IMG/VR virus record: IMGVR_UViG_3300045915_000028
DNA from: a virus
Direction: 5' to 3' (one strand)
Length of the DNA stretch: 50,562 nt
Shown: positions 1-50,562 of the stretch, in pieces
Numbering within the stretch: the stretch's first letter is position 1
Layout of the letters: the number at the start of each line of letters is the position of its first letter
The notes under the pieces: generated by a model
Database searches by the model: none
Seen by the model: the letters and a program-made list of their open reading frames with translations, nothing else
Told to the model about the DNA's origin: nothing
Translations under genes and position numbers: made by a program

Positions 1-61
1 CCCTGGTCAGCGTCTTTGCCTCCGGAGCAGAAGGCCGCAGGTTCGAATCCTGCCGGGGGCA
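1..61 (+). tRNA. 3' two-thirds of tRNA-Arg (anticodon CCG); 5' acceptor/D-stem part is outside the window
   Basis: Anticodon stem TTTGC/GCAGA (15-19/27-31), loop CTCCGGA with CCG at 22-24, variable AGGCC, T-arm GCAGG-TTCGAAT-CCTGC (37-53), acceptor strand CGGGGGC plus discriminator A (54-61). Confidence 0.6.
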
Positions 62-123
62 CCCATCCCGGGTCGAGCATGGGGCCTCGGCCTGTCAGTA
101 ACCAGTCACGGTCCAGGCCACAA
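1..123. repeat. Left copy of exact 123-bp terminal direct repeat (att core/attL, or overlap of a circular assembly)
   Basis: Bases 1-123 match 50440-50562 base for base; the repeat is bounded by both window edges. Confidence 0.95.
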
Positions 124-326
124 ATCGCAGCGATCCGGTCGATCTCGTTGAGATCAATGACAAGGTGTCCGCGGAGCCTCTTCGAGAACGAGCTCGGTGT
201 GATCCCCATCGTCTTCGCGACGAGGTTGTTCTTGATTCCACGGGCGCTGAGGCCGATCCGCAGCCGGCCGGCAACCTCCATATGGAAGTCCGCACCATCA
301 GCGTTGAGGTCGATGACTGTGCTCAT
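1..326 (-). CDS. Immunity repressor, XRE/CI-type HTH; ORF has no stop before base 1 (reads through the att repeat, antisense to the tRNA fragment)
   Basis: ATG at 326-324; MSTVIDLNADGADFHMEVAGRLRIGLSARGIKNNLVAKTMGITPSSFSKRLRGHLVIDLNEIDRIAAICGLDRDWLLTGRG...; divergent from Cro-like gene; not in ORF track because it runs off the window. Confidence 0.8.
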   Translation of the reverse strand, partial: MSTVIDLNADGADFHMEVAGRLRIGLSARGIKNNLVAKTMGITPSSFSKRLRGHLVIDLNEIDRIAAICGLDRDWLLTGRGPMLDPGWVPPAGFEPAAFCSGGKDADQ

Positions 327-334
327 GAGCGAAA

Positions 335-362
335 ATCATACCCGCTGAGCGAATATCGGCAA
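335..362 (-). promoter_or_regulatory. Candidate repressor promoter (-35 TTGCCG, 16-nt spacer, -10 TATGAT; near-leaderless)
   Basis: Minus-strand hexamers at 362-357 and 340-335, about 8 nt upstream of ATG 326; consensus match only. Confidence 0.3.
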
Positions 363-373
363 ACAGTACGCCA

Positions 374-390
374 CACATTTCCCTGTGAGA
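374..390. promoter_or_regulatory. Operator-like site, copy 1 (CACATTTCCCTGTGAGA)
   Basis: Shares the 11-mer ATTTCCCTGTG (377-387) with the palindrome at 440-456. Confidence 0.4.
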
Positions 391-411
391 CACGCCGCAG
401 TCAGCCGGGGG

Positions 412-440
412 TTGACCAGAGGCAAGTAGTCGGCTACATA
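412..440 (+). promoter_or_regulatory. Candidate early rightward (cro) promoter (-35 TTGACC, 17-nt spacer, -10 TACATA)
   Basis: Hexamers at 412-417 and 435-440; GTG 448 lies 7 nt after the -10, consistent with a leaderless transcript. Confidence 0.35.
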
Positions 441-456
441 TTTCCCTGTGGGAAAT
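440..456. promoter_or_regulatory. Operator-like perfect palindrome ATTTCCC-TGT-GGGAAAT
   Basis: 17-bp perfect inverted repeat overlapping the candidate -10 and start codon of the Cro-like gene. Confidence 0.5.
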
Positions 457-675
457 TCATTGCCCGTGAGTGCCACGACGACGGCGATCCGTGTCGGGCT
501 CGCGCGTAAAAATAAGCCGCAGAGCGTTCTGGCGGATGTTCTTGATCTGTCGCAGCCTGCGATCCACCGCCGCATGTCCGGGCGGGTTTCCTGGCGCCTC
601 GACGAGCTGCAGGCCGTCGCCGACTACCTCGACGTGCCGTTGTCCGCGCTCATCGCGAGTGAGGACGTCGCGTGA
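448..675 (+). CDS. Cro-like HTH DNA-binding protein (start uncertain: GTG 448 or GTG 466)
   Basis: ...IRVGLARKNKPQSVLADVLDLSQPAIHRRMSGRVSWRLDELQAVADYLDVPLSALI; divergent from the repressor. Confidence 0.7.
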   Translation: MGNSLPVSATTTAIRVGLARKNKPQSVLADVLDLSQPAIHRRMSGRVSWRLDELQAVADYLDVPLSALIASEDVA

Positions 676-897
676 ATGCCGTGGGAACCCGAGACATTCA
701 CCCCCGAGCAGCGTTACGCCGCAGCGAAAGCCATCGTGCACGCACAGATACTCGTCTATCGGATGCGACTCCAACCGGCACAGTTCGGCCCGGAGCACGC
801 CGCCGCCGTCGAGAGTGCCTACCTACAGGTCGAAGACTTCCTGTCCATGATCCACGAGGATCTGTACGGACTCGACGGCGTGGAACCGCAGGTCTAG
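676..897 (+). CDS. Hypothetical protein (73 aa)
   Basis: ATG directly follows the TGA of the upstream gene; coding-like composition. Confidence 0.6.
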   Translation: MPWEPETFTPEQRYAAAKAIVHAQILVYRMRLQPAQFGPEHAAAVESAYLQVEDFLSMIHEDLYGLDGVEPQV

Positions 898-1553
898 CCG
901 CCGAGCATGGCCTGAATAGCCAGCTGGGTCGGAACCGCAGCGGCGATCTGGGCTGCAACGTTGCCGACGAACGGCCACGCCACAGTGTTCAACTTGTCCC
1001 GCCAGCGGTCCTTCCTCTTGCTGGCTGCGGTGGCACGAATCATCGCCGCTATCAGCCGTTCGACCGCATCCTGAAGGTGGAACTCGCCGACTGCGGCGTA
1101 ATTGTCAATGCACCAGTCGAGGTGGGCAATCACCTGCTTGACATGCTGCCGGAGCAGCGGGGGGATCGATTCGTCCTCATCGAGAAGTGCACGCACGTCG
1201 GAGCTGTAGGCCCGCAGTGCATCGAGTCCACCATCCTGCAGTTTCAGTACGAGTCCGTTGTCGAGACGGTCGGCCAAGTGCTCGAGGTTCTCCAGCGCGC
1301 TGTCATCGATGTGTTTCAGGTTCTTCTGGTTTTGCCACCCCTGGGGGTTGTGCAGGGTCAGTGCCACCCACTTATCGAAGTACTGCCGATACAGCGTGGT
1401 TTTGATTTTCGCGTCGTCCATCTGATCGAGCAATTCCTCGATGGCGTCGAGGTGTCGGACCGCGATCCGCTGCTCAGCCGGATCCGCGTGGTGCGAAGCG
1501 TTGGCGCGCCAGCGGGTCAGTTTCTCGTGCAGCAACTCGGCGGGGTTAGCCAT
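894..1553 (-). CDS. Hypothetical helical protein with C-terminal hydrophobic anchor (219 aa); candidate prophage-expressed accessory/defence gene
   Basis: Long clean ORF on the opposite strand to all neighbouring early genes; C-terminal WPFVGNVAAQIAAAVPTQLAIQAML; stop shares CTAG (894-897) with the convergent gene. Confidence 0.7.
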   Translation of the reverse strand: MANPAELLHEKLTRWRANASHHADPAEQRIAVRHLDAIEELLDQMDDAKIKTTLYRQYFDKWVALTLHNPQGWQNQKNLKHIDDSALENLEHLADRLDNGLVLKLQDGGLDALRAYSSDVRALLDEDESIPPLLRQHVKQVIAHLDWCIDNYAAVGEFHLQDAVERLIAAMIRATAASKRKDRWRDKLNTVAWPFVGNVAAQIAAAVPTQLAIQAMLGG

Positions 1554-1597
1554 GAAGGAATCGTAGGGGAAGCTCTCCTGACCACGGAGGCCAGCGC

Positions 1598-2209
1598 ATG
1601 AGCGGGCGCGAACGCAACGCGTTCAACGTGCCGACGGGCTTCTCCAGTTTCGCCGATTCTTCGCCGGTCTGCCCCGATTGCGGCCAGCGTCACCCCGGCG
1701 ACCGGACATGCACCGAGCACCGCGGATACCAGGCGCTGAATTCAGCCCGTGAGCACAGGATCCGGCGACGCGCCGAACTCGCCGGACGGCTATCCGCCCA
1801 GGTTAGCGACGCGGAACTCTATCCGTTGCTGCCGCTCTACGAGTTCGCCGATGGCGCTCGCGAGCTGGCCAAGACCGTTCGCGATCAACTTCTGATACTC
1901 GGTCGCGCCGGGCGAGTGAAAAGCCGCCCCGAAGTCGATCCGCGCGGCATTGATGTGATCCATCACAGACTCCTATCTCTGCACGGGCTCCTGACCCGTC
2001 ATGTGACCGGCGTGGACTCCCGCCGGTGGTTGCAGAGTAGGCAGTGGGTCCGGCGCGCCGCGCACCTGCTGGCGCGGCCGTCGGACACCACACACACAGC
2101 TTCCCCTCCGGCTGGAATGGTGACACCGGCCGTTGCAGGAGAGGGTGCCCCCGGGCCGGTATCCCCGATCCGCCGGCCCGGGGCGAGCACCCACGGAGGT
2201 GCCGCATGA
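1598..2209 (+). CDS. Hypothetical protein with CPDC...C..H zinc-like motif (203 aa as ORF; 3' third doubtful)
   Basis: GGAGG at 1584-1588 before ATG 1598; good codon bias to about 1790; ATGA overlap with next gene; rare codons and a strong hairpin after 1964. Confidence 0.45.
   Translation: MSGRERNAFNVPTGFSSFADSSPVCPDCGQRHPGDRTCTEHRGYQALNSAREHRIRRRAELAGRLSAQVSDAELYPLLPLYEFADGARELAKTVRDQLLILGRAGRVKSRPEVDPRGIDVIHHRLLSLHGLLTRHVTGVDSRRWLQSRQWVRRAAHLLARPSDTTHTASPPAGMVTPAVAGEGAPGPVSPIRRPGASTHGGAA
1790..1963 (-). CDS. Possible antisense small ORF (57 aa) nested in 1598..2209
   Basis: ATG 1963 preceded by AGGAG (1974-1970) at 6-nt spacing; by hand count its third-position GC exceeds that of the plus-strand frame over the same stretch; below the 60-aa ORF-track cutoff. 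Confidence 0.25.
   Translation of the reverse strand: MDHINAARIDFGAAFHSPGATEYQKLIANGLGQLASAIGELVERQQRIEFRVANLGG
2147..2184 (+). promoter_or_regulatory. GC-rich stem-loop (12 bp, one bulge) just upstream of the RBS of gene 2206
   Basis: GCCCCCGGGCCGG (2147-2159) pairs with CCGGCCCGGGGC (2173-2184); no T tract. Confidence 0.3.
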
Positions 2210-2544
2210 GCGCCGCCGAGAACGACCGCATCCGAACCGAATTCGCCGCCGCGCTCGACGCCGGCCACGGCACCATCGAAGTGGGCCGCACCGTCATCTG
2301 CGACCGCTGCGACACCGACCTCACCGGCGACCCACGATCCGGCGGGTTCCTGTTCGCCGGCTACGCCTACGGGCCGTGCTGCGCCGTGGACGGGCTCGCG
2401 TCTATCCGCCGGTACAACGAGGAGAACCACATCACGGCGTGGTGCCCGGCGGGGCTGTCGTTCGCTGATTGGGTGCGCGGGCTGCGCGGCTCGAACAACC
2501 GCATCACCGTGCACCCGGGCCACCCCGGCGGCGGCGCCCGATGA
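2206..2544 (+). CDS. Hypothetical Cys-rich protein (112 aa)
   Basis: GGAGG 2195-2199 then ATG 2206; MSAAENDRIRTEF... Confidence 0.7.
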   Translation: MSAAENDRIRTEFAAALDAGHGTIEVGRTVICDRCDTDLTGDPRSGGFLFAGYAYGPCCAVDGLASIRRYNEENHITAWCPAGLSFADWVRGLRGSNNRITVHPGHPGGGAR

Positions 2545-2738
2545 CCGTCTATCTCAGCACTCCCACGCAGGCCGCGAAGTTCGGCATGTTCCGAACGTGC
2601 GACCGGATCGACGACGCCCGCGGCAACCCGATCCTGATCGCCGACGCCCGCACATCAATGTGTGACTACCGGGTCGCGCTCGCCCAAGCCCTCGGAAAAC
2701 CGTGCGACAGAAACGGATACACCCCATGCCCATCCTGA
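2541..2738 (+). CDS. Hypothetical protein (65 aa)
   Basis: ATGA overlap with upstream stop. Confidence 0.55.
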   Translation: MTVYLSTPTQAAKFGMFRTCDRIDDARGNPILIADARTSMCDYRVALAQALGKPCDRNGYTPCPS

Positions 2739-3295
2739 ACCTGATGTGCGACGCCACCGTCACCAGCCCCACCAGCGGGCACACCTGCCACTGCGGACGC
2801 CTCCCGCACACCGGTAAACATTCCTGCCCCGCCTGCGGGGTGGTATGGGCCGACGACGAGTATCCGATCATCGGTGAGCAACCCGCCTGCGGCAGTGAGT
2901 TTTTCCGCTCGTTGAGCATCGCCGATGATCGGATCACCGAACTGGAATCGTTGCGTACCAAGGTTGCCGACCTGACCGCCCTCAACGACGAGCTGCAGAA
3001 CACGCAAGCCGAAATGCTCGCCCAGACCGACCGTGACGTCGTGTCCGCCGGCATATGCCCGTGCGGGTCGGTGATCGAGATCCGTGACAGCTCTATCAGT
3101 GTCACGGCCGAGGAAAACGCTGCTGCCGCGGCCGCTGTGGCCGAGCTGCGCCGCCGCGGACCACTCGGCGATGACCTGGACGCCAGGATCGTCGGCCGCG
3201 TGATCGACGCGATCAACCACACGCGTGCCAGCCAGGACGATGCTGCGATGCGCGACTGGCAGGATGCGCACGCTGATTGTGGGGACCGCTCATGA
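2726..3295 (+). CDS. Hypothetical protein with zinc-ribbon-like N-terminus and coiled-coil (189 aa)
   Basis: CHCG...CPAC motif; ELESLRTKVADLTALNDELQNTQAEML; start ATG 2726 overlaps upstream gene end. Confidence 0.65.
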   Translation: MPILNLMCDATVTSPTSGHTCHCGRLPHTGKHSCPACGVVWADDEYPIIGEQPACGSEFFRSLSIADDRITELESLRTKVADLTALNDELQNTQAEMLAQTDRDVVSAGICPCGSVIEIRDSSISVTAEENAAAAAAVAELRRRGPLGDDLDARIVGRVIDAINHTRASQDDAAMRDWQDAHADCGDRS

Positions 3296-3450
3296 CGCTT
3301 ATGACGATGCTCACGCTGATCGTGGGCCTGATCGCCGTGACGCGGTTCGTGGCGTCACTCAATGAGGCCCGTACCCGGTTGTCGGTCCTCGATGTGCTGG
3401 CGCAAAGCCCGGTCGCTGAGGCTGAGGCGATCCTGCGGGGTGCCCGGTGA
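3292..3450 (+). CDS. Small membrane protein (52 aa)
   Basis: ATGA overlap; MTLMTMLTLIVGLIAVTRFVASL... TM segment; below ORF-track cutoff. Confidence 0.5.
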   Translation: MTLMTMLTLIVGLIAVTRFVASLNEARTRLSVLDVLAQSPVAEAEAILRGAR

Positions 3451-3620
3451 GCCTCCCGGCGGCGGAGCGGGACTGCGCCGAATTGTTCCGCCGGCTCGCC
3501 GCGCTGACCGCCCGTGTCGAACGCCTCGAGGCGCACCGGCACGACTACACCGGCCGGAACGTGCTCGGCGTGCTCACCGAATACGAGACGTCATTGCCGC
3601 GCGGGATTGAGGACTTGTGA
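3447..3620 (+). CDS. Hypothetical protein (57 aa)
   Basis: GTGA overlap at both ends; translated by hand with no internal stop. Confidence 0.45.
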   Translation: MSLPAAERDCAELFRRLAALTARVERLEAHRHDYTGRNVLGVLTEYETSLPRGIEDL

Positions 3621-3778
3621 CCACCCCACTGCCGCCCAACCCGCTGCCGCTCACGCGTGAACAACGCATCGTGATGCACTACCACGTGCTCGCCGGACCG
3701 TTTCCCGGCCCGAACCGCGCGGCCATCGCCGCGATCCTCGCGCACCGGATCGTCGACCTCGAGGACGGCGCCGCATGA
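3617..3778 (+). CDS. Hypothetical protein (53 aa)
   Basis: GTGA overlap upstream, ATGA overlap downstream. Confidence 0.45.
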   Translation: MTTPLPPNPLPLTREQRIVMHYHVLAGPFPGPNRAAIAAILAHRIVDLEDGAA

Positions 3779-4014
3779 CGGTGACCACCACAACCAGGAT
3801 GACCGCGGCGTGCGCCACCTGCGGTGGCCGCATCGTCTACCACCCCCGCCACCCCGACGACCCGCCACCACGCACCGCAGCTATCAACGATGAAAACCGT
3901 TGGGCGCACACCGATCCCACTGACTGGATGAGCCACCCGCACCGCGCCCACCCGAAGACCGGTCCGTCCCGTGAATCCACATACCTCGGGCACGGGACGG
4001 ACCACCCAAAGTAG
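3775..4014 (+). CDS. Hypothetical protein (79 aa)
   Basis: ATGA overlap; ORF track. Confidence 0.55.
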   Translation: MTVTTTTRMTAACATCGGRIVYHPRHPDDPPPRTAAINDENRWAHTDPTDWMSHPHRAHPKTGPSRESTYLGHGTDHPK

Positions 4015-4073
4015 ACGGCCGCCGCCCCTCACCCGGGGCGACGGCCACAACCCACAGAAGAAAGGCCCTTTCC

Positions 4074-4379
4074 GTGAGCACCACCGATCCTACCCAGTGG
4101 CCCGATCTGCCGCTGTTCCACGCAGACCGGTGGGTCGTCACCGATGACGACATCGCCGTGTGGTCCGACATCACCTACATGCGGACCCTCGTCGACGAGC
4201 TCGGCATACTGTGCGCCCGCACAGGTGAGGCGATCACCGACGCGGGTGTGATCGAGCACCAGGTCGACGCGGTGCTCGCGCCGTGGCCGGGTGACCTGGT
4301 GGCCGACATGCTGGCCGCGTGGCGGGCATCCACCGGCCCCGGGCCCGCCCGCCTACCAGTGGAGCGGGTGCCCGCATGA
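4074..4379 (+). CDS. Hypothetical protein (101 aa)
   Basis: GTG start after GAAAGG; coding-like sequence. Confidence 0.6.
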   Translation: MSTTDPTQWPDLPLFHADRWVVTDDDIAVWSDITYMRTLVDELGILCARTGEAITDAGVIEHQVDAVLAPWPGDLVADMLAAWRASTGPGPARLPVERVPA

Positions 4380-4714
4380 TCCGCCGCGCCATCGCCGAAG
4401 GACTGCACTGGATGATCGTGTTCGGGGTGATCCTCGGGGCGGCGCTATACCTGTCGGTGCCCGCCGACGCCGATGGCCTCATCACCTACCGGGAGCATAT
4501 GTACGCCGACGCGCTCGGCACCACGATCTGCGGCGCGCTCGCAGCCGACCCGAGCCCCGAAATGGTGTACGCGCTGTGGGAAGCGATCGCCTCCGAGGGG
4601 TTCACGGTCGACAACGCCGGCGATGTCATCGACCAGGCGGTGTTGTCGTGGTGCCCACGGTTCGCGCCGCTGCTGGAGTGGGTCGCCAACCAGTCGAGAG
4701 GGTCGCTGGTATGA
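4376..4714 (+). CDS. Membrane/secreted protein, DUF732-like (112 aa)
   Basis: ATGA overlap; N-terminal TM MIVFGVILGAALYLSV, then a Cys-pair domain. Confidence 0.55.
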   Translation: MIRRAIAEGLHWMIVFGVILGAALYLSVPADADGLITYREHMYADALGTTICGALAADPSPEMVYALWEAIASEGFTVDNAGDVIDQAVLSWCPRFAPLLEWVANQSRGSLV

Positions 4715-4857
4715 CGCACCGCGACGAGGTCATCGCCCCCACCGCCACACTTGTCATCGAACGGCTCGACGCCGCCCAGCAGTTGATCGAAATCGGCTGG
4801 TGCCAAACAGCATCCAGCATCATCAACGAACGCGGCCCCCGGTATTACTGCGCGTGA
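4711..4857 (+). CDS. Hypothetical protein (48 aa)
   Basis: ATGA overlap with upstream stop. Confidence 0.4.
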   Translation: MTHRDEVIAPTATLVIERLDAAQQLIEIGWCQTASSIINERGPRYYCA

Positions 4858-4929
4858 TCACATTGTTTCTGCGCGCCAAGAACACCGTCGCGATCGCAGC
4901 AGCCAACCCACAGTCGGCGGGGGCCTGAA

Positions 4930-5226
4930 TTGGACACACAGCAGGGGTTCACGACGCAGTACGCGATCCGGCTGCCCGACGGCACCCTGTTCACCACCCA
5001 ACATGGTTACGGGGACTGCCCGGCGTTGCCAGTGGTGTTCGACACGCTGACCGACGCCCAGCACGCCCTGTGCCATCTGCGCCGCCAAGCCTCGATGTTC
5101 GGCATCACAGACCTAGCGGCATGCATCGAACAAAGGATCTGCTCACCGTTCTCCGTGACCGACCCCAGCGTCGACTTCGCCGAGCAGGTCATGAGATGGG
5201 TTGCGCGGCAAGGCGGCAAACCATGA
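4930..5226 (+). CDS. Hypothetical protein (98 aa, TTG start)
   Basis: ORF track; ATGA overlap with downstream gene. Confidence 0.55.
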   Translation: MDTQQGFTTQYAIRLPDGTLFTTQHGYGDCPALPVVFDTLTDAQHALCHLRRQASMFGITDLAACIEQRICSPFSVTDPSVDFAEQVMRWVARQGGKP

Positions 5227-5513
5227 CCCACGCTATCGACATGTCACCGGATGCGAATCTTGACCGGGTCGGGCGTCTGGCATCGGACCTCGGCTATCGC
5301 ATCCGCGACGAAGAACCGCGCCGCTTGTTCGACGAACTGGTGTTGCTGTGCCGATACCATCCGGCGAAAGCAGCCCAACTGCTGATGTGTTTGGCGGCAT
5401 GGTTCGACGTCGACGAGGACACATCGGTTCTGGTTGAGCGTGCGCGGGCAGTCACCGAATCACGTGTCACGGCCGTCCTGCAGAAGCCGTCATCCGGGGC
5501 GGTCGCGTCATGA
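5223..5513 (+). CDS. Hypothetical protein (96 aa)
   Basis: ATGA overlaps at both ends. Confidence 0.6.
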   Translation: MTHAIDMSPDANLDRVGRLASDLGYRIRDEEPRRLFDELVLLCRYHPAKAAQLLMCLAAWFDVDEDTSVLVERARAVTESRVTAVLQKPSSGAVAS

Positions 5514-5857
5514 CGATGACAGTCAAGCGTGGCCGCAAGCGCCGCGACTTCAGCGCCTGCGACATGGCGTTGGTGGACGAGATGGCCGTCGAATTGGCCT
5601 ACCGCGGAACCATGATGCGGCTCAACGCCCACGAACGGGTCGCTGCCGTAAGGATGATGCTGGGCCAGGTGCCCACCGGTGAGATCGCCCGCCGCTGCGC
5701 AACCCATCACAGGGAGATACACCGGATCGCGCGGGCCCTCGACACGATCCGCTGCCCGCGGTGCCGCCGGTACACATTCCACGATGCCGGTGTGTTGGGC
5801 CGCCATATCGACAAGCGGAGCGCCTTGTGCGTGATGTCGGGCCAGGTGATCACATGA
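5510..5857 (+). CDS. HTH DNA-binding protein with C-terminal zinc-ribbon-like CPRC (115 aa)
   Basis: RVAAVRMMLGQVPTGEIARRCATHHREIHRIARAL; ATGA overlap. Confidence 0.55.
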   Translation: MTMTVKRGRKRRDFSACDMALVDEMAVELAYRGTMMRLNAHERVAAVRMMLGQVPTGEIARRCATHHREIHRIARALDTIRCPRCRRYTFHDAGVLGRHIDKRSALCVMSGQVIT

Positions 5858-6825
5858 GCAATTCGCACATCGTGGCAGTGCACCGGCCGGGCGAACGCGG
5901 ATGGATCGCACCGGGATCCGAACAGCACCGAGCAATGATGAGCCCGTCGAAAGCCGCTGCGGTGCTGGGGTTCTCACGCTGGCAGTCCCCTTATGCCCTG
6001 TGGATGGAAATGTCGGGCCGCGTCGAACCGGATCCACCGAAAGACATCTTCGATGTCGGTCACGACGCCGAACCGTATATGGCGGCGCGGTGGCGGCGCC
6101 TTAACCCCGGGTGGCTGCTCTCACCGGATGAAGTCCAGTTCGTCATCGACCCTGAACATTTCGGGTTCCCCGCCGTGGTGACGTTGGATCGGCGTGCGGT
6201 GCGCGGCCGGGCACGCCGGGTTGTACAGTGCAAAATCGCGCGTGATCTCGACGACGCCCGCGTGTGGGGTGATGATCTCGCCGACAGTGATAGCGAAGCA
6301 CCCGCTGATTACGCCGCACAGGTTTTCACCGAAATGCTGTTCAGCGGGTACACCCGCCATGACGGGCATCTGATGGTCGCGGGCCCGTTCTGGGCGGAAA
6401 AGTGCTACCCGATCCGCTACGACGCGAACACCGCGGCCGGCCTGATCACCGAACTGCGCCGCTTCTGGGAATCACTGCGCCGTAACAAGCCTCCGCCGCT
6501 TGATGATTCGGTTGCCACCTACCAGACCGTACGCAAACAGCATCCCGACATCGACGCCGGCACCACGATCGAACTGGACGCCGGACTGGCAGCGTCCTAC
6601 CTCGAGGCGCTGGCCGAACAGAAGGACACCGAACGCCTGGTCCGCGGCCTGAAAACCGAAGTCCTCGACGCGATGGGCGACACCGAAACCGCGGTCTGCG
6701 GCCCCATCCGGGTCGCCAAACGCACCCCACACGCATCCGGCACGGTCGCGCTCACCGCGGCTCGCAAAACCACCGGAGCCGACATCCGAAACCTCTCCGC
6801 CCAACCCGAAGGAATGCCCGCATGA
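5854..6825 (+). CDS. RecE-like / YqaJ-family exonuclease (323 aa)
   Basis: SPSKAAAVLGFSRWQSPYALWMEM and D...QCK PD-(D/E)XK-like motifs; directly upstream of RecT. Confidence 0.7.
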   Translation: MSNSHIVAVHRPGERGWIAPGSEQHRAMMSPSKAAAVLGFSRWQSPYALWMEMSGRVEPDPPKDIFDVGHDAEPYMAARWRRLNPGWLLSPDEVQFVIDPEHFGFPAVVTLDRRAVRGRARRVVQCKIARDLDDARVWGDDLADSDSEAPADYAAQVFTEMLFSGYTRHDGHLMVAGPFWAEKCYPIRYDANTAAGLITELRRFWESLRRNKPPPLDDSVATYQTVRKQHPDIDAGTTIELDAGLAASYLEALAEQKDTERLVRGLKTEVLDAMGDTETAVCGPIRVAKRTPHASGTVALTAARKTTGADIRNLSAQPEGMPA

Positions 6826-7973
6826 CCGACACCACCACCGCCGAACACACCCACACCGACAGCGTGCTCGGCCCGGACCTCAACCGTGGCGGTGAACTCG
6901 TCGTCACATCGACGGCCGGCAGTGTCGCCGAGAACTTCGACGAATTCGAGCTCGCTGTGCGCCGCATGCTCGGCCTCGAGGACGCCTCAGACGGCGAGCT
7001 GCGACTGTTCCACCACGTGTGCCAACAGTCCGGACTGGACCCGTTCAACCGCGAGGTCTACATGATCGGCCGCAACACCGAAGTCGAGGTGTGGGAGGAA
7101 AGCCCCGACACCAAGCAGCGCCGCAAGGTGAAACGCTGGATCACGAAGTACACGATCCAGGTCGCGATCAACGGATTCCGGCGCCGCGCCCGTGAAATCG
7201 CCACACTGCTCGGCGCCCGCTACGAGGTCGGCGAACCGGTGTGGTGCGGTGAGGACGGCGAATGGCGCGAAGTGTGGGGCCAGTCGAAACCACCGGTGGC
7301 GGCGAAGTTCACGGTGTTCCGAGACGGCCAGCCCTACAGCTTCGTCGCGCACTACAACGAGTTCGTCCAGACGACCCGCGAAGGCAACCCGAATTCGATG
7401 TGGTCGAAGATGCCGGCCAACCAGTTACGTAAGTGCGCCGAGGTAGGCGCGATTCAGATGGCGTTCCCCGAGCAGCTCGGCGGCCTGGTCCTCGACGAGG
7501 CAGCCCAACCCGGCATCATCGACGCGAACGGGCCGGCGGTGCGGCGTGAGCCGACGAAAGCGCGTGGTGTAGCCGCGCTGACGCAGCGCGTCGCCACAGT
7601 CGTGAACGCGGAAAACATTCCGGAAAATATTCCGGAAAATATTCCGCCGGATGTCACACCCGCGGCCGCTATGTCCCCCGCTTCCCGGAAGAAGTGGCTG
7701 AACCGCATGTTCGCGCTGCTGGCTGAGGCCGAATGCCCGGATCGTGAGGATCAGCTGATCGTGATCACCGGACTCGCCGGACTCGATGAGCTGCCCGAGC
7801 ATCGCGACGCGCTCAGCGACGACGAGTTGCGGACTGTCGTCAACGCCCTCAACGCCGCCAGCAAAGAGGGTCGTCTCGGCGTGGTCGTCACTGATCTCCT
7901 CGAAACTTGGGTTGCCCGGCAAACCAACACCGACACCGACACCGCCGCAACCGAATCCGAGACGGAGAACTGA
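6822..7973 (+). CDS. recT: RecT-family single-strand annealing protein with extended C-terminus (383 aa)
   Basis: LFHHVCQQSGLDPFNREVYMIGRN, KYTIQVAINGFRRRA, WSKMPANQLRKCAEVGAIQMAFPEQLGG. Confidence 0.8.
   Translation: MTDTTTAEHTHTDSVLGPDLNRGGELVVTSTAGSVAENFDEFELAVRRMLGLEDASDGELRLFHHVCQQSGLDPFNREVYMIGRNTEVEVWEESPDTKQRRKVKRWITKYTIQVAINGFRRRAREIATLLGARYEVGEPVWCGEDGEWREVWGQSKPPVAAKFTVFRDGQPYSFVAHYNEFVQTTREGNPNSMWSKMPANQLRKCAEVGAIQMAFPEQLGGLVLDEAAQPGIIDANGPAVRREPTKARGVAALTQRVATVVNAENIPENIPENIPPDVTPAAAMSPASRKKWLNRMFALLAEAECPDREDQLIVITGLAGLDELPEHRDALSDDELRTVVNALNAASKEGRLGVVVTDLLETWVARQTNTDTDTAATESETEN
7610..7645 (+). repeat. 3 x 12-bp tandem repeat (GAAAAYATTCCG) encoding ENIPENIPENIP inside recT
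   Basis: Read directly; a local AT-rich island in a GC-rich gene. Confidence 0.9.
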
Positions 7974-7978
7974 CCACC

Positions 7979-8350
7979 ATGGCCATGGTTAAGAACAAAC
8001 CGGCAGACCTCGAAAGCGGCAACACCGTCGACCCCACCCTACTCACGGACGAAATCGACGTCGCCTACATCAGTTTCTCGACGACGAACGTCAAGATCGA
8101 ATCACCGCCGGACCTGGGTGAGAACGTGACCCTCATGATCCACGGAAAATGCACCGCCGTTGGTGAGAAGGAAAACAAGGACGGCGAAATCCGCAACGTG
8201 CGCACCATCACCGTCACCTCAGCGCACAAACCCGGCAAACGACCAGTCGAAGACCCCAACCAAGGATCAATCTTCACGATCACCAGCACCGCCGACGGCA
8301 CCACCGTCGAACCATCCGACGATGATGACGAGGACGAGGTGTCGGGGTGA
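7979..8350 (+). CDS. Hypothetical protein with acidic C-terminal tail DDDDEDE (123 aa)
   Basis: ATG 7979 six nt after the recT stop; ORF track frame. Confidence 0.6.
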   Translation: MAMVKNKPADLESGNTVDPTLLTDEIDVAYISFSTTNVKIESPPDLGENVTLMIHGKCTAVGEKENKDGEIRNVRTITVTSAHKPGKRPVEDPNQGSIFTITSTADGTTVEPSDDDDEDEVSG

Positions 8351-8619
8351 TCGCCGTGCACATCAAACCCCGTACCGACGGCCGCTACGACATCCACATC
8401 CACGACCGCAGCCTCGACGGTGAGCTGCTCGTGTTCTCCAACCAGGGCTACGAGAATCAGGGCGACGCGGAACGGATTGTGCGTCGCCTCTTCGGATCGA
8501 CGAATCAGACCGTCGATCCCGATGGGAAGACAATTCCCGCGGTGAAACCCGATTTCGAGCACGTTGATCTGACCATCACCTACCTCGACGGCACCGGACG
8601 ACACGAGATGCTCCGATGA
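8347..8619 (+). CDS. Hypothetical protein (90 aa), possibly YegP/DUF1508-like
   Basis: GTGA overlap; RYDIHIHDRSLDGELLVFSNQGYENQGDAERIV. Confidence 0.5.
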   Translation: MIAVHIKPRTDGRYDIHIHDRSLDGELLVFSNQGYENQGDAERIVRRLFGSTNQTVDPDGKTIPAVKPDFEHVDLTITYLDGTGRHEMLR

Positions 8620-9893
8620 AACCCCAAGTGCAACTGGACAAACCACTCACAGCAGACCAGATCGCAGAGGTCCGGCGCATCGGCGACGAATGGTTCGACA
8701 TCGGACTGTCGACCGAACGGTGCGACCGGCCGGCAGCAGAGGCCGCAGTCCGGGCCGCATACCGCGCCGCGAAGATCGAGGAGCCACGGTTAGTGGTGTG
8801 GATGGAATCACCATTAGGTGGTGTCTTCGCGGCCGCCATGATCAAGGATCTCGGTAAGCCGGATAGCCAGCTCGGGGGCCAGCTCGGGGGCCAGCTCGGG
8901 GACCAGCTCGGGGACCAGCTCTGGGACCAGCTCTGGGACCAGCTCGGGGGCCAGCTCGGGGGCCAGCTCGGGGACCAGCTCGGGGACCAGCTCCGGGGCC
9001 AGCTCCGGGGCCAGCTCGGGGACCAGCTCGGGGACCAGCTCCGGGGCCAGCTCGGGGGCCAGCTCGGGGACCAGCTCGGGGACCAGCTCGGGGACCAGCT
9101 CTGGGACCAGCTCGGGGACCAGCTCGGGGACCAGCTCTGGGACCAGCTCGGGGACCAGCTCCGGGGCCAGCTCCGGGGCCAGCTCTGGGACCAGCTCTGG
9201 GACCAGCTCGGGGGCCAGCTCCGGGGCCAGCTCTGGGACCAGCTCGGACTCGAACTGTCACCCTGGTGGGACGCCTACTGGCTCGCCTACTACACCTGCG
9301 CCTTACCACTTGCCGGACTTGATAATTCGCCACGCCTCGAGACACTGGTAGCGGCCAACCGACTCCTCGGATGGTGGTGGCCGATGCGCGGTGCAGCGGT
9401 TCTCACCGACCGCCCCACCATCCTGTCGCGCGATCAACAGGGCCGGTTGCACAACGAGAGGGGGCCTGCGCTGGCCTATGCGGATGGCTACGCCTACCAC
9501 GGCTGGCACGGCACCCGCGTACCCGCCGATCTCATCGAAACCGGTTGGGATATCGAGCGGATCATGGCCGAACGCAACGCTGAGGTCCGGCGGTGCGCGA
9601 TTGAACGCATGGGCTGGGACCAGTTCGTCACGGCCGCTGAACTCACACTAGCTGACGAGGCCGACGATCCGGGGAATCCCGGCCAGGTGCTCCGCTTGTA
9701 TGACGTGCCCCGCACGGTGCTGGACCTACCGGTGCGGGTATTGGTGTGTGTCAACGCAACCCGGGAACGTGACGGCTCCCGGCACACATTCGGACTGACC
9801 GTCCCGACTGACTGCAAGACCGCGATCGCGGCCGCCGCATGGAGTTTCGGCGTCACAGCGAAGGAATACCGGCAGCTCGTCCGAGCCTGCTGA
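8616..9893 (+). CDS. Repeat-containing protein (425 aa): N-terminal domain, 32 tetrapeptide repeats, conserved-looking C-terminal domain of unknown function
   Basis: ATGA overlap; C-terminal [42 protein letters not shown]... looks globular. Confidence 0.75.
8865..9248 (+). repeat. 32 contiguous 12-bp tandem repeats G[G/A]CCAGCTC[G/T/C]GG, in frame, encoding ([GD]QL[GWR])x32
   Basis: Counted unit by unit from sequence and translation; most variation at unit positions 2 and 10; first unit starts AGC and last ends GGA. Confidence 0.95.
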
Positions 9894-9921
9894 ACCAACA
9901 ATCGAAGGGAAAACTACTTAA

Positions 9922-10329
9922 ATGGCAACAACTTTGGAACTGACCGCCGCCACCGGCGTGGCTGTGCTCACCGACATTGACGACGTCGACATCCCCTTAC
10001 TCGCCGGTGTCCAACGTCAGGGTGATGTCCTGATCCGGCCGACAATCGGAATCCTCGCTGCCACACCCGTCCCGGCCGCTGGCACGCCGGTGGTGCGGGG
10101 CGAGAACGGCGGCAACACGCATGCTGTCTACGCCGCTGATGGGCCCGTGTTCTGCGACGTGACAGCCGTGTCGGCCACTGATCTGCGGGTCGCACTGTTG
10201 ACGGTCCCCGAGGGTTCCACCGCCTACCTGGGCCATCCCGAGCATGGCTTTCTCGGCATCGCACCGGGTTCGTATGAGGTGCGCCGGCAGCGGGAGATGG
10301 CCGAGGAAATTCGGATGGTCGCGGACTAA
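9922..10329 (+). CDS. Hypothetical protein (135 aa)
   Basis: GAAGGG RBS region then ATG; coding-like. Confidence 0.65.
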   Translation: MATTLELTAATGVAVLTDIDDVDIPLLAGVQRQGDVLIRPTIGILAATPVPAAGTPVVRGENGGNTHAVYAADGPVFCDVTAVSATDLRVALLTVPEGSTAYLGHPEHGFLGIAPGSYEVRRQREMAEEIRMVAD

Positions 10330-10791
10330 GTGAGTCTCACACTGACTGACTTGTTCGCCGGTGCGGGTGGTTCGACCACGGGTGCGGTGTCCGTGCCCGG
10401 TGTCACCGTAGCCATCGCCGCCAATCACTGGCAACTGGCCATCGACTCGCATTCGGCTAATCATCCTGACACCGAGCATGTGCGGAACAACACGAGCAAA
10501 GGTGACGGAGCGGAGATGGTCACCCCGGTCAGTGAGGTGGTGCGCACCGTCACCACAGCAGGGCATCAATCGCTACTAGCCGGTGGTCCGACGGTCGACA
10601 TCGACGACGTGTTGTTCCGCATGTTGGAGCCGCATGAAATCGCTGCGGCGCAGGACTTTCCGCGTGGATACACGATCAAGGGGAACAAGCGGGAGAAGGT
10701 CCGCCAGATCGGTGGAGCGGTGTGCCCGCCGTGCGCCCGGGATCTGGTCGGCGTGGTGGCTGAATCACTGGGGATGGCCCTATGCCCATAA
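10330..10791 (+). CDS. DNA (cytosine-5) methyltransferase remnant lacking the catalytic core (153 aa)
   Basis: Motif I DLFAGAGG at the N-terminus and C-terminal RTVTTAGHQ / FRMLEPHEIAAAQDFP / KVRQIGGAVCPP blocks are present; no PC(Q) or ENV motifs in between. Confidence 0.6.
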   Translation: MSLTLTDLFAGAGGSTTGAVSVPGVTVAIAANHWQLAIDSHSANHPDTEHVRNNTSKGDGAEMVTPVSEVVRTVTTAGHQSLLAGGPTVDIDDVLFRMLEPHEIAAAQDFPRGYTIKGNKREKVRQIGGAVCPPCARDLVGVVAESLGMALCP

Positions 10792-11147
10792 GACCAGAGA
10801 ACAAGTCGAGGTATCCGTCCGACTGGAAACAGATCAGCCACCGCATCCGCTTCATCCGCGCCGGCTCACGCTGCGAATGTGAAGGCGAATGCGGCCGCGG
10901 CACCCACGCGGGTCGATGCCCAAACATTCACGGACTCAACGCATACGGCACCGGATCTAAAGTCATTCTCACCGTCGCCCACCTGAACCACGCCCCTGAG
11001 GACTGCCGCGACGCCAACCTCCGCGCGATGTGCCAGGGATGCCACCTGCACTACGACATCGAACACCACGCCCAGACCGCCCAACGCACCCGCACCGCCG
11101 CACTCGAAGCCCAAATGGAACCACTGTTCAACATCGACGGGGGGTGA
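10782..11147 (+). CDS. HNH endonuclease-like zinc-binding protein (121 aa)
   Basis: CECEGECG...LTVAHLNHAPEDCRDANLRAMCQGCHLHYD. Confidence 0.6.
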   Translation: MPIRPENKSRYPSDWKQISHRIRFIRAGSRCECEGECGRGTHAGRCPNIHGLNAYGTGSKVILTVAHLNHAPEDCRDANLRAMCQGCHLHYDIEHHAQTAQRTRTAALEAQMEPLFNIDGG

Positions 11148-11152
11148 TAGCG

Positions 11153-12169
11153 GTGTCCTGGTTCTACGTCGACGACGGATTCTCAGATTCCAAACCCGTC
11201 GAAAGCATGTCCGACTGCATCGTCAAAGTGCCGCTGCGACTCGCGGCGTGCGGCCTGTGGGTACTCGCCGGAAGCTGGTCAGCGAAAGAGGAAACCGACG
11301 GACTGGTGCCAGCGTCGAAGCTCCGTCAACTGGGCGGCACCCCGACCGTCATCCGTGCTCTCGTCGACCCGGGACCGCTGCGAGCACCCCTGTGCGATCC
11401 GGAAAAAGGACCAGTTTTCGACCCAAAAACAGCCCAAGATTGGGCCGAAATCCGGGCCGAATTCCGGCCCAGTTCGGACCCGATCAGGTTCCGAAACTGG
11501 CCCAAATGGCAACGAACACATGCCGAAAATCAAGCACGGCGAGAAGTGGAAGCCGAGAAGAAGAGAACACAACGAGCGGGCCGAAAGATCAAAGGCCGAA
11601 ACGCTATAACCAGGGAAAACAACGAAACGTCCCCCGGGGACACCACAGGGGACACGTTAGGGGACAACGAAACCGATCAACGTTCAGCTGACGACATATC
11701 AGCAAACCCTGTCCCCACGGGACTCCCTCGGGACTCTCACGCGTACGCGCGCAGACCCTCCCCTCCCCTACCCTATAGACGTAACTCACCTACCGAAGAG
11801 CACTCACCAAACGTAGGCGCCGACGAGCGCGGCCTGACCCAGCCCATCACACCCAGCGCAAGCCGACTCGTCGCCACCCTCATCCCCGACACCATCCCCG
11901 CCGCCGTGCGGACCGCACTGCGCCTGCAGGCCTCCCAGCTCATCACCGCCGACTCCGTCGACCCCGACATCGTCGCCGAAGCACTGCGCCGCTGGCTCAC
12001 ACGACCAGGCGCCGGCCCCGGCCTGCTCCCATCACTGGCCGCCGACATCATCCGCGAAATCGCAACTCCCAACGGCGCGAAACCCCACAAGATGCGCACA
12101 CTCGCCGAACTCGCCGCGAAAACCCGCGCCGCCGAGCAAACCGCCGGCCGAAAGGAACTCACGCCATGA
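11153..12169 (+). CDS. Replication-organizer-like DNA-binding protein with low-complexity centre (338 aa, GTG start)
   Basis: N-terminal SWFYVDDGFSDSKPV... resembles phage replication-initiator N-termini; position upstream of the resolvase; function inferred. Confidence 0.4.
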   Translation: MSWFYVDDGFSDSKPVESMSDCIVKVPLRLAACGLWVLAGSWSAKEETDGLVPASKLRQLGGTPTVIRALVDPGPLRAPLCDPEKGPVFDPKTAQDWAEIRAEFRPSSDPIRFRNWPKWQRTHAENQARREVEAEKKRTQRAGRKIKGRNAITRENNETSPGDTTGDTLGDNETDQRSADDISANPVPTGLPRDSHAYARRPSPPLPYRRNSPTEEHSPNVGADERGLTQPITPSASRLVATLIPDTIPAAVRTALRLQASQLITADSVDPDIVAEALRRWLTRPGAGPGLLPSLAADIIREIATPNGAKPHKMRTLAELAAKTRAAEQTAGRKELTP

Positions 12170-12552
12170 TCGCCCCCTCCGACGCCATGCAAGTCATGCT
12201 CATCACGCAGGCCTGCCACCACCGCACCGCGCCACGCATGGACGACCACGAAGCGACAATCGCCACCGCGAAAATATGGGCCGAACTGTTCAACGAATTC
12301 CGCCTCGAGCTGCCTGACCTGATCGCCGCGGTCAAGAAACGCGCACTGACCCACGCGGACGCCCCCGAGCCCGCCGAAATCATCACGTTCGCCCGCGAAA
12401 TCCGCCGCGACCGCGACGCCCGCCGCGGACCCACACCGGACTACGAGCAGCTCTGCGAAAGCAAATCCGACGACGCCGCTGAACTCGCCGCCAACCGGGA
12501 TCGCCTCGCCGCGCTCATCACGCCACTGGCCGCGGCGAAGGCGCCGCGATGA
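12166..12552 (+). CDS. Hypothetical protein (128 aa)
   Basis: ATGA overlaps at both ends. Confidence 0.6.
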   Translation: MIAPSDAMQVMLITQACHHRTAPRMDDHEATIATAKIWAELFNEFRLELPDLIAAVKKRALTHADAPEPAEIITFAREIRRDRDARRGPTPDYEQLCESKSDDAAELAANRDRLAALITPLAAAKAPR

Positions 12553-13157
12553 ACTGCGTACTCGGATTAGACACATCCCTGACCCGCGCCGGTGTCGCCG
12601 CCCTCGATTTGGGGCCCGAAACGGGAAACACCGCCGCACTGATTCTGCTCACCGACGTCGGCCACGGCGGCTCCGACGCCGACGGCTACCCGCAACGCCG
12701 CACACGGATCCGCGCCCAGGTCCACTCACTGATCCGGATCATCACCGACCTGCAAACCAGCCACCGCATAGAGCTGGCCGTGATCGAAGGCCCGTTGTAC
12801 GGAATGAAAACCCTCCCAAGCTATTTCGACCGCGCCATCCTGTGGGGCGCGATCTGCGACTGGCTCGACCACCAACACATCCCGATCGCCGTCGTCCCGC
12901 CAGCCACCCGGGAGAAGTTCATCACCGGCGTCGGCTCCAAAGGCGACAAGAAGCGAGTGCTGGCCGAGATGCGGGCCCTGTGGTCACCTGATGCGCCGCG
13001 CCGCATCCCCAACCACGATGTTGCTGACGCGCTCGGCCTGGCGACCGCCGGCGCGATCCATTTGGGGTGGCGGATGCCGTTCCGGTTGCGTCGCTGCCAC
13101 GTCGAAAACGTCGCGCTTATCGCCTGGCCCCAAACCGCAGAAGCCACAGCCCCATGA
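12549..13157 (+). CDS. RuvC-like Holliday junction resolvase (202 aa)
   Basis: VLGLDTSLTRAGVA, ELAVIEGP, NHDVADALGLA acidic catalytic motifs. Confidence 0.7.
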   Translation: MNCVLGLDTSLTRAGVAALDLGPETGNTAALILLTDVGHGGSDADGYPQRRTRIRAQVHSLIRIITDLQTSHRIELAVIEGPLYGMKTLPSYFDRAILWGAICDWLDHQHIPIAVVPPATREKFITGVGSKGDKKRVLAEMRALWSPDAPRRIPNHDVADALGLATAGAIHLGWRMPFRLRRCHVENVALIAWPQTAEATAP

Positions 13158-13804
13158 ACGATTATCCGGCCGGAATGACCCTGCGTCCCATCGTCGTATG
13201 GCCCCGCAGCGAGACCCGCAACCGTGTCCGATCGACATTCTCCGCCTCGTGGTCGGCCACCCTCGACCTGCTTGACCGGGAACTGCATCACCTCGGCCGT
13301 GGTGGACGCCAAGCCGACTCCGTGCTGCAGATCGCGATGCGTGAACAGGACTTCCGTCTCGACGGCATGCCCCGCGCCAACGCCGTTCCCGCGCACCCCG
13401 GAGTGATCCTCAACATCGAATCCAACAAAGGCCCACTGTCGTTCCCCTGCGACAAGTTCGACCGCTGGCGAGATAACCTGCGAGCGGTCGTGCTGGGCCT
13501 CGAAGCGCTCCGCAAAGTCGACCGCTACGGCATCACCCCGGGCAACGAGCAGTACCGGGGCTGGCAGGCCATCGAAGCTGCGCCCGCCGAACCGGTCAAG
13601 ACGCTCGAGCAGCTCGTCGCAGTCCTGGCCGATTACGCCGGCCTGATCACCCCGATCGCCGATAGCTCACCGGAGAACCTGGCCCGCATCTACCGGACAG
13701 CCCGCGCGAACACACACCCGGACCGCTCCGGCGGGGATCGTGGCGCGTGGGACCGCGTTGAAAAGGCCGCCGAGCAGTTGCGGCGCATGGGGTGGCTCGC
13801 ATGA
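13154..13804 (+). CDS. J-domain (DnaJ-like) protein (216 aa)
   Basis: C-terminal IYRTARANTHPDRSGGDRGAWDRVEKAAEQL with HPD at 13715-13723. Confidence 0.6.
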   Translation: MNDYPAGMTLRPIVVWPRSETRNRVRSTFSASWSATLDLLDRELHHLGRGGRQADSVLQIAMREQDFRLDGMPRANAVPAHPGVILNIESNKGPLSFPCDKFDRWRDNLRAVVLGLEALRKVDRYGITPGNEQYRGWQAIEAAPAEPVKTLEQLVAVLADYAGLITPIADSSPENLARIYRTARANTHPDRSGGDRGAWDRVEKAAEQLRRMGWLA

Positions 13805-14115
13805 CCACCAACACCACCACATACGCGCTCGACATCGCCTGGCAGACAGGCATCCAACTACCGAACCTGATGGGCCCATTCGACACCGACACCGAAGCCA
13901 GACAATGGGCCCAACTGAACGTCTTCGACCGCGCGGCCTGGCAACTGCGCCACCTCACCTACCCCTACCTACAACAACCCCAAAGCTGCACCGCCCGCTA
14001 CACCGGCAGCATGCCCCAACTCGCCAACAACCCCCACTGCTGCCTGGCCACAGGCCACGTCGGTGACCACGTCAACACCACAGGCTACCGCTGGCCCAAC
14101 GAAACCCGCCGATGA
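13801..14115 (+). CDS. Hypothetical protein (104 aa)
   Basis: ATGA overlaps at both ends. Confidence 0.55.
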   Translation: MTTNTTTYALDIAWQTGIQLPNLMGPFDTDTEARQWAQLNVFDRAAWQLRHLTYPYLQQPQSCTARYTGSMPQLANNPHCCLATGHVGDHVNTTGYRWPNETRR

Positions 14116-15575
14116 CCGCCGCCGCCGTCGATTTGCACCGCTGCCAGCTCGGTCCCGACTGCCACGCCGCCACCATCGAAAACGGGCAACGCCACCCCGC
14201 CCACACCGAACACCCCGACACCGTGTGCGCCACCTGCTCCACCGCGATCACCCATGCGGTCGGCGACCTCGCCAACATCTGGCACATGCTCAACAACGCC
14301 ATCGGCGACCGCACCCGCCGCGGCGGCCAGAAAGTCACCACCAGCCGATCAGCGCCCATCAACATCAACACCGACGTCGACGCACTCAAAACCGCGATCG
14401 TCGAATGGCTCGTCATCGCCACCGCACGCATCTCCGAACAACTCAACATCGACGACCCGCAACCCCTCTGCCACAGCGACACCGAACACGCCCGCATCGT
14501 CACAACCTGCCTCCAAATCCTCACCCCCAACATCGACATGCTGCTCGCACTCCCCGAAGACGACATCGTCACCTGGGCAACCGAAAACACCGACTACGCC
14601 GGCGAATCCGTCCCACACACCACCGACACCGGCACCCACTGGCGGCCCAACACCGAAATCATCAGCCTCACCGGCCTACAAATCGCCCTACGCCTCGTCG
14701 ACCTGCGACGCAAAGCCCGCGCACTGCTCGCCCTCACCAACCCCGAAGACAAACTGTCCACTCCCTGCCCAGGATGCGACCAACGCGAACTGCGCCGCCA
14801 CCACGAACACCGGCCCAACGGCCGCGACATCGACCAAATCGACTGCGGCAACTGCGGATTGAACTGGCCATACGACCGATACCGGCACCTGTGCCTCATC
14901 TGGGTAAAGGACGACGAGATGGAACGCGAAAAACTCCAAGCACAACTCGACACCGAAAAAGCCCGCCGCCAACTCGCCGAATGGCTCCTAGCCAAACGCG
15001 AATGGCAACTCAGCCTCGCCCTCGACTGCCCCGACGTCACCGCCGCCGACTTCGCCGAAACGATCCTCACCGACCCCGCCATCCCCGAACCCGGACCCGA
15101 CGACTACATGACCGACAAAGACATCGCCGCCCTAGCCGGCGTCGCCGTCAACACCATCCGCTCCTGGGCCTCACGCGGCCACATCACCCGCCACACCGCC
15201 GACGACGGATCCACCCTCTACCTCGCCGCAGAGGTCTGGGAACACGCCAAAACCGTCGCCGGCGGCCGCAACGCCACCAAACGGCGACTCACCACCACCC
15301 GCAAAGCCCTGACCTGCGTGACAAACCCCGAAATGCGTGCAACACTGTCCGCGGCGGCAGAGCCTGCCCAAAAACCGGCCCAACCAATGACGCGCAACGT
15401 TGGACTCCACTGCGCCGGCTGCGGCGAACCCCTCAGCCTCTACCACGACGGCCGCACCCCAACCACCGTCACCGTCACTTGCGCGTGCGGACACCAAACC
15501 ACCTGGACGACACCGAACACACCAATGCCCATCAGGCCAGGATTCGGGCTAGCTGCCGGGAAGGTAAATCCCTGA
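14112..15575 (+). CDS. Large DNA-binding protein with MerR/excisionase-like HTH and several zinc-ribbon-like Cys pairs (487 aa)
   Basis: MTDKDIAALAGVAVNTIRSWASRGHI; CPGC...CGNC and CAGC...CACGH pairs. Confidence 0.6.
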   Translation: MTAAAVDLHRCQLGPDCHAATIENGQRHPAHTEHPDTVCATCSTAITHAVGDLANIWHMLNNAIGDRTRRGGQKVTTSRSAPININTDVDALKTAIVEWLVIATARISEQLNIDDPQPLCHSDTEHARIVTTCLQILTPNIDMLLALPEDDIVTWATENTDYAGESVPHTTDTGTHWRPNTEIISLTGLQIALRLVDLRRKARALLALTNPEDKLSTPCPGCDQRELRRHHEHRPNGRDIDQIDCGNCGLNWPYDRYRHLCLIWVKDDEMEREKLQAQLDTEKARRQLAEWLLAKREWQLSLALDCPDVTAADFAETILTDPAIPEPGPDDYMTDKDIAALAGVAVNTIRSWASRGHITRHTADDGSTLYLAAEVWEHAKTVAGGRNATKRRLTTTRKALTCVTNPEMRATLSAAAEPAQKPAQPMTRNVGLHCAGCGEPLSLYHDGRTPTTVTVTCACGHQTTWTTPNTPMPIRPGFGLAAGKVNP

Positions 15576-15970
15576 TGCAACACCCCGCCGCACCACTGCT
15601 CGCCGCCGACCTCGGCCGACTCCCACACACCAACGGCCGCGGCGAAAAAGGCTTCGTCCACATCCCCGGATTCATCACCACGACCGGAATGAGCCAAGAA
15701 CAAGCCGGCGAAGTCGGACTGCTGGCCCTAGCCATCGCCGAAGGCGTCATCGAAGACCTGCAAAGCCACGGCTACCCAGTCCAGCACGAAACCCAGATCC
15801 AAGCGCGCATCAACGCCGCCACAGCTCAAAAGCCAACACCCGAGGACATCACGCTCGAATGCAATCGCTGCCACCGACCCGCGGTCAAAGTCAAAGCCGC
15901 TGACCGAGCCAAGGTCAATGTGACCCTGCTCGTGGCCGGGCTGACCGTACACGCCGAGACATGCCGATGA
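15575..15970 (+). CDS. Hypothetical protein (131 aa)
   Basis: TGATG junction; coding-like tail of the long alternative-frame ORF 14063..15970. Confidence 0.55.
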   Translation: MQHPAAPLLAADLGRLPHTNGRGEKGFVHIPGFITTTGMSQEQAGEVGLLALAIAEGVIEDLQSHGYPVQHETQIQARINAATAQKPTPEDITLECNRCHRPAVKVKAADRAKVNVTLLVAGLTVHAETCR

Positions 15971-16257
15971 GCAACAAGAGCAAGCGGCGCCCGCCCATCC
16001 CGCCACGCCCACAGATCCTCAACGAGCAGATGCGCGAAAACCTGCTACGGCAGTTGGGTGACACGCCGCGCATACTCAACCGCGAACAGTCAATGTTCAT
16101 CGTCGGTGCGCTCGCCGCCAACCTTGAGCGGATGCTCAACAACCGCGAACAAATGCCGTGGGTCAGCGCCTCGATCGACAAACGCAGCGACGGATTCAGC
16201 CTGCACGTGCAGATCGTCGAACCCACAACGGACGTAGAGGCAACAGTGCTGACATGA
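15967..16257 (+). CDS. Hypothetical protein (96 aa)
   Basis: ATGA overlap (alternative ATG 15961). Confidence 0.55.
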   Translation: MSNKSKRRPPIPPRPQILNEQMRENLLRQLGDTPRILNREQSMFIVGALAANLERMLNNREQMPWVSASIDKRSDGFSLHVQIVEPTTDVEATVLT

Positions 16258-16502
16258 CGACCTGCGCGGCCTGCCCGCACTCCGAGCACAACCAGCGCGA
16301 GTGCGGTGCGGCATGGGACGAGCGCAACCGCTGCACCTGCACCGAGTGGCGGCCGGGCTACATCCTGGGCCTCCGCGCCCAAGCGCTCGACGACGTACAG
16401 GAACTCATCGAAGCAATCGGCGACCGATCACAACCAACACCCGAGCAATGGGAACTACTTAAGGAACTCGCCTATCCGCCGCCACCGATGGCCAACACCT
16501 GA
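16254..16502 (+). CDS. Hypothetical Cys-rich protein (82 aa)
   Basis: ATGA overlap; MTTCAACPHSEHNQRECG... Confidence 0.55.
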   Translation: MTTCAACPHSEHNQRECGAAWDERNRCTCTEWRPGYILGLRAQALDDVQELIEAIGDRSQPTPEQWELLKELAYPPPPMANT

Positions 16503-16882
16503 TGACCACGACCGCCCGCCGCAAAACCACCACCGAAAAAGGCCTCGGCTGGCGCCACCGCCAAGCCGCCGACACACTCAAACGCCGACACACCAACGGC
16601 ACACCATGCGACTGGTGCGGCCGACCCATGCACCTAGACCGCACACGCAACTACGATTACAACCCCGACACGACCAACCCCACCAGCGGAACACTGCAAG
16701 CCGACCACTCCAAGATCAGCCGAACAGAAGCAATCCGCCAAGGCCGACCCATCCCACTACCCGACAGACTCCTCCACGCACAATGCAACCGCGAACGCGG
16801 CGACGGAACCAACGACCACCTATCGGCAGCCACCAACGCAACCGCCACCGCGACGGCCAAGCTACTAATGCCATGGCCATGA
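16502..16882 (+). CDS. HNH endonuclease (126 aa), packaging-associated by position
   Basis: CDWCGRPMH ... LQADHSK ... LLHAQCNRERG; last gene before the terminase region. Confidence 0.65.
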   Translation: MTTTARRKTTTEKGLGWRHRQAADTLKRRHTNGTPCDWCGRPMHLDRTRNYDYNPDTTNPTSGTLQADHSKISRTEAIRQGRPIPLPDRLLHAQCNRERGDGTNDHLSAATNATATATAKLLMPWP

Positions 16883-17131
16883 ACCACGAAACACGTTGCA
16901 ACGCAACCACATTCGCACACACCACACACGCGAAACGCGTTGCAGCACAACGCAACCCACCCCCCGAAAATCTTGAGGCCACCCCCCGAAGACTCGCGAG
17001 ACGTATGTCACGAGTTTATTTTTTCGACGGGAATTTTTCGGCAAGGGTGCGTGAATGTTGTTGGTGTGCAATGGGTTTCGCGGTGGATAGCGACTCGAAT
17101 GTTGTTGCGCTATATGGTTTTTCGGGCGTGC
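16883..17131. other. Putative cos / packaging-recognition region (largest intergenic region among the plus-strand genes)
   Basis: Lies between HNH and terS; repeated CGAAACRCGTTGCA (16887, 16931), CCACCCCCCGAA x2 (16957, 16979), T-rich tract 17012-17041; exact ends not determinable. Confidence 0.4.
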
Positions 17132-17479
17132 ATGGTGGCGCCGCGTAAGACCGCTAGGCGGGCGTCGGCGGGTGCGCGGCTGCGCGCGGAGTTGTCGAAG
17201 GATGATGATCCGTATTCGTTGACGTTCCTGATCGAGCAGGCTGGGCATATCGCGGATTATCTGCAGCGGTTGCGGGAGTTGATCGACGGGGATCGTGATG
17301 CGTGGTTGAAGCTGAGGTTGGGCGCGAAGACGGTCGAGGTGGTGGTGAATAAGCCGTTGGTGGAGGCGCGTGCGCAGGCTGAGCAGCTGCGGAAGCTGTT
17401 AGCGGAGATTCATCGGCAGCGTGCGGCGATCCCGACGCCGGGTTATGAGGATGACGTGCTCGACGACGGTGACGACTAG
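17132..17479 (+). CDS. terS: Terminase small subunit (115 aa; alternative ATG 17114)
   Basis: Basic N-terminus MVAPRKTARRAS, helical body, acidic tail; immediately upstream of terL. Confidence 0.6.
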   Translation: MVAPRKTARRASAGARLRAELSKDDDPYSLTFLIEQAGHIADYLQRLRELIDGDRDAWLKLRLGAKTVEVVVNKPLVEARAQAEQLRKLLAEIHRQRAAIPTPGYEDDVLDDGDD

Positions 17480-17492
17480 ACCTTGGCCGAAG

Positions 17493-19064
17493 GTGTGGCC
17501 TGAGTGGTTGGGCGCCTGGCCGCGGCTCACGGGCCGGCAGTGCCCGGAGTACGAATGCTGGCATGAGGGTGACGAGTCTGAGGGTGACCGCACTGCGAAG
17601 TTCGGTATCCGCATCGGTGTTCGGTTGTTGCCGTGGGAGTGGATGGCGACTCGGGCGGCGCAGTCGCAGCAGCCGGCCGACGATCGTGGCATCCGGTTGT
17701 GGACGCATCGCGTGGTGGTGTGGGAGGTCACGCGGCAGCAGGGTAAGACGCTGATCCTGATCCTGATCATCCTGCGGCGGCTGTTCAAGCACCGGCGCCG
17801 TGTGGTGTATACCGCGCAGCAGTGGACGACGGTGGAGGATGTGTTCGATCGGACGACGGCGATCATCGATCGGGTGCCTTCGTTGAAGCGCCGTCTATTG
17901 GTGCCTCCGTCGAAGAAGGACAATCGCGGCACGATCATTCTGAAGCCGTTGCCCGGCGAAAAGCATGTGGTGAAGGCAGGTTTTGGTCCGCGGACTCAGC
18001 ACTTCGCACGTGGCTTCACCGAGATTGATGACCTGATCCTCGACGAGGCGTATGACCTGGTGCCGAAGGAGACTGCGAACCTTACCGGGGCTCAGGCGGC
18101 GTCGGAGAATCCGCAGACGATCTATGCGTCGACGCCGCCGGTGGTGTCGGAGCATCCGAACTGTCACCGGTTCTCGGGTCTGGTGCGCACGATCATCGCG
18201 GGCGGAGCTCCTGGGTTGTATGGGGCGTTGTATCGGGCGCCGAAGTCGTTCGAGCGTGGTGATCCGGCGGCGTATCTGTTGGCGCAGCCGTCTTACGGGG
18301 TGGTGGGTGATGACCGTGAGATGGAGGCGCATCTGCAGGGTGCGTGTGATGCGGGTGCGGCGGATCTGGCGTTGTTCGATGCGGATTGGTTGGGGTGGGG
18401 TGATTATCCGCCTCCGGCGAACCGGCGGCCGTCGGAGATCTCCGCGGAGAAGTGGCGCGAGATGCGCAACTTGGGGGCGGTGTTGACGGGTCCACGGGTG
18501 GTGGTGCTGACGCGGGAGGCGGCGTGGGCGATCGTGGCGGCGCAGCGCACCGTGGACGGCCGTATCCACTTGGAGGTGGGTTTCGCCGACGAGGAGCTGA
18601 CGGCCGAGAGTGCGGTCCGGAGACTGGCGGCGGTGGTGACGGCCTGGGCGCCGGCCCAGGTGGTGGTCGGCCGCGGCGCGGCGGCGGAGGTGATGCCGCT
18701 GCTGGAGGCGATCGGGATCGACGCGGTCACTCCGACGCGGGCCGAGGAGGCGCAGGCGTGCGGCGGGTTCCTGTCGGATGCGGACGCGATGGTGCTGTCG
18801 CATTCGGGGCAGGACGGGTTGCGGGTTGCGGTGGCGAATGCGAATAAGCATGAGATCACGCCGTCGGGGTTCGTGTGGGAGGTCGTGGATGTGGCGTCGC
18901 ACGCGCAGTTGATGGGGGCGACGTTGGCGCGGTGGGCGCTGCTTAAGTTCGGCCGACCGAGACGCAAACCCCCGCCGCCTCTCGCTGATACCGAGGGAGC
19001 GGATGCCTCGGTTGACTTGTCCGGAATCAATGATGACTTCGATGCGCTCAGCGCAACGTTCTAG
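17493..19064 (+). CDS. terL: Terminase large subunit (523 aa, GTG start after GAAGG)
   Basis: Walker A VTRQQGKTL, Walker B DDLILDEAYDL; size and position. Confidence 0.85.
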   Translation: MWPEWLGAWPRLTGRQCPEYECWHEGDESEGDRTAKFGIRIGVRLLPWEWMATRAAQSQQPADDRGIRLWTHRVVVWEVTRQQGKTLILILIILRRLFKHRRRVVYTAQQWTTVEDVFDRTTAIIDRVPSLKRRLLVPPSKKDNRGTIILKPLPGEKHVVKAGFGPRTQHFARGFTEIDDLILDEAYDLVPKETANLTGAQAASENPQTIYASTPPVVSEHPNCHRFSGLVRTIIAGGAPGLYGALYRAPKSFERGDPAAYLLAQPSYGVVGDDREMEAHLQGACDAGAADLALFDADWLGWGDYPPPANRRPSEISAEKWREMRNLGAVLTGPRVVVLTREAAWAIVAAQRTVDGRIHLEVGFADEELTAESAVRRLAAVVTAWAPAQVVVGRGAAAEVMPLLEAIGIDAVTPTRAEEAQACGGFLSDADAMVLSHSGQDGLRVAVANANKHEITPSGFVWEVVDVASHAQLMGATLARWALLKFGRPRRKPPPPLADTEGADASVDLSGINDDFDALSATF

Positions 19065-19076
19065 CCGAGGAAAGGG

Positions 19077-20480
19077 GTGACCGTGGCCAGCCTCCCCACC
19101 TCGATGACTCACGAACTCGGCTACGTCAACCCGTACGTCGGCTCCGGTCAGAACCTTACCGATTGGATGATGTGGGATCTCCTCGAAGAGGTCCCGGAGT
19201 TGACGTATCCGTTGTCGCTCAACGTGTTCGGGAAGATGCCACGCGATGACGCCCGGGTGTGGTCGCTGCTGGCGGCGATCCGATTGCCGATCCGCCGCAC
19301 CGCGTACTACATCGAGCGGAACGGGGCCCGCGACGAGGTTGTCGAGCACATCGCCACGGATTTCGGGCTGCCGATCAAGGGCGACAACGACGCGGATTTC
19401 GGGCAGCAGATTCGCCGGCGTCGCAAGGGCCGGTTCTCCTGGCAGCAACATCTGCGCAGCGCTATGACGCATCTGCAGTACGGGCATAGTGTGTTCGAGC
19501 AGGTGTACGCGCTCGGCGATGACGGCAAATTGCACCTGAAGAAGCTGGCGCCGCGGCCGCAAAGGACGATTTCGAAGTGGAACGTTGCCGCTGACGGCGG
19601 CCTGGTGTCCGTCGTGCAGTCACCGCCCGACGGCACCATGACGGTTGCGAGCTTGATGGCCGGCGGTGTGGAGATCACTGTTGACCGGCTGGTGGTGTAT
19701 CGGCATGAGCCTGAGGACGGTGTGTGGATCGGGACGTCGCTGCTGCGGCCGGCCTACAAGCATTGGATCCTCAAGAATGAGTTGATTCGGTTGGAAGCGG
19801 TCGCGGTGCGCCGTAACGGTGTTGGTGTTCCGATTGTGACGGCGCCGGACGGCATCGAGGCCACGGACACCGACGCGATGCGCCCGTACCTGGAGTTGGC
19901 CAAGCGGTATCGAGGCGGCAATACGGCGGGTGTCGCGCTGCCGGCCGGGGCGATAATGAAACTGCTCGGTGTCGAGGGGATGCGGGTCGATCCGCGGCCG
20001 GCGATCGACTACCACGACAAGCAGATCGGCATCGTGGCTTTGCAACAGGTGTTCAACCTAGATGGTAAGGGCGGTAGTTACGCGCTGGCCGAGGTGCAGA
20101 ATGACCCGTATATCCAAGCGGTGCAGGCGATTCTCGACGATCTGCTCGACGTCACCAACGAGCACGTCATCGAGGATTTGGTAGATGTGAACTATTCGAT
20201 CGACGAGACCGCGCCGCTGCTAGTCGCCGATGACGTCGGATCGAAACAGGACGCCCAGGCCGCGGCGCTGAACCTATTGGTACAGGCGCAGCTACTCAAG
20301 CCGGATCCGGCGATCCGGGCCTTCATCCGTCAGCACCTCGGCGCGCCGCCGGAAGATCCAGAAGAGCAGGACGAACCCCTGGAAGACCCGGAGGAAGACA
20401 CCGCGCCGTCGAAAAAGTCTGCGGGCCCAGGGAGGCCGAGTCGCCGCAAGCCGGGGCCGGGGCAGGTTCCACTGTGGTAG
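19077..20480 (+). CDS. Portal protein (467 aa)
   Basis: Size and position directly after terL; acidic/Pro-rich C-terminus. Confidence 0.75.
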   Translation: MTVASLPTSMTHELGYVNPYVGSGQNLTDWMMWDLLEEVPELTYPLSLNVFGKMPRDDARVWSLLAAIRLPIRRTAYYIERNGARDEVVEHIATDFGLPIKGDNDADFGQQIRRRRKGRFSWQQHLRSAMTHLQYGHSVFEQVYALGDDGKLHLKKLAPRPQRTISKWNVAADGGLVSVVQSPPDGTMTVASLMAGGVEITVDRLVVYRHEPEDGVWIGTSLLRPAYKHWILKNELIRLEAVAVRRNGVGVPIVTAPDGIEATDTDAMRPYLELAKRYRGGNTAGVALPAGAIMKLLGVEGMRVDPRPAIDYHDKQIGIVALQQVFNLDGKGGSYALAEVQNDPYIQAVQAILDDLLDVTNEHVIEDLVDVNYSIDETAPLLVADDVGSKQDAQAAALNLLVQAQLLKPDPAIRAFIRQHLGAPPEDPEEQDEPLEDPEEDTAPSKKSAGPGRPSRRKPGPGQVPLW

Positions 20481-21847
20481 ACGTGCCCGGCACGCCGACG
20501 CTGGCCACGATCCGCGGCGTGGAGATCGCTTCGGTCGGCTTCTGGAACATCAGCACCGCCGAGGACTGGCATCCGAGCGCCGAGGACCTGGCCGCCGCCG
20601 TCGCCGCGATGGACTGCCCCGCGGTGCGCCGGCCAACCCTGAAGTTCGGGCACACAGGAACGCCCGGTTCAGGCGATCCGTCGATCGGTCTCATTGACGA
20701 CCTTCGGCTCGCCGACGACGGACAGACACTCATCGGCGACTACGTCGGAGTGCCGGCCTGGCTGGCCGCGGCCGACAGCGAAGGCCGCTCGGTCATCGCG
20801 TCGGCCTACCCCGACCGGTCCGGCGAATTCGAGAGCAACTATGTGTGCCAGCTCGGCCATGTGCACCCCTTCGTGGTGCACGCGGTCGCGCTGCTCGGTG
20901 TGGTCCAGCCCGGGATCGGGACCCTCGAATCGCTCTACGACCTGTTCACCAAGGCACCTGAGAAGGAGACTGAAATGGCGAAAGCCGCTGTCGAACAGGC
21001 GGGTACGTCGATCGACGACGTACGCCGCTCGTACTACGACGGCCCGGGCAGCAACTGGTACCTGTGGATCCGCGAAATGTTTATCGAACCGGCCGAGCTG
21101 ATCGTGCAGAACGACGAGGACGACACCATCGAACGGGTCTCGTACACGATCACCGGCGACGGTGAGGTGGAGTTCGGCGACAGTCAGCAGGTCAAGGTCG
21201 AGTACGTCAACGCCCGGGCATCGGCCCAGAAGCCAGCTGTGGCGTTCGCTTCCCGAGCGGAGGCGCGCAACGGGGTTGCAGCCCAACAGATTCCCTCTGC
21301 CGCCGAGGCCGAGGTCAACAAAGGAAAGGAGGGCGCCATGCCCACCCTGAAGGAAGGCCTCGCGCAGAAGCTCGGCATCGCCGCCGACGCCGACGACGAG
21401 ACCGTACTCAAGGCGCTCGACGAGGCGCTGACCGAACGCGCAGACACCACCGCGAGCCAGGACGCCGATGGCGACATTCCGGCCGAGCAGCTGGTGGCCG
21501 CTGCGGCCAAGGCCGGACTGGTTCTCGTCAACGCCGAGAAGTTCGACGAGACCGTGCAGGCCGCGCAGCTCGGCGCCCAAGCCTTCGCCCGCCAATTGCG
21601 CGACAGCGACACCGCCCTCGTCGAGGCCGCTATCCGCGACGGCAAGTTCCCTCCTGCGCAGCGCGATCACTACCTGGCGATGCTCGACACCGACCGGGAC
21701 CGCACCACCACCCTGATCGGGCAGATGGCCAAGGGATTCATCCCCGTCGCCGAGGTCGGGCACAACCACGTGCCGCAGAACGAGAAGGAAGACGACCTGG
21801 GGTGGTTCAACACCGCCCCGACTGAACCCGAGCGAAAGGACGGCTAA
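20474..21847 (+). CDS. Capsid maturation protease / scaffolding protein (457 aa)
   Basis: Lies between portal and capsid; Ala/Glu/Asp-rich helical C-terminal half typical of scaffolds. Confidence 0.6.
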   Translation: MVDVPGTPTLATIRGVEIASVGFWNISTAEDWHPSAEDLAAAVAAMDCPAVRRPTLKFGHTGTPGSGDPSIGLIDDLRLADDGQTLIGDYVGVPAWLAAADSEGRSVIASAYPDRSGEFESNYVCQLGHVHPFVVHAVALLGVVQPGIGTLESLYDLFTKAPEKETEMAKAAVEQAGTSIDDVRRSYYDGPGSNWYLWIREMFIEPAELIVQNDEDDTIERVSYTITGDGEVEFGDSQQVKVEYVNARASAQKPAVAFASRAEARNGVAAQQIPSAAEAEVNKGKEGAMPTLKEGLAQKLGIAADADDETVLKALDEALTERADTTASQDADGDIPAEQLVAAAAKAGLVLVNAEKFDETVQAAQLGAQAFARQLRDSDTALVEAAIRDGKFPPAQRDHYLAMLDTDRDRTTTLIGQMAKGFIPVAEVGHNHVPQNEKEDDLGWFNTAPTEPERKDG

Positions 21848-21853
21848 AAAACC

Positions 21854-22228
21854 ATGGCGAACGAAAATGTGGGTGTGTACGAGCCGGGCCGTGACATCAC
21901 GGGCCGCGCGTCGGCCTCCGTCACCGGTAAGCGGTTCCTGAAGATCAGCGGCAACCGCTCGAGCGGCAACATCGCGGTGGCGCATGCGGACGCGGCTGGC
22001 CGCGTGTGTGGCGTCTCGAAGTACGACGCGGCTTCCGGTGACATCGTCGGTGTGGCCCGCGGCAATTCGCGGGTCACCTTCGTGACCGCCGGCGCCAACA
22101 TCGCCGCCTTCGCCGAGGTTGAGGTCGGCTCCAACGGGCAGGCCGTCACCAAGGCATCGGGTGTGGCCGTCGGCTACGCCGTCACCGCAGCGACGTCGGG
22201 TGCCGACGCCGAGATCAGCCTCTACTAG
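21854..22228 (+). CDS. Head decoration / capsid cement protein, DUF2190-like (124 aa)
   Basis: RFLKISGN...GVSKYDAASGDIVGVARG...AEVEVGSNGQAV pattern; upstream of the major capsid gene. Confidence 0.55.
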   Translation: MANENVGVYEPGRDITGRASASVTGKRFLKISGNRSSGNIAVAHADAAGRVCGVSKYDAASGDIVGVARGNSRVTFVTAGANIAAFAEVEVGSNGQAVTKASGVAVGYAVTAATSGADAEISLY

Positions 22229-22246
22229 AGAAAGGGACTGACCACC

Positions 22247-23152
22247 ATGCCTACCTCCCAGATCACCTTCCCACTGGGCGCACCAACCGTCAGTGGAACC
22301 ACCCTGACCGTCGAAACTGCGCTGGCGCAGCCCGGCCGCATCACCAAGCGGCTCGCGGACCTGACGCTGCAGAAGTTCATCATCGACAAGCTGTTCTCCC
22401 GGTCCGGTGCCAGCACCAAGGCCGGGGCGATCATCTACGACGCGGTGACGGCCAACGATCTGTACCTGGACCGCGACGTCGAGCAGCGCGGCCCGACCGA
22501 CGAGTACCCCACCGTGGGTGGCTCGCGGCCGGCCCCGAAGGTCGCGAAGTCCGAGGACTGGGGCGGCAAGTTCCCGGTTTCCGACGAGGCGCTCACCCGC
22601 AACGACCGCTTCTACATGGACAACCAGACCCGCCAGCTCGGCAACACGATCGTCCGGAAGGTCAACAGCCGCACCGTCGCCGTGCTCGAAGCGGTGATCT
22701 CGTCGCTCGGCGGCGCCGGCGTGATCACAGGCCACAACTGGACCAACGTCACCCTGACCGGCACGAGCCCGACGGCGAACAACGCGCGCCCGTTCGCCGA
22801 CTTCATGGCAGCGCAGCTGGCGGCCGACGTCGAAGAGCTCGGCAACGAGTTCAACGTCTGGATCATGAACCCGCAAGAGTGGTACAACCTGCGGATCATC
22901 TACGGCCCGGATCTCACCAGCATTCTGGCCGATGCGGGGATCTCGTACTTCGTGTCCAACCGGGTCACCCCCGGCAGCGCGTACGCGGCCGTCGAGGGCC
23001 AGGTCGGATTCGTCGACTACGAAAAAGAACTGCAGACCGAGACCTGGCGCGAACCGAAGAACCGCACCAGCTGGGTCCAGGCGTACGTCATGCCGATCAT
23101 GGGCGTGACGAACCCGTACGCGGTCAAGAAGATCACTGGTCTGGCGGGCTGA
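22247..23152 (+). CDS. Major capsid protein (301 aa)
   Basis: Position, size, strong GAAAGGGA RBS region. Confidence 0.7.
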   Translation: MPTSQITFPLGAPTVSGTTLTVETALAQPGRITKRLADLTLQKFIIDKLFSRSGASTKAGAIIYDAVTANDLYLDRDVEQRGPTDEYPTVGGSRPAPKVAKSEDWGGKFPVSDEALTRNDRFYMDNQTRQLGNTIVRKVNSRTVAVLEAVISSLGGAGVITGHNWTNVTLTGTSPTANNARPFADFMAAQLAADVEELGNEFNVWIMNPQEWYNLRIIYGPDLTSILADAGISYFVSNRVTPGSAYAAVEGQVGFVDYEKELQTETWREPKNRTSWVQAYVMPIMGVTNPYAVKKITGLAG

Positions 23153-23156
23153 TCGG

Positions 23157-23660
23157 ATGAGCAGCACGACCGTAACCAAGACGATCACGACGGCCCTCTG
23201 GGACTACACAACCCCGCAGGGAACTCGTCGGATCGGGTATCGCGGCGAGGTTGTCGAGCTTTCGGCGCAGGAGGCCGAGCGTGGCGACAAGGCGGGCGTG
23301 TTCAATCAGCCACCCGCCGGCGTTGTCATCGCGCCGGCCCTTCCGCACGATGTGCTGGCCGACAACTTCGCCGGGGTGTACGACGTGGTCAAGCCGCGTG
23401 TGACTGTTCCGCCCAGCGATGACGTGGTCGCGCCTTTGCGCCACGATGTCCAGGCAGTCACGCCGCCGGTCGGCGACCCGGGTGACGAGGAGCCCGGTGA
23501 GGAGGTGGCGCAGAAGCCGCCGCCGAACGCCACGAAGCCGGTGCTCGTCGCATGGCTGGCCGACAACGCGGTGACCGCGGATGGAAGTGACTACACCGCT
23601 GGAGAACTCGACGGCCTGAGTAAGGCGACTCTGTGGGCCATGATCAACGAAGTCGAGTGA
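23157..23660 (+). CDS. Hypothetical head-region protein (167 aa)
   Basis: ORF track; synteny. Confidence 0.55.
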   Translation: MSSTTVTKTITTALWDYTTPQGTRRIGYRGEVVELSAQEAERGDKAGVFNQPPAGVVIAPALPHDVLADNFAGVYDVVKPRVTVPPSDDVVAPLRHDVQAVTPPVGDPGDEEPGEEVAQKPPPNATKPVLVAWLADNAVTADGSDYTAGELDGLSKATLWAMINEVE

Positions 23661-23662
23661 CG

Positions 23663-23938
23663 ATGGGCTACTACAGCGTGGTTTGCGTGCCGTGCGTGGT
23701 CGACGGCCTGCACTACACGCACGTGCCGCCGCAACCGATCGTGGTCGACGACGACGCGGCCGCTGAGCTGGTCGGGTCGGGCGTGCTGGCCCCGTACCCG
23801 CCGACCGTCGAGGTCGTCGATGACGAAGGGGGCGGATCGTCTGACAACGAAGGCGCTGAATCCTCCGACGACACCGCCGAGCAGCCGGCGACCAAGCCGC
23901 GAGCACGGGCCCGCACGTATCGGGCGGACGTCGGCTGA
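23663..23938 (+). CDS. Hypothetical protein (91 aa)
   Basis: ATG 23663 just after upstream stop; MGYYSVVCVPCVVDGLHY... Confidence 0.5.
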   Translation: MGYYSVVCVPCVVDGLHYTHVPPQPIVVDDDAAAELVGSGVLAPYPPTVEVVDDEGGGSSDNEGAESSDDTAEQPATKPRARARTYRADVG

Positions 23939-24303
23939 TGCCATACCCGTTCCTGACACTGACGCAATTCGGTGCCGAGTTCGGGACGTTGACGTCCGCC
24001 CAGTCCCTGACCGCTGATCGGCTTCTCGGGGTGGTGTCGGAATACATCCGGGCACGCAAGCCGGACGCCGATGAGGGCACCGCGGCGCAGGTGGTGTTCG
24101 AGATTGTGCGGGACGCCCTGAATTTTGGCCCGTACGAGCGGCTTTCGCATTTCGAGAACGAGACCAGCAAGCGCCGCGAAGCGGGGACGTTCGACTACGC
24201 GGCGAAGGTGTTAGATGAACTGCTGACTGATAAACACAAGCAGATGCTGGGTATCGCGCGGGTCGCTGAGCCGCTGTTCAACTTCCCGGAATGCGACTAC
24301 TGA
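23938..24303 (+). CDS. Head-to-tail adaptor (121 aa)
   Basis: TGATG junction; gp6-like connector pattern and position. Confidence 0.55.
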   Translation: MPYPFLTLTQFGAEFGTLTSAQSLTADRLLGVVSEYIRARKPDADEGTAAQVVFEIVRDALNFGPYERLSHFENETSKRREAGTFDYAAKVLDELLTDKHKQMLGIARVAEPLFNFPECDY

Positions 24304-24306
24304 CCG

Positions 24307-24717
24307 GTGTTCGCGATCGGTGATCAGCGCGTCGGCATCAAATGGCCGGGCGGCCCCGTGCTCGACGAGCACGGCGACCCGACGTACACCGAATACGGTG
24401 AGCCGATCATCGCCGACCCGGCCGTGGTGTGGGTCAACGGCGCGTGTTTCGAGATTCAAACCCCATCGGAGCAGCAGAATCTGACGGTCACCACGTCAGA
24501 GATCGGGTGGGCGTTCCTGCCCGTCGCCGATGGGCACGTGCCCGCCGTCGACGATGATGGTGAGCCCGCCCCGGCGGCGGTCACCGCGCTGACGTCGTCG
24601 CTGACGCTGCAGTACGACGGCCGCGACTATGTGATGCGCGGCGACGCGGTCCTCGAGAAAGACATCCGCGGCCGCCACGATCACGTGTTCTGCGTCTGTG
24701 AGCGAGAGCAGGGCTGA
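24307..24717 (+). CDS. Head-tail connector (stopper-like) protein (136 aa)
   Basis: Synteny only. Confidence 0.4.
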   Translation: MFAIGDQRVGIKWPGGPVLDEHGDPTYTEYGEPIIADPAVVWVNGACFEIQTPSEQQNLTVTTSEIGWAFLPVADGHVPAVDDDGEPAPAAVTALTSSLTLQYDGRDYVMRGDAVLEKDIRGRHDHVFCVCEREQG

Positions 24718-25028
24718 TGGGCAGCAGTCCTGACGAGGTGTTCACAATGCTTCGCGGCGAATTCGACGAGCAGTCCCGCAGGGGCGAATTCGACAACGAT
24801 GTGGATGCTTTCATGGCCGATGCGGTGGTGCCGGTGTGGCGGGACGAATCGCCGGAAGACACCGGCGATTACATCGATTCGGTCGGTGTGATCGCGCCCG
24901 CGCTCGGCGGCGCCGGCAAAGTCGGTGCGACCGATGAGGCTGCCAACGTGATCGAGTACGGCTCGATTGACACCCCGGAGTTCGCGCCGCGCGCGCTGAC
25001 CGAAGCGCACTTCAACCGGGTCCGATGA
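24717..25028 (+). CDS. HK97 gp10-like neck/tail-completion protein (103 aa)
   Basis: NVIEYGSIDTPEFAPRALTEA resembles the gp10-family EfGT...PF motif. Confidence 0.5.
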   Translation: MGSSPDEVFTMLRGEFDEQSRRGEFDNDVDAFMADAVVPVWRDESPEDTGDYIDSVGVIAPALGGAGKVGATDEAANVIEYGSIDTPEFAPRALTEAHFNRVR

Positions 25029-25456
25029 GCGCGCCGCTGCAGGCCGCCTTCAAGGCGGTCGATCCGATCGTGTTCGGCATCAACTGGTTTCGGCCGCTGG
25101 GCGCACCGGCCGCCATCGCGGCCAAGCGTTGGGCGGCGGGCATGGCGATGCCCTACCGCTGGGTGTCGGTGGCGTCCCATCCGCGTGTCGGATACCTGAG
25201 CTTTCCGACGATCCGGGTGCACACCCTGGCCGCAACGTACACCGAGGCGGCCCGCGAGGCCGCCCGCACCGATGAGCGCGCACAGGTGCTCGTCGATCAC
25301 CCGGGCTGGGGCACCACCATGCCCGACGGCGCGATCGTCAGCCCGATCTTCGCCGAAATCATCGAATCAGCCCACGAGGAGCCGTACGCCGCCGAGACCG
25401 TCGCCACACGCCTCGTGAGCGAGTACCGGTTCGGATTCAAACTCGTCGCGGCCTAG
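25025..25456 (+). CDS. Tail terminator-like protein (143 aa)
   Basis: Synteny: last gene before the major tail gene. Confidence 0.4.
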   Translation: MSAPLQAAFKAVDPIVFGINWFRPLGAPAAIAAKRWAAGMAMPYRWVSVASHPRVGYLSFPTIRVHTLAATYTEAAREAARTDERAQVLVDHPGWGTTMPDGAIVSPIFAEIIESAHEEPYAAETVATRLVSEYRFGFKLVAA

Positions 25457-25559
25457 CCCACGCCGCGCAGCGGGCCAACCAACTGCCCGCACCCCAACCA
25501 CGCCCACCCATCCGCCGGATTGCTGTCCGGTTCAACACCTTTGGTGAAAGGACGTCTCG

Positions 25560-26669
25560 ATGACGCAGCTCATGACCGGCACGACGTGGGGAGGGGCCGG
25601 CCTCGCAGAACTGAACCCCGAGTCGCTGGAGATCGGCAAGCCGCTGCGCGTGCTGGTGCGCGACTCGCGCGGCGAAGCCACCAACATCAGCCCGCACAAC
25701 TCCGATGGGTCGGTGTTCTGGTCGCCGATCACGCAGGACAACAAGCTGCGCGGTGACCTGCTGGCCCGCACCAAGGTGGGCGGCATCTGGGTGACCAACC
25801 CCGAGCCCAACCAGGGCTGGCTCGACACCGGCCAGTTCAAGGACGGCGCCGGCCCGCAGTCCAAGCCGAACGTGCGCTCCACGACGTTCCGGGTGATCCA
25901 GACGAATTTGCCGTACTACACCAGCCTGACGGAGGAGTCGGAGGCGCTGAGCTTCGCCCCGGTCGACACCGCGCTGCCGTGGAATCAGCATCTGCGCAAG
26001 AACCTGCGGCTGTCCAACGACAACGGCGACATCATCGTCCCCGACCCCGGCTCGCTCAATGCCGGGTTCAGCCGCGTCGTGTCCGGTGTCAACCCTGGCC
26101 GGCAGTTCCTGGTCTTGCGCCAGATCGAGTCCAGCAAGACGAACCTGCCGCTGTACAAGATCGACGGCTACGCCCTGGCCCGGCTGAGCAACATCGGGAA
26201 CTCGAAGAAGGAGAAGGACGACTCGGAAGCCTCCGAGCTGACCTACGACCCCGAGCTGGACGGCATCATGATGGCGCTGGCCCCCAACGGCCAGGGCGAA
26301 CTGGAATACCAGCCGATCCTGATGCACACCTGGTACGGCGGGTCGGGGTGGACCGCGCTGGGCGGTGTGCCATCGCTGTCGGCGACCCCGCCGGTCGCGA
26401 CCGCCACCACAGCTTCGCATGCCATGCTGGCGTTCGCCGAGCCCACCGGCCCGGGCGACCCGTGGACCTACACCGCCCAGCAATCCAGCGATGCGGGTGT
26501 GACGTGGGGTCCGGCGATCGAGCCCGACGACGTGACGGTCGCCGGCGGCACGGTGACCCTGCTGCTGGCCGGGCTGACCGCGGGCGGCTCCAAGCTGCGG
26601 GCCACGGTGCACGCCACCAACGGCGCGACGGCGACCACCCCGATGTCGAACTCGGTCACCATCACATAA
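25560..26669 (+). CDS. Major tail protein with C-terminal Ig-like domain (369 aa)
   Basis: GAAAGGA RBS after a 100-nt gap; position before the G/T chaperones; followed by a strong hairpin. Confidence 0.7.
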   Translation: MTQLMTGTTWGGAGLAELNPESLEIGKPLRVLVRDSRGEATNISPHNSDGSVFWSPITQDNKLRGDLLARTKVGGIWVTNPEPNQGWLDTGQFKDGAGPQSKPNVRSTTFRVIQTNLPYYTSLTEESEALSFAPVDTALPWNQHLRKNLRLSNDNGDIIVPDPGSLNAGFSRVVSGVNPGRQFLVLRQIESSKTNLPLYKIDGYALARLSNIGNSKKEKDDSEASELTYDPELDGIMMALAPNGQGELEYQPILMHTWYGGSGWTALGGVPSLSATPPVATATTASHAMLAFAEPTGPGDPWTYTAQQSSDAGVTWGPAIEPDDVTVAGGTVTLLLAGLTAGGSKLRATVHATNGATATTPMSNSVTIT

Positions 26670-26672
26670 TCC

Positions 26673-26735
26673 CCCGCCGGGTGGGCGTTTTGGGCGCTTC
26701 GCGACCGTCCTGGGCGGCGCCCACCCGGCGGGTTT
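26673..26735 (+). terminator. Stem-loop terminator/attenuator after the major tail gene
   Basis: CCCGCCGGGTGGGCG (26673-26687) is perfectly complementary to CGCCCACCCGGCGGG (26718-26732), followed by TTT. Confidence 0.5.
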
Positions 26736-26789
26736 CCACCTATCCAACGCCCAGGAATCGCCCACCGCCCGAAAGGATCACGCCCCCGC

Positions 26790-27398
26790 ATGACCAAACA
26801 GCCCCAACCCGATGAACCCGAGGACACTGCCGACCTTCCGACCAAAAGCCCCGACGCGGGAAAGTCGGCACTGGAGCAGGCCCGGATCTATGACTCGGTT
26901 CTCGCGCCGATCACGCTCAGCTTCGACGACGGTACGACGATGGACATCCCGCCGAACCCCTACCTGCGCGTCCTCGACGATGACCAGTTGATCGCCTGGG
27001 ACAAGCTGCATTTCGAGCGTGACCACACCTATGACCGCGGGCCCGATGAAATCGTCGCCGTCGAGGAACGTGAGATCACCGACAAGCGCGGCAACGTCCT
27101 GACCACCATCCCCGCCGCGGCCGAGACCCGCCCGGGCCCGCTGCTGTTCCCTTACCGGCGCGCCGGTGAGCTGATCACTCCCTCCTGGGAGATCCTCGAG
27201 GTCATCGCGGCGATCGGTCAGAAGCAATACGACCTGGCGCGGTCCAAGACGATCGACGGCGAGCGGGTGGCCGTCAAGCACTTCCGCAAGGCGTGGTACC
27301 GCGTGGAAGAACTGCTGAGGGAGCGTCAGACGGCAGATCCCAAAAGTAATGGGGGCGCTGTGGATCTGGAGGCAGTTCCCCCGCCAGATAGCCAGTGA
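26790..27398 (+). CDS. Tail assembly chaperone (G-like, 202 aa)
   Basis: Position between the major tail and tape measure genes; overlaps the downstream shifted ORF. Confidence 0.7.
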   Translation: MTKQPQPDEPEDTADLPTKSPDAGKSALEQARIYDSVLAPITLSFDDGTTMDIPPNPYLRVLDDDQLIAWDKLHFERDHTYDRGPDEIVAVEEREITDKRGNVLTTIPAAAETRPGPLLFPYRRAGELITPSWEILEVIAAIGQKQYDLARSKTIDGERVAVKHFRKAWYRVEELLRERQTADPKSNGGAVDLEAVPPPDSQ

Positions 27399-27777
27399 TC
27401 TACACACCCGCGGCCAGCACATCAAGTGCTGGCTGCGCGGCACCCGAGGCGCCGACGGCGACCTGATCCTATCGAGCTACGAACTGCTTTACCTGCTGGA
27501 GTTCCTGCCAGAGGATTCCGCGTTCAAGACGCAGGCCGAGCGCGGCGGCCGCTGGCCGGTCAAGGTGGCGGCGCTCGCCGAAATCGCCAACGAGGCCTAC
27601 CGGTTCCGGTCCTCGTGGCAGGGTTCCAAACTCGGCGCGGACGGGATGTTCGACACCGCCCCGATCGAGTTCGTCGACCCCGTCGACCGGGCCGACCGCA
27701 AACGCACCGAAGACGCCGTGGATCTGGCGGATCGGCAGGCCCAGAGCGCAATTGACGCCGAACTGGGCTACTCGTGA
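27349..27777 (+). CDS. Tail assembly chaperone frameshift extension (T-like); frame open from 27319, +1 relative to the G frame
   Basis: ...LILSSYELLYLLEFLPEDSAFKTQAERGG... typical T-part; no credible own start or RBS. Confidence 0.6.
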   Translation: MGALWIWRQFPRQIASDLHTRGQHIKCWLRGTRGADGDLILSSYELLYLLEFLPEDSAFKTQAERGGRWPVKVAALAEIANEAYRFRSSWQGSKLGADGMFDTAPIEFVDPVDRADRKRTEDAVDLADRQAQSAIDAELGYS

Positions 27778-27807
27778 CGCGCGTGACATGAAGGGAGGGT
27801 TGAGCAT

Positions 27808-30800
27808 TTGGGCACCATCTACGCCGACGTTGTAGCGCGCCTGGATGAGCGGGCCGCCCAGATTGTCTCCGACCAGCTCTCGCGTGAGCTCGACGACATG
27901 GGGCAGCGGGTAAACGCCGGATTGTCCACCCAGATGGCGGCGGTGAGCCGCGGGGCCTCCGCGATGGGCGCCTCGGTCGGCCGCGGTGCGCTGGTCGCCG
28001 GTTCCGCGCTGGCCGGTGTCGTCGTCGCTGCGGCCGAGGTGGGCGAAGCCCTCTACGGTGTCGGCGAACGTTTCGACGCTGTCGGTGACAGTATCGCGGT
28101 GCGCACCGGAAAGATCGGTGAGGACCTCGACGGACTGAGCCGGTCCATCGGAAACGTCGCCGCGGTCACCGCCTCGTCGATCGAGGACATCGCCGACATC
28201 GGCGCCCGGGTGTCGCAGGCCTTCGACCTGTCGGGCCGCCCGTTCGAGGACCTCACCAAGCAGATCGCCGACCTGAACCGGATGACCGGCGAAACGCTGA
28301 ACATCCGCCAATTCGGCATGACGCTGCGCGGATTCGGCGACGACGGCGCCCAGGCGACCCAGGCGCTCGACCAGTTGACCGCGGTGTCACAGCGCACCGG
28401 TATCCCGCTCAACGAACTGGTGAACACGCTGGGCAGTGTCGGCCCGGCCGCGCGCACGCTCGGCCTGGACATGGAAGACGCCGCAGGCCTGATTGTCAGC
28501 TTCGAAGAGGCGGGCATCGACGCCGACAAGACCGTGCAGGGCCTCAACCGGGCCGCCGCGACATTCGCCGAGAACAACATCAACCTGAGCACCGGCCTGG
28601 CCGACACCATCACCCAGATCCGGGGGTTCATCACCGCCGGCGATGAGGCCGCCGCAGTGGATCTGGCGGGCAAGGTGTTCGGCACCCGCGCCGCGCAGAC
28701 CTTCGTCGACACCATCCGGCAGGGCACCCTCAACGTCGACACCCTCCATCAGGGCCTCGGCAATACCAGCAACACGATCAGCAAACTTGATCAGCAGACC
28801 GCGGACTGGGCGGAGAACTGGACGATCCTGAAGAACCGGGTGTCCGAACTCGCCAATATGGCGGGCGGCCCACTGTTCGATGCCCTCAACAAGGCGCTGG
28901 GAGTCCTCAACAACATCATCGCGGCGCGGGTCGAAATAGACGGCGGCCGGATGGGGCCACACCTGGGTGTCACCCCCGTCAATCCGTTGGACCAGCTGGC
29001 GCCGGGAGTCTCGGGGCCGGCACCAACGGGGCCGACGGTGCCGCCCGTGAACGACTTGTACGGCCCCGACACACCGCCATGGCTGACGGCGATCCTGCCG
29101 CCACCCCCACCGCCCGGTGGCTACCCGGCGGGACCTGCGCCGCAGGACATCGCGGGCGCACTCGCCGACAAGGAAAAAGGCGCCGGACCTAAAGGCCCAC
29201 GCCTACCGCCCGCACCGTCGGTGCCCTACGACCTCTCGCTGCCACCCGGGATACCAGGAATGCCGCCCGACGCCTCAGTTTTCGGCGCCGAATCATCATT
29301 CCTGGATGCCCGCCAGAAGCTGGCCGAGAAGCGTGCACGGCTCACCCAGCTCGAGCACACCGAGGCTGCCACCGCCGACGAGGTACAAAACGCCCGCAAC
29401 GACGTGATCGAGAGCGAGCGGGACTTGCAGGCCGCCGAGATGCGGATGGGTGAGGCGCGGGCCACCCAGTACGAGCAGCTGATCAAGGCCAGCGAAAAGC
29501 ATGCCGATCAGATGAAGAACACCGCTGACCGGCTGGAAAACATCGGTGCGCAACTGGATTCGGACTTCGGGGTATCCGAGGGTCTGGCCGGCATCTTCGA
29601 CAACATCACCCGCTTCGTTGCGAATCTGGCGTTCGCCCCGGCATACGGTGCGCTTTCGGCGGTGTCCGAAGCCGCCGGGTACGGGCCCGGTGAGGTGGGC
29701 GGCGGACTGGTCGGTGCGGCGGCCGGGGCGGGTGTGTTCGGCCAGCAATACCAGGTGCTGCCGTGGTGGATGCGCGACCGCGAACAGGCCGACGCCGACG
29801 CATCCGCGATCGGCCCAACCCCGCTCGGCGGCGAACGGGGTGCCCCGCTGGCCACCGGATCCGGATCCACGAATCCCAACGTCGCGACGATGGAAGCACT
29901 CGCACAGCACGCCAGCGGTGGCCAATACGACTGGGGCGGAACCGATCTAGTCAACGGGCTCGCGGACTGTTCGGGCGCGGTGTCCGAACTCGTCGCCGCT
30001 CTCACCGGGCGCGGCACGGGCGGCGGGCGCCTGTTCAACGCCGGGCCGAGCACAGCGGCGGATCTGGAAGGGCTCGGTTTCCAGCCGGGATTTCAGCCCG
30101 GTGCGATGAACGTCGGGTGGCGGGTCGGTGGCCCCGGTGGCGGGCACATGGCGGCGACGCTGCCCAGTGGCACCAATTTCGAGGCGGGCGGCGGCACGGG
30201 CGGCATCGCCTACGGTGGTCCCGCGGTCGGTGCGGCGAGCTTCCCGAATCAGATGTACCTACCGGTCGGCGGTGGCGCATCCGCTCCCGCTGCCACGGGT
30301 GGCGGGTTCGTGCCGTTGTCCGGTGATGCACTCACCAATCCTGCGCTGACGCCGCCGAGCACGCAGTCGGCGGGCGGCGGCACTGGTTGGTGGCCCAGCC
30401 TGACTCGCCCCGGCGGTGGCGGTGGTGGTGGGGCGGGCACCGGCATGTTGGGTCCCGGGTTGGCCGGCCCACCGCGGGGCCTGCCCAGCACGCTCGGATT
30501 GAGTGGCCGCGCCGCACCGTCGCAGTCGGTGGCCGGTGGCCGCGCTTTCGGGCAGGGCCTGCCCGCCTCCGGCGGTATCGGCTTCGGTGGTGGACTGGTG
30601 GGTCTGGCGGGCGGTGCCGCCAAGTCCGCGATCGCCGCGGGCGGGCTGGCCGCCGACGCCGGCGGTGGGATGGGCGGTGGTTCCGCGGGTGCGGCCGTGG
30701 CGTCCGCGTTCGCCGACATCGGCATCGCCGAACTGCAACGCGCAGCCGGCGCGGCAGGACAGTACGTCGGTGCGCTGGCCGGCGGTGCGCTGGAAACCTT

Positions 30801-31155
30801 CTCCCTCAACCAATCCGCGCTCGCCGACCCCGGCAGCTCGTGGCTGGGGCGGCTGGCCATCGCCGCCGCGGGGGCCCGGCCCGCCCTGCCCAACACCGCC
30901 GGGGAGATGGGCGGCCAGGAGAACCCCAACATGATCGAGGGCGGCAAACCGCAACCACCCGGGCCGATGACACCGCAGGAGGCCGACGCCGCCAAAGCTG
31001 GGGCGGCGGAAGCTGGGGCGGGCGGCGCCGATAACAGCACGACCTTCAACAACAACGTCACCATCAACAACCCGCAGACCAAAAACGTGCCCAGCAGCAT
31101 GGGTCAGGCCCAGAACGCCCTGATCGCCCAGCAGGCCGCGAGGCAGCCGCGGTGA
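27808..31155 (+). CDS. Tape measure protein (1115 aa, TTG start) with embedded NlpC/P60-like motif and Gly-rich C-terminal third
   Basis: Largest gene, after G/T; GGQYDWGGTDLVNGLADCSGAVSELV near 29908-29990. Confidence 0.9.
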   Translation: MGTIYADVVARLDERAAQIVSDQLSRELDDMGQRVNAGLSTQMAAVSRGASAMGASVGRGALVAGSALAGVVVAAAEVGEALYGVGERFDAVGDSIAVRTGKIGEDLDGLSRSIGNVAAVTASSIEDIADIGARVSQAFDLSGRPFEDLTKQIADLNRMTGETLNIRQFGMTLRGFGDDGAQATQALDQLTAVSQRTGIPLNELVNTLGSVGPAARTLGLDMEDAAGLIVSFEEAGIDADKTVQGLNRAAATFAENNINLSTGLADTITQIRGFITAGDEAAAVDLAGKVFGTRAAQTFVDTIRQGTLNVDTLHQGLGNTSNTISKLDQQTADWAENWTILKNRVSELANMAGGPLFDALNKALGVLNNIIAARVEIDGGRMGPHLGVTPVNPLDQLAPGVSGPAPTGPTVPPVNDLYGPDTPPWLTAILPPPPPPGGYPAGPAPQDIAGALADKEKGAGPKGPRLPPAPSVPYDLSLPPGIPGMPPDASVFGAESSFLDARQKLAEKRARLTQLEHTEAATADEVQNARNDVIESERDLQAAEMRMGEARATQYEQLIKASEKHADQMKNTADRLENIGAQLDSDFGVSEGLAGIFDNITRFVANLAFAPAYGALSAVSEAAGYGPGEVGGGLVGAAAGAGVFGQQYQVLPWWMRDREQADADASAIGPTPLGGERGAPLATGSGSTNPNVATMEALAQHASGGQYDWGGTDLVNGLADCSGAVSELVAALTGRGTGGGRLFNAGPSTAADLEGLGFQPGFQPGAMNVGWRVGGPGGGHMAATLPSGTNFEAGGGTGGIAYGGPAVGAASFPNQMYLPVGGGASAPAATGGGFVPLSGDALTNPALTPPSTQSAGGGTGWWPSLTRPGGGGGGGAGTGMLGPGLAGPPRGLPSTLGLSGRAAPSQSVAGGRAFGQGLPASGGIGFGGGLVGLAGGAAKSAIAAGGLAADAGGGMGGGSAGAAVASAFADIGIAELQRAAGAAGQYVGALAGGALETFSLNQSALADPGSSWLGRLAIAAAGARPALPNTAGEMGGQENPNMIEGGKPQPPGPMTPQEADAAKAGAAEAGAGGADNSTTFNNNVTINNPQTKNVPSSMGQAQNALIAQQAARQPR

Positions 31156-31162
31156 GCACGCG

Positions 31163-33415
31163 ATGACCGCGACCATCGTCTACCCGCAGGGCCCGGTGAC
31201 CCCGCATGGGCGCTATCACATCCGCAAGGGTGACCTGCCGATGGTGTCGCTGCAGTCCTACAACGATGCCATCGTCATCTGGCTCATGGGTGGCCAGGCC
31301 ATCCCCGACCCCACCCGACCGGAGTCGGTTCAGGTCAAAGACATCCGCGGCCTGATCGCCCCGTGGGAGCTGATCGAGCAGCACGGCGCCACACAGGACG
31401 GCGTCACCGTGGTCGACGCGCTCTACGGCCCCACCGAGGTCGACGTGGACGTGGAGTTGTTCGCCCGCGACTCCAAGCACCTGCGCCGGCTGCGCCGGCA
31501 CCTCCTCGAATGCCTCGACGCGTGGCTGCGCAGCGAATTCGGCTGGATGACGCACGAATTGGGCTATTGGTGGGCGCCGATCCGGTGGCGTCAGAAGCCC
31601 GACAATTCCGAGGCGCCGCCGCAGCAGGCCACCCAGTCGTTGACCCTGATGCTGCAAGCGGATTCGGGGTTCTACCAGTCCTACCCGGACGTCGACGAGT
31701 TCGGATTCCTCTACGAGGACATGACCGACACGTTCACGTTGAACCGGTCTGCTCAGCATGATCTCGGCCCGGATTGGCCGATGCTTTACGGCGGCAACGG
31801 AATCGGCTACCTGTACAGCAACGGCCATCACGCTTTGTGGAATGACGACCCTGACAGCATCTTCTTCACCGGCACCCGCCGCGTCGTCTGCGGCCCGTAC
31901 CTGGGCTACAGCACCGCGAGTGATACGCAAGAGGTCAGCATCGTTTTCGACTCCACGCCGGAGTTCACCGTGGGATCGGGTGCGGCTAACGATCTTTGGT
32001 GCCGGATGGGCCGAAACCCGGACGGCACCTGGAACGGCACCGGGATCCGGGCCCGCTGGGGCTGGGGCTATCTGCAACTGTCCTACTTCGTTGATTTCGC
32101 CGAGTTGGGCAGTCACACCGAACTGGAGATCATCCCGCCGATCGGCGGTGAGCGGTTCACGATGAAAGCGGGCGTCGGCGGCAACCCGCGCCGCTTCCAA
32201 CTTCTGCGCGGCACGTTGGTGATGATGGATGTCACGGAGCCGTCCGCCGGGTCACGGCTGGGCGCGGATTATCGCGGCGTCGGGTTCGGAATGCAGGGCG
32301 GCGCGGCTGTCATCACGCAGGCCACGCCGGGCGGTGTGCGCGAGTTCGCTTCCGGGGGACCGGTTCTTGATGCGTTCTCCACCGACATCGCTTTCGGGCT
32401 CGGTGCGAGCTGGCCGCTGCGCTATGAAGGCCACAACGACGCCTACGTCCGCACGATCGCCGGCGAGGTGCAGTGGATCGACAATTCGGGCACCGCGACC
32501 CAAGAGGTCGTGTGCGGGCCGTACCGGGACTTCGACACCGAAACCGATAACCAGGTCGTCGCGATGGTGCTGGGCAGCTTCCCCGAGTGGTCAGCACCCG
32601 AGTCGGGCGCTAACGACTTGTGGGGTCGCATGGGCCGAAACCCGGACGGCACCTGGAACGGCTGCGGGATTCAGTTGCGTTGCACGCGAAGCGAGGTGAT
32701 CCTGACGGCGTGGGTCGATTTCGCGATCGTGTGGACCCGCAGAATCATCAACTTTGTGACGCCGTTCCCCGGCGACAAGTGGACACTGGTGTGCGGCTAT
32801 ACCGGTAATCCGCGGCTTTTCAAGGTGTACCGCAACGGGTCAACAGTCTTGGAGCACAAGGAAAGCGGCACCGCGTCGCGTCTCGGACCGGACTATCGGG
32901 GCATCGGGTTCGGGATGCGCGCCGGGGGTGCGCTGATCACCCAGGCCACCCCGGCGATCGTGCGCAAGATCAGCGCGGGCGACAACGCCGAAGTGACGCA
33001 GTCCGGTTTCCTCGAACGCCACAACGCCGGCGACCAGATCGCCTACGACGCCTACACCTGCTACGGGCCCGGAATCTTCGGGATCGCCAATGGGCCCAGG
33101 TCGACCGAGGTGGTGGAACTCGGGCCGCTGGCCCCCGGCGAGGTCGCGCACATCCGCACCGATCCGCGCCGCGGTGGCGTGTTCGACTACACGCCACGCA
33201 CCGGCAACGACACCGCGCCGGTGTTGTTCGGGGCCAACCCGACCGACACCATGTACCGGAAGATGAAGGGGCGCTTCACGTTCGCGTGCGCGATCCCGCC
33301 CAAGGAACCGGGCATGCGGGTAGCAGCACAGCACGTCGCGGTGTCCATCACCGGCGGTAACGCCGATTCGCGGATCATGGCCAGCCTCACGCCGTTGCGG
33401 CGGTACCCGCAGTGA
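31163..33415 (+). CDS. Minor tail protein (distal-tail-like) with internal domain duplication (750 aa)
   Basis: First gene after the tape measure; two paralogous segments about 208 codons apart. Confidence 0.7.
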   Translation: MTATIVYPQGPVTPHGRYHIRKGDLPMVSLQSYNDAIVIWLMGGQAIPDPTRPESVQVKDIRGLIAPWELIEQHGATQDGVTVVDALYGPTEVDVDVELFARDSKHLRRLRRHLLECLDAWLRSEFGWMTHELGYWWAPIRWRQKPDNSEAPPQQATQSLTLMLQADSGFYQSYPDVDEFGFLYEDMTDTFTLNRSAQHDLGPDWPMLYGGNGIGYLYSNGHHALWNDDPDSIFFTGTRRVVCGPYLGYSTASDTQEVSIVFDSTPEFTVGSGAANDLWCRMGRNPDGTWNGTGIRARWGWGYLQLSYFVDFAELGSHTELEIIPPIGGERFTMKAGVGGNPRRFQLLRGTLVMMDVTEPSAGSRLGADYRGVGFGMQGGAAVITQATPGGVREFASGGPVLDAFSTDIAFGLGASWPLRYEGHNDAYVRTIAGEVQWIDNSGTATQEVVCGPYRDFDTETDNQVVAMVLGSFPEWSAPESGANDLWGRMGRNPDGTWNGCGIQLRCTRSEVILTAWVDFAIVWTRRIINFVTPFPGDKWTLVCGYTGNPRLFKVYRNGSTVLEHKESGTASRLGPDYRGIGFGMRAGGALITQATPAIVRKISAGDNAEVTQSGFLERHNAGDQIAYDAYTCYGPGIFGIANGPRSTEVVELGPLAPGEVAHIRTDPRRGGVFDYTPRTGNDTAPVLFGANPTDTMYRKMKGRFTFACAIPPKEPGMRVAAQHVAVSITGGNADSRIMASLTPLRRYPQ

Positions 33416-33428
33416 GCAGAACTGCGCG

Positions 33429-35205
33429 GTGAGCACCGCCACGAAAGCGCGCTACGAACTGGTCGAGGTGCTGCACACGCAGCTGCGCACCGGAACACTG
33501 GAGCAGCGTGCGGCCGCGGCCGACAAGCTCGCCGAGATCAAGACCGAGCAGCAGACCGAGATCGTCTTCACCCGTTACGACAAGTTCTGGCGGCGCGCGG
33601 GACAGATCGGCGACTACACGGAATTGACAGCCGGCATTCCGCGCAACCTCACGCCGACGTGCGATTTCGAGCTCAAGGGCGGCGACGGATTCTCACTCGA
33701 CGGCCCCGCCGCACCGGACCCGAACATCCCCGCGCTGCGCAAATGCCGCAAGGAGCTGGTCGGCATCACCGTCGAGGTCGGGCCGGTGCGCTGGGCCGGA
33801 TTCGTCGACCACACGAAGTACAGCTTCCGGGGTGGTAAGCGCACGCTGACAGCGAATTGCCTTGGCATATTTGACATTTTGTCCTACATTCACGTGCTGC
33901 CGACGTGGTGGTTACCTATCCAGGCGCAGCCGATTTCGCATGCCGTGTTCATCGGCCCCATTGTCAGCTGCATCGAGTCGATGATCGCCGAGCAGGCGAT
34001 GCGTTTGCAGTCGGGGATCTGGGAGTTCGTCAACCAGGCCGGGTCACTCAACCCCGACATGCGGGCCTGGTTCGGCACCCTGCTGCAATCGGGCGGCAAC
34101 ATCTTCCAGGCACTCAAGACACCGCTCTACGTGGTCCGCACACCGCTGCTCAAGGACACCAGCATGCTGGTGGCGCGCACCGTGCGGATGGAGAAGATCG
34201 GCGCCGTCATCGAGGACATGACGAAGGCCTACGGTGTCGACGTCCGCATGGATCTGTGGCTGCCCGGCGACCCGCAACCCGACAAATGGGCCAACCTCAC
34301 CCAACCCACCTATGTCGTCACCGTCAAGGACAGGCTGTCCACCAGAGGTCCGACGAACACGATCCTCGATTCGATCGTGAAAACCGTCGTCGACATCGGC
34401 GGCTCGTTTTTCGGCGAGATCAAGGGCGTCATCGAGGCGGCGCCCGGCGCCGAAGGCGTGTTCATCTCCCAACTTGCCGGGGTCGATTTCGAGGAACCGA
34501 TCGCGGTCCTCGTCGACGGCCCCGACACCCCGATGCTCGAGTTCGACATCGACGATTATCATCCCCGCGGCCACACCATGCTCATCGGGGGACGATCGCC
34601 AACCTGGGCCGGTGCCCCCGGGCTGACAACCTGGGGGCACCGGCCCAGAGGGCAAAACATGAGTCAACAACCTCATCAACATCACGCTCAGCTGGTTGAT
34701 CGATTCGCTGATGATTTTCATCGGAATCACTGGTGTGCCAAGCAGTTTGCTCGACGGGTTCCTCAACGACGCGTTCCTGGCGTTCCAGGCGATCCAGCTC
34801 TACGACCGCCGCGACGAGGTCGGCCCCTACGGTCGGCCGGAGAACTTCCTGCCGACCGCATCGGCCCCCTTCAATATCGAGGCCGTATTTTCCTTCATCA
34901 ACCACATTTGGGATACGAGGGGTTGGCGGTCGGCGACTGCGAAGTTCCGAAATGGCCAACCTTTCAGCGTTGGAAAGCATTTCGTCCCAGGCGGGATGAT
35001 GTCGATCGCGCACGCCGGGGAGTTGTACACCGATTTCGTCGAGCACATGTTCATCCGCGACAGCCGTGATGAACGCGCGGACATCATCGTGCAGATAGGT
35101 GATTCCAAGGCGATCGAGGGGCCGCTGGCGCGCAGCCAGCGATTCGCCACCGGACTTCAGGAAGCCGTGAACGTGCTCACGCTCGCCCCGAGGACGGCGG
35201 CATGA
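33429..35205 (+). CDS. Minor tail protein with broken reading frame (frame A 33429 to about 34661, frame +1 from 34663 to 35205)
   Basis: Frame A turns Arg/Pro/His-rich after about 34660, while the +1 frame reads VNNLINITLSWLIDSLMIFIGITGVPSSLLDGFLNDAFLAFQ... Confidence 0.6.
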
Positions 35206-35212
35206 AACAAGC

Positions 35213-36100
35213 TTGGAGGCAACGGCAGTGACACAGCCCATACCCGAAGTCGTCACCCTCGACGGCGAGGAGTTCTGGCAGTGGCGGGTCGTACTGCGCA
35301 TCCCGAAGAACTGGACACCGGAGTCCGGTGTTTTCATCGCGGTCGCCCCACCCGGCGGTATCGCCAACTTCCCGGCCGCCATACAGGGCCGCAACGGACT
35401 ATCGCCGGCTCTGCGCAACATCGTCGTGGAGGAGTTGGAGCACGACGACCCGACACCGGCGTCGGCGCGGTGGGAACTCGTCGCGCCCGCCACCGACACC
35501 ATCGGCCCGGTCTACGACGAGTACCGCACGCAGCACAGGGGCCGACCCGGACTGTCGGCCACCACGGCGCTGCTCGGCGCGTCCGACCTGACCGGCACAC
35601 CATTGTCGGGCTACGTTTTCCAGGTCAACGCGGCCGGTGACGGTGCCGAACTGGTGGCGATGAAGGTCGGCAACATGTACTGGCCGACGACGATCACCAC
35701 CCTTTCGAACGCGAACGGCGCCAACACGATCGCATCGGTGGTCATACCGACTCAGCCGTGGGGTTACCGGCTCGCCGCCGAAGGCCAGCAGACACTCGAC
35801 CCGGACGGCCCCGATGTGCAGGTCGATCTGGTGGCCCGCCTCGGTGGTACCGGCACCGGCACCGGCGCCACCGACGGCAGCGTCATCGCCCGCGGATACG
35901 GGCTCGCCGGGGGTACGGTGCAAAACCTGGTGCTCTCGCCCGCACCGCCCGTGGGCAGCTCCGCGGGGTTCGGTGAGGTGGCCAACGGCGCGAGCCGCAC
36001 CGTCTATATCCGCTGTGAGCAGATCGGTTCCGGCGTGGACACTTTCGACACCGTGGCGGGCCGCGGCCTGTTCTCGGTGCGGGTCGAGCCGCTGCAATGA
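35213..36100 (+). CDS. Minor tail protein (295 aa; alternative GTG 35228)
   Basis: Synteny; ATGA overlap downstream. Confidence 0.6.
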   Translation: MEATAVTQPIPEVVTLDGEEFWQWRVVLRIPKNWTPESGVFIAVAPPGGIANFPAAIQGRNGLSPALRNIVVEELEHDDPTPASARWELVAPATDTIGPVYDEYRTQHRGRPGLSATTALLGASDLTGTPLSGYVFQVNAAGDGAELVAMKVGNMYWPTTITTLSNANGANTIASVVIPTQPWGYRLAAEGQQTLDPDGPDVQVDLVARLGGTGTGTGATDGSVIARGYGLAGGTVQNLVLSPAPPVGSSAGFGEVANGASRTVYIRCEQIGSGVDTFDTVAGRGLFSVRVEPLQ

Positions 36101-37059
36101 CCGCTCCCGAGCCGATCACCGCGCCGGGTATCCATGACCGGCCGTCGCAGCCGGCGGGCGCACCGTACAGTCAGGCACAGTTGCGGGGCATCGGTCAGGC
36201 GATGCGCTGGCGGTTTCTGGCCGACGTGCTCTACGCGGTGGCCGGTATCGAGATTTTCGGTATCAACCCGTTCGGTTTCCTGTCCGCGTGGGCCGATGAC
36301 CTGTCGGCGCGTGCCGATGCCGCCTACAACATCGCGATAGGCGCGCAGTCGGCGGCGAATTACGCCAATGGGCAGCTGACGCTGAACATGACATCGGATG
36401 TGACGGGCGGCGTGTCGATCTCGGCGGGTTTCACCGGCGCGGCCGCAAACAATCTCGGCGCCGGCTGGAACCGTGTCTCGGTGGGTTCGGGTGGCGGGAA
36501 CTTCGGCCCCAACGGGTCCGGGCAAGCAGTGTGGAAACGGTCGGGTGGTCTGCCGCGGGCGCATTACGACCGCAACACCACCGCGCTGGCCACCGACATC
36601 CAGGGCATCCGGATGCTGGTGTCGACACGGCCGCAGTCCGGCGGCGGGTCGACGAGTTGGTCTGCGCTCAACGGCAATTCGTACAACACGCTGCTGGGCC
36701 GGATGAACGCGGCGCAGGATTGCGCGGTGTTCGCGCGCATCGGACGCAGCGCGGTCGGTATCGGCGCGATCGTGTCCGGTAGCGAAACGATTCTCGGCGG
36801 CACGGCGCTGACCGTGGCTGACGGTGATGTGTGGACGCTGCTGCTCGGCACGGACGCCAGTGACCGCGAATTTCTACTGAAGCAGAACGGCGTTGTGCGG
36901 CTCGCGGTCACCGATTCGGGCGCAGTGTCACAGATGGGCGGCGCCTACCGGTATGCGGGCCTGGCTTCGGAGGCGAGCGCGAACCTTTTCACACAGTGGG
37001 ACACCGGGGCTGTCGACGCCTGGTCTGCTGTCGACCGCCAACCAACCACGCTTCTCTAA
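36097..37059 (+). CDS. Minor tail protein (320 aa)
   Basis: ATGA overlap; synteny. Confidence 0.6.
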   Translation: MTAPEPITAPGIHDRPSQPAGAPYSQAQLRGIGQAMRWRFLADVLYAVAGIEIFGINPFGFLSAWADDLSARADAAYNIAIGAQSAANYANGQLTLNMTSDVTGGVSISAGFTGAAANNLGAGWNRVSVGSGGGNFGPNGSGQAVWKRSGGLPRAHYDRNTTALATDIQGIRMLVSTRPQSGGGSTSWSALNGNSYNTLLGRMNAAQDCAVFARIGRSAVGIGAIVSGSETILGGTALTVADGDVWTLLLGTDASDREFLLKQNGVVRLAVTDSGAVSQMGGAYRYAGLASEASANLFTQWDTGAVDAWSAVDRQPTTLL

Positions 37060-37069
37060 AAGGGGATCC

Positions 37070-37342
37070 ATGGCAATCATGTTGGAACGCAAACCGACAC
37101 AGCATCAGGGCTGGCATCTCCTCGACGCGGCGGCGATGCTGACCGCGTTCGAGGAACTCAAGCCGTCCGGGTGGCGCGGCGGCCTGTCCGCCGATGAGGG
37201 CGGCGCGTGGCGGCTGGAACTCAACGCCAATGATCACGTGACCATCACGGCGCAGATCGGCCAATGGCTCGTCCTCGACGGGCAACTGCGCGTGCTGGGC
37301 GCCGACGAGTGCGCCGAACTTTACGACGAGGTGGTGACCTGA
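37070..37342 (+). CDS. Hypothetical tail-region protein (90 aa)
   Basis: AAAGGGGA RBS region then ATG 37070. Confidence 0.55.
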   Translation: MAIMLERKPTQHQGWHLLDAAAMLTAFEELKPSGWRGGLSADEGGAWRLELNANDHVTITAQIGQWLVLDGQLRVLGADECAELYDEVVT

Positions 37343-37944
37343 TGCTGAATTTCACCGTCGTCTATGACGATCTGGTCAACAACGACGCCGACGTGAGCGG
37401 CGATGTCGACGCGGTGGCGGTGACCGGCCCGGTGGCGTTCATCCCGGCGATCCGCACCGGTGCGCGTATCCCCGCCCCGAACAACCTGCCGCGCCCCGCC
37501 GGGCTGGCTTTGCGGACATTCCCCGCCTTTCTCGACGCCGACGGGCAACTCAAGACCGAACCGGGCGGCGTGGTGGGAGTCCGGCTGTGGGCCAATGACC
37601 CCGACTGGAATCTGGACCGGCTGCAATATCTGGTACGGGCCAATTTGACGGATCAGCTCGGCAACGCGGTGCCGTGGGCGCCGTTCGCGTTCGACGCGCC
37701 GACCGAGGATGTCACGATCGACCTGACGAACGAGATGCCGCAGCCCGGACAGAAGTTCTCCCGCGGCCGGGCGGGCTACGGTTTTGCACGCGACGGTGTG
37801 AGCATCGACGGGCTCGGGCAGCTGGTGTTCACGCGTGAGGACGGCGCCGAGCTGGCGGTGGTGCCGATACCGGAGGATCTGTCCGGGGCGCTGGCGGCGG
37901 CGTCGGCGGATGCGCTGGCGCTCGGATTGACGTTCGTCCGATGA
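37342..37944 (+). CDS. Minor tail protein (200 aa)
   Basis: TGATG junction; synteny. Confidence 0.55.
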   Translation: MLNFTVVYDDLVNNDADVSGDVDAVAVTGPVAFIPAIRTGARIPAPNNLPRPAGLALRTFPAFLDADGQLKTEPGGVVGVRLWANDPDWNLDRLQYLVRANLTDQLGNAVPWAPFAFDAPTEDVTIDLTNEMPQPGQKFSRGRAGYGFARDGVSIDGLGQLVFTREDGAELAVVPIPEDLSGALAAASADALALGLTFVR

Positions 37945-38135
37945 ACTCCGTGTTCCCGCGCGGCCCCGACATTACGCACGTGAGCGTCGACGGGTCCGGA
38001 CGGCTCACGCTCATCTGGTCGGACGGCCACACATCACCGCCGACCGCCGCGCTCGAACTGGCCGTCGTGAGCCGGCACCGCGCCCGCGTCATCGCCACCC
38101 GCATTTTCACCAAACGAAAGGGCCGCAATGGCTGA
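37941..38135 (+). CDS. Hypothetical protein (64 aa)
   Basis: ATGA overlap. Confidence 0.45.
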   Translation: MNSVFPRGPDITHVSVDGSGRLTLIWSDGHTSPPTAALELAVVSRHRARVIATRIFTKRKGRNG

Positions 38136-38490
38136 CACACCCAATCTGATCAACGCGACATCGAACCTGCCGCAAGTGCTTGTTGCGCAGCAACTTTCGG
38201 TGACCGCAGAGTCTTCAATCTACGAGGTTCCGGCCAGTAAGTCGGCGGTCATCGACACCGCCACAGTCTGCAACACGCACGGCGCGGCGCAGACCGCGTA
38301 CCTGTCGGTCGTCAAGGCCGGCGGCACGTCCGGGTCGGCGAACCGGGTCGCGATCATCACACTTGAGCCGGGCGAATCGACCGTGGTCGATGAGCTCGTC
38401 GGATGTTTGGGCCCCGGTGATCTCGTGGCCGGGCATGCGTCTGCTGCGGGCGCGGTGGCGATCGTGCTGCGGGGGGCGGTGTCGTCGTGA
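38128..38490 (+). CDS. Hypothetical tail-region protein (120 aa)
   Basis: ORF track; overlaps neighbours by 8 and 4 nt. Confidence 0.55.
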   Translation: MADTPNLINATSNLPQVLVAQQLSVTAESSIYEVPASKSAVIDTATVCNTHGAAQTAYLSVVKAGGTSGSANRVAIITLEPGESTVVDELVGCLGPGDLVAGHASAAGAVAIVLRGAVSS

Positions 38491-39761
38491 CCCGCACAAC
38501 GCGGCTCAATCCGGTCGTCACCGACCGCGATTTCGTCGACCGGATCAAAGATCAGGTGGAGTCGCTGGCCGCGCTGGCATCACCGACCGCGATGGCGGTG
38601 CTCGGCGACTCACACACCGAGACGGCCGGCGGGCCGGGTGTGTCCGCGGACCACTCGCCGAGCGCACTGGTTTTCGGTCTGTCCTATCTCGGGTGGCCGT
38701 TCGACATCGCCTGGAATTACGCGGTCGGCGGTGCGACATCGGCGCAGATCCTCGCATCGGTCGACGATGCGCTGTATCCGGCCGATCCGGCGTACCGGCC
38801 CGGCATCGTGTACTTCGACGGCGGCGCCAACGACGCGGCGCTGACCGTGACGGAGACCATCGACAATCTGCAGGGGATCGCTGACGCCGTCTTGGCGGCC
38901 GGTGCGACCGCGGTCTATCAGGGCATGTCCCCGGTCGACTCGCCGACCAGCGGGCAACTGCTGCGGATGAACACGGCCAACGGGTGGGCGCGTCAGCAGT
39001 CGCAGCGCCGCCCGCGTTTCGTGTTCGCCGACATCGCGCCCGCTGTGATCGACCCGGTGACGGGCGCGCTGCGCGCCGACTGCTCGACATCGGGCGGCGA
39101 CGTGGTGCATCTGTCGCCGCGGGGCAAATCGCTGGCCGGTCTGGCGGTGGCCGACGCGCTGCGCCCACTGGCGGTCAAAGGTGCGCCGCTGTGCCCGCAC
39201 AACGGCAACCCGACGAACGTGTGCCAGTGGTCGCACCCGCCGTCGGTGTCCGATAACCCGGCGCAGGGACCGGGCTACTTTTCCGGGGTCTCGGCGATCG
39301 CGGCGATACCGGGCGCGCACTGGTCGGTCGCCGACCGCCCCGGGCGGGCGTCGAAATGGACACAACTGGTCCTGCCGCCCAGCGCCGGCGCGCAGACCAT
39401 CGTCCACAACGCCGCCTATGCCACGGGTGTCCTGCAATCCGGCGACGATGTGTTCTTCACCATGGAATACGAGGTGGCCGACGCCCAAACCGACGCTGTT
39501 GCATCAGGTTTCGGCATCAGCGCCGAATACGACGGCACCTCTTTCATGCCGGGTATCGCGGCCTGCCTGACACCCAACCCGGGCGAGTACGGGCCGATCA
39601 ACGACCGCGGCGGGGTTTTGCGGACCCCAGTTTTCTCCGCACCGGTCGGCGCGGCGGGCTCGGCGGTGCTCAACATTCGCATCCACTTCACCGGCGGCGC
39701 GACATACCGATTCGACTCGATCGGCATGTGGAACCTCACCCGCAACCCGCTGATCTTCTAG
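38487..39761 (+). CDS. Minor tail protein with N-terminal SGNH/GDSL hydrolase domain (424 aa)
   Basis: Block I VLGDSHTE, block III DGGANDA, block V GGDVVHLS (DxxH). Confidence 0.7.
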   Translation: MTRTTRLNPVVTDRDFVDRIKDQVESLAALASPTAMAVLGDSHTETAGGPGVSADHSPSALVFGLSYLGWPFDIAWNYAVGGATSAQILASVDDALYPADPAYRPGIVYFDGGANDAALTVTETIDNLQGIADAVLAAGATAVYQGMSPVDSPTSGQLLRMNTANGWARQQSQRRPRFVFADIAPAVIDPVTGALRADCSTSGGDVVHLSPRGKSLAGLAVADALRPLAVKGAPLCPHNGNPTNVCQWSHPPSVSDNPAQGPGYFSGVSAIAAIPGAHWSVADRPGRASKWTQLVLPPSAGAQTIVHNAAYATGVLQSGDDVFFTMEYEVADAQTDAVASGFGISAEYDGTSFMPGIAACLTPNPGEYGPINDRGGVLRTPVFSAPVGAAGSAVLNIRIHFTGGATYRFDSIGMWNLTRNPLIF

Positions 39762-39770
39762 GAGGCCGGA

Positions 39771-40973
39771 ATGCCAGCTGTCACTGAGGAATTGATCGCC
39801 CGGATACGGCGCGATGTGAGAATCGCTTCACTCGCCGGCCGGTTGGCTGGAGCGATCCCGGCGGGCCGGCGCCTGCCCGCCGCGTACACGAGTTACCGCG
39901 ACAAGGCCAATGGGGCGCAACCCTCGACATGGGATGTCGGCGGCGAAGGCTGGACCGAGGTCTACACCCCCGACGGCTTCGTCACCGCGATGAACGTCCA
40001 GAGCGGGTTCCTGACGACCAACCCGACCGGCGGCACGACACACGGCAAGGGATTCAACACGTTCAACGCCGGTGCGGTCATCAACCGGATCGGGTGCCGG
40101 TTCAAAATCGCACCGCGCACCAATCCTGATGGCGGGCTGGTCATCATCCTCGCCAACACTGCCATCAACCCGGTTTCACCAGATTCGGCGTTGCGGTTAT
40201 CGTGTCACCTGATCGTCGGTATCCGGTATGCCGAGCTGGCGCTGGTCAACGCCTCCAGCGGGGAGTGGACCACGCTGGGATCGTGGCAATACGACACCCC
40301 GATCCTCATCAACGACAGCACGCTCTACGAGGTGGATGTCTACCGGGTGGGCACCACGCTCACCTGTGTGCTGCCCGACGGCCAGGTCGTCTCCGCGTCG
40401 CACGCGAATGTAGCCGCGTGGGCGGGCAATTACGGGTGTGTGGAGACCATCGCCAACAACGCCACCACCGATGGCATCGTGCGGATCGCCGAGAAGTGGG
40501 CCAGCACCGGCGATCAGACCGCGAATCTGCCGACGTCGGTGCTGGCGCGACGCGATCAGGTACTCGGCGCGGTCGGTGAAACAGCGATCGCGAAGATCAC
40601 CACCAAGCCCACCATCGCCACCGCAGAGGCATCTGGCGACGTGGCCGGACTGTCCATCTACGTGCCCTACGCCAACCGCCCGCGGCTGGTCACGGCGAAG
40701 CTCGGCATCCTCGTCGCCACGGGCGACAGCATCTGGAAAGTCCAGATCCTCAACGCCGCCAACGCGATCATGGACTCAACTATCGTGCCGATCAACTCCG
40801 CGCTGGCGACGGCGTCTTCGATCACGCCGCTGCAGGTCCACCTCGACAGCACAGACCCTGATGGCACGTTTCGGGTGCGGGCGTTTCGGATCTCCGGCTC
40901 GGCCACGGCCACCCTCAACAATGATTCTCAGGGCAACGCCGGTGAGGCGTGGATCAAGGCCGTGGTGTCGTGA
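39771..40973 (+). CDS. Minor tail / candidate receptor-binding protein (400 aa)
   Basis: AGGAGG RBS; distal position in the tail module. Confidence 0.55.
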   Translation: MPAVTEELIARIRRDVRIASLAGRLAGAIPAGRRLPAAYTSYRDKANGAQPSTWDVGGEGWTEVYTPDGFVTAMNVQSGFLTTNPTGGTTHGKGFNTFNAGAVINRIGCRFKIAPRTNPDGGLVIILANTAINPVSPDSALRLSCHLIVGIRYAELALVNASSGEWTTLGSWQYDTPILINDSTLYEVDVYRVGTTLTCVLPDGQVVSASHANVAAWAGNYGCVETIANNATTDGIVRIAEKWASTGDQTANLPTSVLARRDQVLGAVGETAIAKITTKPTIATAEASGDVAGLSIYVPYANRPRLVTAKLGILVATGDSIWKVQILNAANAIMDSTIVPINSALATASSITPLQVHLDSTDPDGTFRVRAFRISGSATATLNNDSQGNAGEAWIKAVVS

Positions 40974-41983
40974 CCGAGTTCGGTTTGTCCTCGGTGGCTG
41001 TCACCGCCGGGCTCGACGACGCCGCCGAGTGCAACCGGATCGTGGAGACGGGCGCTACGTGGGCCAGGGTCGTGATCCCGTGGAACTACGTCGAGGCGTG
41101 GAACGACGAAAACAATTGGAGTCCGGCGCATCTGCAATGGGGCGCCATTGATTCGGCGATCAACGCCGCCCGCGCGCGCGGGCTCAAGATCCTCGGGCTG
41201 ATCCAGGGACCGGCCCCGGCGTGGGCGGCCGACCCGGATCAGCCCGCCTATTCCACGACCCCGCTGAATGTGTCCACGTATGCGCGGTTCTGCGCCCAGG
41301 TCGCCGATCGCTACCGCGGCAAGGTGCGGCATTGGGAGATCTGGAATGAGCCGAACCTGCGGCTGTATTGGACCAACCCCGATCCGAAAGCGTATGCGGC
41401 GCTGCTGATCGCGGCATCAAAGGCCATCAAAGCCGTCCAACCGGACGCGTTCGTCGTCAGCGGCGGTCTGTCGTCGTGGGCCGAGGGCGGCATCGCGCCC
41501 ATCCCGTACTTGGGCGGCATGGCTGATGCCGGGGTGGCCGACCACATCGACGCCGTAGGCCTACACCCCTACACGCATCCGTATTTCTTCGACGCGGACC
41601 CGCAGCGCCGTTGGGACGCTGTGGAATACGTGCTGTCCGCGGGGTATCAGCCGTGGATCACGGAGTACGGGCAGCCGACCGGAACCAGTCATATCTCGGT
41701 GGATGAACTCGACCAGGCCGACCGGCTCGCCGCGGTGCTCGAGCACGCCGCCGGGCGGCCGGGCATGGGTCCGATCTTCTTCCACGGCACTTTGGACTTG
41801 GGCGCTGATCCGCGGGAACCGGAGCAGAACTTCGGCCTGTACCGGCGCGACGGCACGCCGAAACCCGTTGTCGCGCGGCTCAAAAGCGGACAGCCGCCAC
41901 CACCGCCACCGCCACTGCCGCCGAGCAAGCCGAGCTTCCTGGAACGATTGTGGGCGCTGCTGTTCGGTGGGCGCTGGCCGTAG
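40970..41983 (+). CDS. Glycoside hydrolase, GH5-like (clan GH-A), with Pro-rich C-terminus (337 aa, GTG start)
   Basis: HWEIWNEPN (acid/base Glu), HPY, and WITEYG (nucleophile Glu) about 105 aa downstream. Confidence 0.65.
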   Translation: MTEFGLSSVAVTAGLDDAAECNRIVETGATWARVVIPWNYVEAWNDENNWSPAHLQWGAIDSAINAARARGLKILGLIQGPAPAWAADPDQPAYSTTPLNVSTYARFCAQVADRYRGKVRHWEIWNEPNLRLYWTNPDPKAYAALLIAASKAIKAVQPDAFVVSGGLSSWAEGGIAPIPYLGGMADAGVADHIDAVGLHPYTHPYFFDADPQRRWDAVEYVLSAGYQPWITEYGQPTGTSHISVDELDQADRLAAVLEHAAGRPGMGPIFFHGTLDLGADPREPEQNFGLYRRDGTPKPVVARLKSGQPPPPPPPLPPSKPSFLERLWALLFGGRWP

Positions 41984-41989
41984 AAAGGG

Positions 41990-42103
41990 ATGCCCATGCG
42001 CTATGTCACTGTCGCCGTAGCCACTGTCGCCGCCGCTGTGGTCGCGGGCGTCGGCGCCATGTATGTGCTTCTGTCGCTGGCCGATGAGCCGCTGTGGTTC
42101 TGA
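41990..42103 (+). CDS. Small single-TM protein (37 aa)
   Basis: GAAAGGGA then ATG; MPMRYVTVAVATVAAAVVAGVGAMYVLLSL... Confidence 0.4.
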   Translation: MPMRYVTVAVATVAAAVVAGVGAMYVLLSLADEPLWF

Positions 42104-42222
42104 TGTGGCACTGGGACATCCTCACTGTCCTCGTTCTTCCGGTGCTGCTCTGCACGTGTCTGCTCGGCGTCGGGATCGGCGTCGCGGCCGACGAATACCA
42201 CCACCGCCACCCGAAAGGATGA
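42103..42222 (+). CDS. Small single-TM protein (39 aa)
   Basis: TGATG junction; MWHWDILTVLVLPVLLCTCLLGVGIGVAA... Confidence 0.4.
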   Translation: MWHWDILTVLVLPVLLCTCLLGVGIGVAADEYHHRHPKG

Positions 42223-42226
42223 CGCT

Positions 42227-42553
42227 GTGAATCACCTTGTCAATCTGATCGTCGGCAAGCTCATCGAGCGCCTGACGCCGCTGCTGCTCGACGCGCTGAC
42301 CAAACTCGGGCAGCAGCTGCTGGAGAAGATCGTCGCCCTGTTGCCGGTGATTGTCGCGGCGTCCACGAAGGCGATCACGGAGCAACTGGCGTCGAAACTT
42401 CCGCTGCCGAACCTGCCCGAGTTGGCCGAGAAGATCCGCGCCGACGCCAGCGCCGTCCTGCCCGATGACGTGGACCTGCCGTTCATCAGCGATTGGGGCG
42501 AGAAGGTGCTGGGTATCGACCTGAGCGACCTAATCACGGGCAGGCGCGCATGA
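42227..42553 (+). CDS. Hypothetical protein upstream of lysin A (108 aa)
   Basis: GAAAGGA then GTG; helical/hydrophobic N-terminal half. Confidence 0.55.
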   Translation: MNHLVNLIVGKLIERLTPLLLDALTKLGQQLLEKIVALLPVIVAASTKAITEQLASKLPLPNLPELAEKIRADASAVLPDDVDLPFISDWGEKVLGIDLSDLITGRRA

Positions 42554-42705
42554 GCCAAATGCCATTCTGGCTTCACGAGCTTGTCCATCCAAGTCACAAG
42601 GTGACCAGCGACATAACCCAGTATCGACTCTGCAATGTGTGCTGGGACTGCCCGACCACATGGGTATGGCCCGCAAGGTCATACCAGGAGGGGCGGCGCC
42701 CGTGA
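42550..42705 (+). CDS. Possible small protein (51 aa)
   Basis: ATGA overlap upstream and GTGA overlap downstream, but weak codon bias. Confidence 0.3.
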   Translation: MSQMPFWLHELVHPSHKVTSDITQYRLCNVCWDCPTTWVWPARSYQEGRRP

Positions 42706-43931
42706 GTCTCGGCCTGACGCGCGACTCCAAACCAGACGCGGTGGCGCGGGCCATCATCGCCGAAGCGCAACGCCGCGGATACTCCCGCGACGAGACGATA
42801 GCCGTGCTCGCCACTGCGATACAGGAATCGGGGCTACGACCCGGCGCGGTGTCGCCAAATGGTAAGTGGCGAGGAATTTTTCAACAAGACACCAGCTACC
42901 CCGGCCGCGACGACCCGAACCTGAACATCACGGCGTTCATGGACCGATTGGATGTCAAGCGACGCTCACCCGGTGCGAGCCCGGACCCATGGAAAACCGT
43001 GTTCTGGCTACAGCAGCGGCCGGCCGACGAGACCGCGGAACTGTCCTACCAGCGTGGCCGCAAAGGGTATTTGACCGAGATCAAGCACCGCGCCGCCGAG
43101 GCGGCCGACTACGTGGACAGATACGGAGGTCAAGTGGCCGAAGTGAAGAAGATCGACCAGAACCGCCCCGACTTCAATGAGATTGACCAACTCGGCTGGG
43201 ACGCTGACGATCCGCACGGCAGCGTGCGCAGCCGCCCGCCGATCAACTTCTTCCTACACACCCAGGAGGGCGGCGGAAACGCCACTGACCTGGCGGCGTT
43301 CCTGCGCGGCACCAAAGGCAATGGCGCAGTGTCCTACCACTACACCATCCATCAGGCACCGGATGGTGGCGTAACCGTGGTCGACGTGATCGACACTGAC
43401 CTCTATTCGTGGAGCGTGCTGAACGCCAACGTCTTCAGCATCAACCTGTGCTTCGCCGGGTCGCGGGCGGCATGGTCGCGTGAGCAGTGGCTCAAGCAGG
43501 GCAAGGCGATCGACGTTGCCGCCTACCTGGCCGTGCAGGACTGCCGCAAATACAACTTCGCCACATCGGTGATCGCGCCGCCCTACGGGCAGCCCCGCCC
43601 CGGAATCTCAGACCACAAATACGTCACACAATGTCTCGGTGTCGGCACCCACACCGATGTCGGGGACAACTTCCCGTGGGACGTTTTCGCGGCGGCGGTC
43701 GCAAAGTACGTCAATGCCGATACGCCCGGTGCGCAACCGCCGCCGGTTCTGCCGGCGCCGCCGAAGGGTCCACCTGACAGCCTTTCGGATCGTCAACTGC
43801 TGGAGGACATATGGGAGCAATTGCGCGGCGACGATGGCAAGGGTTGGAAACAGCTTGGCAAGAACGACAAGGGTCAGGATCTGACGCTCGTCGACGCCGT
43901 TTCCGAGATCAAGAAATCGGTCGTTAAGTGA
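42702..43931 (+). CDS. lysA: Lysin A: endolysin with N-acetylmuramoyl-L-alanine amidase (PGRP/Amidase_2) domain (409 aa; ORF opens at 42639)
   Basis: AGGAGG 42684-42689 before GTG 42702; FLHTQEGGGNATDLAAFL...VSYHYTI...HTDVGDNFPWDVF. Confidence 0.8.
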   Translation: MSLGLTRDSKPDAVARAIIAEAQRRGYSRDETIAVLATAIQESGLRPGAVSPNGKWRGIFQQDTSYPGRDDPNLNITAFMDRLDVKRRSPGASPDPWKTVFWLQQRPADETAELSYQRGRKGYLTEIKHRAAEAADYVDRYGGQVAEVKKIDQNRPDFNEIDQLGWDADDPHGSVRSRPPINFFLHTQEGGGNATDLAAFLRGTKGNGAVSYHYTIHQAPDGGVTVVDVIDTDLYSWSVLNANVFSINLCFAGSRAAWSREQWLKQGKAIDVAAYLAVQDCRKYNFATSVIAPPYGQPRPGISDHKYVTQCLGVGTHTDVGDNFPWDVFAAAVAKYVNADTPGAQPPPVLPAPPKGPPDSLSDRQLLEDIWEQLRGDDGKGWKQLGKNDKGQDLTLVDAVSEIKKSVVK

Positions 43932-44071
43932 CCACGTTGTCCGCCGCGTCGCTGCGCGAACTGGTAGGGCTCGCCAATGACGCCGAACCCCGCTACGTGT
44001 GGCGGCGCGGCCTGCCGGTCGTGCGCCCGACACTGCCCTACGCCTGCCACTACGAGGAGGGGGTGCGCTGA
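43928..44071 (+). CDS. Small protein between lysA and lysB (47 aa)
   Basis: GTGA overlap upstream, TGATG junction downstream. Confidence 0.35.
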   Translation: MTTLSAASLRELVGLANDAEPRYVWRRGLPVVRPTLPYACHYEEGVR

Positions 44072-45075
44072 TGGCGTGGGCACCAGCGCAGAACCCCGGA
44101 GACACCGACCCGCTCATTTCCGACGCGAAACGCGCGCTCGGAAAGTTCAGCTACGGCAAGGGTTTGGGGACGACGGATGAGTACACCGTTGAATTTGGTG
44201 TCGCGCTGCAGCAGTGGCAGATCAACATCCACTATCAGGTCGCGTTCAAAGGACGGCCCGGACCCGATGTCAACACCAGCGGAGTGTTCGATTGGGCGGC
44301 CAAGAAGCAGATGCGGATTCTGCCCGAGGACCAGATACCGGCGGCCAAAGAGAAGCCTTGGATCATCGCTGTCCCCGGGCACATGGGCGCATGGGATTCC
44401 GGCCCGGCCTACCTGGCAGCACACCAACTTGAGATCGAGGGGCGCTGCCGATTGCAGGGGGTCGGCTACGACAACATCGCGCTTCCCTTCCGAAACGACA
44501 CGGGTTTCAACGAGCTGGACCGGATTCTACGTGAAGTAGTACCGCCGACGGCGCCGTTCCTGATCACTTCACACAGCCAGGGCGGAATCGTCACATCCGA
44601 CTATCTGGAACAGGTCTTGCTGCCCGGCAAGGCGAGCGGCAAGAAACCGTTCGTCAATTTCCGTGGCGGTGTGCATTGGGCGAATCCCCGCCGGCCGCGC
44701 GGGGTGGTCGCACCGTGGATCGTCGGTGACGATCGGCCATCAAAAGACAGTGAGGGACTTGACCCGAACTGTCTGGCTGCGGCGATACCTGGGATGCAAG
44801 AGGTGTCGCGCCGCAAAGACTTGTACGCCGACAAGATCCCGGGCGAGGACGCCGAATACAAGGAAGCCGTCTATCTGGCGGTGGCCCGCAATGAGTGGAC
44901 CGGACATAACTCGATGGCCGAGCAGATTGGTGAGCTGGTCACCGGTTTCGGTAAACAGGTTTGGCCGGTATTCCGCGCCATCACCGGCGGCGTTCAGTTC
45001 GCAGTGAATATGGACCCGCACAACATCTTCGACCTCGGGCCGGGCATCGACCACATGCGCGCCCTGCTGACATAG
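44071..45075 (+). CDS. lysB: Lysin B: cutinase-like serine esterase with N-terminal peptidoglycan-binding-like domain (334 aa)
   Basis: GAGGAGGGGG RBS; GxSxG as SHSQGG; position after lysA. Confidence 0.8.
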   Translation: MAWAPAQNPGDTDPLISDAKRALGKFSYGKGLGTTDEYTVEFGVALQQWQINIHYQVAFKGRPGPDVNTSGVFDWAAKKQMRILPEDQIPAAKEKPWIIAVPGHMGAWDSGPAYLAAHQLEIEGRCRLQGVGYDNIALPFRNDTGFNELDRILREVVPPTAPFLITSHSQGGIVTSDYLEQVLLPGKASGKKPFVNFRGGVHWANPRRPRGVVAPWIVGDDRPSKDSEGLDPNCLAAAIPGMQEVSRRKDLYADKIPGEDAEYKEAVYLAVARNEWTGHNSMAEQIGELVTGFGKQVWPVFRAITGGVQFAVNMDPHNIFDLGPGIDHMRALLT

Positions 45076-45084
45076 GAGTATCCG

Positions 45085-45336
45085 ATGACCCTGCTCGATG
45101 ACCGGATTGAAATGTCGACACCCGATTTCGAGGTTCAGCCGCCAACCTTGAAATCGGCGCCCCCGAATGTCCCGCCGCGCACATATAACTGTGTATGCAC
45201 GCCGTCGCGCGCCACCTTCTGGCGCTACCCGGTGCCCGGCACTGACGGCAAGACGACTGTCGGAGAAGCGCTCACCCTGGCCACACTGATCGGGTTCAAC
45301 GTCGCCGGCTACTGGCTGCTCGCGTTCGGAGGATGA
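45085..45336 (+). CDS. Membrane protein with C-terminal TM (83 aa)
   Basis: AGGAG RBS; C-terminal LTLATLIGFNVAGYWLLAFGG. Confidence 0.55.
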   Translation: MTLLDDRIEMSTPDFEVQPPTLKSAPPNVPPRTYNCVCTPSRATFWRYPVPGTDGKTTVGEALTLATLIGFNVAGYWLLAFGG

Positions 45337-45340
45337 AACC

Positions 45341-45571
45341 ATGGACCGCAGTCTTGACCTGCTCATCAGCCCACGTTTCCGCCAGTGGCTCTATGGCATC
45401 GCGCTCGTCGCGGTGCCGCTGCTCATCGCCTACGGTGTCGTGTCGGCCGAAGTGGCCGCGCTGTGGGCGGCGCTGATCGCCGCGATCCTCGGGCAGGGCA
45501 CCGCTTTCGCCGCGATCACACAGCAGCGCCGCGCCATCCCCGACGACGGGCTCACCGACACCGATGAGTGA
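45341..45571 (+). CDS. Holin-like protein with two TM segments (76 aa)
   Basis: WLYGIALVAVPLLIAYGVV and LWAALIAAILGQGTAFAAI, charged C-terminus; in the lysis cassette. Confidence 0.55.
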   Translation: MDRSLDLLISPRFRQWLYGIALVAVPLLIAYGVVSAEVAALWAALIAAILGQGTAFAAITQQRRAIPDDGLTDTDE

Positions 45572-45926
45572 CTACGCGCCGCGCTGGCGGCGACTCATGT
45601 CCGGCGGGCCGATCCTGCGCGGCCACTGGGGCGCGTTGATCTGCCTATTCATGGCGGGCGTGTGCTTCGACAAGATCGAAGTCGTGGACCGATTCACCAG
45701 CGCCACATTGTCACGTGACGGGTGGACGTGGTGGCCGACCGACACGCCGTGGCTCTTGGCGGCGGTCGCACTCTCCGTCGTCGGAAAGCTGAGCTTGGAC
45801 ATGTACGGGCGCAACGCATGGCTCACCTGGGCGCCGCCGGGTGAGACGTGGAACGGGCTCACGAAAGCCGACTGCAACCGTGTGCCCTTGATCCGCCGCC
45901 CGAGGTGGCTCACATGGAGCGACTGA
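45564..45926 (+). CDS. Membrane protein (120 aa)
   Basis: ORF track; hydrophobic segments ALICLFMAGVCF and WLLAAVALSVVG. Confidence 0.5.
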   Translation: MSDYAPRWRRLMSGGPILRGHWGALICLFMAGVCFDKIEVVDRFTSATLSRDGWTWWPTDTPWLLAAVALSVVGKLSLDMYGRNAWLTWAPPGETWNGLTKADCNRVPLIRRPRWLTWSD

Positions 45927-46096
45927 GCAACGGCGTCAACCTGCTGGTGACCGCGGTCATCGGCTCCATCATCCCGGCCGTGATCACCGCGGTGACGGCA
46001 TGGTGGAATCGCGACACGGCCCGCCACCAGCACGAGACCGAGCGGTTGCGTGCGCAGAGAGATCAGGATGAGCGTGGACCTGAGCCCCTGACCTGA
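45914..46096 (+). CDS. Small TM protein with charged C-terminus (60 aa)
   Basis: MERLSNGVNLLVTAVIGSIIPAVITAVTAWW then RDTARHQHETERLRAQRDQDE. Confidence 0.45.
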   Translation: MERLSNGVNLLVTAVIGSIIPAVITAVTAWWNRDTARHQHETERLRAQRDQDERGPEPLT

Positions 46097-46105
46097 CGTG
46101 TATTT

Positions 46106-46144
46106 ATACCGAGGTATTGACACGCGGCGATACCTTGGTATAGA
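46106..46144 (+). promoter_or_regulatory. Consensus-like promoter (TTGACA, 16 nt, TATAGA) flanked by two ATACC-NN-GGTAT palindromes
   Basis: ATACCGAGGTAT 46106-46117, TTGACA 46117-46122, ATACCTTGGTAT 46130-46141, TATAGA 46139-46144, ATG at 46153. Confidence 0.55.
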
Positions 46145-46152
46145 CTAAGGTC

Positions 46153-46476
46153 ATGACAACGACGGCCACCCCCGCACAGATCGCCTACGCCACCAAACTC
46201 CAAGACGACATGGCCGCCTACGCAGCCATGCCCATCACCGACGCCACCAGGTTCGGACTCGAACGCAGCAATTGGCAGATCCTCGGCTACACCAGCCGCG
46301 AGGACTACCTCACCGACGCCGACCGCCGCACCTGCACCCCCGACGAGATCACCGCCGACGCCCAGGCCCGTGCCGAGCAGCTACGCGCCCGCCAGGCCGA
46401 GCTGGCCGCCGCCGACATCCACTCCATGAGCAAGACCGAGATCAGCGCCTACATCGCCGCCGCGAAGAAGCTCTGA
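46153..46476 (+). CDS. Hypothetical protein, operon gene A (107 aa)
   Basis: First ORF after the promoter; likely leaderless or very short leader. Confidence 0.65.
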   Translation: MTTTATPAQIAYATKLQDDMAAYAAMPITDATRFGLERSNWQILGYTSREDYLTDADRRTCTPDEITADAQARAEQLRARQAELAAADIHSMSKTEISAYIAAAKKL

Positions 46477-46823
46477 TGACCGACACCAGGCTCTACCACG
46501 CAGTCGGTAACGAGTGGACCGAGGGCCAGCCCGTCTGGTCGCTATACAAGCTGCACGACGGCGACGACGACGCCATCGTCGCGCACGCCGTCCGAAATTG
46601 GGGTGACACACTCCTGACCCCCGAAACTGTGACCTATGTACACATGACAACCGATCTCGACGAAGCGCTTGACATCGCAGCCGATCAGGGCCGCGGCCGG
46701 GTGCTGGTCATCGACCCCGCCCTACTCTGGCAGGAGCCCGGATTGGGCGACGAGGGATACCCGGCGGTCTACGAGCAGATCAATCCCGAGGCAATCGTCG
46801 ACGTAGTGGAGGTGGCCCGATGA
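46476..46823 (+). CDS. Hypothetical protein, operon gene B (115 aa); possible Arr-like ADP-ribosyltransferase fold
   Basis: TGATG junction; RLYHAV..., YVHMTT..., GRVLVIDPALLWQEPG, AVYEQINPEAIVDVVE pattern (resemblance judged from memory). Confidence 0.6.
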   Translation: MTDTRLYHAVGNEWTEGQPVWSLYKLHDGDDDAIVAHAVRNWGDTLLTPETVTYVHMTTDLDEALDIAADQGRGRVLVIDPALLWQEPGLGDEGYPAVYEQINPEAIVDVVEVAR

Positions 46824-47449
46824 CCGCCACCGCCTCCGAGTTGGCCCGCGAGATCGCCGCCACCCTCGACGGCCAAGACGGCGACTGGGACATCGCCGCC
46901 ATCACCGCCACCCTGTGGGGAGCCGGACACCACCACCTGACCGACATCCCCGAAGCCGAATTCTGGCGCACCGTCTTCGCTCACCCACGGCCCGACCCCG
47001 CCGACGAGCCGCGCCGGTTCCGCTCCGACCTGTCCGCGAAGATCGTCACCACCCGCGCCGACCGAGACGCCATCTGGACCGACGGCACCGTCACCGTCCG
47101 CGCCCGCGGGGTGTCACGGGTCAATCAGGAGTTGCCGCAGCCACTCGCCGAGATCGTCGTCGAGTCACCCTTCGATGAGGTCGCCGTCCGCGACACGGAC
47201 TGGGATGGGCTCTGGGCCAAGGTCTGCGAGGTCCGAGACGACGCCGCGCAGGCGCGGGCCATGCTGAGCACCCGACTGCGCGCAGCTGCCCACCACCACC
47301 AGGCCGTGGAGTCGCGGCTACAGACGGCTCTTCGCGAGCGCGACGCCGCGATCCGGGCGGCGCTCGACGCTGGGATGTCGGCCTCCGATGTCGCCGCAAA
47401 CGCCGGCCTTTCCGAGCCGATGGTGTACAAGGTGGCACGGCAGCGGTAG
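46820..47449 (+). CDS. Operon gene C: protein with C-terminal HTH (209 aa)
   Basis: ATGA overlap; C-terminal AALDAGMSASDVAANAGLSEPMVYKVARQR. Confidence 0.65.
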   Translation: MTATASELAREIAATLDGQDGDWDIAAITATLWGAGHHHLTDIPEAEFWRTVFAHPRPDPADEPRRFRSDLSAKIVTTRADRDAIWTDGTVTVRARGVSRVNQELPQPLAEIVVESPFDEVAVRDTDWDGLWAKVCEVRDDAAQARAMLSTRLRAAAHHHQAVESRLQTALRERDAAIRAALDAGMSASDVAANAGLSEPMVYKVARQR

Positions 47450-47506
47450 TCTCCAAGTCTCCCCGCGTGATGCAGGGATGAGCCCAGTGCTTAGGTCGGA
47501 AGCGGC

Positions 47507-48286
47507 CTAGTCGCCCAGCTCGAAAATTAAGTGCTCCCACCGCACGGTGGGATTGAACCGTGGATACGGATTCGGGATGCGCTCCGGCACTGCCCTGACC
47601 TGACGTGCGCGTCGCCCGCGCACTGTCACCACCCGCGCGTGACCGCATCGGACCCCCCGACCCGCCCCGCTTCGAGCCCGCCAACCGGCTCGGCGGGGCG
47701 GTTTTTGTGCGTTTGGGGTGCCGACCCCCTGAACCGGCTTCCATGGGGCACACCCGTAGCTGACGAAATACTCGCCGCGCTGAAGCGTGACCCGGGCGAC
47801 TCGGCCCACCGCGACGTCGCCTCGGGCGATCATGGAGTCGGCGAGTCCGCTGATTGTCGTGTCCTGTGGCCAGTCCGGCGATAACCGAAGCCAGTTGCAT
47901 GGCCGTCTGTTCACCCGGATCGATCCCTCGGTCTCGTATGTGCCCGACCGCCCGATCTGGTAATAAGTACCGTCCGTGTCCATCGGATCTCCGGGGCTGT
48001 CATCTGGGTTGTAGGTCGCGACCATTGCCATGATCCCCACCACGACGGTCCCGGCGACCACCCACCACGCGCGACGGCAATTCCACGCCGTTTTCGCCCG
48101 ACTGGTCCCCGACACTGCCTCGACAGGGTCCACCTTGGCGAGGTGCACATCTGCTGTTTGTCGACACTTCGCGCACCGGAACCGACGGCCGGTCGATCCC
48201 GCCCGCAGGGTGAGGCGGGCGCCGCAGTGCGGGCAGACGACATGGCGGCGGTCGGCCCCCGGGGGCGTGGACATCGCGGGACTCAT
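47507..48286 (-). CDS. Zinc-ribbon / single-TM membrane protein (259 aa as ORF; last ~75 codons doubtful)
   Basis: CPHCG...CAKC, TM WWVVAGTVVVGIMAMVATY, extracytoplasmic domain; the tail from about 47730 is Arg-rich and crosses the plus-strand terminator. Confidence 0.6.
   Translation of the reverse strand: MSPAMSTPPGADRRHVVCPHCGARLTLRAGSTGRRFRCAKCRQTADVHLAKVDPVEAVSGTSRAKTAWNCRRAWWVVAGTVVVGIMAMVATYNPDDSPGDPMDTDGTYYQIGRSGTYETEGSIRVNRRPCNWLRLSPDWPQDTTISGLADSMIARGDVAVGRVARVTLQRGEYFVSYGCAPWKPVQGVGTPNAQKPPRRAGWRARSGAGRGVRCGHARVVTVRGRRARQVRAVPERIPNPYPRFNPTVRWEHLIFELGD
47662..47706 (+). terminator. Rho-independent terminator (plus strand)
   Basis: CCGCCCCGCTTCGAGCC...GGCTCGGCGGGGCGG hairpin with a 2-nt bulge, followed by TTTTT (47702-47706). 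Confidence 0.6.
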
Positions 48287-48633
48287 GTCAGCCTGTGGTA
48301 CGACCCGGAATGGTCATGCCATGGGCACAGGAACTCGGCCGCTGCCACCACCCAGATTGTCGCGACATAGACCGTCGGCACATCGCTATACGCGGCATGA
48401 TAGAACCGCGTCGCCACAACGTCGCCGGTGGTGTAGTTCATCTGGTCGCACAGCCAGTAGCCGGTGTTGACGGCTTGGCTCGGGTTATAGATCACCATTC
48501 CCTGCGCTTCGAGCGCGTAGAGGTACGCGCCCGGCGATGCGTTTGCGGCTGGGGCGGCGAGCATGCTGGTTGTTATTGCGGCTGACAGCATGAGGCCCGC
48601 GGTTGCGGTTCGCTTCCATGTTTGGTTTCGCAT
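48283..48633 (-). CDS. Secreted DUF732-like protein (116 aa)
   Basis: AAGGGGG RBS then ATG 48633; signal peptide ...SMLAAPAANA/SP; Cys pair; ATGA overlap with the downstream gene. Confidence 0.65.
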   Translation of the reverse strand: MRNQTWKRTATAGLMLSAAITTSMLAAPAANASPGAYLYALEAQGMVIYNPSQAVNTGYWLCDQMNYTTGDVVATRFYHAAYSDVPTVYVATIWVVAAAEFLCPWHDHSGSYHRLT

Positions 48634-48841
48634 CACAAAATCAACCCCCTTGATCAAATCCGACCCGCATACTAGCGCAACCATCAGGGGGTCTAGCAAA
48701 TCCTGCGTAGTTCCCTGCGGGTTTACATCAGTGCAGGTCAAATGACACGTTGGTGATTTACCGGTGGAGTGGTCGGCTATCGGCCCGGTGATTTACAGCA
48801 GTTCGATCGCCGCGCGTTGGCGCCGGGTGCGGGTTGGCTCA

Positions 48842-49339
48842 TTAGCGTCCCGCATTCTGTGCGCGCTCAAGATCACCGACGCATTTACCGACTGCGTCGT
48901 TGTAATCCGTCCAGTCCCAGAAATGGGTTTCCAGCCGGCGCCCATCTGGCAGCAGGGTGTAGCGCCGCGCGTCTGATGTGAGTGCATATACCGCGCCATC
49001 GCTCTGTACCCACGTGTCCTGGCTTGACACCTTCGTCCCAGCCGTGTCGACGATGTTTCCGCCCACGTAGGTTTCCGCGTGGGTTCCATGGACTGACTGC
49101 GCGTGCTCGAGGTGTTCACCGTTGGTGAAGTTGGCGTTGATGATGTCCACGATCGCGGCCGGAGCGGGTAAACAGCCCGCCGCCGGTGCGGCGACTCGGC
49201 CGGCGGGCGCGTCGGTCGGGGTGGTCATCGGTATTCGGGAGATCGTCGGAATGGTTTCGCTGGGGGTAGTGGCTGGTGGGGTTGTTCCACATCCACCCAG
49301 CACGGCCGCCGCAGCGGCGGCCACGATCCCCCGACGCAT
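48842..49339 (-). CDS. Lipoprotein (165 aa)
   Basis: MRRGIVAAAAAAVLGGCG: lipobox LGGC after a hydrophobic signal. Confidence 0.65.
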   Translation of the reverse strand: MRRGIVAAAAAAVLGGCGTTPPATTPSETIPTISRIPMTTPTDAPAGRVAAPAAGCLPAPAAIVDIINANFTNGEHLEHAQSVHGTHAETYVGGNIVDTAGTKVSSQDTWVQSDGAVYALTSDARRYTLLPDGRRLETHFWDWTDYNDAVGKCVGDLERAQNAGR

Positions 49340-49455
49340 CACGGCGAGGACGATATCAAGCCGCGGCGTCCGACACTGCCCGAATCTTGCGATCACCGCC
49401 TAGGTCGGGCCTTCGGAACGTAGTCACCATCGTCGCGATCAGCCGCGGCGCTTGG

Positions 49456-50316
49456 TCACGCCGCGGTGCGGGTTCCACGGAACGGGTCGAGTCGGTTTAT
49501 CGCGTGGTGGCGACGCGCATCGGGCACCTTCAGGTAACCCTGAGTCGTCGAAATAGATGAATGCCGGAGCAGCTCCTTGACGGTCAGCAGGTCCGCGCCG
49601 TCATCGAGCAGTGTGGTGCCGAACCAGTGCCGAAGTTTGTGCGGGGTTCCTGGCACGTCGGCGCGGCGCATCGCCAGACTGATGATGTGCGAGACCGATT
49701 TGCCTAGGACCGGCTCCCCTGGCCTCGTCGAGTTCGCTGGGAACCAGAATCCGTGCGTCGGCATCGTCTTGGCGGCATCGACCAGCAACGGATGTAGCGG
49801 CAGGGTGCGGGCCTTGCGGTTCTTGCCTTCCACCCAGATCGACGGAACGGTCAGGTCGAGGTGTTCGCCTCGCACCTTGGCGATCTCGCTTACCCGCAAC
49901 CCCGCGAGCACCGCCAGCAAGATCATGACTCGGGTCCGGTGGTGCATCCGCGTGGTCAGCAGCTTCACTACCGACGCATCGCTGACTGGCCTCGGTGCGC
50001 GGTCCGGCCAGCGCGGTGCGCCCACCTTCACAGTCGGATCGTCGAGACGGTGGTCATCAACCTGCAGCCACCGGTACCACGCGCGCAAATAACCGAAGTA
50101 TGTGCAGGCGGTACCGTCCGACCAATCGTGTTGGTGATCGGCCAGCCAGCGCATGATGTCCATCGCTGTAGCTGACGCTGGCTGCACGTTCCGTTCTTCA
50201 GCAAACTGCGCGAGCACCCGCACCCGTTCGGAGATGACCGGCATGGTCATCCGTCGACTGTGCATCCACAGCATCCACTCATCGAGATATGCGATTCCCT
50301 GCGTGTTCATCGGCAA
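49456..50316 (-). CDS. int: Tyrosine integrase (286 aa)
   Basis: AGLRVSEI, HKLRHWFGTTLL, LLRHSSISTTQGYL catalytic R/H-x-x-R/Y blocks; adjacent to the att repeat. Confidence 0.9.
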   Translation of the reverse strand: MPMNTQGIAYLDEWMLWMHSRRMTMPVISERVRVLAQFAEERNVQPASATAMDIMRWLADHQHDWSDGTACTYFGYLRAWYRWLQVDDHRLDDPTVKVGAPRWPDRAPRPVSDASVVKLLTTRMHHRTRVMILLAVLAGLRVSEIAKVRGEHLDLTVPSIWVEGKNRKARTLPLHPLLVDAAKTMPTHGFWFPANSTRPGEPVLGKSVSHIISLAMRRADVPGTPHKLRHWFGTTLLDDGADLLTVKELLRHSSISTTQGYLKVPDARRHHAINRLDPFRGTRTAA

Positions 50317-50562
50317 AGTTTAATGAGGTGGGCTATACTTCCGTGGCCTGTTTGCTGCAGGCTGGTGTCCATGGTCACCGGAAGTGGTGCCATTTGACCT
50401 TGGGCGCGATTGGGGAATGTCAGTACTTTGGCGAATAAGCCCTGGTCAGCGTCTTTGCCTCCGGAGCAGAAGGCCGCAGGTTCGAATCCTGCCGGGGGCA
50501 CCCATCCCGGGTCGAGCATGGGGCCTCGGCCTGTCAGTAACCAGTCACGGTCCAGGCCACAA
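50307..50562 (-). CDS. 3' end of the virion/attP form of the immunity repressor (continues the frame of 1..326 through the repeat; 44 phage-specific C-terminal codons)
   Basis: Frame open from the window edge to the stop at 50307-50309; phase matches ORF 326..1 (326 + 133 nt = 153 codons); overlaps the int start by 10 nt. Confidence 0.7.
   Translation of the reverse strand, partial: CGLDRDWLLTGRGPMLDPGWVPPAGFEPAAFCSGGKDADQGLFAKVLTFPNRAQGQMAPLPVTMDTSLQQTGHGSIAHLIKLCR
50440..50500 (+). other. Second copy of the tRNA-Arg 3' fragment (not a complete tRNA)
   Basis: Identical to 1-61; upstream 50380-50439 contains no GCCCCCG acceptor strand or D-arm. Confidence 0.7.
50440..50562. repeat. Right copy of exact 123-bp terminal direct repeat (attR/attP core)
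   Basis: Identical to 1-123. Confidence 0.95.

Follow-up and report, generated by a model that had tools for sequence, protein, structure and literature searches.

The rep, int and cro-like genes

We analyzed a 50,562-nt stretch of viral DNA ("the window" refers to this whole stretch) in which a gene for a putative immunity repressor, rep, is split between the two ends. The rep ORF starts at an ATG at 326, reads leftward and reaches base 1 with no stop codon, after 108 2/3 codons. When the ends are joined through one copy of a terminal repeat, the frame remains open through the join and ends at a TGA (50309-50307), to give a product of 152 aa. The join is continuous in an independent contig (L049). 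The original prediction, made from the sequence alone, had described this helix-turn-helix (HTH) ORF, open at base 1 and divergent from a Cro-like gene, and its 152-aa joined form with a stop at 50307-50309; the ORFs, the translation of the joined sequence and a match to PHROG 2328 all agree with it. It had also likened the locus to the rep-attP-int layout of integration-dependent immunity. That layout is present. The rep and int genes are adjacent and in the same direction, the attachment core lies inside rep, and the cro-like gene is divergent from them across an intergenic region of ~120-140 bp (Table 1).

Rep is an XRE-type HTH protein. Matches to Pfam HTH_31/HTH_3 were weak, and the match to PHROG 2328 ("transcriptional repressor") had an E-value of 3.3e-21. 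Over aa 2-93, Rep shares 62-63% identity with the immunity repressors of Cluster N phages, including Charlie gp35 (tblastn, 1e-31). Judged by sequence, Rep and the Charlie-type (Cluster N) repressor are direct homologues, and Rep belongs to the PHROG 2328 family. AlphaFold gave pLDDT values >83 for aa 10-90 and <50 for aa 99-152; that is, Rep is predicted to have a folded HTH domain followed by a disordered segment from aa 99 to aa 152.

The end of rep overlaps the start of int. The two genes share an ATGA (50307-50310), in which the integrase ATG is at 50310-50308. An overlap had been predicted, with the integrase ATG at 50316; the overlap is there, and the codon at 50316 is TTG. The exact 284-aa Int is found in public gene calls, not the version from TTG 50316. 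The sole Pfam match in Int is the catalytic domain, at residues 124-265 of 284. Int is 79% identical to that of the uncultured relative L045, 63% to that of Rem711, 55-57% to Cluster N integrases (55.8% for Charlie) and 26% to that of BPs. Its C-terminus is TAA and those of its relatives are RAA, LAS, AVS or IVA, endings that by sequence appear compatible with a C-terminal tag for proteolysis. Among the 66 ORFs, none matched an excisionase-type or HTH_17 Pfam family at E<=1e-3, a weak negative given how diverse recombination directionality factors are.

The rep-cro intergenic region contains a 15-bp palindrome, TTTCCCTGTGGGAAA, that is a candidate operator. It lies directly after the -10 of a putative PR and is found at the matching position in L044, L045, L047 and L048 and at the identical rep-cro intergenic place in Charlie. 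A related half-site is likewise conserved with Charlie and the uncultured relatives. The sequence TTTCCCTGTG has two exact copies, restricted to this intergenic region. A possible PR is TTGACC (411-416) with TACATA (434-439). Public gene calls start the cro-like gene at 466.

Table 1. Features of the immunity and integration region, with positions in the window.
Feature	Position	Strand	Comment
Terminal redundancy, copy 1	1..123		exact 123-nt match to 50440-50562; assembly overlap, not attL
Terminal redundancy, copy 2	50440..50562		in L057 and L058, IS left end directly after 50562
attP common core, 49 nt (inferred)	17..65	+	identical to 3' part of tRNA-Arg(CCG); duplicate at 50456-50504
IS200/IS605 insertion point, within rep codon 68	123..124		co-occurring variant; the window is IS-free
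rep, 5' part	1..326	-	codons 1-108 and two bases of codon 109; HTH at residues ~10-90
rep, 3' part in phage form	50307..50439	-	third base of codon 109, codons 110-152, TGA
Tyrosine integrase gene, int	49456..50310	-	284 aa, ending ...GTRTAA; Pfam Phage_integrase 3e-23
Cro-like HTH gene, divergent from rep	448..675	+	Pfam BetR 4.9e-9, HTH_3 1.6e-5; PHROG 4583 1.8e-18
Candidate Prep, upstream of rep	335..362	-	TTGCCG-16-TATGAT; consensus match only
Candidate operator at PR	441..455		15-bp palindrome, TTTCYCTRTGRGAAA, conserved in relatives
Related half-site, ATTTCCCTGTGAGA	376..389

The terminal repeat and the form of the genome

The first 123 nt of the window recur exactly at its end (1-123 is identical to 50440-50562), as had been noted. 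The original prediction took this repeat to be the att core and the window to be a prophage bounded by attL and attR. We gathered contigs from public assemblies through exact matches to window proteins and compared them to the window by BLAST. In a 154-kb JGI contig (L049/L055), window positions 41115-50562 are fused to positions 1-10897 through one copy of the 123 nt, so that int-rep-cro is continuous DNA across the junction, with a single copy of the repeat between int and cro. This contig has two phage units with a spacing of exactly 50,439 bp. The junction is thus seen as continuous DNA in independent contigs that are 100% identical. Outside the repeat copies, the contigs compared had phage DNA or an IS. 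A host flank had been expected to the left of base 1. Among the six distinct contexts listed per look-up (16 and 22 contigs), none had host DNA beside base 1 or 50562.

The sequence of the repeat also does not fit an att core of this length. Identity to a tRNA gene extends over 49 nt (17-65), and positions 66-123 encode an ordinary part of Rep, conserved in every relative. The right edge of the repeat, between 123 and 124, is the insertion point of an IS, and contigs end there. Because the joined form is continuous in independent contigs and the IS lies exactly at this edge, we conclude that the repeat, which is exact and no chance match, is a technical overlap. It reflects the redundant ends of an assembly that was circular or concatemeric, not an attL/attR pair. 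One of its edges is fixed by a fork in the assembly graph, namely the polymorphism between copies with and without the IS. More generally, an exact terminal repeat need not be an att site even when it holds tRNA sequence.

What the window holds is the circular phage (attP) form, 50,439 bp in length, of the genome of a temperate mycobacteriophage, and the repressor that it encodes is therefore the full-length, 152-aa Rep. A contig of 52,405 bp, of which one end was seen, fits the arithmetic of 50,439 + 1,839 (the IS) + a 127-nt overlap. The short contig L059 stops at window position 50501, the 3' end of the tRNA sequence; an end of this kind would be consistent with a branch of the graph at a host tRNA but proves nothing. 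A megablast search of window positions 1-6000 against phage records gave no match at the nucleotide level. An exact-pattern scan of viral_contigs for the 123/124 junction and for the window-specific tRNA-like variant was also negative. The variant was unmatched in metagenome_contigs as well, a result of little weight since that collection evidently lacks the source samples.

Neither the predicted 108-aa and the 152-aa forms of Rep nor the 174-aa IS fusion had an exact match in a collection of 15 billion proteins. In public gene calls, rep is uncalled on contigs with the whole or the IS-disrupted gene, and the public rep products are cut partials, all on Logan contigs (L054, L058 and L059). Because rep goes uncalled, its absence from the protein collection is weak evidence or none. 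The JGI calls on L049 have, at the full junction, only a 28-aa ORF corresponding to the last 28 residues of Rep; an RNA call may have masked the CDS, which is a guess.

The attachment core and tRNA-Arg(CCG)

We found that 49 nt inside rep are identical to the 3' part of a tRNA-Arg(CCG) gene; the match begins with the 5' strand of the anticodon stem and runs to the 3' end of the tRNA. The match is exact to the tRNA-Arg(CCG) genes of two prophage-form relatives, L044 and L002, and extends leftward by 0 nt. The 5' half of this tRNA is GCCCCCGTAGCTCAGGGGATAGAGCGTC. The anticodon loop, CTCCGGA, is at window positions 20-26. Read antisense, the core is rep codons 88-103 (WVPPAGFEPAAFCSGG). The original prediction had proposed a tRNA-Arg(CCG) site, and the exact core and the truncation of relatives at this place support it. 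It had counted about 41 codons of the repeat as antisense to the tRNA; this holds for about 21 of them (window 1-65), and the remainder (66-123) belong to the ordinary coding sequence of rep.

To the left of the core, window positions 1-16 together with base 50439 form a degenerate 5' part of a tRNA with a 2-nt insertion and a deleted D arm. The Rfam tRNA model scores 32.3 bits, above the gathering score, over 62 nt of this structure (50439 plus 1-61; L049 9325-9386). ARAGORN found no tRNA in the window, because the tRNA copy at attP has no D arm. We considered that positions 1-16 might be an authentic D loop from the tRNA of another host. This was rejected: at 50439 the stretch passes directly into phage DNA, and in L049 the D-arm-less tRNA-like structure lies in continuous phage DNA. 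Apart from the deleted D arm, the tRNA-like copy is almost complete, and it has a G-U pair in the anticodon stem. In the attP sites of relatives, identity to the tRNA is already lost in the anticodon loop, and these relatives do not have the degenerate 5' half that this phage keeps.

Based on the attL and attP sequences of relatives, we infer that crossover would take place in the 49-nt stretch. The host and its tRNA sequence are likewise deduced by analogy to the relatives; among the contigs found, there was no attL or attR junction of this exact phage. Simulated recombination between the attP of the window and the tRNA gene of L044 yielded an intact tRNA-Arg(CCG) and a Rep of 108 aa that consists of aa 1-103 followed by RRSIP. 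The viral-only tail is thus aa 104-152, or 49 residues, of which codons 104-108 are at window positions 3-17 and codon 109 starts at positions 1-2. The original prediction had sequence being replaced after about codon 108, with loss of a 44-residue tail. Replacement would instead follow codon 103, and the two figures of 108 agree by coincidence, 103 shared residues plus RRSIP.

Relatives in integrated and free states

Both states are documented among uncultured relatives that share the tRNA-Arg(CCG) core and have repressors 47-74% identical to Rep: the free forms L045/L046 (P0009), L047 (P0004) and L048 (P0001), and the prophages L044 (P0002) and L002 (P0010). In the two prophages, the repressor is 108-109 aa long, ends in ...CSGGRRSIP (...EPAAFCSGGRRSIP), and terminates within a complete tRNA-Arg(CCG). 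These ends are encoded by the tRNA antisense strand, and the stop is a TGA in the D loop. In L044, the host genes argS-lysA-hom-thrC-thrB are next to the prophage-form rep. In the viral forms, rep runs on to int and encodes 152 aa (L045/L046), 155 aa (L047) or 132 aa (L048). The integrases of these viral-form relatives are 72-79% identical to Int of the window. L045 shares the ATGA overlap, and L048 has phage genes on both sides.

Two more distant repressors, P0048 and P0071, also terminate in ...EPAAFCSGGRRSIP. Because they share this ending, tRNA-Arg(CCG) is a recurrent target. In seven lineages, rep is open up to the start of int or to within about 60 nt of it. A scan of genome_contigs with the repressor alignment gave 42 loci, of which only L002-L004 were close; the rest were generic HTH proteins.

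The tail of Rep is conserved with P0009 and P0004, and the tails of the uncultured relatives diverge from that of this phage. The C-terminus of the 152-aa form is ...HLIKLCR; as had been noticed in the original prediction, there is no ssrA-like AA (or AS) ending. The closest full-length relatives end in KICR, VKI and VTG, versus SAA for Charlie, DAA for Rem711 and KAS for BPs. The last four codons of rep overlap the start region of int, where the DNA is conserved in L045 and L047. The KLCR ending may therefore be set by int.

An IS200/IS605 element in rep

A variant with an IS in rep co-occurs with the phage. The IS is 1,839 bp and encodes TnpA Y1 (99 aa) and TnpB (417 aa). By BLAST it lies exactly between positions 123 and 124 in L053/L060, L056, L051, L052, L057 and L058, from several samples. 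Copies of the IS are at L053 1580-3418, L056 128-1966 and L050 7610-9448. Plasmids of Mycobacterium and Mycolicibacterium carry copies that are 78-83% identical to it. Both flanks seen end in CAA immediately before the IS: GGCCACAA in the phage and TTCAGCAA at another site.

The insertion splits rep in codon 68 and would leave 67-68 native residues followed by IS-encoded sequence. Loss of immunity and uncoupling of int from Prep are predicted for this variant. Since many otherwise 100%-identical copies in several samples carry the IS inside rep, the switch described below would be broken in part of the population. One conceivable way for such phages to avoid lysogeny in nature is insertion of an IS200/IS605 element at this codon. 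Together with the free form and the integrated relatives, the IS-disrupted variant makes up a natural series at one tRNA-Arg(CCG) site.

The contig with tandem phage units (JGI 3300045940, Ga0491427_0000012; L049, L050 and L055; 154,278 bp) also has about 51 kb of host-like DNA with genes for a PIN toxin, an Arr-ms rifampin ADP-ribosyltransferase and TetR proteins. We rejected the idea that this contig is a true integration; it is the IS, and not the tRNA core, that joins the host-like DNA to the phage. The contig is a cointegrate or concatemer formed through the IS, or else a chimera of the assembly.

Comparison to known systems

Integration-dependent immunity has been described in mycobacteriophages of Clusters G, I, N and P, in Gordonia phages and in prophages of M. 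abscessus. Its defining features are given in PMC3694055 and PMC4557955; they include an integrase tagged at its C-terminus for proteolysis and lacking an extra arm-binding domain, and the absence of xis/RDF. Three systems served to establish it, Charlie among them (Broussard et al. 2013, as summarized in PMC3694055), and the Charlie repressor is homologous to Rep. Beyond the similarity in Rep and Int (about 56% identity for Int), Charlie and the other Cluster N phages share with this phage the cro / rep-attP-int order and the use of the 3' part of a tRNA as an attP inside rep. A tail motif is also in common (TVVRPFP and KVLTFP). There are differences. Charlie Rep is 123 aa and ends in DSAA, and Rep of this phage is 152 aa and ends in KLCR. 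Relatives with a Charlie-type core (L003 and L004) sit at tRNA-Lys, whereas the core here is from tRNA-Arg(CCG). In addition, the structural genes are nearer to those of M. abscessus prophages (portal, 70%) and Cluster Z than to those of Cluster N.

The layout also resembles that of BPs (Cluster G, gp33/gp32), the best-studied system. The BPs attP is annotated inside gene 33, the rep stop and the int start overlap by 4 nt, and in both phages the repressor frame reads the antisense of the tRNA T-arm as GFEP. The viral and prophage forms of the BPs repressor are 136 aa and 103 aa, compared to 152 aa and a predicted 108 aa for Rep. Unlike this phage, BPs has the core of another tRNA-Arg isoacceptor. 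Its Int is 398 aa as annotated, and its repressor is no close homologue of Rep. The closest integrase is from Cluster Z (Rem711 and 32HC), where the portal is 57% identical. In Rem711, as here, there is a 4-nt overlap of rep with int and a divergent cro-like gene, but the repressor is of another sequence and ends in KDAA, and Int is annotated as longer at the N-terminus (347 aa).

A proposed integration-dependent switch

We think it likely that the region is a Charlie-type integration-dependent immunity cassette, with a working switch, in the circular attP form of a mycobacteriophage. The candidate Prep would transcribe both rep and int, and translation of int is probably coupled to that of full-length rep through the ATGA overlap. 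The phage form of Rep would be unstable or inactive owing to its disordered 49-aa tail. The level of Int, set in part by its own C-terminal tag (here TAA), would decide whether integration occurs. Int would then recombine attP with the host tRNA-Arg(CCG); this would rebuild the tRNA, swap the tail for RRSIP and a stop codon to give the 108-aa Rep, and also sever int from Prep. The 108-aa form would keep PR shut at the conserved palindrome. The KLCR end with no AA tag, and the many phage copies in several samples with an IS in rep, count against such a switch. If it operates as proposed, this phage is one further lineage of a known kind of immunity, with an atypical tail, and anyone who clones Rep as a marker of immunity should take the 108-aa form in place of the 152-aa ORF.

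The absence of an AA degron makes it testable which part of the tail inactivates long Rep. It is possible, if on balance doubtful, that the switch works but that the long form is inactivated by an internal tail motif (a degron or adaptor site), or by autoinhibition by the disordered tail, instead of by a terminal ssrA-like tag. This would fit with an ending set by the start of int. It would also fit with the motif (A/G)(D/K/T)V(L/I/V)P(F/I/L)(P/R/Q), which we found in tails only: those of the window, P0001, P0004, P0009, Charlie, P0027, BPs, Malithi and P0039. The motif lies 10-20 residues past the tRNA-encoded segment, with variable wobble bases. In the window it is at 50365-50382 (Rep aa 112-117), and it has the same position in L045, L047, L048, Charlie, BPs and Malithi; there were no matches in the N-terminal domains of the repressors compared. 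Against this, the motif was defined post hoc from these data, several repressors (Rem711, Clown, Tarzan, P0056 and others) lack it or have a degenerate version, and in BPs a single change near the C-terminus, A135E, stabilizes the long form (PMC4557955). We take the motif as a lead only. It is unlikely that this internal motif, and not a terminal ssrA-like tag, switches off long Rep and is the common determinant of the class across the otherwise unrelated repressors of BPs, Charlie, Malithi and the tRNA-Arg(CCG) group.

A reading that we consider quite improbable is that attP does lie in rep but has no regulatory effect; that is, long and short Rep would both be active, and the overlap would reflect a compact genome and a tRNA target. 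The 152-aa form has no ssrA-like C-terminus, and the long and short forms of the BPs repressor bind DNA similarly in vitro (PMC4557955), both of which would fit. However, the long form was shown to be inactive in the homologous Charlie and BPs systems (PMC3694055). In addition, the frame of rep is kept open to, or nearly to, int in the seven lineages, and the tail motif is conserved at the level of amino acids.

There is very little chance that the window is an integrated prophage cut at attL and attR, with the 123-nt repeat as att core and a repressor already truncated and continuing into host sequence beyond base 1: the gene order is that of a prophage permutation (rep-cro-early-late-int) and tRNA-like sequence sits within the repeat, but int-rep-cro is continuous through a single copy of the repeat in L049/L055, a host attB flank would not carry the conserved rep coding sequence of 66-123, the right edge of the repeat is the exact IS site at which contigs end, positions 1-16 depart from a real tRNA in their insertion and missing D arm, identity between phage and tRNA spans 49 nt and not 123, and the contexts listed for base 1 and 50562 had no adjoining host DNA.

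Other genes in the window

Three leftward genes (47507-49396, minus strand) lie between the lysis region and int and would be int-proximal in the prophage orientation. Such int-proximal leftward positions are typical of genes expressed in lysogens. The three include a gene for a DUF732 protein that resembles secreted proteins or lipoproteins (48283-48741) and a 184-aa ORF with a lipobox-like LGGC. The early region (5761-7973, plus strand) encodes a RecE-like exonuclease (YqaJ) and RecT pair, by Pfam and PHROG matches.

A 425-aa DUF6745 protein is encoded at 8616-9893 (plus strand). Its gene contains a repeat at 8867-9247 of ~32 tandem 12-nt units, which encodes an array of (G/W/R)(D/G)QL tetrapeptides. 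The window and the JGI contig are 99.97% identical, and the few differences may fall in this 12-nt repeat array.

Follow-up and report, generated by a model that had tools for sequence, protein, structure and literature searches.

The DUF6745 gene, its array and the adjoining gene

The window, that is, the whole stretch of viral DNA analysed here (50,562 nucleotides; IMG/VR record IMGVR_UViG_3300045915_000028), carries at 8616..9893 on the plus strand a gene for a 425-aa protein of the DUF6745 family, delimited from the ORF list, Pfam matches, homologues, and an AF2 model. Its ATG overlaps the stop codon of an upstream 90-aa ORF (ATGA). The product is composed of an N-terminal globular domain (residues 1-83; 8616..8864), a tetrapeptide array (8865..9248), and a C-terminal DUF6745 domain (residues 212-425; 9249..9893), all encoded on the plus strand. 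The C-terminal part passed the gathering score of the Pfam model PF20530 (DUF6745) with 130.7 bits against a cut-off of 27 (E = 5.6e-38), the match spanning residues 219-420 and profile positions 14-202 of 206.

The AF2 model of the 425-aa protein has a mean pLDDT of 83. Values are ~81-98 over residues 1-80 of the N-domain and mostly 86-98 in the C-domain, with ~75 over the last few residues. The N-domain ends in a W-M-[DE]-S-P-L-G-G motif and a helix, and in an alignment of 105 sequences its conserved columns are L31, T33, D37, R38, E42, P66, and G69; in the same alignment, R266, H279, E323, R325, N380, and G387 of the C-domain are invariant. A second, diverged type of N-domain was also found ahead of arrays in relatives. 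The array itself is modelled at low confidence (pLDDT 46-69) as two helices, 101-146 and 155-207, that form a hairpin with the turn near the array midpoint; the helical or solenoid rod suggested in the earlier note is conjectural. Foldseek comparison of the model with PDB gave no fold match (best E = 0.8), and with BFVD it returned only other DUF6745 proteins, one of them from Microcystis phage Ma-LMM01. A PDB sequence search with the whole protein produced only low-complexity matches to the repeat, NCBIfam gave no useful match, and no defence model of PADLOC-DB 2.0 matched.

By direct reading of the sequence, the array comprises 384 bp in 32 head-to-tail 12-bp units without indels, encoding ([SGD]-Q-L-[GWR])x32. 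TRF places it at 8867-9247 with period 12, 31.8 copies, 92% matches, 0% indels, and a score of 587. The pattern CCAGCTCNGGGNC occurs 31 times inside the array; allowing at most one mismatch, 34 occurrences were counted in the whole window versus 2.08 expected, a number reached in 0 of 100 shuffles. Relative to the unit consensus GACCAGCTCGGG, 13 of the 32 units differ at position 2 and 13 at position 10, the remaining departures being an A at position 1 of the first unit and an A at position 12 of the last. The earlier description of 32 uninterrupted units, varying at positions 2 and 10 apart from the terminal exceptions and lying in frame within the 425-aa ORF, is thus exactly reproduced. Its count of four main unit types holds in the QL-xx register, where the DNA units fall into exactly four types (QLGD x12, QLWD x7, QLGG x6, and QLRG x6), but not in the register used at the time, which gives six internal peptide types plus two terminal variants. 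Every W in the window array precedes a D and every R a G; as a universal rule this pairing was rejected, since it is true for the clade of the window and a few other arrays (L037, L093) and fails elsewhere. The G+C content is 76% in the array versus 65.4% in the window. The longest exact repeat internal to the array is 59 bp, so reads or k-mers longer than 59 bp let an assembler resolve it. A by-product of the repeat is an antisense (AGPR)n ORF of 167 aa (8842..9345, minus strand), already noticed as spurious; it is probably not a gene, as both flanking domains are conserved in the plus-strand frame only.

Downstream on the same strand lies a gene for a 135-aa protein (9922..10329), which is preceded by a GAAGGGA ribosome-binding site and matches phrog_27831 at 6e-39. 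The two genes are co-directional neighbours in 72 of 85 viral loci and in 75 of 80 genome loci; clustering puts them side by side in 164 of 170 loci and reveals no further conserved neighbour. This pairing, not remarked on in the earlier note, appears to be new. The alignment of partner proteins reveals invariant QGD, GE..G.TH, H.EH, and RQRE motifs, with H67, H105, E107, and H108 among the invariant residues, in a beta-rich protein, the AF2 model of which has a pLDDT of 84.5. Searches with the partner gave nothing below E = 0.01 in Pfam, nothing usable by sequence in PDB, only weak cupin-like Foldseek rows in PDB at a probability of 0.03, and no match in PADLOC-DB 2.0. Beyond clade-specific neighbours without Pfam matches, there is no third conserved gene in the cassette.

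Upstream in the same operon, the plus strand encodes a YqaJ-like exonuclease (5761..6825; PF09588 at 5e-08) and a RecT recombinase (6822..7973; PF03837 at 4e-17), which identifies the region as an early recombination and replication module. The assignment of the array to an early gene, made originally from the letters, is in agreement with this position directly after the two genes. In the Mycobacterium abscessus prophage prophiGD102-1, where the DUF6745 gene is gene 38, the cassette is located among Gam, ERF, and RepA replication genes, and in one relative a gene with an Mtd_N domain is found nearby.

Distribution and turnover of the arrays

The DUF6745 family comprises 7,401 clusters at 50% identity (E <= 1e-3), and at least 820 homologues were recognized among the 8,000 candidates scored. 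Most of the examined members bear arrays of this type, an observation that also appears to be new; the Pfam model covers the C-domain only, no description that we found includes the N-domain, the array, or the partner gene, and the literature search returned no paper mentioning DUF6745. Arrays of the same kind are present in hundreds of contigs, isolate genomes, and complete chromosomes. At the same place in other lineages, we observed [DA]SV[GWR], SAV[GDYR], [DG]AV[GHRD], [DA]NL[RGW], or degenerate forms with period 4. As the tetrapeptides at this place differ across lineages, it is the peptide pattern that is conserved and not the DNA word. Nearly all viral contigs have DNA-pure arrays, whereas those of many chromosomal copies, e.g. 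in Nonomuraea, are degenerate, showing that the protein can persist without continuing variation. Many family representatives carry degenerate or different inserts at the array place, and some relatives retain 2-5 units with otherwise intact domains; the short-array homologue P0004 (308 aa) has 3 units.

Comparison of assembled relatives showed that units are gained, lost, and reshuffled far faster than the flanking DNA changes. The window and the relatives L087, L002, and L086, with flanks more than 99% identical (99.2-99.7% over ~9.3 kb between the window and L002), contain 32, 32, 24, and 22 units, respectively. L087, which comes from an independent sample, has 29 of 31 units in common with the window in type and order and differs in two unit types, and in L086 ten units have been cleanly deleted and two changed relative to L087. 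P0001 has 24 units against the 32 of the window, and its flanking domains are 100% identical at the protein level. A second set of near-identical prophages includes L039 with 56 units and L044 with 39, their unit orders quite different and their flanks 99.8-99.9% identical; L043, the right flank of which is 100% identical to that of L044, has 5 units. Among 85 DNA-pure arrays of the family, the number of units ranges from 5 to 63 (median 33, clustering at ~30-40), and the reading frame is kept in all relatives over this range. The proneness to slippage or recombination proposed in the earlier note is supported, and the repeat number, which it expected to vary between isolates, differs between close relatives. 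These copy numbers are taken from assemblies and not from sized amplicons, and some of the differences could be assembly errors, because assemblies at k=31 break at both array edges: Logan contigs (k=31) from several runs end exactly at the left edge (L173, L174) or at the right edge (L088-L091). Public runs with k=31 contigs broken at the array are SRR24888485, SRR24888351, SRR24888478, SRR24887387, and SRR24888489.

Variation between units was examined in 76 arrays with 2,470 units, each unit being scored against the consensus of its own array. Position 10 is the most variable, with a fraction of 0.50 of the units departing, followed by position 2 (0.32) and position 11 (0.145); the fraction does not exceed 0.034 at any of the remaining positions, among them all four third-codon positions. 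Variation falls on the first and second bases of the codons for two residues, x1 and x4, that flank an invariant polar-aliphatic pair: Q-L in the window, and Q-V, S-V, A-V, or N-L in relatives. Every lineage shows its variation at these two residues, irrespective of the tetrapeptide that it carries. Consensus codons are lineage-specific (CTC, CTG, GTC, or GTG; GAC or GAT; CAG or CAA). Uniform codons within an array that differ between lineages point to concerted evolution, with slippage or unequal recombination as the mechanism. The strongest signal in the data, passed over in the earlier note, is this confinement of variation to x1 and x4 combined with uniform synonymous sites within each array; it indicates concerted evolution together with selection for a mix of residues at two positions.

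Comparison with Tweety gp54 and other repeat systems

No characterised phage protein with such an array was known to the author of the earlier note; one does exist, gp54 of phage Tweety, with a different tetrapeptide and different flanks (PMC2884959). Tweety gp54 contains 48 AA[GWQ][SY] units, and its counterparts Che8 gp57 and PMC gp51 contain 26 and 15 (Pham et al. 2007, PMC2884959). According to the reviews PMC9262239 and PMC8549241, which summarise Dedrick et al. 2017 (Nat Microbiol 2:16251), gp54 is a counter-defence protein tuned by the gain or loss of repeats, as seen in defence-escape mutants, and its mechanism is described as obscure. Among the systems that we found described, it is the only case of a phage counter-defence protein retuned by gain and loss of tetrapeptide repeats.

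Several features are common to gp54 and the window gene: (i) an in-frame 12-bp array in the middle of a gene of the early region, (ii) two invariant and two variable residues per unit, since gp54 read as [SY]-A-A-[GWQ] has the x1/x4 layout with G and W at x4, (iii) nearly invariant third-codon positions and variable first and second ones, (iv) a spike of G+C (79% in gp54, 76% in the window array), and (v) a copy number that varies between close relatives, in the gp54 group as in the DUF6745 arrays. Recomputed mismatches for gp54, with the array counted as [SY]AA[GWQ] x48-49, are 11, 10, 1, 0, 0, 0, 0, 0, 0, 15, 4, and 1 from the first to the last unit position (cf. PMC2884959). In contrast, the invariant pair is Ala-Ala in gp54 and Gln-Leu in the window array. 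The flanking domains are unrelated: comparison of the 105-sequence profile with gp54 by hhalign yielded a probability of 0.07% (E = 0.7), a Pfam scan of gp54 found no domain and in particular no DUF6745, and a tblastn search of 50,697 phage records with the window protein did not hit Tweety. The gp54 region of Tweety showed no homologue of the 135-aa partner, gp55 having been scanned against Pfam only. The two also differ in spread, as gp54 occurs only in a few phages of Cluster F and the DUF6745 family comprises thousands of clusters; counter-defence has been shown for gp54 and is proposed for the DUF6745 protein. By sequence comparison, gp54 is an analogue of the window protein and not a homologue. 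As its flanks are unrelated, the functional analogy is drawn from the array alone.

Three other repeat systems bear a more distant resemblance. Pentapeptide-repeat proteins, such as MfpA and Qnr, are acidic, common in Actinomycetota, and fold as a right-handed quadrilateral beta-helix; their repeats are short, with a central Leu or Phe flanked by Asp, Gly, or polar residues. They resemble the array in having short Leu-centred units and differ in the period, 5 versus 4, and in not being DNA-homogeneous minisatellites; the pentapeptide model PF00805 did not match the 425-aa protein even at E <= 1. Variable region 2 of bbp36 from Bordetella phage BMP-1 is likewise a tandem in-frame repeat of a phage gene, in this case a non-essential one, with 9-20 copies between isolates (Liu et al. 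2002, 2004, as cited in PMC2884959); it differs in its 24-bp unit, composed of a 19-bp repeat and a 5-bp spacer, and belongs to another protein of unknown function. The tetranucleotide contingency loci of Haemophilus generate rapid, reversible, and heritable variation by slippage, switching genes on and off through frameshifts or promoter spacing (PMC2651432). The window array also is a slippage-prone repeat, but since the unit is a multiple of three it changes the length and composition of the product and never turns it off. The suggestion that the locus is either a tunable spacer or a contingency locus thus stands in its first part, which agrees with what is published on gp54 (PMC9262239, PMC8549241), and not in the strict on/off sense, as whole-unit changes always keep the reading frame.

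Explanations for the array and its possible role

With moderate confidence, we propose that the array is a real protein-coding minisatellite in an early gene of the DUF6745 family, belonging to a temperate actinobacterial (Mycobacterium-type) phage, and that it serves as a tuning module together with the partner protein. Selection would maintain the mix of G and D at x1 and of G, W, and R at x4, and the array would form a module of adjustable length and composition between two conserved domains. By analogy with Tweety gp54, changes in the number and order of units may retune the protein towards a variable target, which would most likely be a host or prophage defence system. The protein would probably act jointly with the linked 135-aa partner, early in lytic growth.

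The array could instead be a neutral, flexible linker, a disordered spacer the length of which changes by slippage without consequence and the unit mix of which reflects drift. The low AF2 confidence over the array fits such a linker, as does the remark of Pham et al. (PMC2884959) that repeats of this type are typical of unstructured proteins; the relatives with 2-5 units and intact domains, and the many representatives with degenerate or different inserts, are also compatible with it. However, drift predicts synonymous polymorphism at least equal to non-synonymous polymorphism, whereas in the 76 arrays ~1-3% of units depart at third-codon positions and 32-50% at positions 2 and 10. The recurrence of the same two variable residues under any tetrapeptide and the concentration of pure arrays at ~30-40 units likewise speak against a neutral spacer, which we regard as unlikely. 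A prophage defence or exclusion cassette of the toxin-antitoxin or abortive-infection type, with the array as a sensor of proteins of invading phages, would account for a tightly linked gene pair that moves between mosaic prophages and chromosomes, and variable repeats commonly serve as sensors in immune proteins. In addition, the invariant His and Glu residues in the partner motifs suggest a metal site or catalysis, and in the DUF6745 domain an R, an H, an E, a second R, and an N are likewise invariant. Nevertheless, neither protein has a PADLOC match, the window pair is embedded in an early lytic operon by RecT and YqaJ and not by the integrase or immunity region, and the prophiGD102-1 copy lies among replication genes; a role in defence is thus distinctly unlikely.

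That short-read assemblers created the array or its length differences by collapsing or expanding a repeat is suggested by the Logan contigs that stop exactly at its edges, yet it is highly improbable in view of the unique path that the 59-bp limit leaves to longer k-mers or reads, the recovery of 32 units in an independent sample, the clean difference between L086 and L087, the same-kind arrays in isolate genomes and complete chromosomes, and gp54-type arrays in Sanger-era phage genomes (PMC2884959). Barely plausible is the remaining alternative, in which x1 and x4 are subject to targeted mutagenesis, e.g. by a diversity-generating retroelement, or the repeat functions as DNA or RNA, be it as a hotspot of recombination, a G-quadruplex, or an array of binding sites. 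The site-restricted variation, the plus-strand runs of G4-G5 every 12 nt in the window, the RecT and YqaJ genes just upstream, and the Mtd_N-domain gene of one relative could be cited in its favour. A diversity-generating retroelement was nevertheless rejected, as the window lacks a further copy of the repeat that could act as template and the mutation spectrum is the wrong one: the varying bases are G/A and G/T/C, not specific for adenine, and the A of CAG never varies. A role of the nucleic acid itself is countered by other lineages, which encode the same peptide pattern in quite different DNA words without G-runs, and by degenerate arrays, in which the DNA repeat has gone but the period is still kept in the peptide.

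Returning to the proposed tuning module, our best guess, made by analogy, is that the array may adjust the length and specificity of a two-gene conflict cassette. In a more tentative form, which we consider possible but not likely, the DUF6745 gene and its 135-aa partner would constitute a very widespread, undescribed phage conflict cassette with a self-homogenising tetrapeptide array, a protein minisatellite, in its middle, in which the x4-x1 di-residue of each unit (GG, GD, WD, or RG in the window) and the number of units together set specificity for a variable target. If so, gp54-type tuning would be a general phage strategy, reused convergently or modularly beyond one phage cluster; the same design and selection signature are now seen in an unrelated and far larger family, with two well-folded flanking domains and a linked partner. 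If the proposed tuning holds, the family would offer a second and much more abundant system for working out how such arrays act, as well as a first testable role for a domain of unknown function with thousands of members. It would also draw attention to loci in actinobacterial prophages, among them those of Mycobacterium abscessus, that are systematically broken or wrongly sized by short-read assembly. Such a conflict cassette would span thousands of protein clusters in Actinomycetota and extend to Paraburkholderia, Nitrospira, Acidobacteriota, and Chloroflexota.

The repeat array and its gene

Direct reading of positions 8400-9800 revealed, at 8865-9248, 384 bp composed of 32 head-to-tail 12-bp units without indels, and Tandem Repeats Finder detected the same array (8867-9247; 31.8 copies of period 12, with 92% matches and 0% indels; score 587). 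Within the array, CCAGCTCNGGGNC is found 31 times; with at most one mismatch allowed, the whole window contains 34 occurrences versus 2.08 expected. Departures from the consensus GACCAGCTCGGG are confined to position 2, which is G or A (13 units), and position 10, which is G, T or C (13 units), apart from one base at each end of the array: the first of the opening unit and the last of the closing unit. The array is a real in-frame minisatellite within a 425-aa ORF (8616-9893, plus strand). The earlier note, based on the sequence alone, had thus described unit number, sites of variation and reading frame accurately, and the antisense (AGPR)n ORF that it mentioned is in the ORF list (8842-9345, minus strand). 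Its unit types need one refinement: read in the QL-xx register, the DNA units fall into exactly four types, namely QLGD (12 units), QLWD (7), QLGG (6) and QLRG (6). The array has a G+C content of 76% (65.4% for the window), and the encoded peptide has a net charge of about -13 (19 Asp, 6 Arg). The coding (plus) strand carries G4-G5 runs every 12 nt and hence has G-quadruplex potential; this potential is not family-wide, since such runs are absent from relatives' arrays built of other DNA words.

The C-terminal 200 residues of the protein form a clear Pfam DUF6745 domain (130.7 bits versus a cut-off of 27), which places it in this family; a literature search found no publication on the family. 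The gene belongs to a plus-strand operon, straight after the genes for a YqaJ-like exonuclease (5761-6825, plus strand) and a RecT recombinase (6822-7973, plus strand), and its ATG overlaps the stop codon of a small ORF just upstream. Virion genes similar to those of Gordonia and Mycobacterium phages are located further downstream, and a tyrosine integrase gene lies at the far end on the opposite strand. The array gene sits in the early recombination/replication module of a temperate actinobacterial phage, as implied by the "early gene" of the earlier note.

Named homologues of a neighbouring gene are nearly all from Mycobacterium, and the top isolate-genome match of the protein is from Mycobacterium sp. 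BK086 (62% identity). Among 50,697 phage records, the only relatives are gp38 of the M. abscessus prophage prophiGD102-1 (482 aa, about 46 units) and a protein of one uncultured phage; by contrast, relatives are present in 288 IMG/VR viral contigs, and a search with the C-domain only yielded 7,401 clusters at 50% identity. The architecture of N-domain, array and C-domain is conserved, although in a minority of family representatives the array is very short or a different insert is present.

Other features were observed near the array gene. The RecT-like gene contains a second in-frame 12-bp repeat, CGGAAAATATTC (7609-7646, plus strand; 3.2 copies, 96% matches), which is translated as (ENIP)x3 in the linker that follows the RecT domain and is unusually A+T-rich relative to the rest of the genome. 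For a 153-aa ORF (10330-10791, plus strand), similarity to the C5 cytosine methylase family is limited to the C-terminal end of the profile (positions 270-319), and the 121-aa ORF that comes next (10782-11147, plus strand) has weak matches to HNH endonucleases (ZorE-like). The segment 12001-16000 is characterized by strong strand asymmetry (GC skew -0.18 to -0.30, AT skew up to +0.39) and two long overlapping ORFs (14063-15970 and 14112-15575); the 487-aa product contains Cys-rich motifs resembling zinc ribbons and gives a weak match to HTH_17. In a close relative (loci L004 and L005; 12 units, flanking domains 82-85% identical), ADP-ribosylglycohydrolase and Mtd_N-domain genes lie a few genes upstream of the DUF6745 gene.

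The partner gene and predicted structures

Just downstream of the array gene is a 135-aa ORF (9922-10329, plus strand) assigned to phrog_27831, of unknown function. In 72 of 85 viral loci, this partner adjoins the DUF6745 gene in the same orientation, as it does in 75 of 80 genome loci, where the pairing is kept even in Paraburkholderia, Nitrospira, Bryobacteraceae and Anaerolineales. Clustering, which spanned many phyla, places the two side by side at 164 of 170 loci and showed no other neighbour conserved beyond single clades. Given this adjacency, the two-gene cassette is the unit of inheritance. The partner is predicted to be beta-rich (AlphaFold2 pLDDT 84.5) and has the invariant motifs QGD, GE..G.TH, H.EH and RQRE; searches of PDB and PADLOC gave no match. 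In one viral contig, L018, copies of the partner flank the DUF6745 gene on both sides (5597-5989 and 7186-7578).

The AlphaFold2 model of the array protein, built on a 105-sequence alignment, has a mean pLDDT of 83 and a pTM of 0.68. The pLDDT is about 81-98 in the N-domain and mostly 86-98 in the C-domain, where it falls to about 75 at the last few residues. The array is drawn as two long helices (101-146 and 155-207) with a turn near its midpoint (pLDDT 46-69); by hypothesis only, it would project as a helical hairpin from one globule. The array could equally be disordered, because about 25% of its residues are Gly. A fold search of the model against PDB gave no match, and all its structural neighbours belong to DUF6745 themselves, among them a protein of Microcystis phage Ma-LMM01. 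The residues R266, H279, E323, R325 and N380, invariant in DUF6745 proteins, would fit a catalytic or ligand-binding site.

Variation of the array among relatives

Unit number and order change rapidly. The JGI contig L002 has 24 units versus 32 in the window, with 99.2-99.7% identity over about 9.3 kb on the two sides of the array and 100% identical N- and C-domains. Of two other near-identical contigs, L087 has 32 units, two of its unit types being unlike those of the window, and L086 has 22, corresponding to L087 less a clean 10-unit block plus two unit changes. Among isolate-genome prophages of the SAV[GDYR] clade, L039 (56 units) and L044 (39 units) have quite different unit orders between flanks 99.8-99.9% identical, and L043 has 5 units next to a right flank 100% identical to that of L044. 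Over 85 DNA-pure arrays, the count ranges from 5 to 63 (median 33, mode 30-40), all counts being taken from assembled contigs and not from reads. The variable copy number proposed in the earlier note therefore holds; its contingency-type locus does not apply in the on/off sense, since the reading frame is always kept.

The departure of each unit from the consensus of its own array was calculated per position for 76 arrays (2,470 units, 12 positions). The fraction of differing units is 0.32 at position 2, 0.50 at position 10 and 0.145 at position 11, and at most 0.034 at all remaining positions, including the third-codon positions 3, 6, 9 and 12. Synonymous sites vary between lineages (CTC, CTG, GTC or GTG; GAC or GAT; CAG or CAA). 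This combination of uniformity within arrays and synonymous differences between lineages indicates that each array is homogenised at the DNA level, that is, by concerted evolution through slippage or unequal exchange. A mixture is kept at two residues, the first (x1: G/D, A/D or S) and the fourth (x4: G/W/R via NGG codons, or G/D/Y/R/H via NNC codons).

Units of other lineages, located between the N-domain and the DUF6745 domain, read [DG]QV[WGR], [DA]SV[GWR], SAV[GDYR], [DG]AV[GHRD] and [DA]NL[RGW]. DNA-pure arrays occur in nearly all viral contigs. The array is degenerate in some proteins and in many copies on chromosomes, such as those of Nonomuraea and Actinomadura; there the DNA repeat has decayed, with the period-4 pattern retained (third residue aliphatic, fourth W, G or R). 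The conserved element, judged from these sequences, is the peptide pattern and not the DNA word. The chromosomal cassettes L124-L163 (Nonomuraea, Actinomadura, Dactylosporangium and similar; unit purity about 0.6) are accompanied by four clade-specific conserved ORF families without Pfam matches, which suggests resident copies whose fast evolution has ended.

Comparison with Tweety gp54 and possible role

Among described cases, mycobacteriophage Tweety gp54 comes closest, contrary to the earlier note, which knew of no characterised phage protein with such an array. The 12-bp repeat is present in 48 copies in Tweety gp54, 26 in Che8 gp57 and 15 in PMC gp51; its two alanines and third-codon positions are invariant, variation at first and second positions being described as "consistent with selection for variation", and the array forms a G+C spike in a gene among the early right-arm genes (Pham et al. 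2007, PMC2884959). Our recomputation in the register [SY]AA[GWQ] gave mismatches of 11, 10, 1, 0, 0, 0, 0, 0, 0, 15, 4 and 1 along the unit, the same x1/x4 layout as in the window. The flanks, however, are unrelated: gp54 has no DUF6745 domain, hhalign of the window protein family against gp54 gave a probability of 0.07%, and tblastn of the window protein found no gp54 match, so membership in the gp54 family was rejected. No partner homologue was seen next to gp54, where the neighbouring gp55 was scanned against Pfam only. The window gene is thus built like gp54 and appears to evolve like it. A pentapeptide-repeat protein was also rejected (period 4, no Pfam match). The tetrapeptide-array design is already known from gp54; what appears new is its frequent occurrence in DUF6745, a much larger and unstudied family, where dozens of independent lineages share the signature of selection and the design is accompanied by an obligate partner gene.

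According to two reviews of later work (PMC9262239, PMC8549241), mutants escaping defence on Phrann gp29/gp30 or MichelleMyBell lysogens had gained or lost repeats; this "tunes" a counter-defence by a mechanism that "remains obscure". By analogy, the array may be a module whose length and composition can be adjusted, determining how a variable target is met by the two conserved domains or by an arm that projects from the protein. Variants would arise by slippage and unequal recombination, conceivably with help from the phage's own RecT/YqaJ system, and the cassette, like gp54, would act in conflict between phage and host or between phages. The finding itself is real, and we consider the complete reading, from minisatellite through adjustable module to conflict role, slightly more probable than not, most of the doubt concerning function. 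That the cassette serves defence or exclusion, the array being its sensor, seems improbable. We give a little more weight, while still regarding it as unlikely, to a neutral disordered linker. Against neutrality, drift would leave at least as much synonymous as non-synonymous polymorphism, whereas polymorphism is confined to x1 and x4, which points to selection for heterogeneity at these residues.

Beside the adjustable module, targeted mutagenesis or a role at the DNA level has very little probability. Site-directed mutagenesis is a much less likely source of the x1/x4 mixture than selection. A diversity-generating retroelement target was rejected, since the repeat has no second, template-like copy in the window and the substitutions show no adenine specificity. 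Retention of the period-4 peptide pattern across different DNA words and after DNA decay favours a role of the protein over one of the repeat as a DNA or RNA element. An assembly artefact is hardly more credible. The locus is systematically broken in k=31 assemblies, Logan contigs from several public runs ending exactly at the left (L173-L174) or right (L088-L091) edge of the array; however, the longest exact repeat within it is only 59 bp, so ordinary reads of 100-250 nt with large k can resolve it, and the 32-unit structure recurs in an independent sample.

What the first reader, a model, noticed from the sequence alone, without database searches (positions are those of the whole stretch)
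46097..47449. Autonomous three-gene operon with a near-consensus promoter bracketed by two ATACC-NN-GGTAT palindromes: candidate novel toxin-antitoxin-like or defence module
Seen: directly after the lysis genes lies TTGACA (46117-46122), a 16-nt spacer, then TATAGA (46139-46144), with the ATG at 46153 implying little or no leader. Two 12-bp perfect palindromes, ATACCGAGGTAT (46106-46117) and ATACCTTGGTAT (46130-46141), abut the -35 and overlap the -10. This motif is unrelated to the rep/cro operator.

The promoter drives three translationally coupled genes joined by TGATG and ATGA overlaps. Gene A is 107 aa and helical. Gene B is 115 aa. Gene C is 209 aa with a C-terminal HTH (MSASDVAANAGLSEPMVYKVARQR).

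The operon sits in the accessory zone between lysis and integrase. A strong terminator follows 210 nt downstream.

Established: operator palindromes overlapping the promoter, tight coupling and a dedicated HTH are hallmarks of autoregulated toxin-antitoxin and many prophage defence operons. The lysis-to-integrase interval is a known hotspot for such cargo.

Inference: this is a self-regulated module expressed from the prophage independently of the immunity repressor. Gene C is the likely operator-binding regulator and gene B the likely effector. I recognise no described system with this composition.
Basis: partly seen in the sequence, partly recalled or inferred. Interest (0 to 1): 0.75.

Follow-up and report, generated by a model that had tools for sequence, protein, structure and literature searches.

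The report
Phage anti-CRISPR operon with CRISPR-repeat mimic

Summary
The promoter, the two ATACC-NN-GGTAT inverted repeats, the three coupled genes, the C-terminal HTH and the terminator are all at the stated coordinates.

Only gene C and this mimic array are conserved. All 8 independent loci that encode a C relative carry such an array within 100 nt of the stop codon. These loci come from metagenomic phages, an IMG/VR virus and a Streptomyces plasmid. The middle gene differs in every locus, and B's only close relative sits elsewhere.

The spacer-like segments are 20-21 nt or 44-46 nt long, never the host's 32 nt. That is -12 or +12 nt, the only altered lengths at which I-E Cascade assembles stably.

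The promoter inverted repeat is conserved where the HTH is conserved and changes where the HTH changes.

Best reading: an acr-aca-like operon, autorepressed by C, with candidate anti-CRISPR cargo (A, B) and a co-transcribed crRNA-like RNA of the Racr/Cracr kind. C's protein family and the +12 spacer form appear undescribed. No function was tested, and no target of the RNA was found.

The parts
46086..46100 (.). Left copy of the exact 15-bp direct repeat CCCTGACCTGACGTG. It overlaps the stop codon of the last lysis-region ORF and marks the left edge of the cassette.
   Evidence: family D19, 100% identity, spacing 1507. Homology to L013 and L010 begins just after it, at about 46098.
46106..46117 (+). 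Upstream inverted repeat ATACC-GA-GGTAT. Its last T is the first base of the -35 box. Candidate operator 1.
   Evidence: Conserved as ATACCaaGGTAT in L013; only a half-site remains in L010.
46117..46122 (+). -35 hexamer TTGACA.
   Evidence: TTGAC is invariant in 5 aligned loci.
46130..46141 (+). Inverted repeat ATACC-TT-GGTAT in the promoter spacer, overlapping the -10 box. Candidate operator 2, the better conserved of the two.
   Evidence: ATACCacGGTAT in L013, ATACCgtGGTAT in L010, degenerate ATAGCatGGTGT in L008, replaced by ATATATagATATAT at the same position in L007.
46141..46146 (+). -10 hexamer TAGACT with an 18-nt spacer. It lies 6 nt before the ATG, so the mRNA is leaderless.
   Evidence: 10 of 12 matches. 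It is the only such site in the window. L008, L010 and L013 share the TTGACR-N18-TANNNT-N6-ATG layout.
46153..46476 (+). Gene A, 107 aa, mildly acidic (pI 5.0). First gene of the operon. No family assignment. Candidate accessory or anti-defence protein.
   Evidence: Relatives at 53-58% identity head the operons of L007 and L010. In L008, L012, L013 and L137 a different first gene shares only the terminal motifs ATxxQ..L and MsKtEiSaYI..K, with hhalign probabilities of 1-19% across the three comparisons. No A-like gene was seen in L142.
46476..46823 (+). Gene B, 115 aa, very acidic (pI 4.1, net charge -16). It occupies the variable cargo slot. Candidate enzymatic or mimic-type inhibitor with weak ADP-ribosyltransferase-fold signals.
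   Evidence: Weak hits to DUF952 (E 0.13) and RNA 2'-phosphotransferase (E 0.08 and 0.2) in three libraries. AF2 model pLDDT 66. The Foldseek top hit is 2o0p (E 0.19; DUF952 by my recollection), followed by Arr, scabin and pertussis toxin, none significant.
46820..47449 (+). Gene C, 209 aa. The model shows a helical bundle (5-77), a four-strand sheet (84-123, including the invariant stretch W86-P108 except positions 90, 102 and 104), a long helix (128-183) and an HTH (188-207). It is the conserved core protein, the likely autorepressor (Aca-like) and possibly also the effector.
   Evidence: Relatives in L007, L008, L010, L012, L013, L137 and L142.
47456..47485 (+). psi-repeat 1, AGTCTCCCCGCGTGATGCAGGGATGAGCCC. 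It mimics the actinobacterial type I-E CRISPR repeat and carries the canonical 8-nt 5'-handle ATGAGCCC. It starts 6 nt after the stop codon of C.
   Evidence: Host consensus GTGCTCCCCGCGnnnGCGGGGATGAGCCC from real arrays. Hairpin covariation.
47486..47530 (+). 45-nt spacer-like segment (psi-spacer). Its first 21 nt, AGTGCTTAGGTCGGAAGCGGC, are the conserved part.
   Evidence: By eye on the sequences, window versus L013 is 19 of 21 identical in the first 21 nt and 14 of 24 in the rest. No target was found.
47531..47559 (+). psi-repeat 2, GTGCTCCCACCGCACGGTGGGATTGAACC. It has the canonical 5' end and a perfect 7-bp stem with compensatory changes, but a degenerate handle, as terminal repeats do.
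47593..47607 (.). Right copy of the 15-bp direct repeat, marking the right edge of the cassette.
   Evidence: D19.
47661..47706 (+). Intrinsic terminator: a long GC hairpin (CCCGCCCCGC...GCGGGGCGG) followed by TTTTT. It lies outside the cassette and probably was the terminator of the late/lysis operon before the cassette was inserted.
   Evidence: sequence; fold. The pattern scan missed it; I attribute this to its long interior, beyond the scan's 3-8-nt loop limit.

Best explanation
**What it is.** A mobile anti-CRISPR-type counter-defence cassette (about 46098-47592) in a temperate, mycobacteriophage-like phage. It is inserted between the lysis genes and their terminator.

**How it most likely works**
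1. On entry, the near-consensus promoter fires and makes a leaderless transcript: A, B, C, then psiR1, psiS, psiR2.
2. C accumulates, probably dimerises through its long helix, and binds the ATACC-NN-GGTAT repeats over the -35 and -10 boxes. This shuts the operon down to a low level. The logic is that of Aca repressors of acr operons.
3. Host Cas6e cuts the 3' part of the transcript at the two repeat mimics. The product is a crRNA-like RNA: the handle AUGAGCCC, 45 nt, and the psiR2 hairpin.
4. This RNA competes with host crRNAs for Cas proteins. It assembles a Cascade of altered size: +12 nt means two extra Cas7 and one extra Cas11, and relatives use -12 nt instead.
5. Through its conserved first 21 nt, the RNA probably steers that complex to a host promoter (cas genes or a Cas-guarded toxin) without cleavage. 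This is how Cracr RNAs work.
6. The conserved N-terminal part of C is probably a protein inhibitor of normal Cascade that spares the odd-sized complexes, as AcrIF24 does. The variable genes (A, B here) are probably additional inhibitors.

**Shown here:** the anatomy, the conservation, the repeat mimicry, the hairpin covariation, the length quantisation and the operator-HTH co-variation.

**Inferred:** every functional step, namely repression by C, Cas6e processing, Cascade loading, the RNA's target, and Acr activity of A, B or C.
For: **1. The repeats are real CRISPR-repeat mimics.**
- The core pattern CCCCGCG-N3-5-GCGGGGATGAGCCC matches real arrays with a 61-nt period in Gordonia, Nocardia, Corynebacterium, Hoyosella, Arthrobacter and others.
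- L010 psiR2 equals the Gordonia repeat from position 4 onward.
- Window psiR1 is the only hairpin in 50.5 kb with an 8 of 8 handle match.

**2. Linkage to C.** All 8 independent C-family loci carry such an array 5-76 nt after the stop codon, or directly adjacent on the other strand. These are the window, L007, L008, L010, L012, L013, L137 and L142. By contrast, only 7 of 2.9 million IMG/VR contigs hold an exact match to this core pattern, and a BLAST of the L010 array against 50,697 isolated phages found nothing. L137 was found through the repeat alone, and it then proved to encode a C N-domain homologue (hhalign probability 93%, E 2.4e-7).

**3. Selection on RNA structure.** In 17 aligned repeat sequences (16 phage copies plus one host consensus), 95.8% of stem cells pair, against 85% in shuffles. 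There are 10 double-change cells, reached by 0 of 500 shuffles. Covariation is 0.286 against at most 0.069 when the pairing partner is slid.

**4. The parts that end up in a mature crRNA are the conserved ones.** In nearly every locus the first repeat keeps the ATGAGCCC handle (L142 has ATGATCCG, L007 GTGAGCCG) and the last keeps a complementary hairpin, often with GTGCT, but has a degenerate handle.

**5. Length quantisation.** The psi-spacers are 20, 20, 21, 21, 21 nt and 44, 44, 45, 45, 45, 45, 46, 46 nt. Host spacers are 32 nt. In type I-E Cascade, -12, +12 and +24 nt complexes assemble with the expected stoichiometry, while -18, -6, +6 and +18 show assembly defects (PMC6859484).

**6. acr-aca-like architecture.** There is a strong promoter, two inverted repeats sharing half-sites of which one is better conserved, an HTH gene last, and variable small genes upstream. 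This matches Aca2 (PMC6765145). The HTH type and the palindrome change together.

**7. Precedent.**
- Racr RNAs co-locate with acr genes (PMC10651486).
- Viral Cracr arrays have 21-24-nt psi-spacers in I-E.
- AcrIF24, an Acr with an Aca-type HTH, is tightly linked to Cracr genes and discriminates complexes by spacer length (bioRxiv 10.1101/2024.10.29.618823).

**8. Cargo.** B is very acidic. Its domain also occurs at the N-terminus of a 1315-aa protein that carries GNAT domains.
Against: - No Acr activity, Cas interaction, RNA processing or DNA binding was tested.
- No target was found for any psi-spacer. I searched 120 host array loci, the window and IMG/VR. The host and its CRISPR-Cas locus are unknown.
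- No Mycobacterium appeared in the 120 genome stretches fetched by the capped scan.
- In L007 and L008 the array is on the strand opposite to C. Co-transcription with C is therefore not universal, and the link may be adjacency within an anti-defence island.
- Window psiR1 has a C-A mismatch and a 5-nt loop, which could impair Cas6e recognition.
- The 45-nt segment can fold into an internal hairpin.
- The described Cracr spacers are shorter, not longer, than canonical.
- A, B and C match no Pfam, NCBIfam, PHROG or PADLOC family above threshold; no dedicated Acr/Aca library was available. Rfam gave no CRISPR-DR hit.
Confidence: 0.6

Rival explanations
1. The repeats form a phage-borne mini-CRISPR array that borrows the host's Cas proteins to attack competing phages or plasmids (superinfection exclusion). 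A, B and C are a neighbouring regulatory or cargo operon.
For: The layout is repeat, spacer, degenerate terminal repeat, with canonical handle and hairpin. L010 and L008 hold 3 spacer-like segments each. The cassette lies in the lysis-integrase interval, where lysogeny-expressed exclusion genes are common (own knowledge). Elongated spacers can still support cleavage (PMC6859484).
Against: No segment has the 32-nt length that host adaptation produces. Segments within one array resemble each other by eye, and the window and L013 segments are 19 of 21 identical in their first 21 nt although their C proteins share only about 51% identity. Independently acquired spacers would not behave this way. 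No protospacer was found in 2.9 million viral contigs. The strict linkage to one protein family is left unexplained.
Confidence: 0.12
2. An autoregulated accessory operon with another role, such as lysogeny control or superinfection immunity. The repeat mimics would be decaying relics or mere hairpins and terminators with no CRISPR-related role.
For: No functional data exist. psiR1 of the window is imperfect. In L007 and L008 the array has the opposite orientation. The C-terminal HTH is of a kind common in actinophages.
Against: The 8 of 8 linkage spans hosts from Mycobacteriales-type phages to a Streptomyces plasmid. Compensatory stem changes occur. The 8-nt handle is preserved exactly. Lengths are quantised at -12 and +12 nt. 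All of this argues for selection on a Cas-related RNA.
Confidence: 0.12
3. One reading: a three-gene toxin-antitoxin-like or anti-phage defence module, with B as toxin or effector and C as regulator.
For: The promoter is autoregulated in design, the genes are tightly coupled, and the cassette sits in a known hotspot. B may have an ADP-ribosyltransferase-like fold, a fold used by toxins such as DarT (the DarT comparison is own knowledge).
Against: B is not a conserved partner. Five other loci carry unrelated middle genes or none, and B's relative in L009 lacks A and C. There are no PADLOC hits. The hypothesis does not explain the CRISPR-repeat mimics.
Confidence: 0.06

Closest known systems
acr-aca operons (Aca1/Aca2-type autoregulated anti-CRISPR operons; PMC6765145, PMC13551039)
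   Same: A strong promoter. Two inverted repeats that share half-sites and overlap the promoter, one better conserved than the other. The HTH regulator is the last gene. Variable small acidic genes lie upstream. The unit sits on a temperate phage.
   Different: C is larger (209 aa), and its conserved part is the non-HTH region. No upstream gene is a known Acr. Repression has not been tested.
AcrIF24 with its linked CracrIF RNAs (PMC9001735; bioRxiv 10.1101/2024.10.29.618823)
   Same: A protein of about 210-230 aa with N-terminal effector domains and a C-terminal HTH that autoregulates. It is tightly linked to a crRNA-like mini-array whose spacer length differs from the canonical one.
   Different: There is no sequence or fold similarity. 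The subtype is I-E in Actinobacteria, not I-F in Proteobacteria. Both -12 and +12 nt spacer classes occur here, whereas only shorter ones are described. Binding to Cascade is not shown.
Racr / Cracr RNA anti-CRISPRs, including the Salmonella prophage CracrIE array (PMC10651486; bioRxiv 10.1101/2024.10.29.618823)
   Same: CRISPR-repeat mimics on a mobile element, outside any cas locus, next to candidate acr/aca genes. The layout is psiR, psiS, psiR. Relatives have 20-21-nt psi-spacers, against 21-24 nt in CracrIE. Arrays hold related spacers.
   Different: The window's psi-spacer is 45 nt (+12). No match to a cas or creT promoter could be shown. Whether these particular loci are in that paper's tables was not checked.
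AcrIF11 (ADP-ribosyltransferase anti-CRISPR) and the DUF952 / Tpt1 branch of the ART fold, as a comparison for gene B only
   Same: A small single-domain protein on a phage in an anti-defence context. There are weak, mutually consistent hits to ART-fold families. A YH motif near the N-terminus is invariant and a mostly conserved EGY motif lies near the C-terminus.
   Different: All hits are below significance (E 0.08-0.2; Foldseek E 0.19 on a pLDDT-66 model). No similarity to AcrIF11 was found or specifically tested. The AcrIF11 comparison is from memory.

Membership tests
acr-aca operon (Aca-autoregulated anti-CRISPR operon) | An HTH (or RHH) regulator is encoded in the operon, usually as the last gene. 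| tested here: met
   C is the last gene. HTH at 188-207 in a pLDDT-91 model. phrog_686 E 1.3e-4. BFVD matches to actinophage HTH proteins with probability 1.0.
acr-aca operon (Aca-autoregulated anti-CRISPR operon) | Conserved inverted repeat(s) overlap the -35/-10 region of a strong promoter and are bound by the regulator. | tested here: inconclusive
   The presence, position, conservation and co-variation with HTH type are met. Binding and repression cannot be tested with these tools.
acr-aca operon (Aca-autoregulated anti-CRISPR operon) | At least one co-encoded gene inhibits a CRISPR-Cas system. | not testable with these tools
   A, B and C have no annotated homologue. The only link to CRISPR is the adjacent repeat-mimic array.
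acr-aca operon (Aca-autoregulated anti-CRISPR operon) | The regulator belongs to a described Aca family (Aca1-14). | tested here: inconclusive
   C gives no hit to the Pfam Aca2_YdiL model (that model did hit a neighbouring L007 gene) and no significant PDB sequence or fold match. The other Aca families were not specifically searched. If C is an Aca, it looks like a new family.
Racr / Cracr (CRISPR-repeat-mimic RNA anti-CRISPR) | Sequence and hairpin mimic a host CRISPR repeat, on a mobile element, outside a CRISPR-Cas locus. | tested here: met
   None of the six neighbouring ORFs scanned against Pfam or NCBIfam gave a Cas hit.
Racr / Cracr (CRISPR-repeat-mimic RNA anti-CRISPR) | Cracr: a psiR-psiS-psiR unit whose psi-spacer has a non-canonical (described: shorter) length. 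| tested here: inconclusive
   The length is non-canonical in all 13 units. Five are 20-21 nt, as described. The window's is 45 nt, a class not described in the paper.
Racr / Cracr (CRISPR-repeat-mimic RNA anti-CRISPR) | [quoted passage not shown] | tested here: inconclusive
   Nothing rose above the shuffled background in 120 host array loci (846 kb) or in the window. The true host locus is not in hand.
Racr / Cracr (CRISPR-repeat-mimic RNA anti-CRISPR) | Cas-dependent processing and inhibition of interference. | not testable with these tools
   This needs sRNA-seq and interference assays.
   The middle gene differs in every locus. B's relative occurs without A or C. A is absent from L142 and of a different type in L008, L012, L013 and L137.
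   PADLOC gave 0 hits for all three genes. Pfam and NCBIfam gave nothing above threshold.
Functional CRISPR array | Spacers have the length made by host adaptation (32-33 nt for this repeat type) and match foreign DNA. | tested here: not met
   Lengths are 20-21 or 44-46 nt, against 32 nt in hosts. No protospacer was found in IMG/VR.
ADP-ribosyltransferase fold (DUF952 / Tpt1-like), for gene B | An ART fold with a conserved NAD-binding and catalytic triad. | tested here: inconclusive
   Sub-threshold HMM hits in three libraries. Model pLDDT 66. Foldseek top hits are ART-fold proteins, but E is at least 0.19. YH is invariant and EGY mostly conserved in 11 family members. The PDB profile search was empty.

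The most novel reading that the evidence does not exclude
C founds a new family of bifunctional anti-CRISPR/Aca proteins for actinobacterial type I-E systems. It would block canonical Cascade (6 Cas7, 2 Cas11) but spare Cascade complexes assembled on the phage's own crRNA-like RNA. That RNA is built at exactly -12 or +12 nt so that it still assembles stably. The +12 form in this window would be the first 'extended' viral regulatory crRNA. Gene B would be an ADP-ribosyltransferase-type enzymatic inhibitor riding in the cargo slot.
Probability: 0.25. Interest if true: 0.8.

Novelty: new variant of a known kind. Interest (0 to 1): 0.65.

Why it matters
To my knowledge, no anti-CRISPR has been demonstrated experimentally for mycobacteriophage-like phages. 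The one survey I read reports only structure-based predictions (PMC12363180).

This cassette offers three things:
- **A marker gene.** The C family could be used to find anti-CRISPR loci in Actinobacteria by guilt by association.
- **A set of unannotated candidate inhibitors.** These are A, B and the other cargo genes.
- **A natural experiment on Cascade stoichiometry.** The -12/+12 nt spacer-like lengths coincide with the only altered lengths that assemble stably in vitro. This makes directly testable the idea that phages exploit odd-sized Cascade complexes.

It would also matter for phage therapy and for genetic tools in hosts that carry type I-E systems.

Tried and rejected
**Searches that found nothing**
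- Rfam at E up to 10 gave no CRISPR-DR hit on the window segment or on five loci. I put this down to short models and do not count it as evidence against.
- Pattern plus tblastn scans for the C family found nothing in IMG/VR or in 185,579 GTDB species genomes. The metagenome scan returned two loci, of which only L013 was new.
- tblastn of A, B and C against 50,697 GenBank phages gave no match. blastn of the cassette gave no match either.
- PDB sequence profiles and Foldseek for B and C returned nothing significant. AcrIF24 was not recovered.
- BFVD matched only the HTH end of C.
- The psi-spacer target search gave only background scores in 120 host loci and the window, and no exact pattern match in IMG/VR.

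**Homology that did not hold up**
- The three kinds of first gene share only short terminal motifs. hhalign probabilities are 1-19%, so I treat this as a motif-level resemblance, not as homology.

**Ideas considered and dropped**
- The repeats as a transposon or integron-like recombination site. The exact 8-nt crRNA handle and the host-repeat identity argue for mimicry.
- The 45-nt segment as a 21-nt spacer plus a decayed repeat. This is plausible for L010 psiS3 but not convincing for the window.
- Use of the single exhaustive HMMER job on C rather than B. I chose B, to test the ART hint. It defined a small family (12 representatives) but built no bridge to DUF952.
Full report
**1. The observation**

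Reading 45700-48000 and the ORF list confirms these elements:
- TTGACA at 46117-46122, TATAGA at 46139-46144, and the ATG at 46153.
- ATACCGAGGTAT at 46106-46117 and ATACCTTGGTAT at 46130-46141.
- Three genes joined by TGATG and ATGA overlaps: A 46153-46476, B 46476-46823, C 46820-47449.
- A large hairpin plus T-run at 47661-47706.

Two details need correction. The 12-mers are 5+2+5 inverted repeats, not perfect palindromes. The consensus scan picks TAGACT (46141-46146, 18-nt spacer, 10 of 12 matches) as the -10 box. This places the start site at or next to the ATG, so the mRNA is leaderless.

The features are not chance:
- The inverted-repeat pattern occurs only at these two places in 50.5 kb, against 0.21 expected.
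- This is the only site with at least 10 of 12 sigma-70 matches on either strand of the whole window.

The window itself is a circularly assembled temperate phage genome. It has a 123-bp terminal overlap, LysA, LysB and a holin, a tyrosine integrase, and mycobacterial-type accessory genes. The only DNA similarity to known phages is a short LysA segment of mycobacteriophages.

**2. The proteins have no annotated relatives and are very rare**

Pfam, PHROGs, NCBIfam and PADLOC give nothing above threshold for A, B or C. The searches also found:
- In 5.8 billion clustered proteins, B has one relative, C has four and A has two.
- tblastn against 50,697 GenBank phages finds none of the three.
- C folds with high confidence (pLDDT 91): a helical bundle, a four-strand sheet, a 55-residue helix and a C-terminal HTH.
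- Only C's last 60-70 residues resemble anything, namely small actinophage HTH proteins.

**3. The trio is not conserved**

I fetched the contigs that encode the relatives and compared all their genes.
- C is always present, at 44-52% identity.
- It is preceded by an A-type gene in L007 and L010.
- In L008, L012 and L013 it is preceded by a different first gene that shares only short terminal motifs with A.
- The middle gene is unrelated in every locus: 115 aa here, 86 aa in L007, 53 aa in L008, 101 aa in L010, and none in L012 or L013.
- B's only close relative (L009) lies beside a Cluster-A-type immunity repressor (phrog_357, E 2e-57), among repeated AAAGGCTTGA motifs, with no A or C.

This is the pattern of a conserved regulator with a swappable cargo slot. 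It is not that of a toxin-antitoxin or multi-gene defence system.

**4. The promoter and operator are under selection**

L013 and L010 keep the whole promoter almost base for base, although their proteins are about half identical. L013 even has a different first gene.
- window: tttATACCgaGGTATTGACAcgcggcgATACCttGGTATAGACTaaggtcATG
- L013: tttATACCaaGGTATTGACAcgcggatATACCacGGTATAGATTgatggcATG
- L010: tttATACCgaCCTATTGACAgcgggttATACCgtGGTATAAATTgatggcATG

The arms are kept and the central dinucleotide drifts, which is what a dimer-binding operator looks like.

Where the recognition helix differs, so does the palindrome:
- L007 (QPVTVYKI... instead of SEPMVYKV...) has ATATAT-AG-ATATAT at the same position.
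- L137, with an XRE-type HTH, has unrelated 7-bp-arm repeats over its -35 and TATAAT boxes.
- The Streptomyces homologue, whose C-terminal HTH looks MerR/excisionase-like by eye (not HMM-tested), has a 26-bp perfect palindrome.

The layout is also that of Aca-controlled anti-CRISPR promoters: a strong promoter and two inverted repeats sharing half-sites, one better conserved (PMC6765145).

**5.

Six nucleotides after the stop codon of C lies AGTCTCCCCGCGTGATGCAGGGATGAGCCC (47456-47485). Then come 45 nt, then GTGCTCCCACCGCACGGTGGGATTGAACC (47531-47559).

A genome scan with CCCCGCG-N3-5-GCGGGGATGAGCCC hit real CRISPR arrays with a 61-nt period in Gordonia, Nocardia, Corynebacterium, Hoyosella, Arthrobacter, Kocuria, Streptomyces and others. 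Their consensus is GTGCTCCCCGCGnnnGCGGGGATGAGCCC. This is the actinobacterial type I-E repeat, and its last 8 nt form the crRNA 5' handle. The subtype assignment and handle role rest on comparison with the E. coli repeat, from my own knowledge.

Every C-family locus has such elements directly downstream:

| Locus | Repeats and spacer-like segments |
|---|---|
| L013, L012 | repeat, 45 or 44 nt, repeat, terminator |
| L010 | four repeats with 20, 21 and 44 nt between them |
| L007, L008 | two and four repeats, on the opposite strand |

Two further loci extend the set:
- I scanned IMG/VR for the repeat alone and found 7 contigs. One of them, L137, carries a first gene with A's ATxxQ...L / ...EASxxIxxLK terminal motifs (167 aa), a 143-aa gene and a 332-aa gene. 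The N-terminus of the 332-aa gene is homologous to C (hhalign probability 93%, E 2.4e-7; tblastn 1e-5). Thirteen nucleotides later comes repeat, 45 nt, repeat, terminator.
- A Streptomyces linear plasmid encodes a 263-aa C homologue (tblastn E 1e-4), followed by repeat, 20 nt, repeat.

That makes 8 of 8 independent loci. A BLAST of the L010 array against 50,697 isolated phages found nothing.

**6. The RNA looks functional and crRNA-like**

Across 17 aligned repeat sequences (16 phage copies plus one host consensus), the 7-bp stem pairs in 95.8% of cells. There are ten double compensatory changes, such as CCCCGC/GCGGGG, CCCCAC/GTGGGG, CCCCTC/GAGGGG, CCCACC/GGTGGG and CCCGGC/GCCGGG. None of 500 shuffles reach this, and slid controls collapse.

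In nearly every locus the first repeat keeps the ATGAGCCC handle, while the last keeps a complementary hairpin, often with the GTGCT 5' end, and has a degenerate handle. These are exactly the parts that would remain in one mature crRNA.

Measured by one rule, the spacer-like segments are 20, 20, 21, 21, 21 nt and 44, 44, 45, 45, 45, 45, 46, 46 nt. None is 32 nt. For type I-E Cascade, native mass spectrometry showed that -12, +12 and +24 nt spacers give the expected complexes, with two Cas7 and one Cse2 added or removed per 12 nt. The -18, -6, +6 and +18 nt spacers show assembly defects (PMC6859484). The phage RNAs sit on the two nearest stable alternatives.

The first 21 nt of the window and L013 segments are 19 of 21 identical, and one of the two differences is at position 6, which is flipped out in Cascade (own knowledge). 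The remaining 24 nt are 14 of 24 identical. Within L008 and L010 the segments resemble one another by eye. This is the behaviour of guides aimed at variants of one conserved target, not of acquired spacers.

**7. Comparison with the literature**

- Racr RNAs are solitary repeat mimics on phages, often next to acr genes. They inhibit I-C, I-E, I-F and V-A systems (PMC10651486).
- A preprint describes viral crRNA-like regulatory RNAs (Cracr). They are laid out as psiR, psiS, psiR, often in arrays, with 21-24-nt psi-spacers in a Salmonella I-E case. They repress cas or toxin promoters through the host's own Cas proteins.
- Most acrIF24 genes (AcrIF24 is an Acr with an Aca-type HTH) are followed by such an RNA. 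AcrIF24 spares complexes built on the shorter RNA (10.1101/2024.10.29.618823).

The cassette here has the same logic in a different protein family, a different phylum and subtype I-E, and it adds a +12-nt class. In the C family the HTH type is swapped (HTH_28-like, XRE, MerR-like by eye) while the non-HTH part is kept. In L013 the first roughly 60 residues are lost, but the invariant beta-sheet segment remains. I therefore think the non-HTH part is the effector and the HTH is a bolt-on autoregulator, as in AcrIF24 and AcrIE10 (PMC9001735, PMC13530269). This step is inference.

**8. Gene B**

B is very acidic (pI 4.1). The exhaustive HMMER search found only 12 family representatives in 1.84 billion proteins. 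Most are about 105 aa, with an invariant YH near the N-terminus. One carries the domain at the N-terminus of a 1315-aa protein with GNAT domains.

Three HMM libraries give sub-threshold hits to DUF952 and RNA 2'-phosphotransferase. A mediocre model (pLDDT 66) has 2o0p as its best Foldseek match, followed by Arr, scabin and pertussis toxin S1. My recollection is that 2o0p is a DUF952 protein. All of these are ART-fold proteins, but all the hits are non-significant. I rate an ART fold at about even odds. An ADP-ribosylating anti-CRISPR (AcrIF11) is a known precedent, cited from memory.

**9. Cassette boundaries**

An exact 15-bp direct repeat (46086-46100 and 47593-47607) brackets the promoter, A, B, C and the array. 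Homology with L013 starts right after the left copy. The big terminator lies outside the right copy. The cassette therefore looks inserted between the last lysis-region gene and the terminator of the late operon. It is identical in six contigs from different samples, apart from one SNP.

**10. Weak points**

- Nothing functional was tested.
- No target of any psi-spacer was found, and the host is unknown.
- In L007 and L008 the array is on the other strand. There it would be transcribed with the convergent genes (in L008, the lysis cassette), not with C.
- psiR1 of the window has a mismatch in its stem.

**11. Verdict**

| Reading | Confidence |
|---|---|
| Anti-CRISPR-type counter-defence cassette | about 0.6 |
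| Phage mini-array for inter-phage conflict | 0.12 |
| Repeats are relics or plain hairpins; the operon has some other role | 0.12 |

The toxin-antitoxin or defence part does not.

Noticed in passing
window 1-123 and 50440-50562: An exact 123-bp terminal direct repeat. The window is therefore a circularly assembled genome of about 50,439 bp. The repeat contains the 3' end of a tRNA (GGTTCGAATCC...), the likely attP core next to the integrase at 49456-50316.
   Followed up: partly
window 47507-49396, minus strand: Three leftward genes between the cassette and the integrase: a Zn-ribbon protein with an Rv1352/Rv1906c-like domain, a DUF732 protein, and a phrog_16337 membrane/lipoprotein-like protein. 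They look like typical lysogeny-expressed morons. The 259-aa ORF's Arg-rich tail runs through the terminator hairpin, and JGI called the gene much shorter (135 aa), so its true extent is doubtful.
   Followed up: partly
L002 14131-15687: One otherwise identical copy of this phage carries an IS200/IS605-type insertion (Y1 transposase plus a TnpB/Cas12f-like OrfB) right next to the integrase.
   Followed up: no
L009 1-900: The only close relative of gene B sits in a lower-GC phage, directly upstream of a Cluster-A-type immunity repressor. It is surrounded by many copies of AAAGGCTTGA-like motifs that look like stoperators.
   Followed up: partly
L030 about 3336-3410 (Corynebacterium sp. MAG): A host-side mini-array lies about 200 bp before the main type I-E array: degenerate repeat, 20-nt segment TTACTTGATAATGGTTCTCA, repeat. 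It may be a native CreR/CreA-like regulatory crRNA of the -12 size class.
   Followed up: no
L136 / L039 426-1700 (Gulosibacter macacae prophage): A 155-aa gene and a 215-aa XRE-type HTH gene, unrelated to C, are followed 5 nt later by repeat, 21 nt, repeat, terminator. An inverted repeat lies in the promoter spacer. This is a second, independent 'HTH regulator plus I-E repeat mimic' design.
   Followed up: partly
P0011 (1315 aa, from the exhaustive search): The B domain occurs at the N-terminus (residues 18-142) of a giant protein with GNAT acetyltransferase domains. It resembles the polyvalent anti-defence proteins of phages and conjugative elements.
   Followed up: no
L007 542-1307: The L007 contig also carries an Aca2_YdiL-type HTH gene and a second HTH_3 gene about 1.5 kb upstream of its A-x-C operon. 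This may point to an anti-defence island.
   Followed up: no
window 47495-47510: Inside the 45-nt spacer-like segment, a small hairpin GGTCG-GAAG-CGGCC is kept in L013 as CGTCG-GAAG-CGGCG, with a compensatory change at the outer pair. It could be a decayed repeat or a structural element. It remains unexplained.
   Followed up: partly
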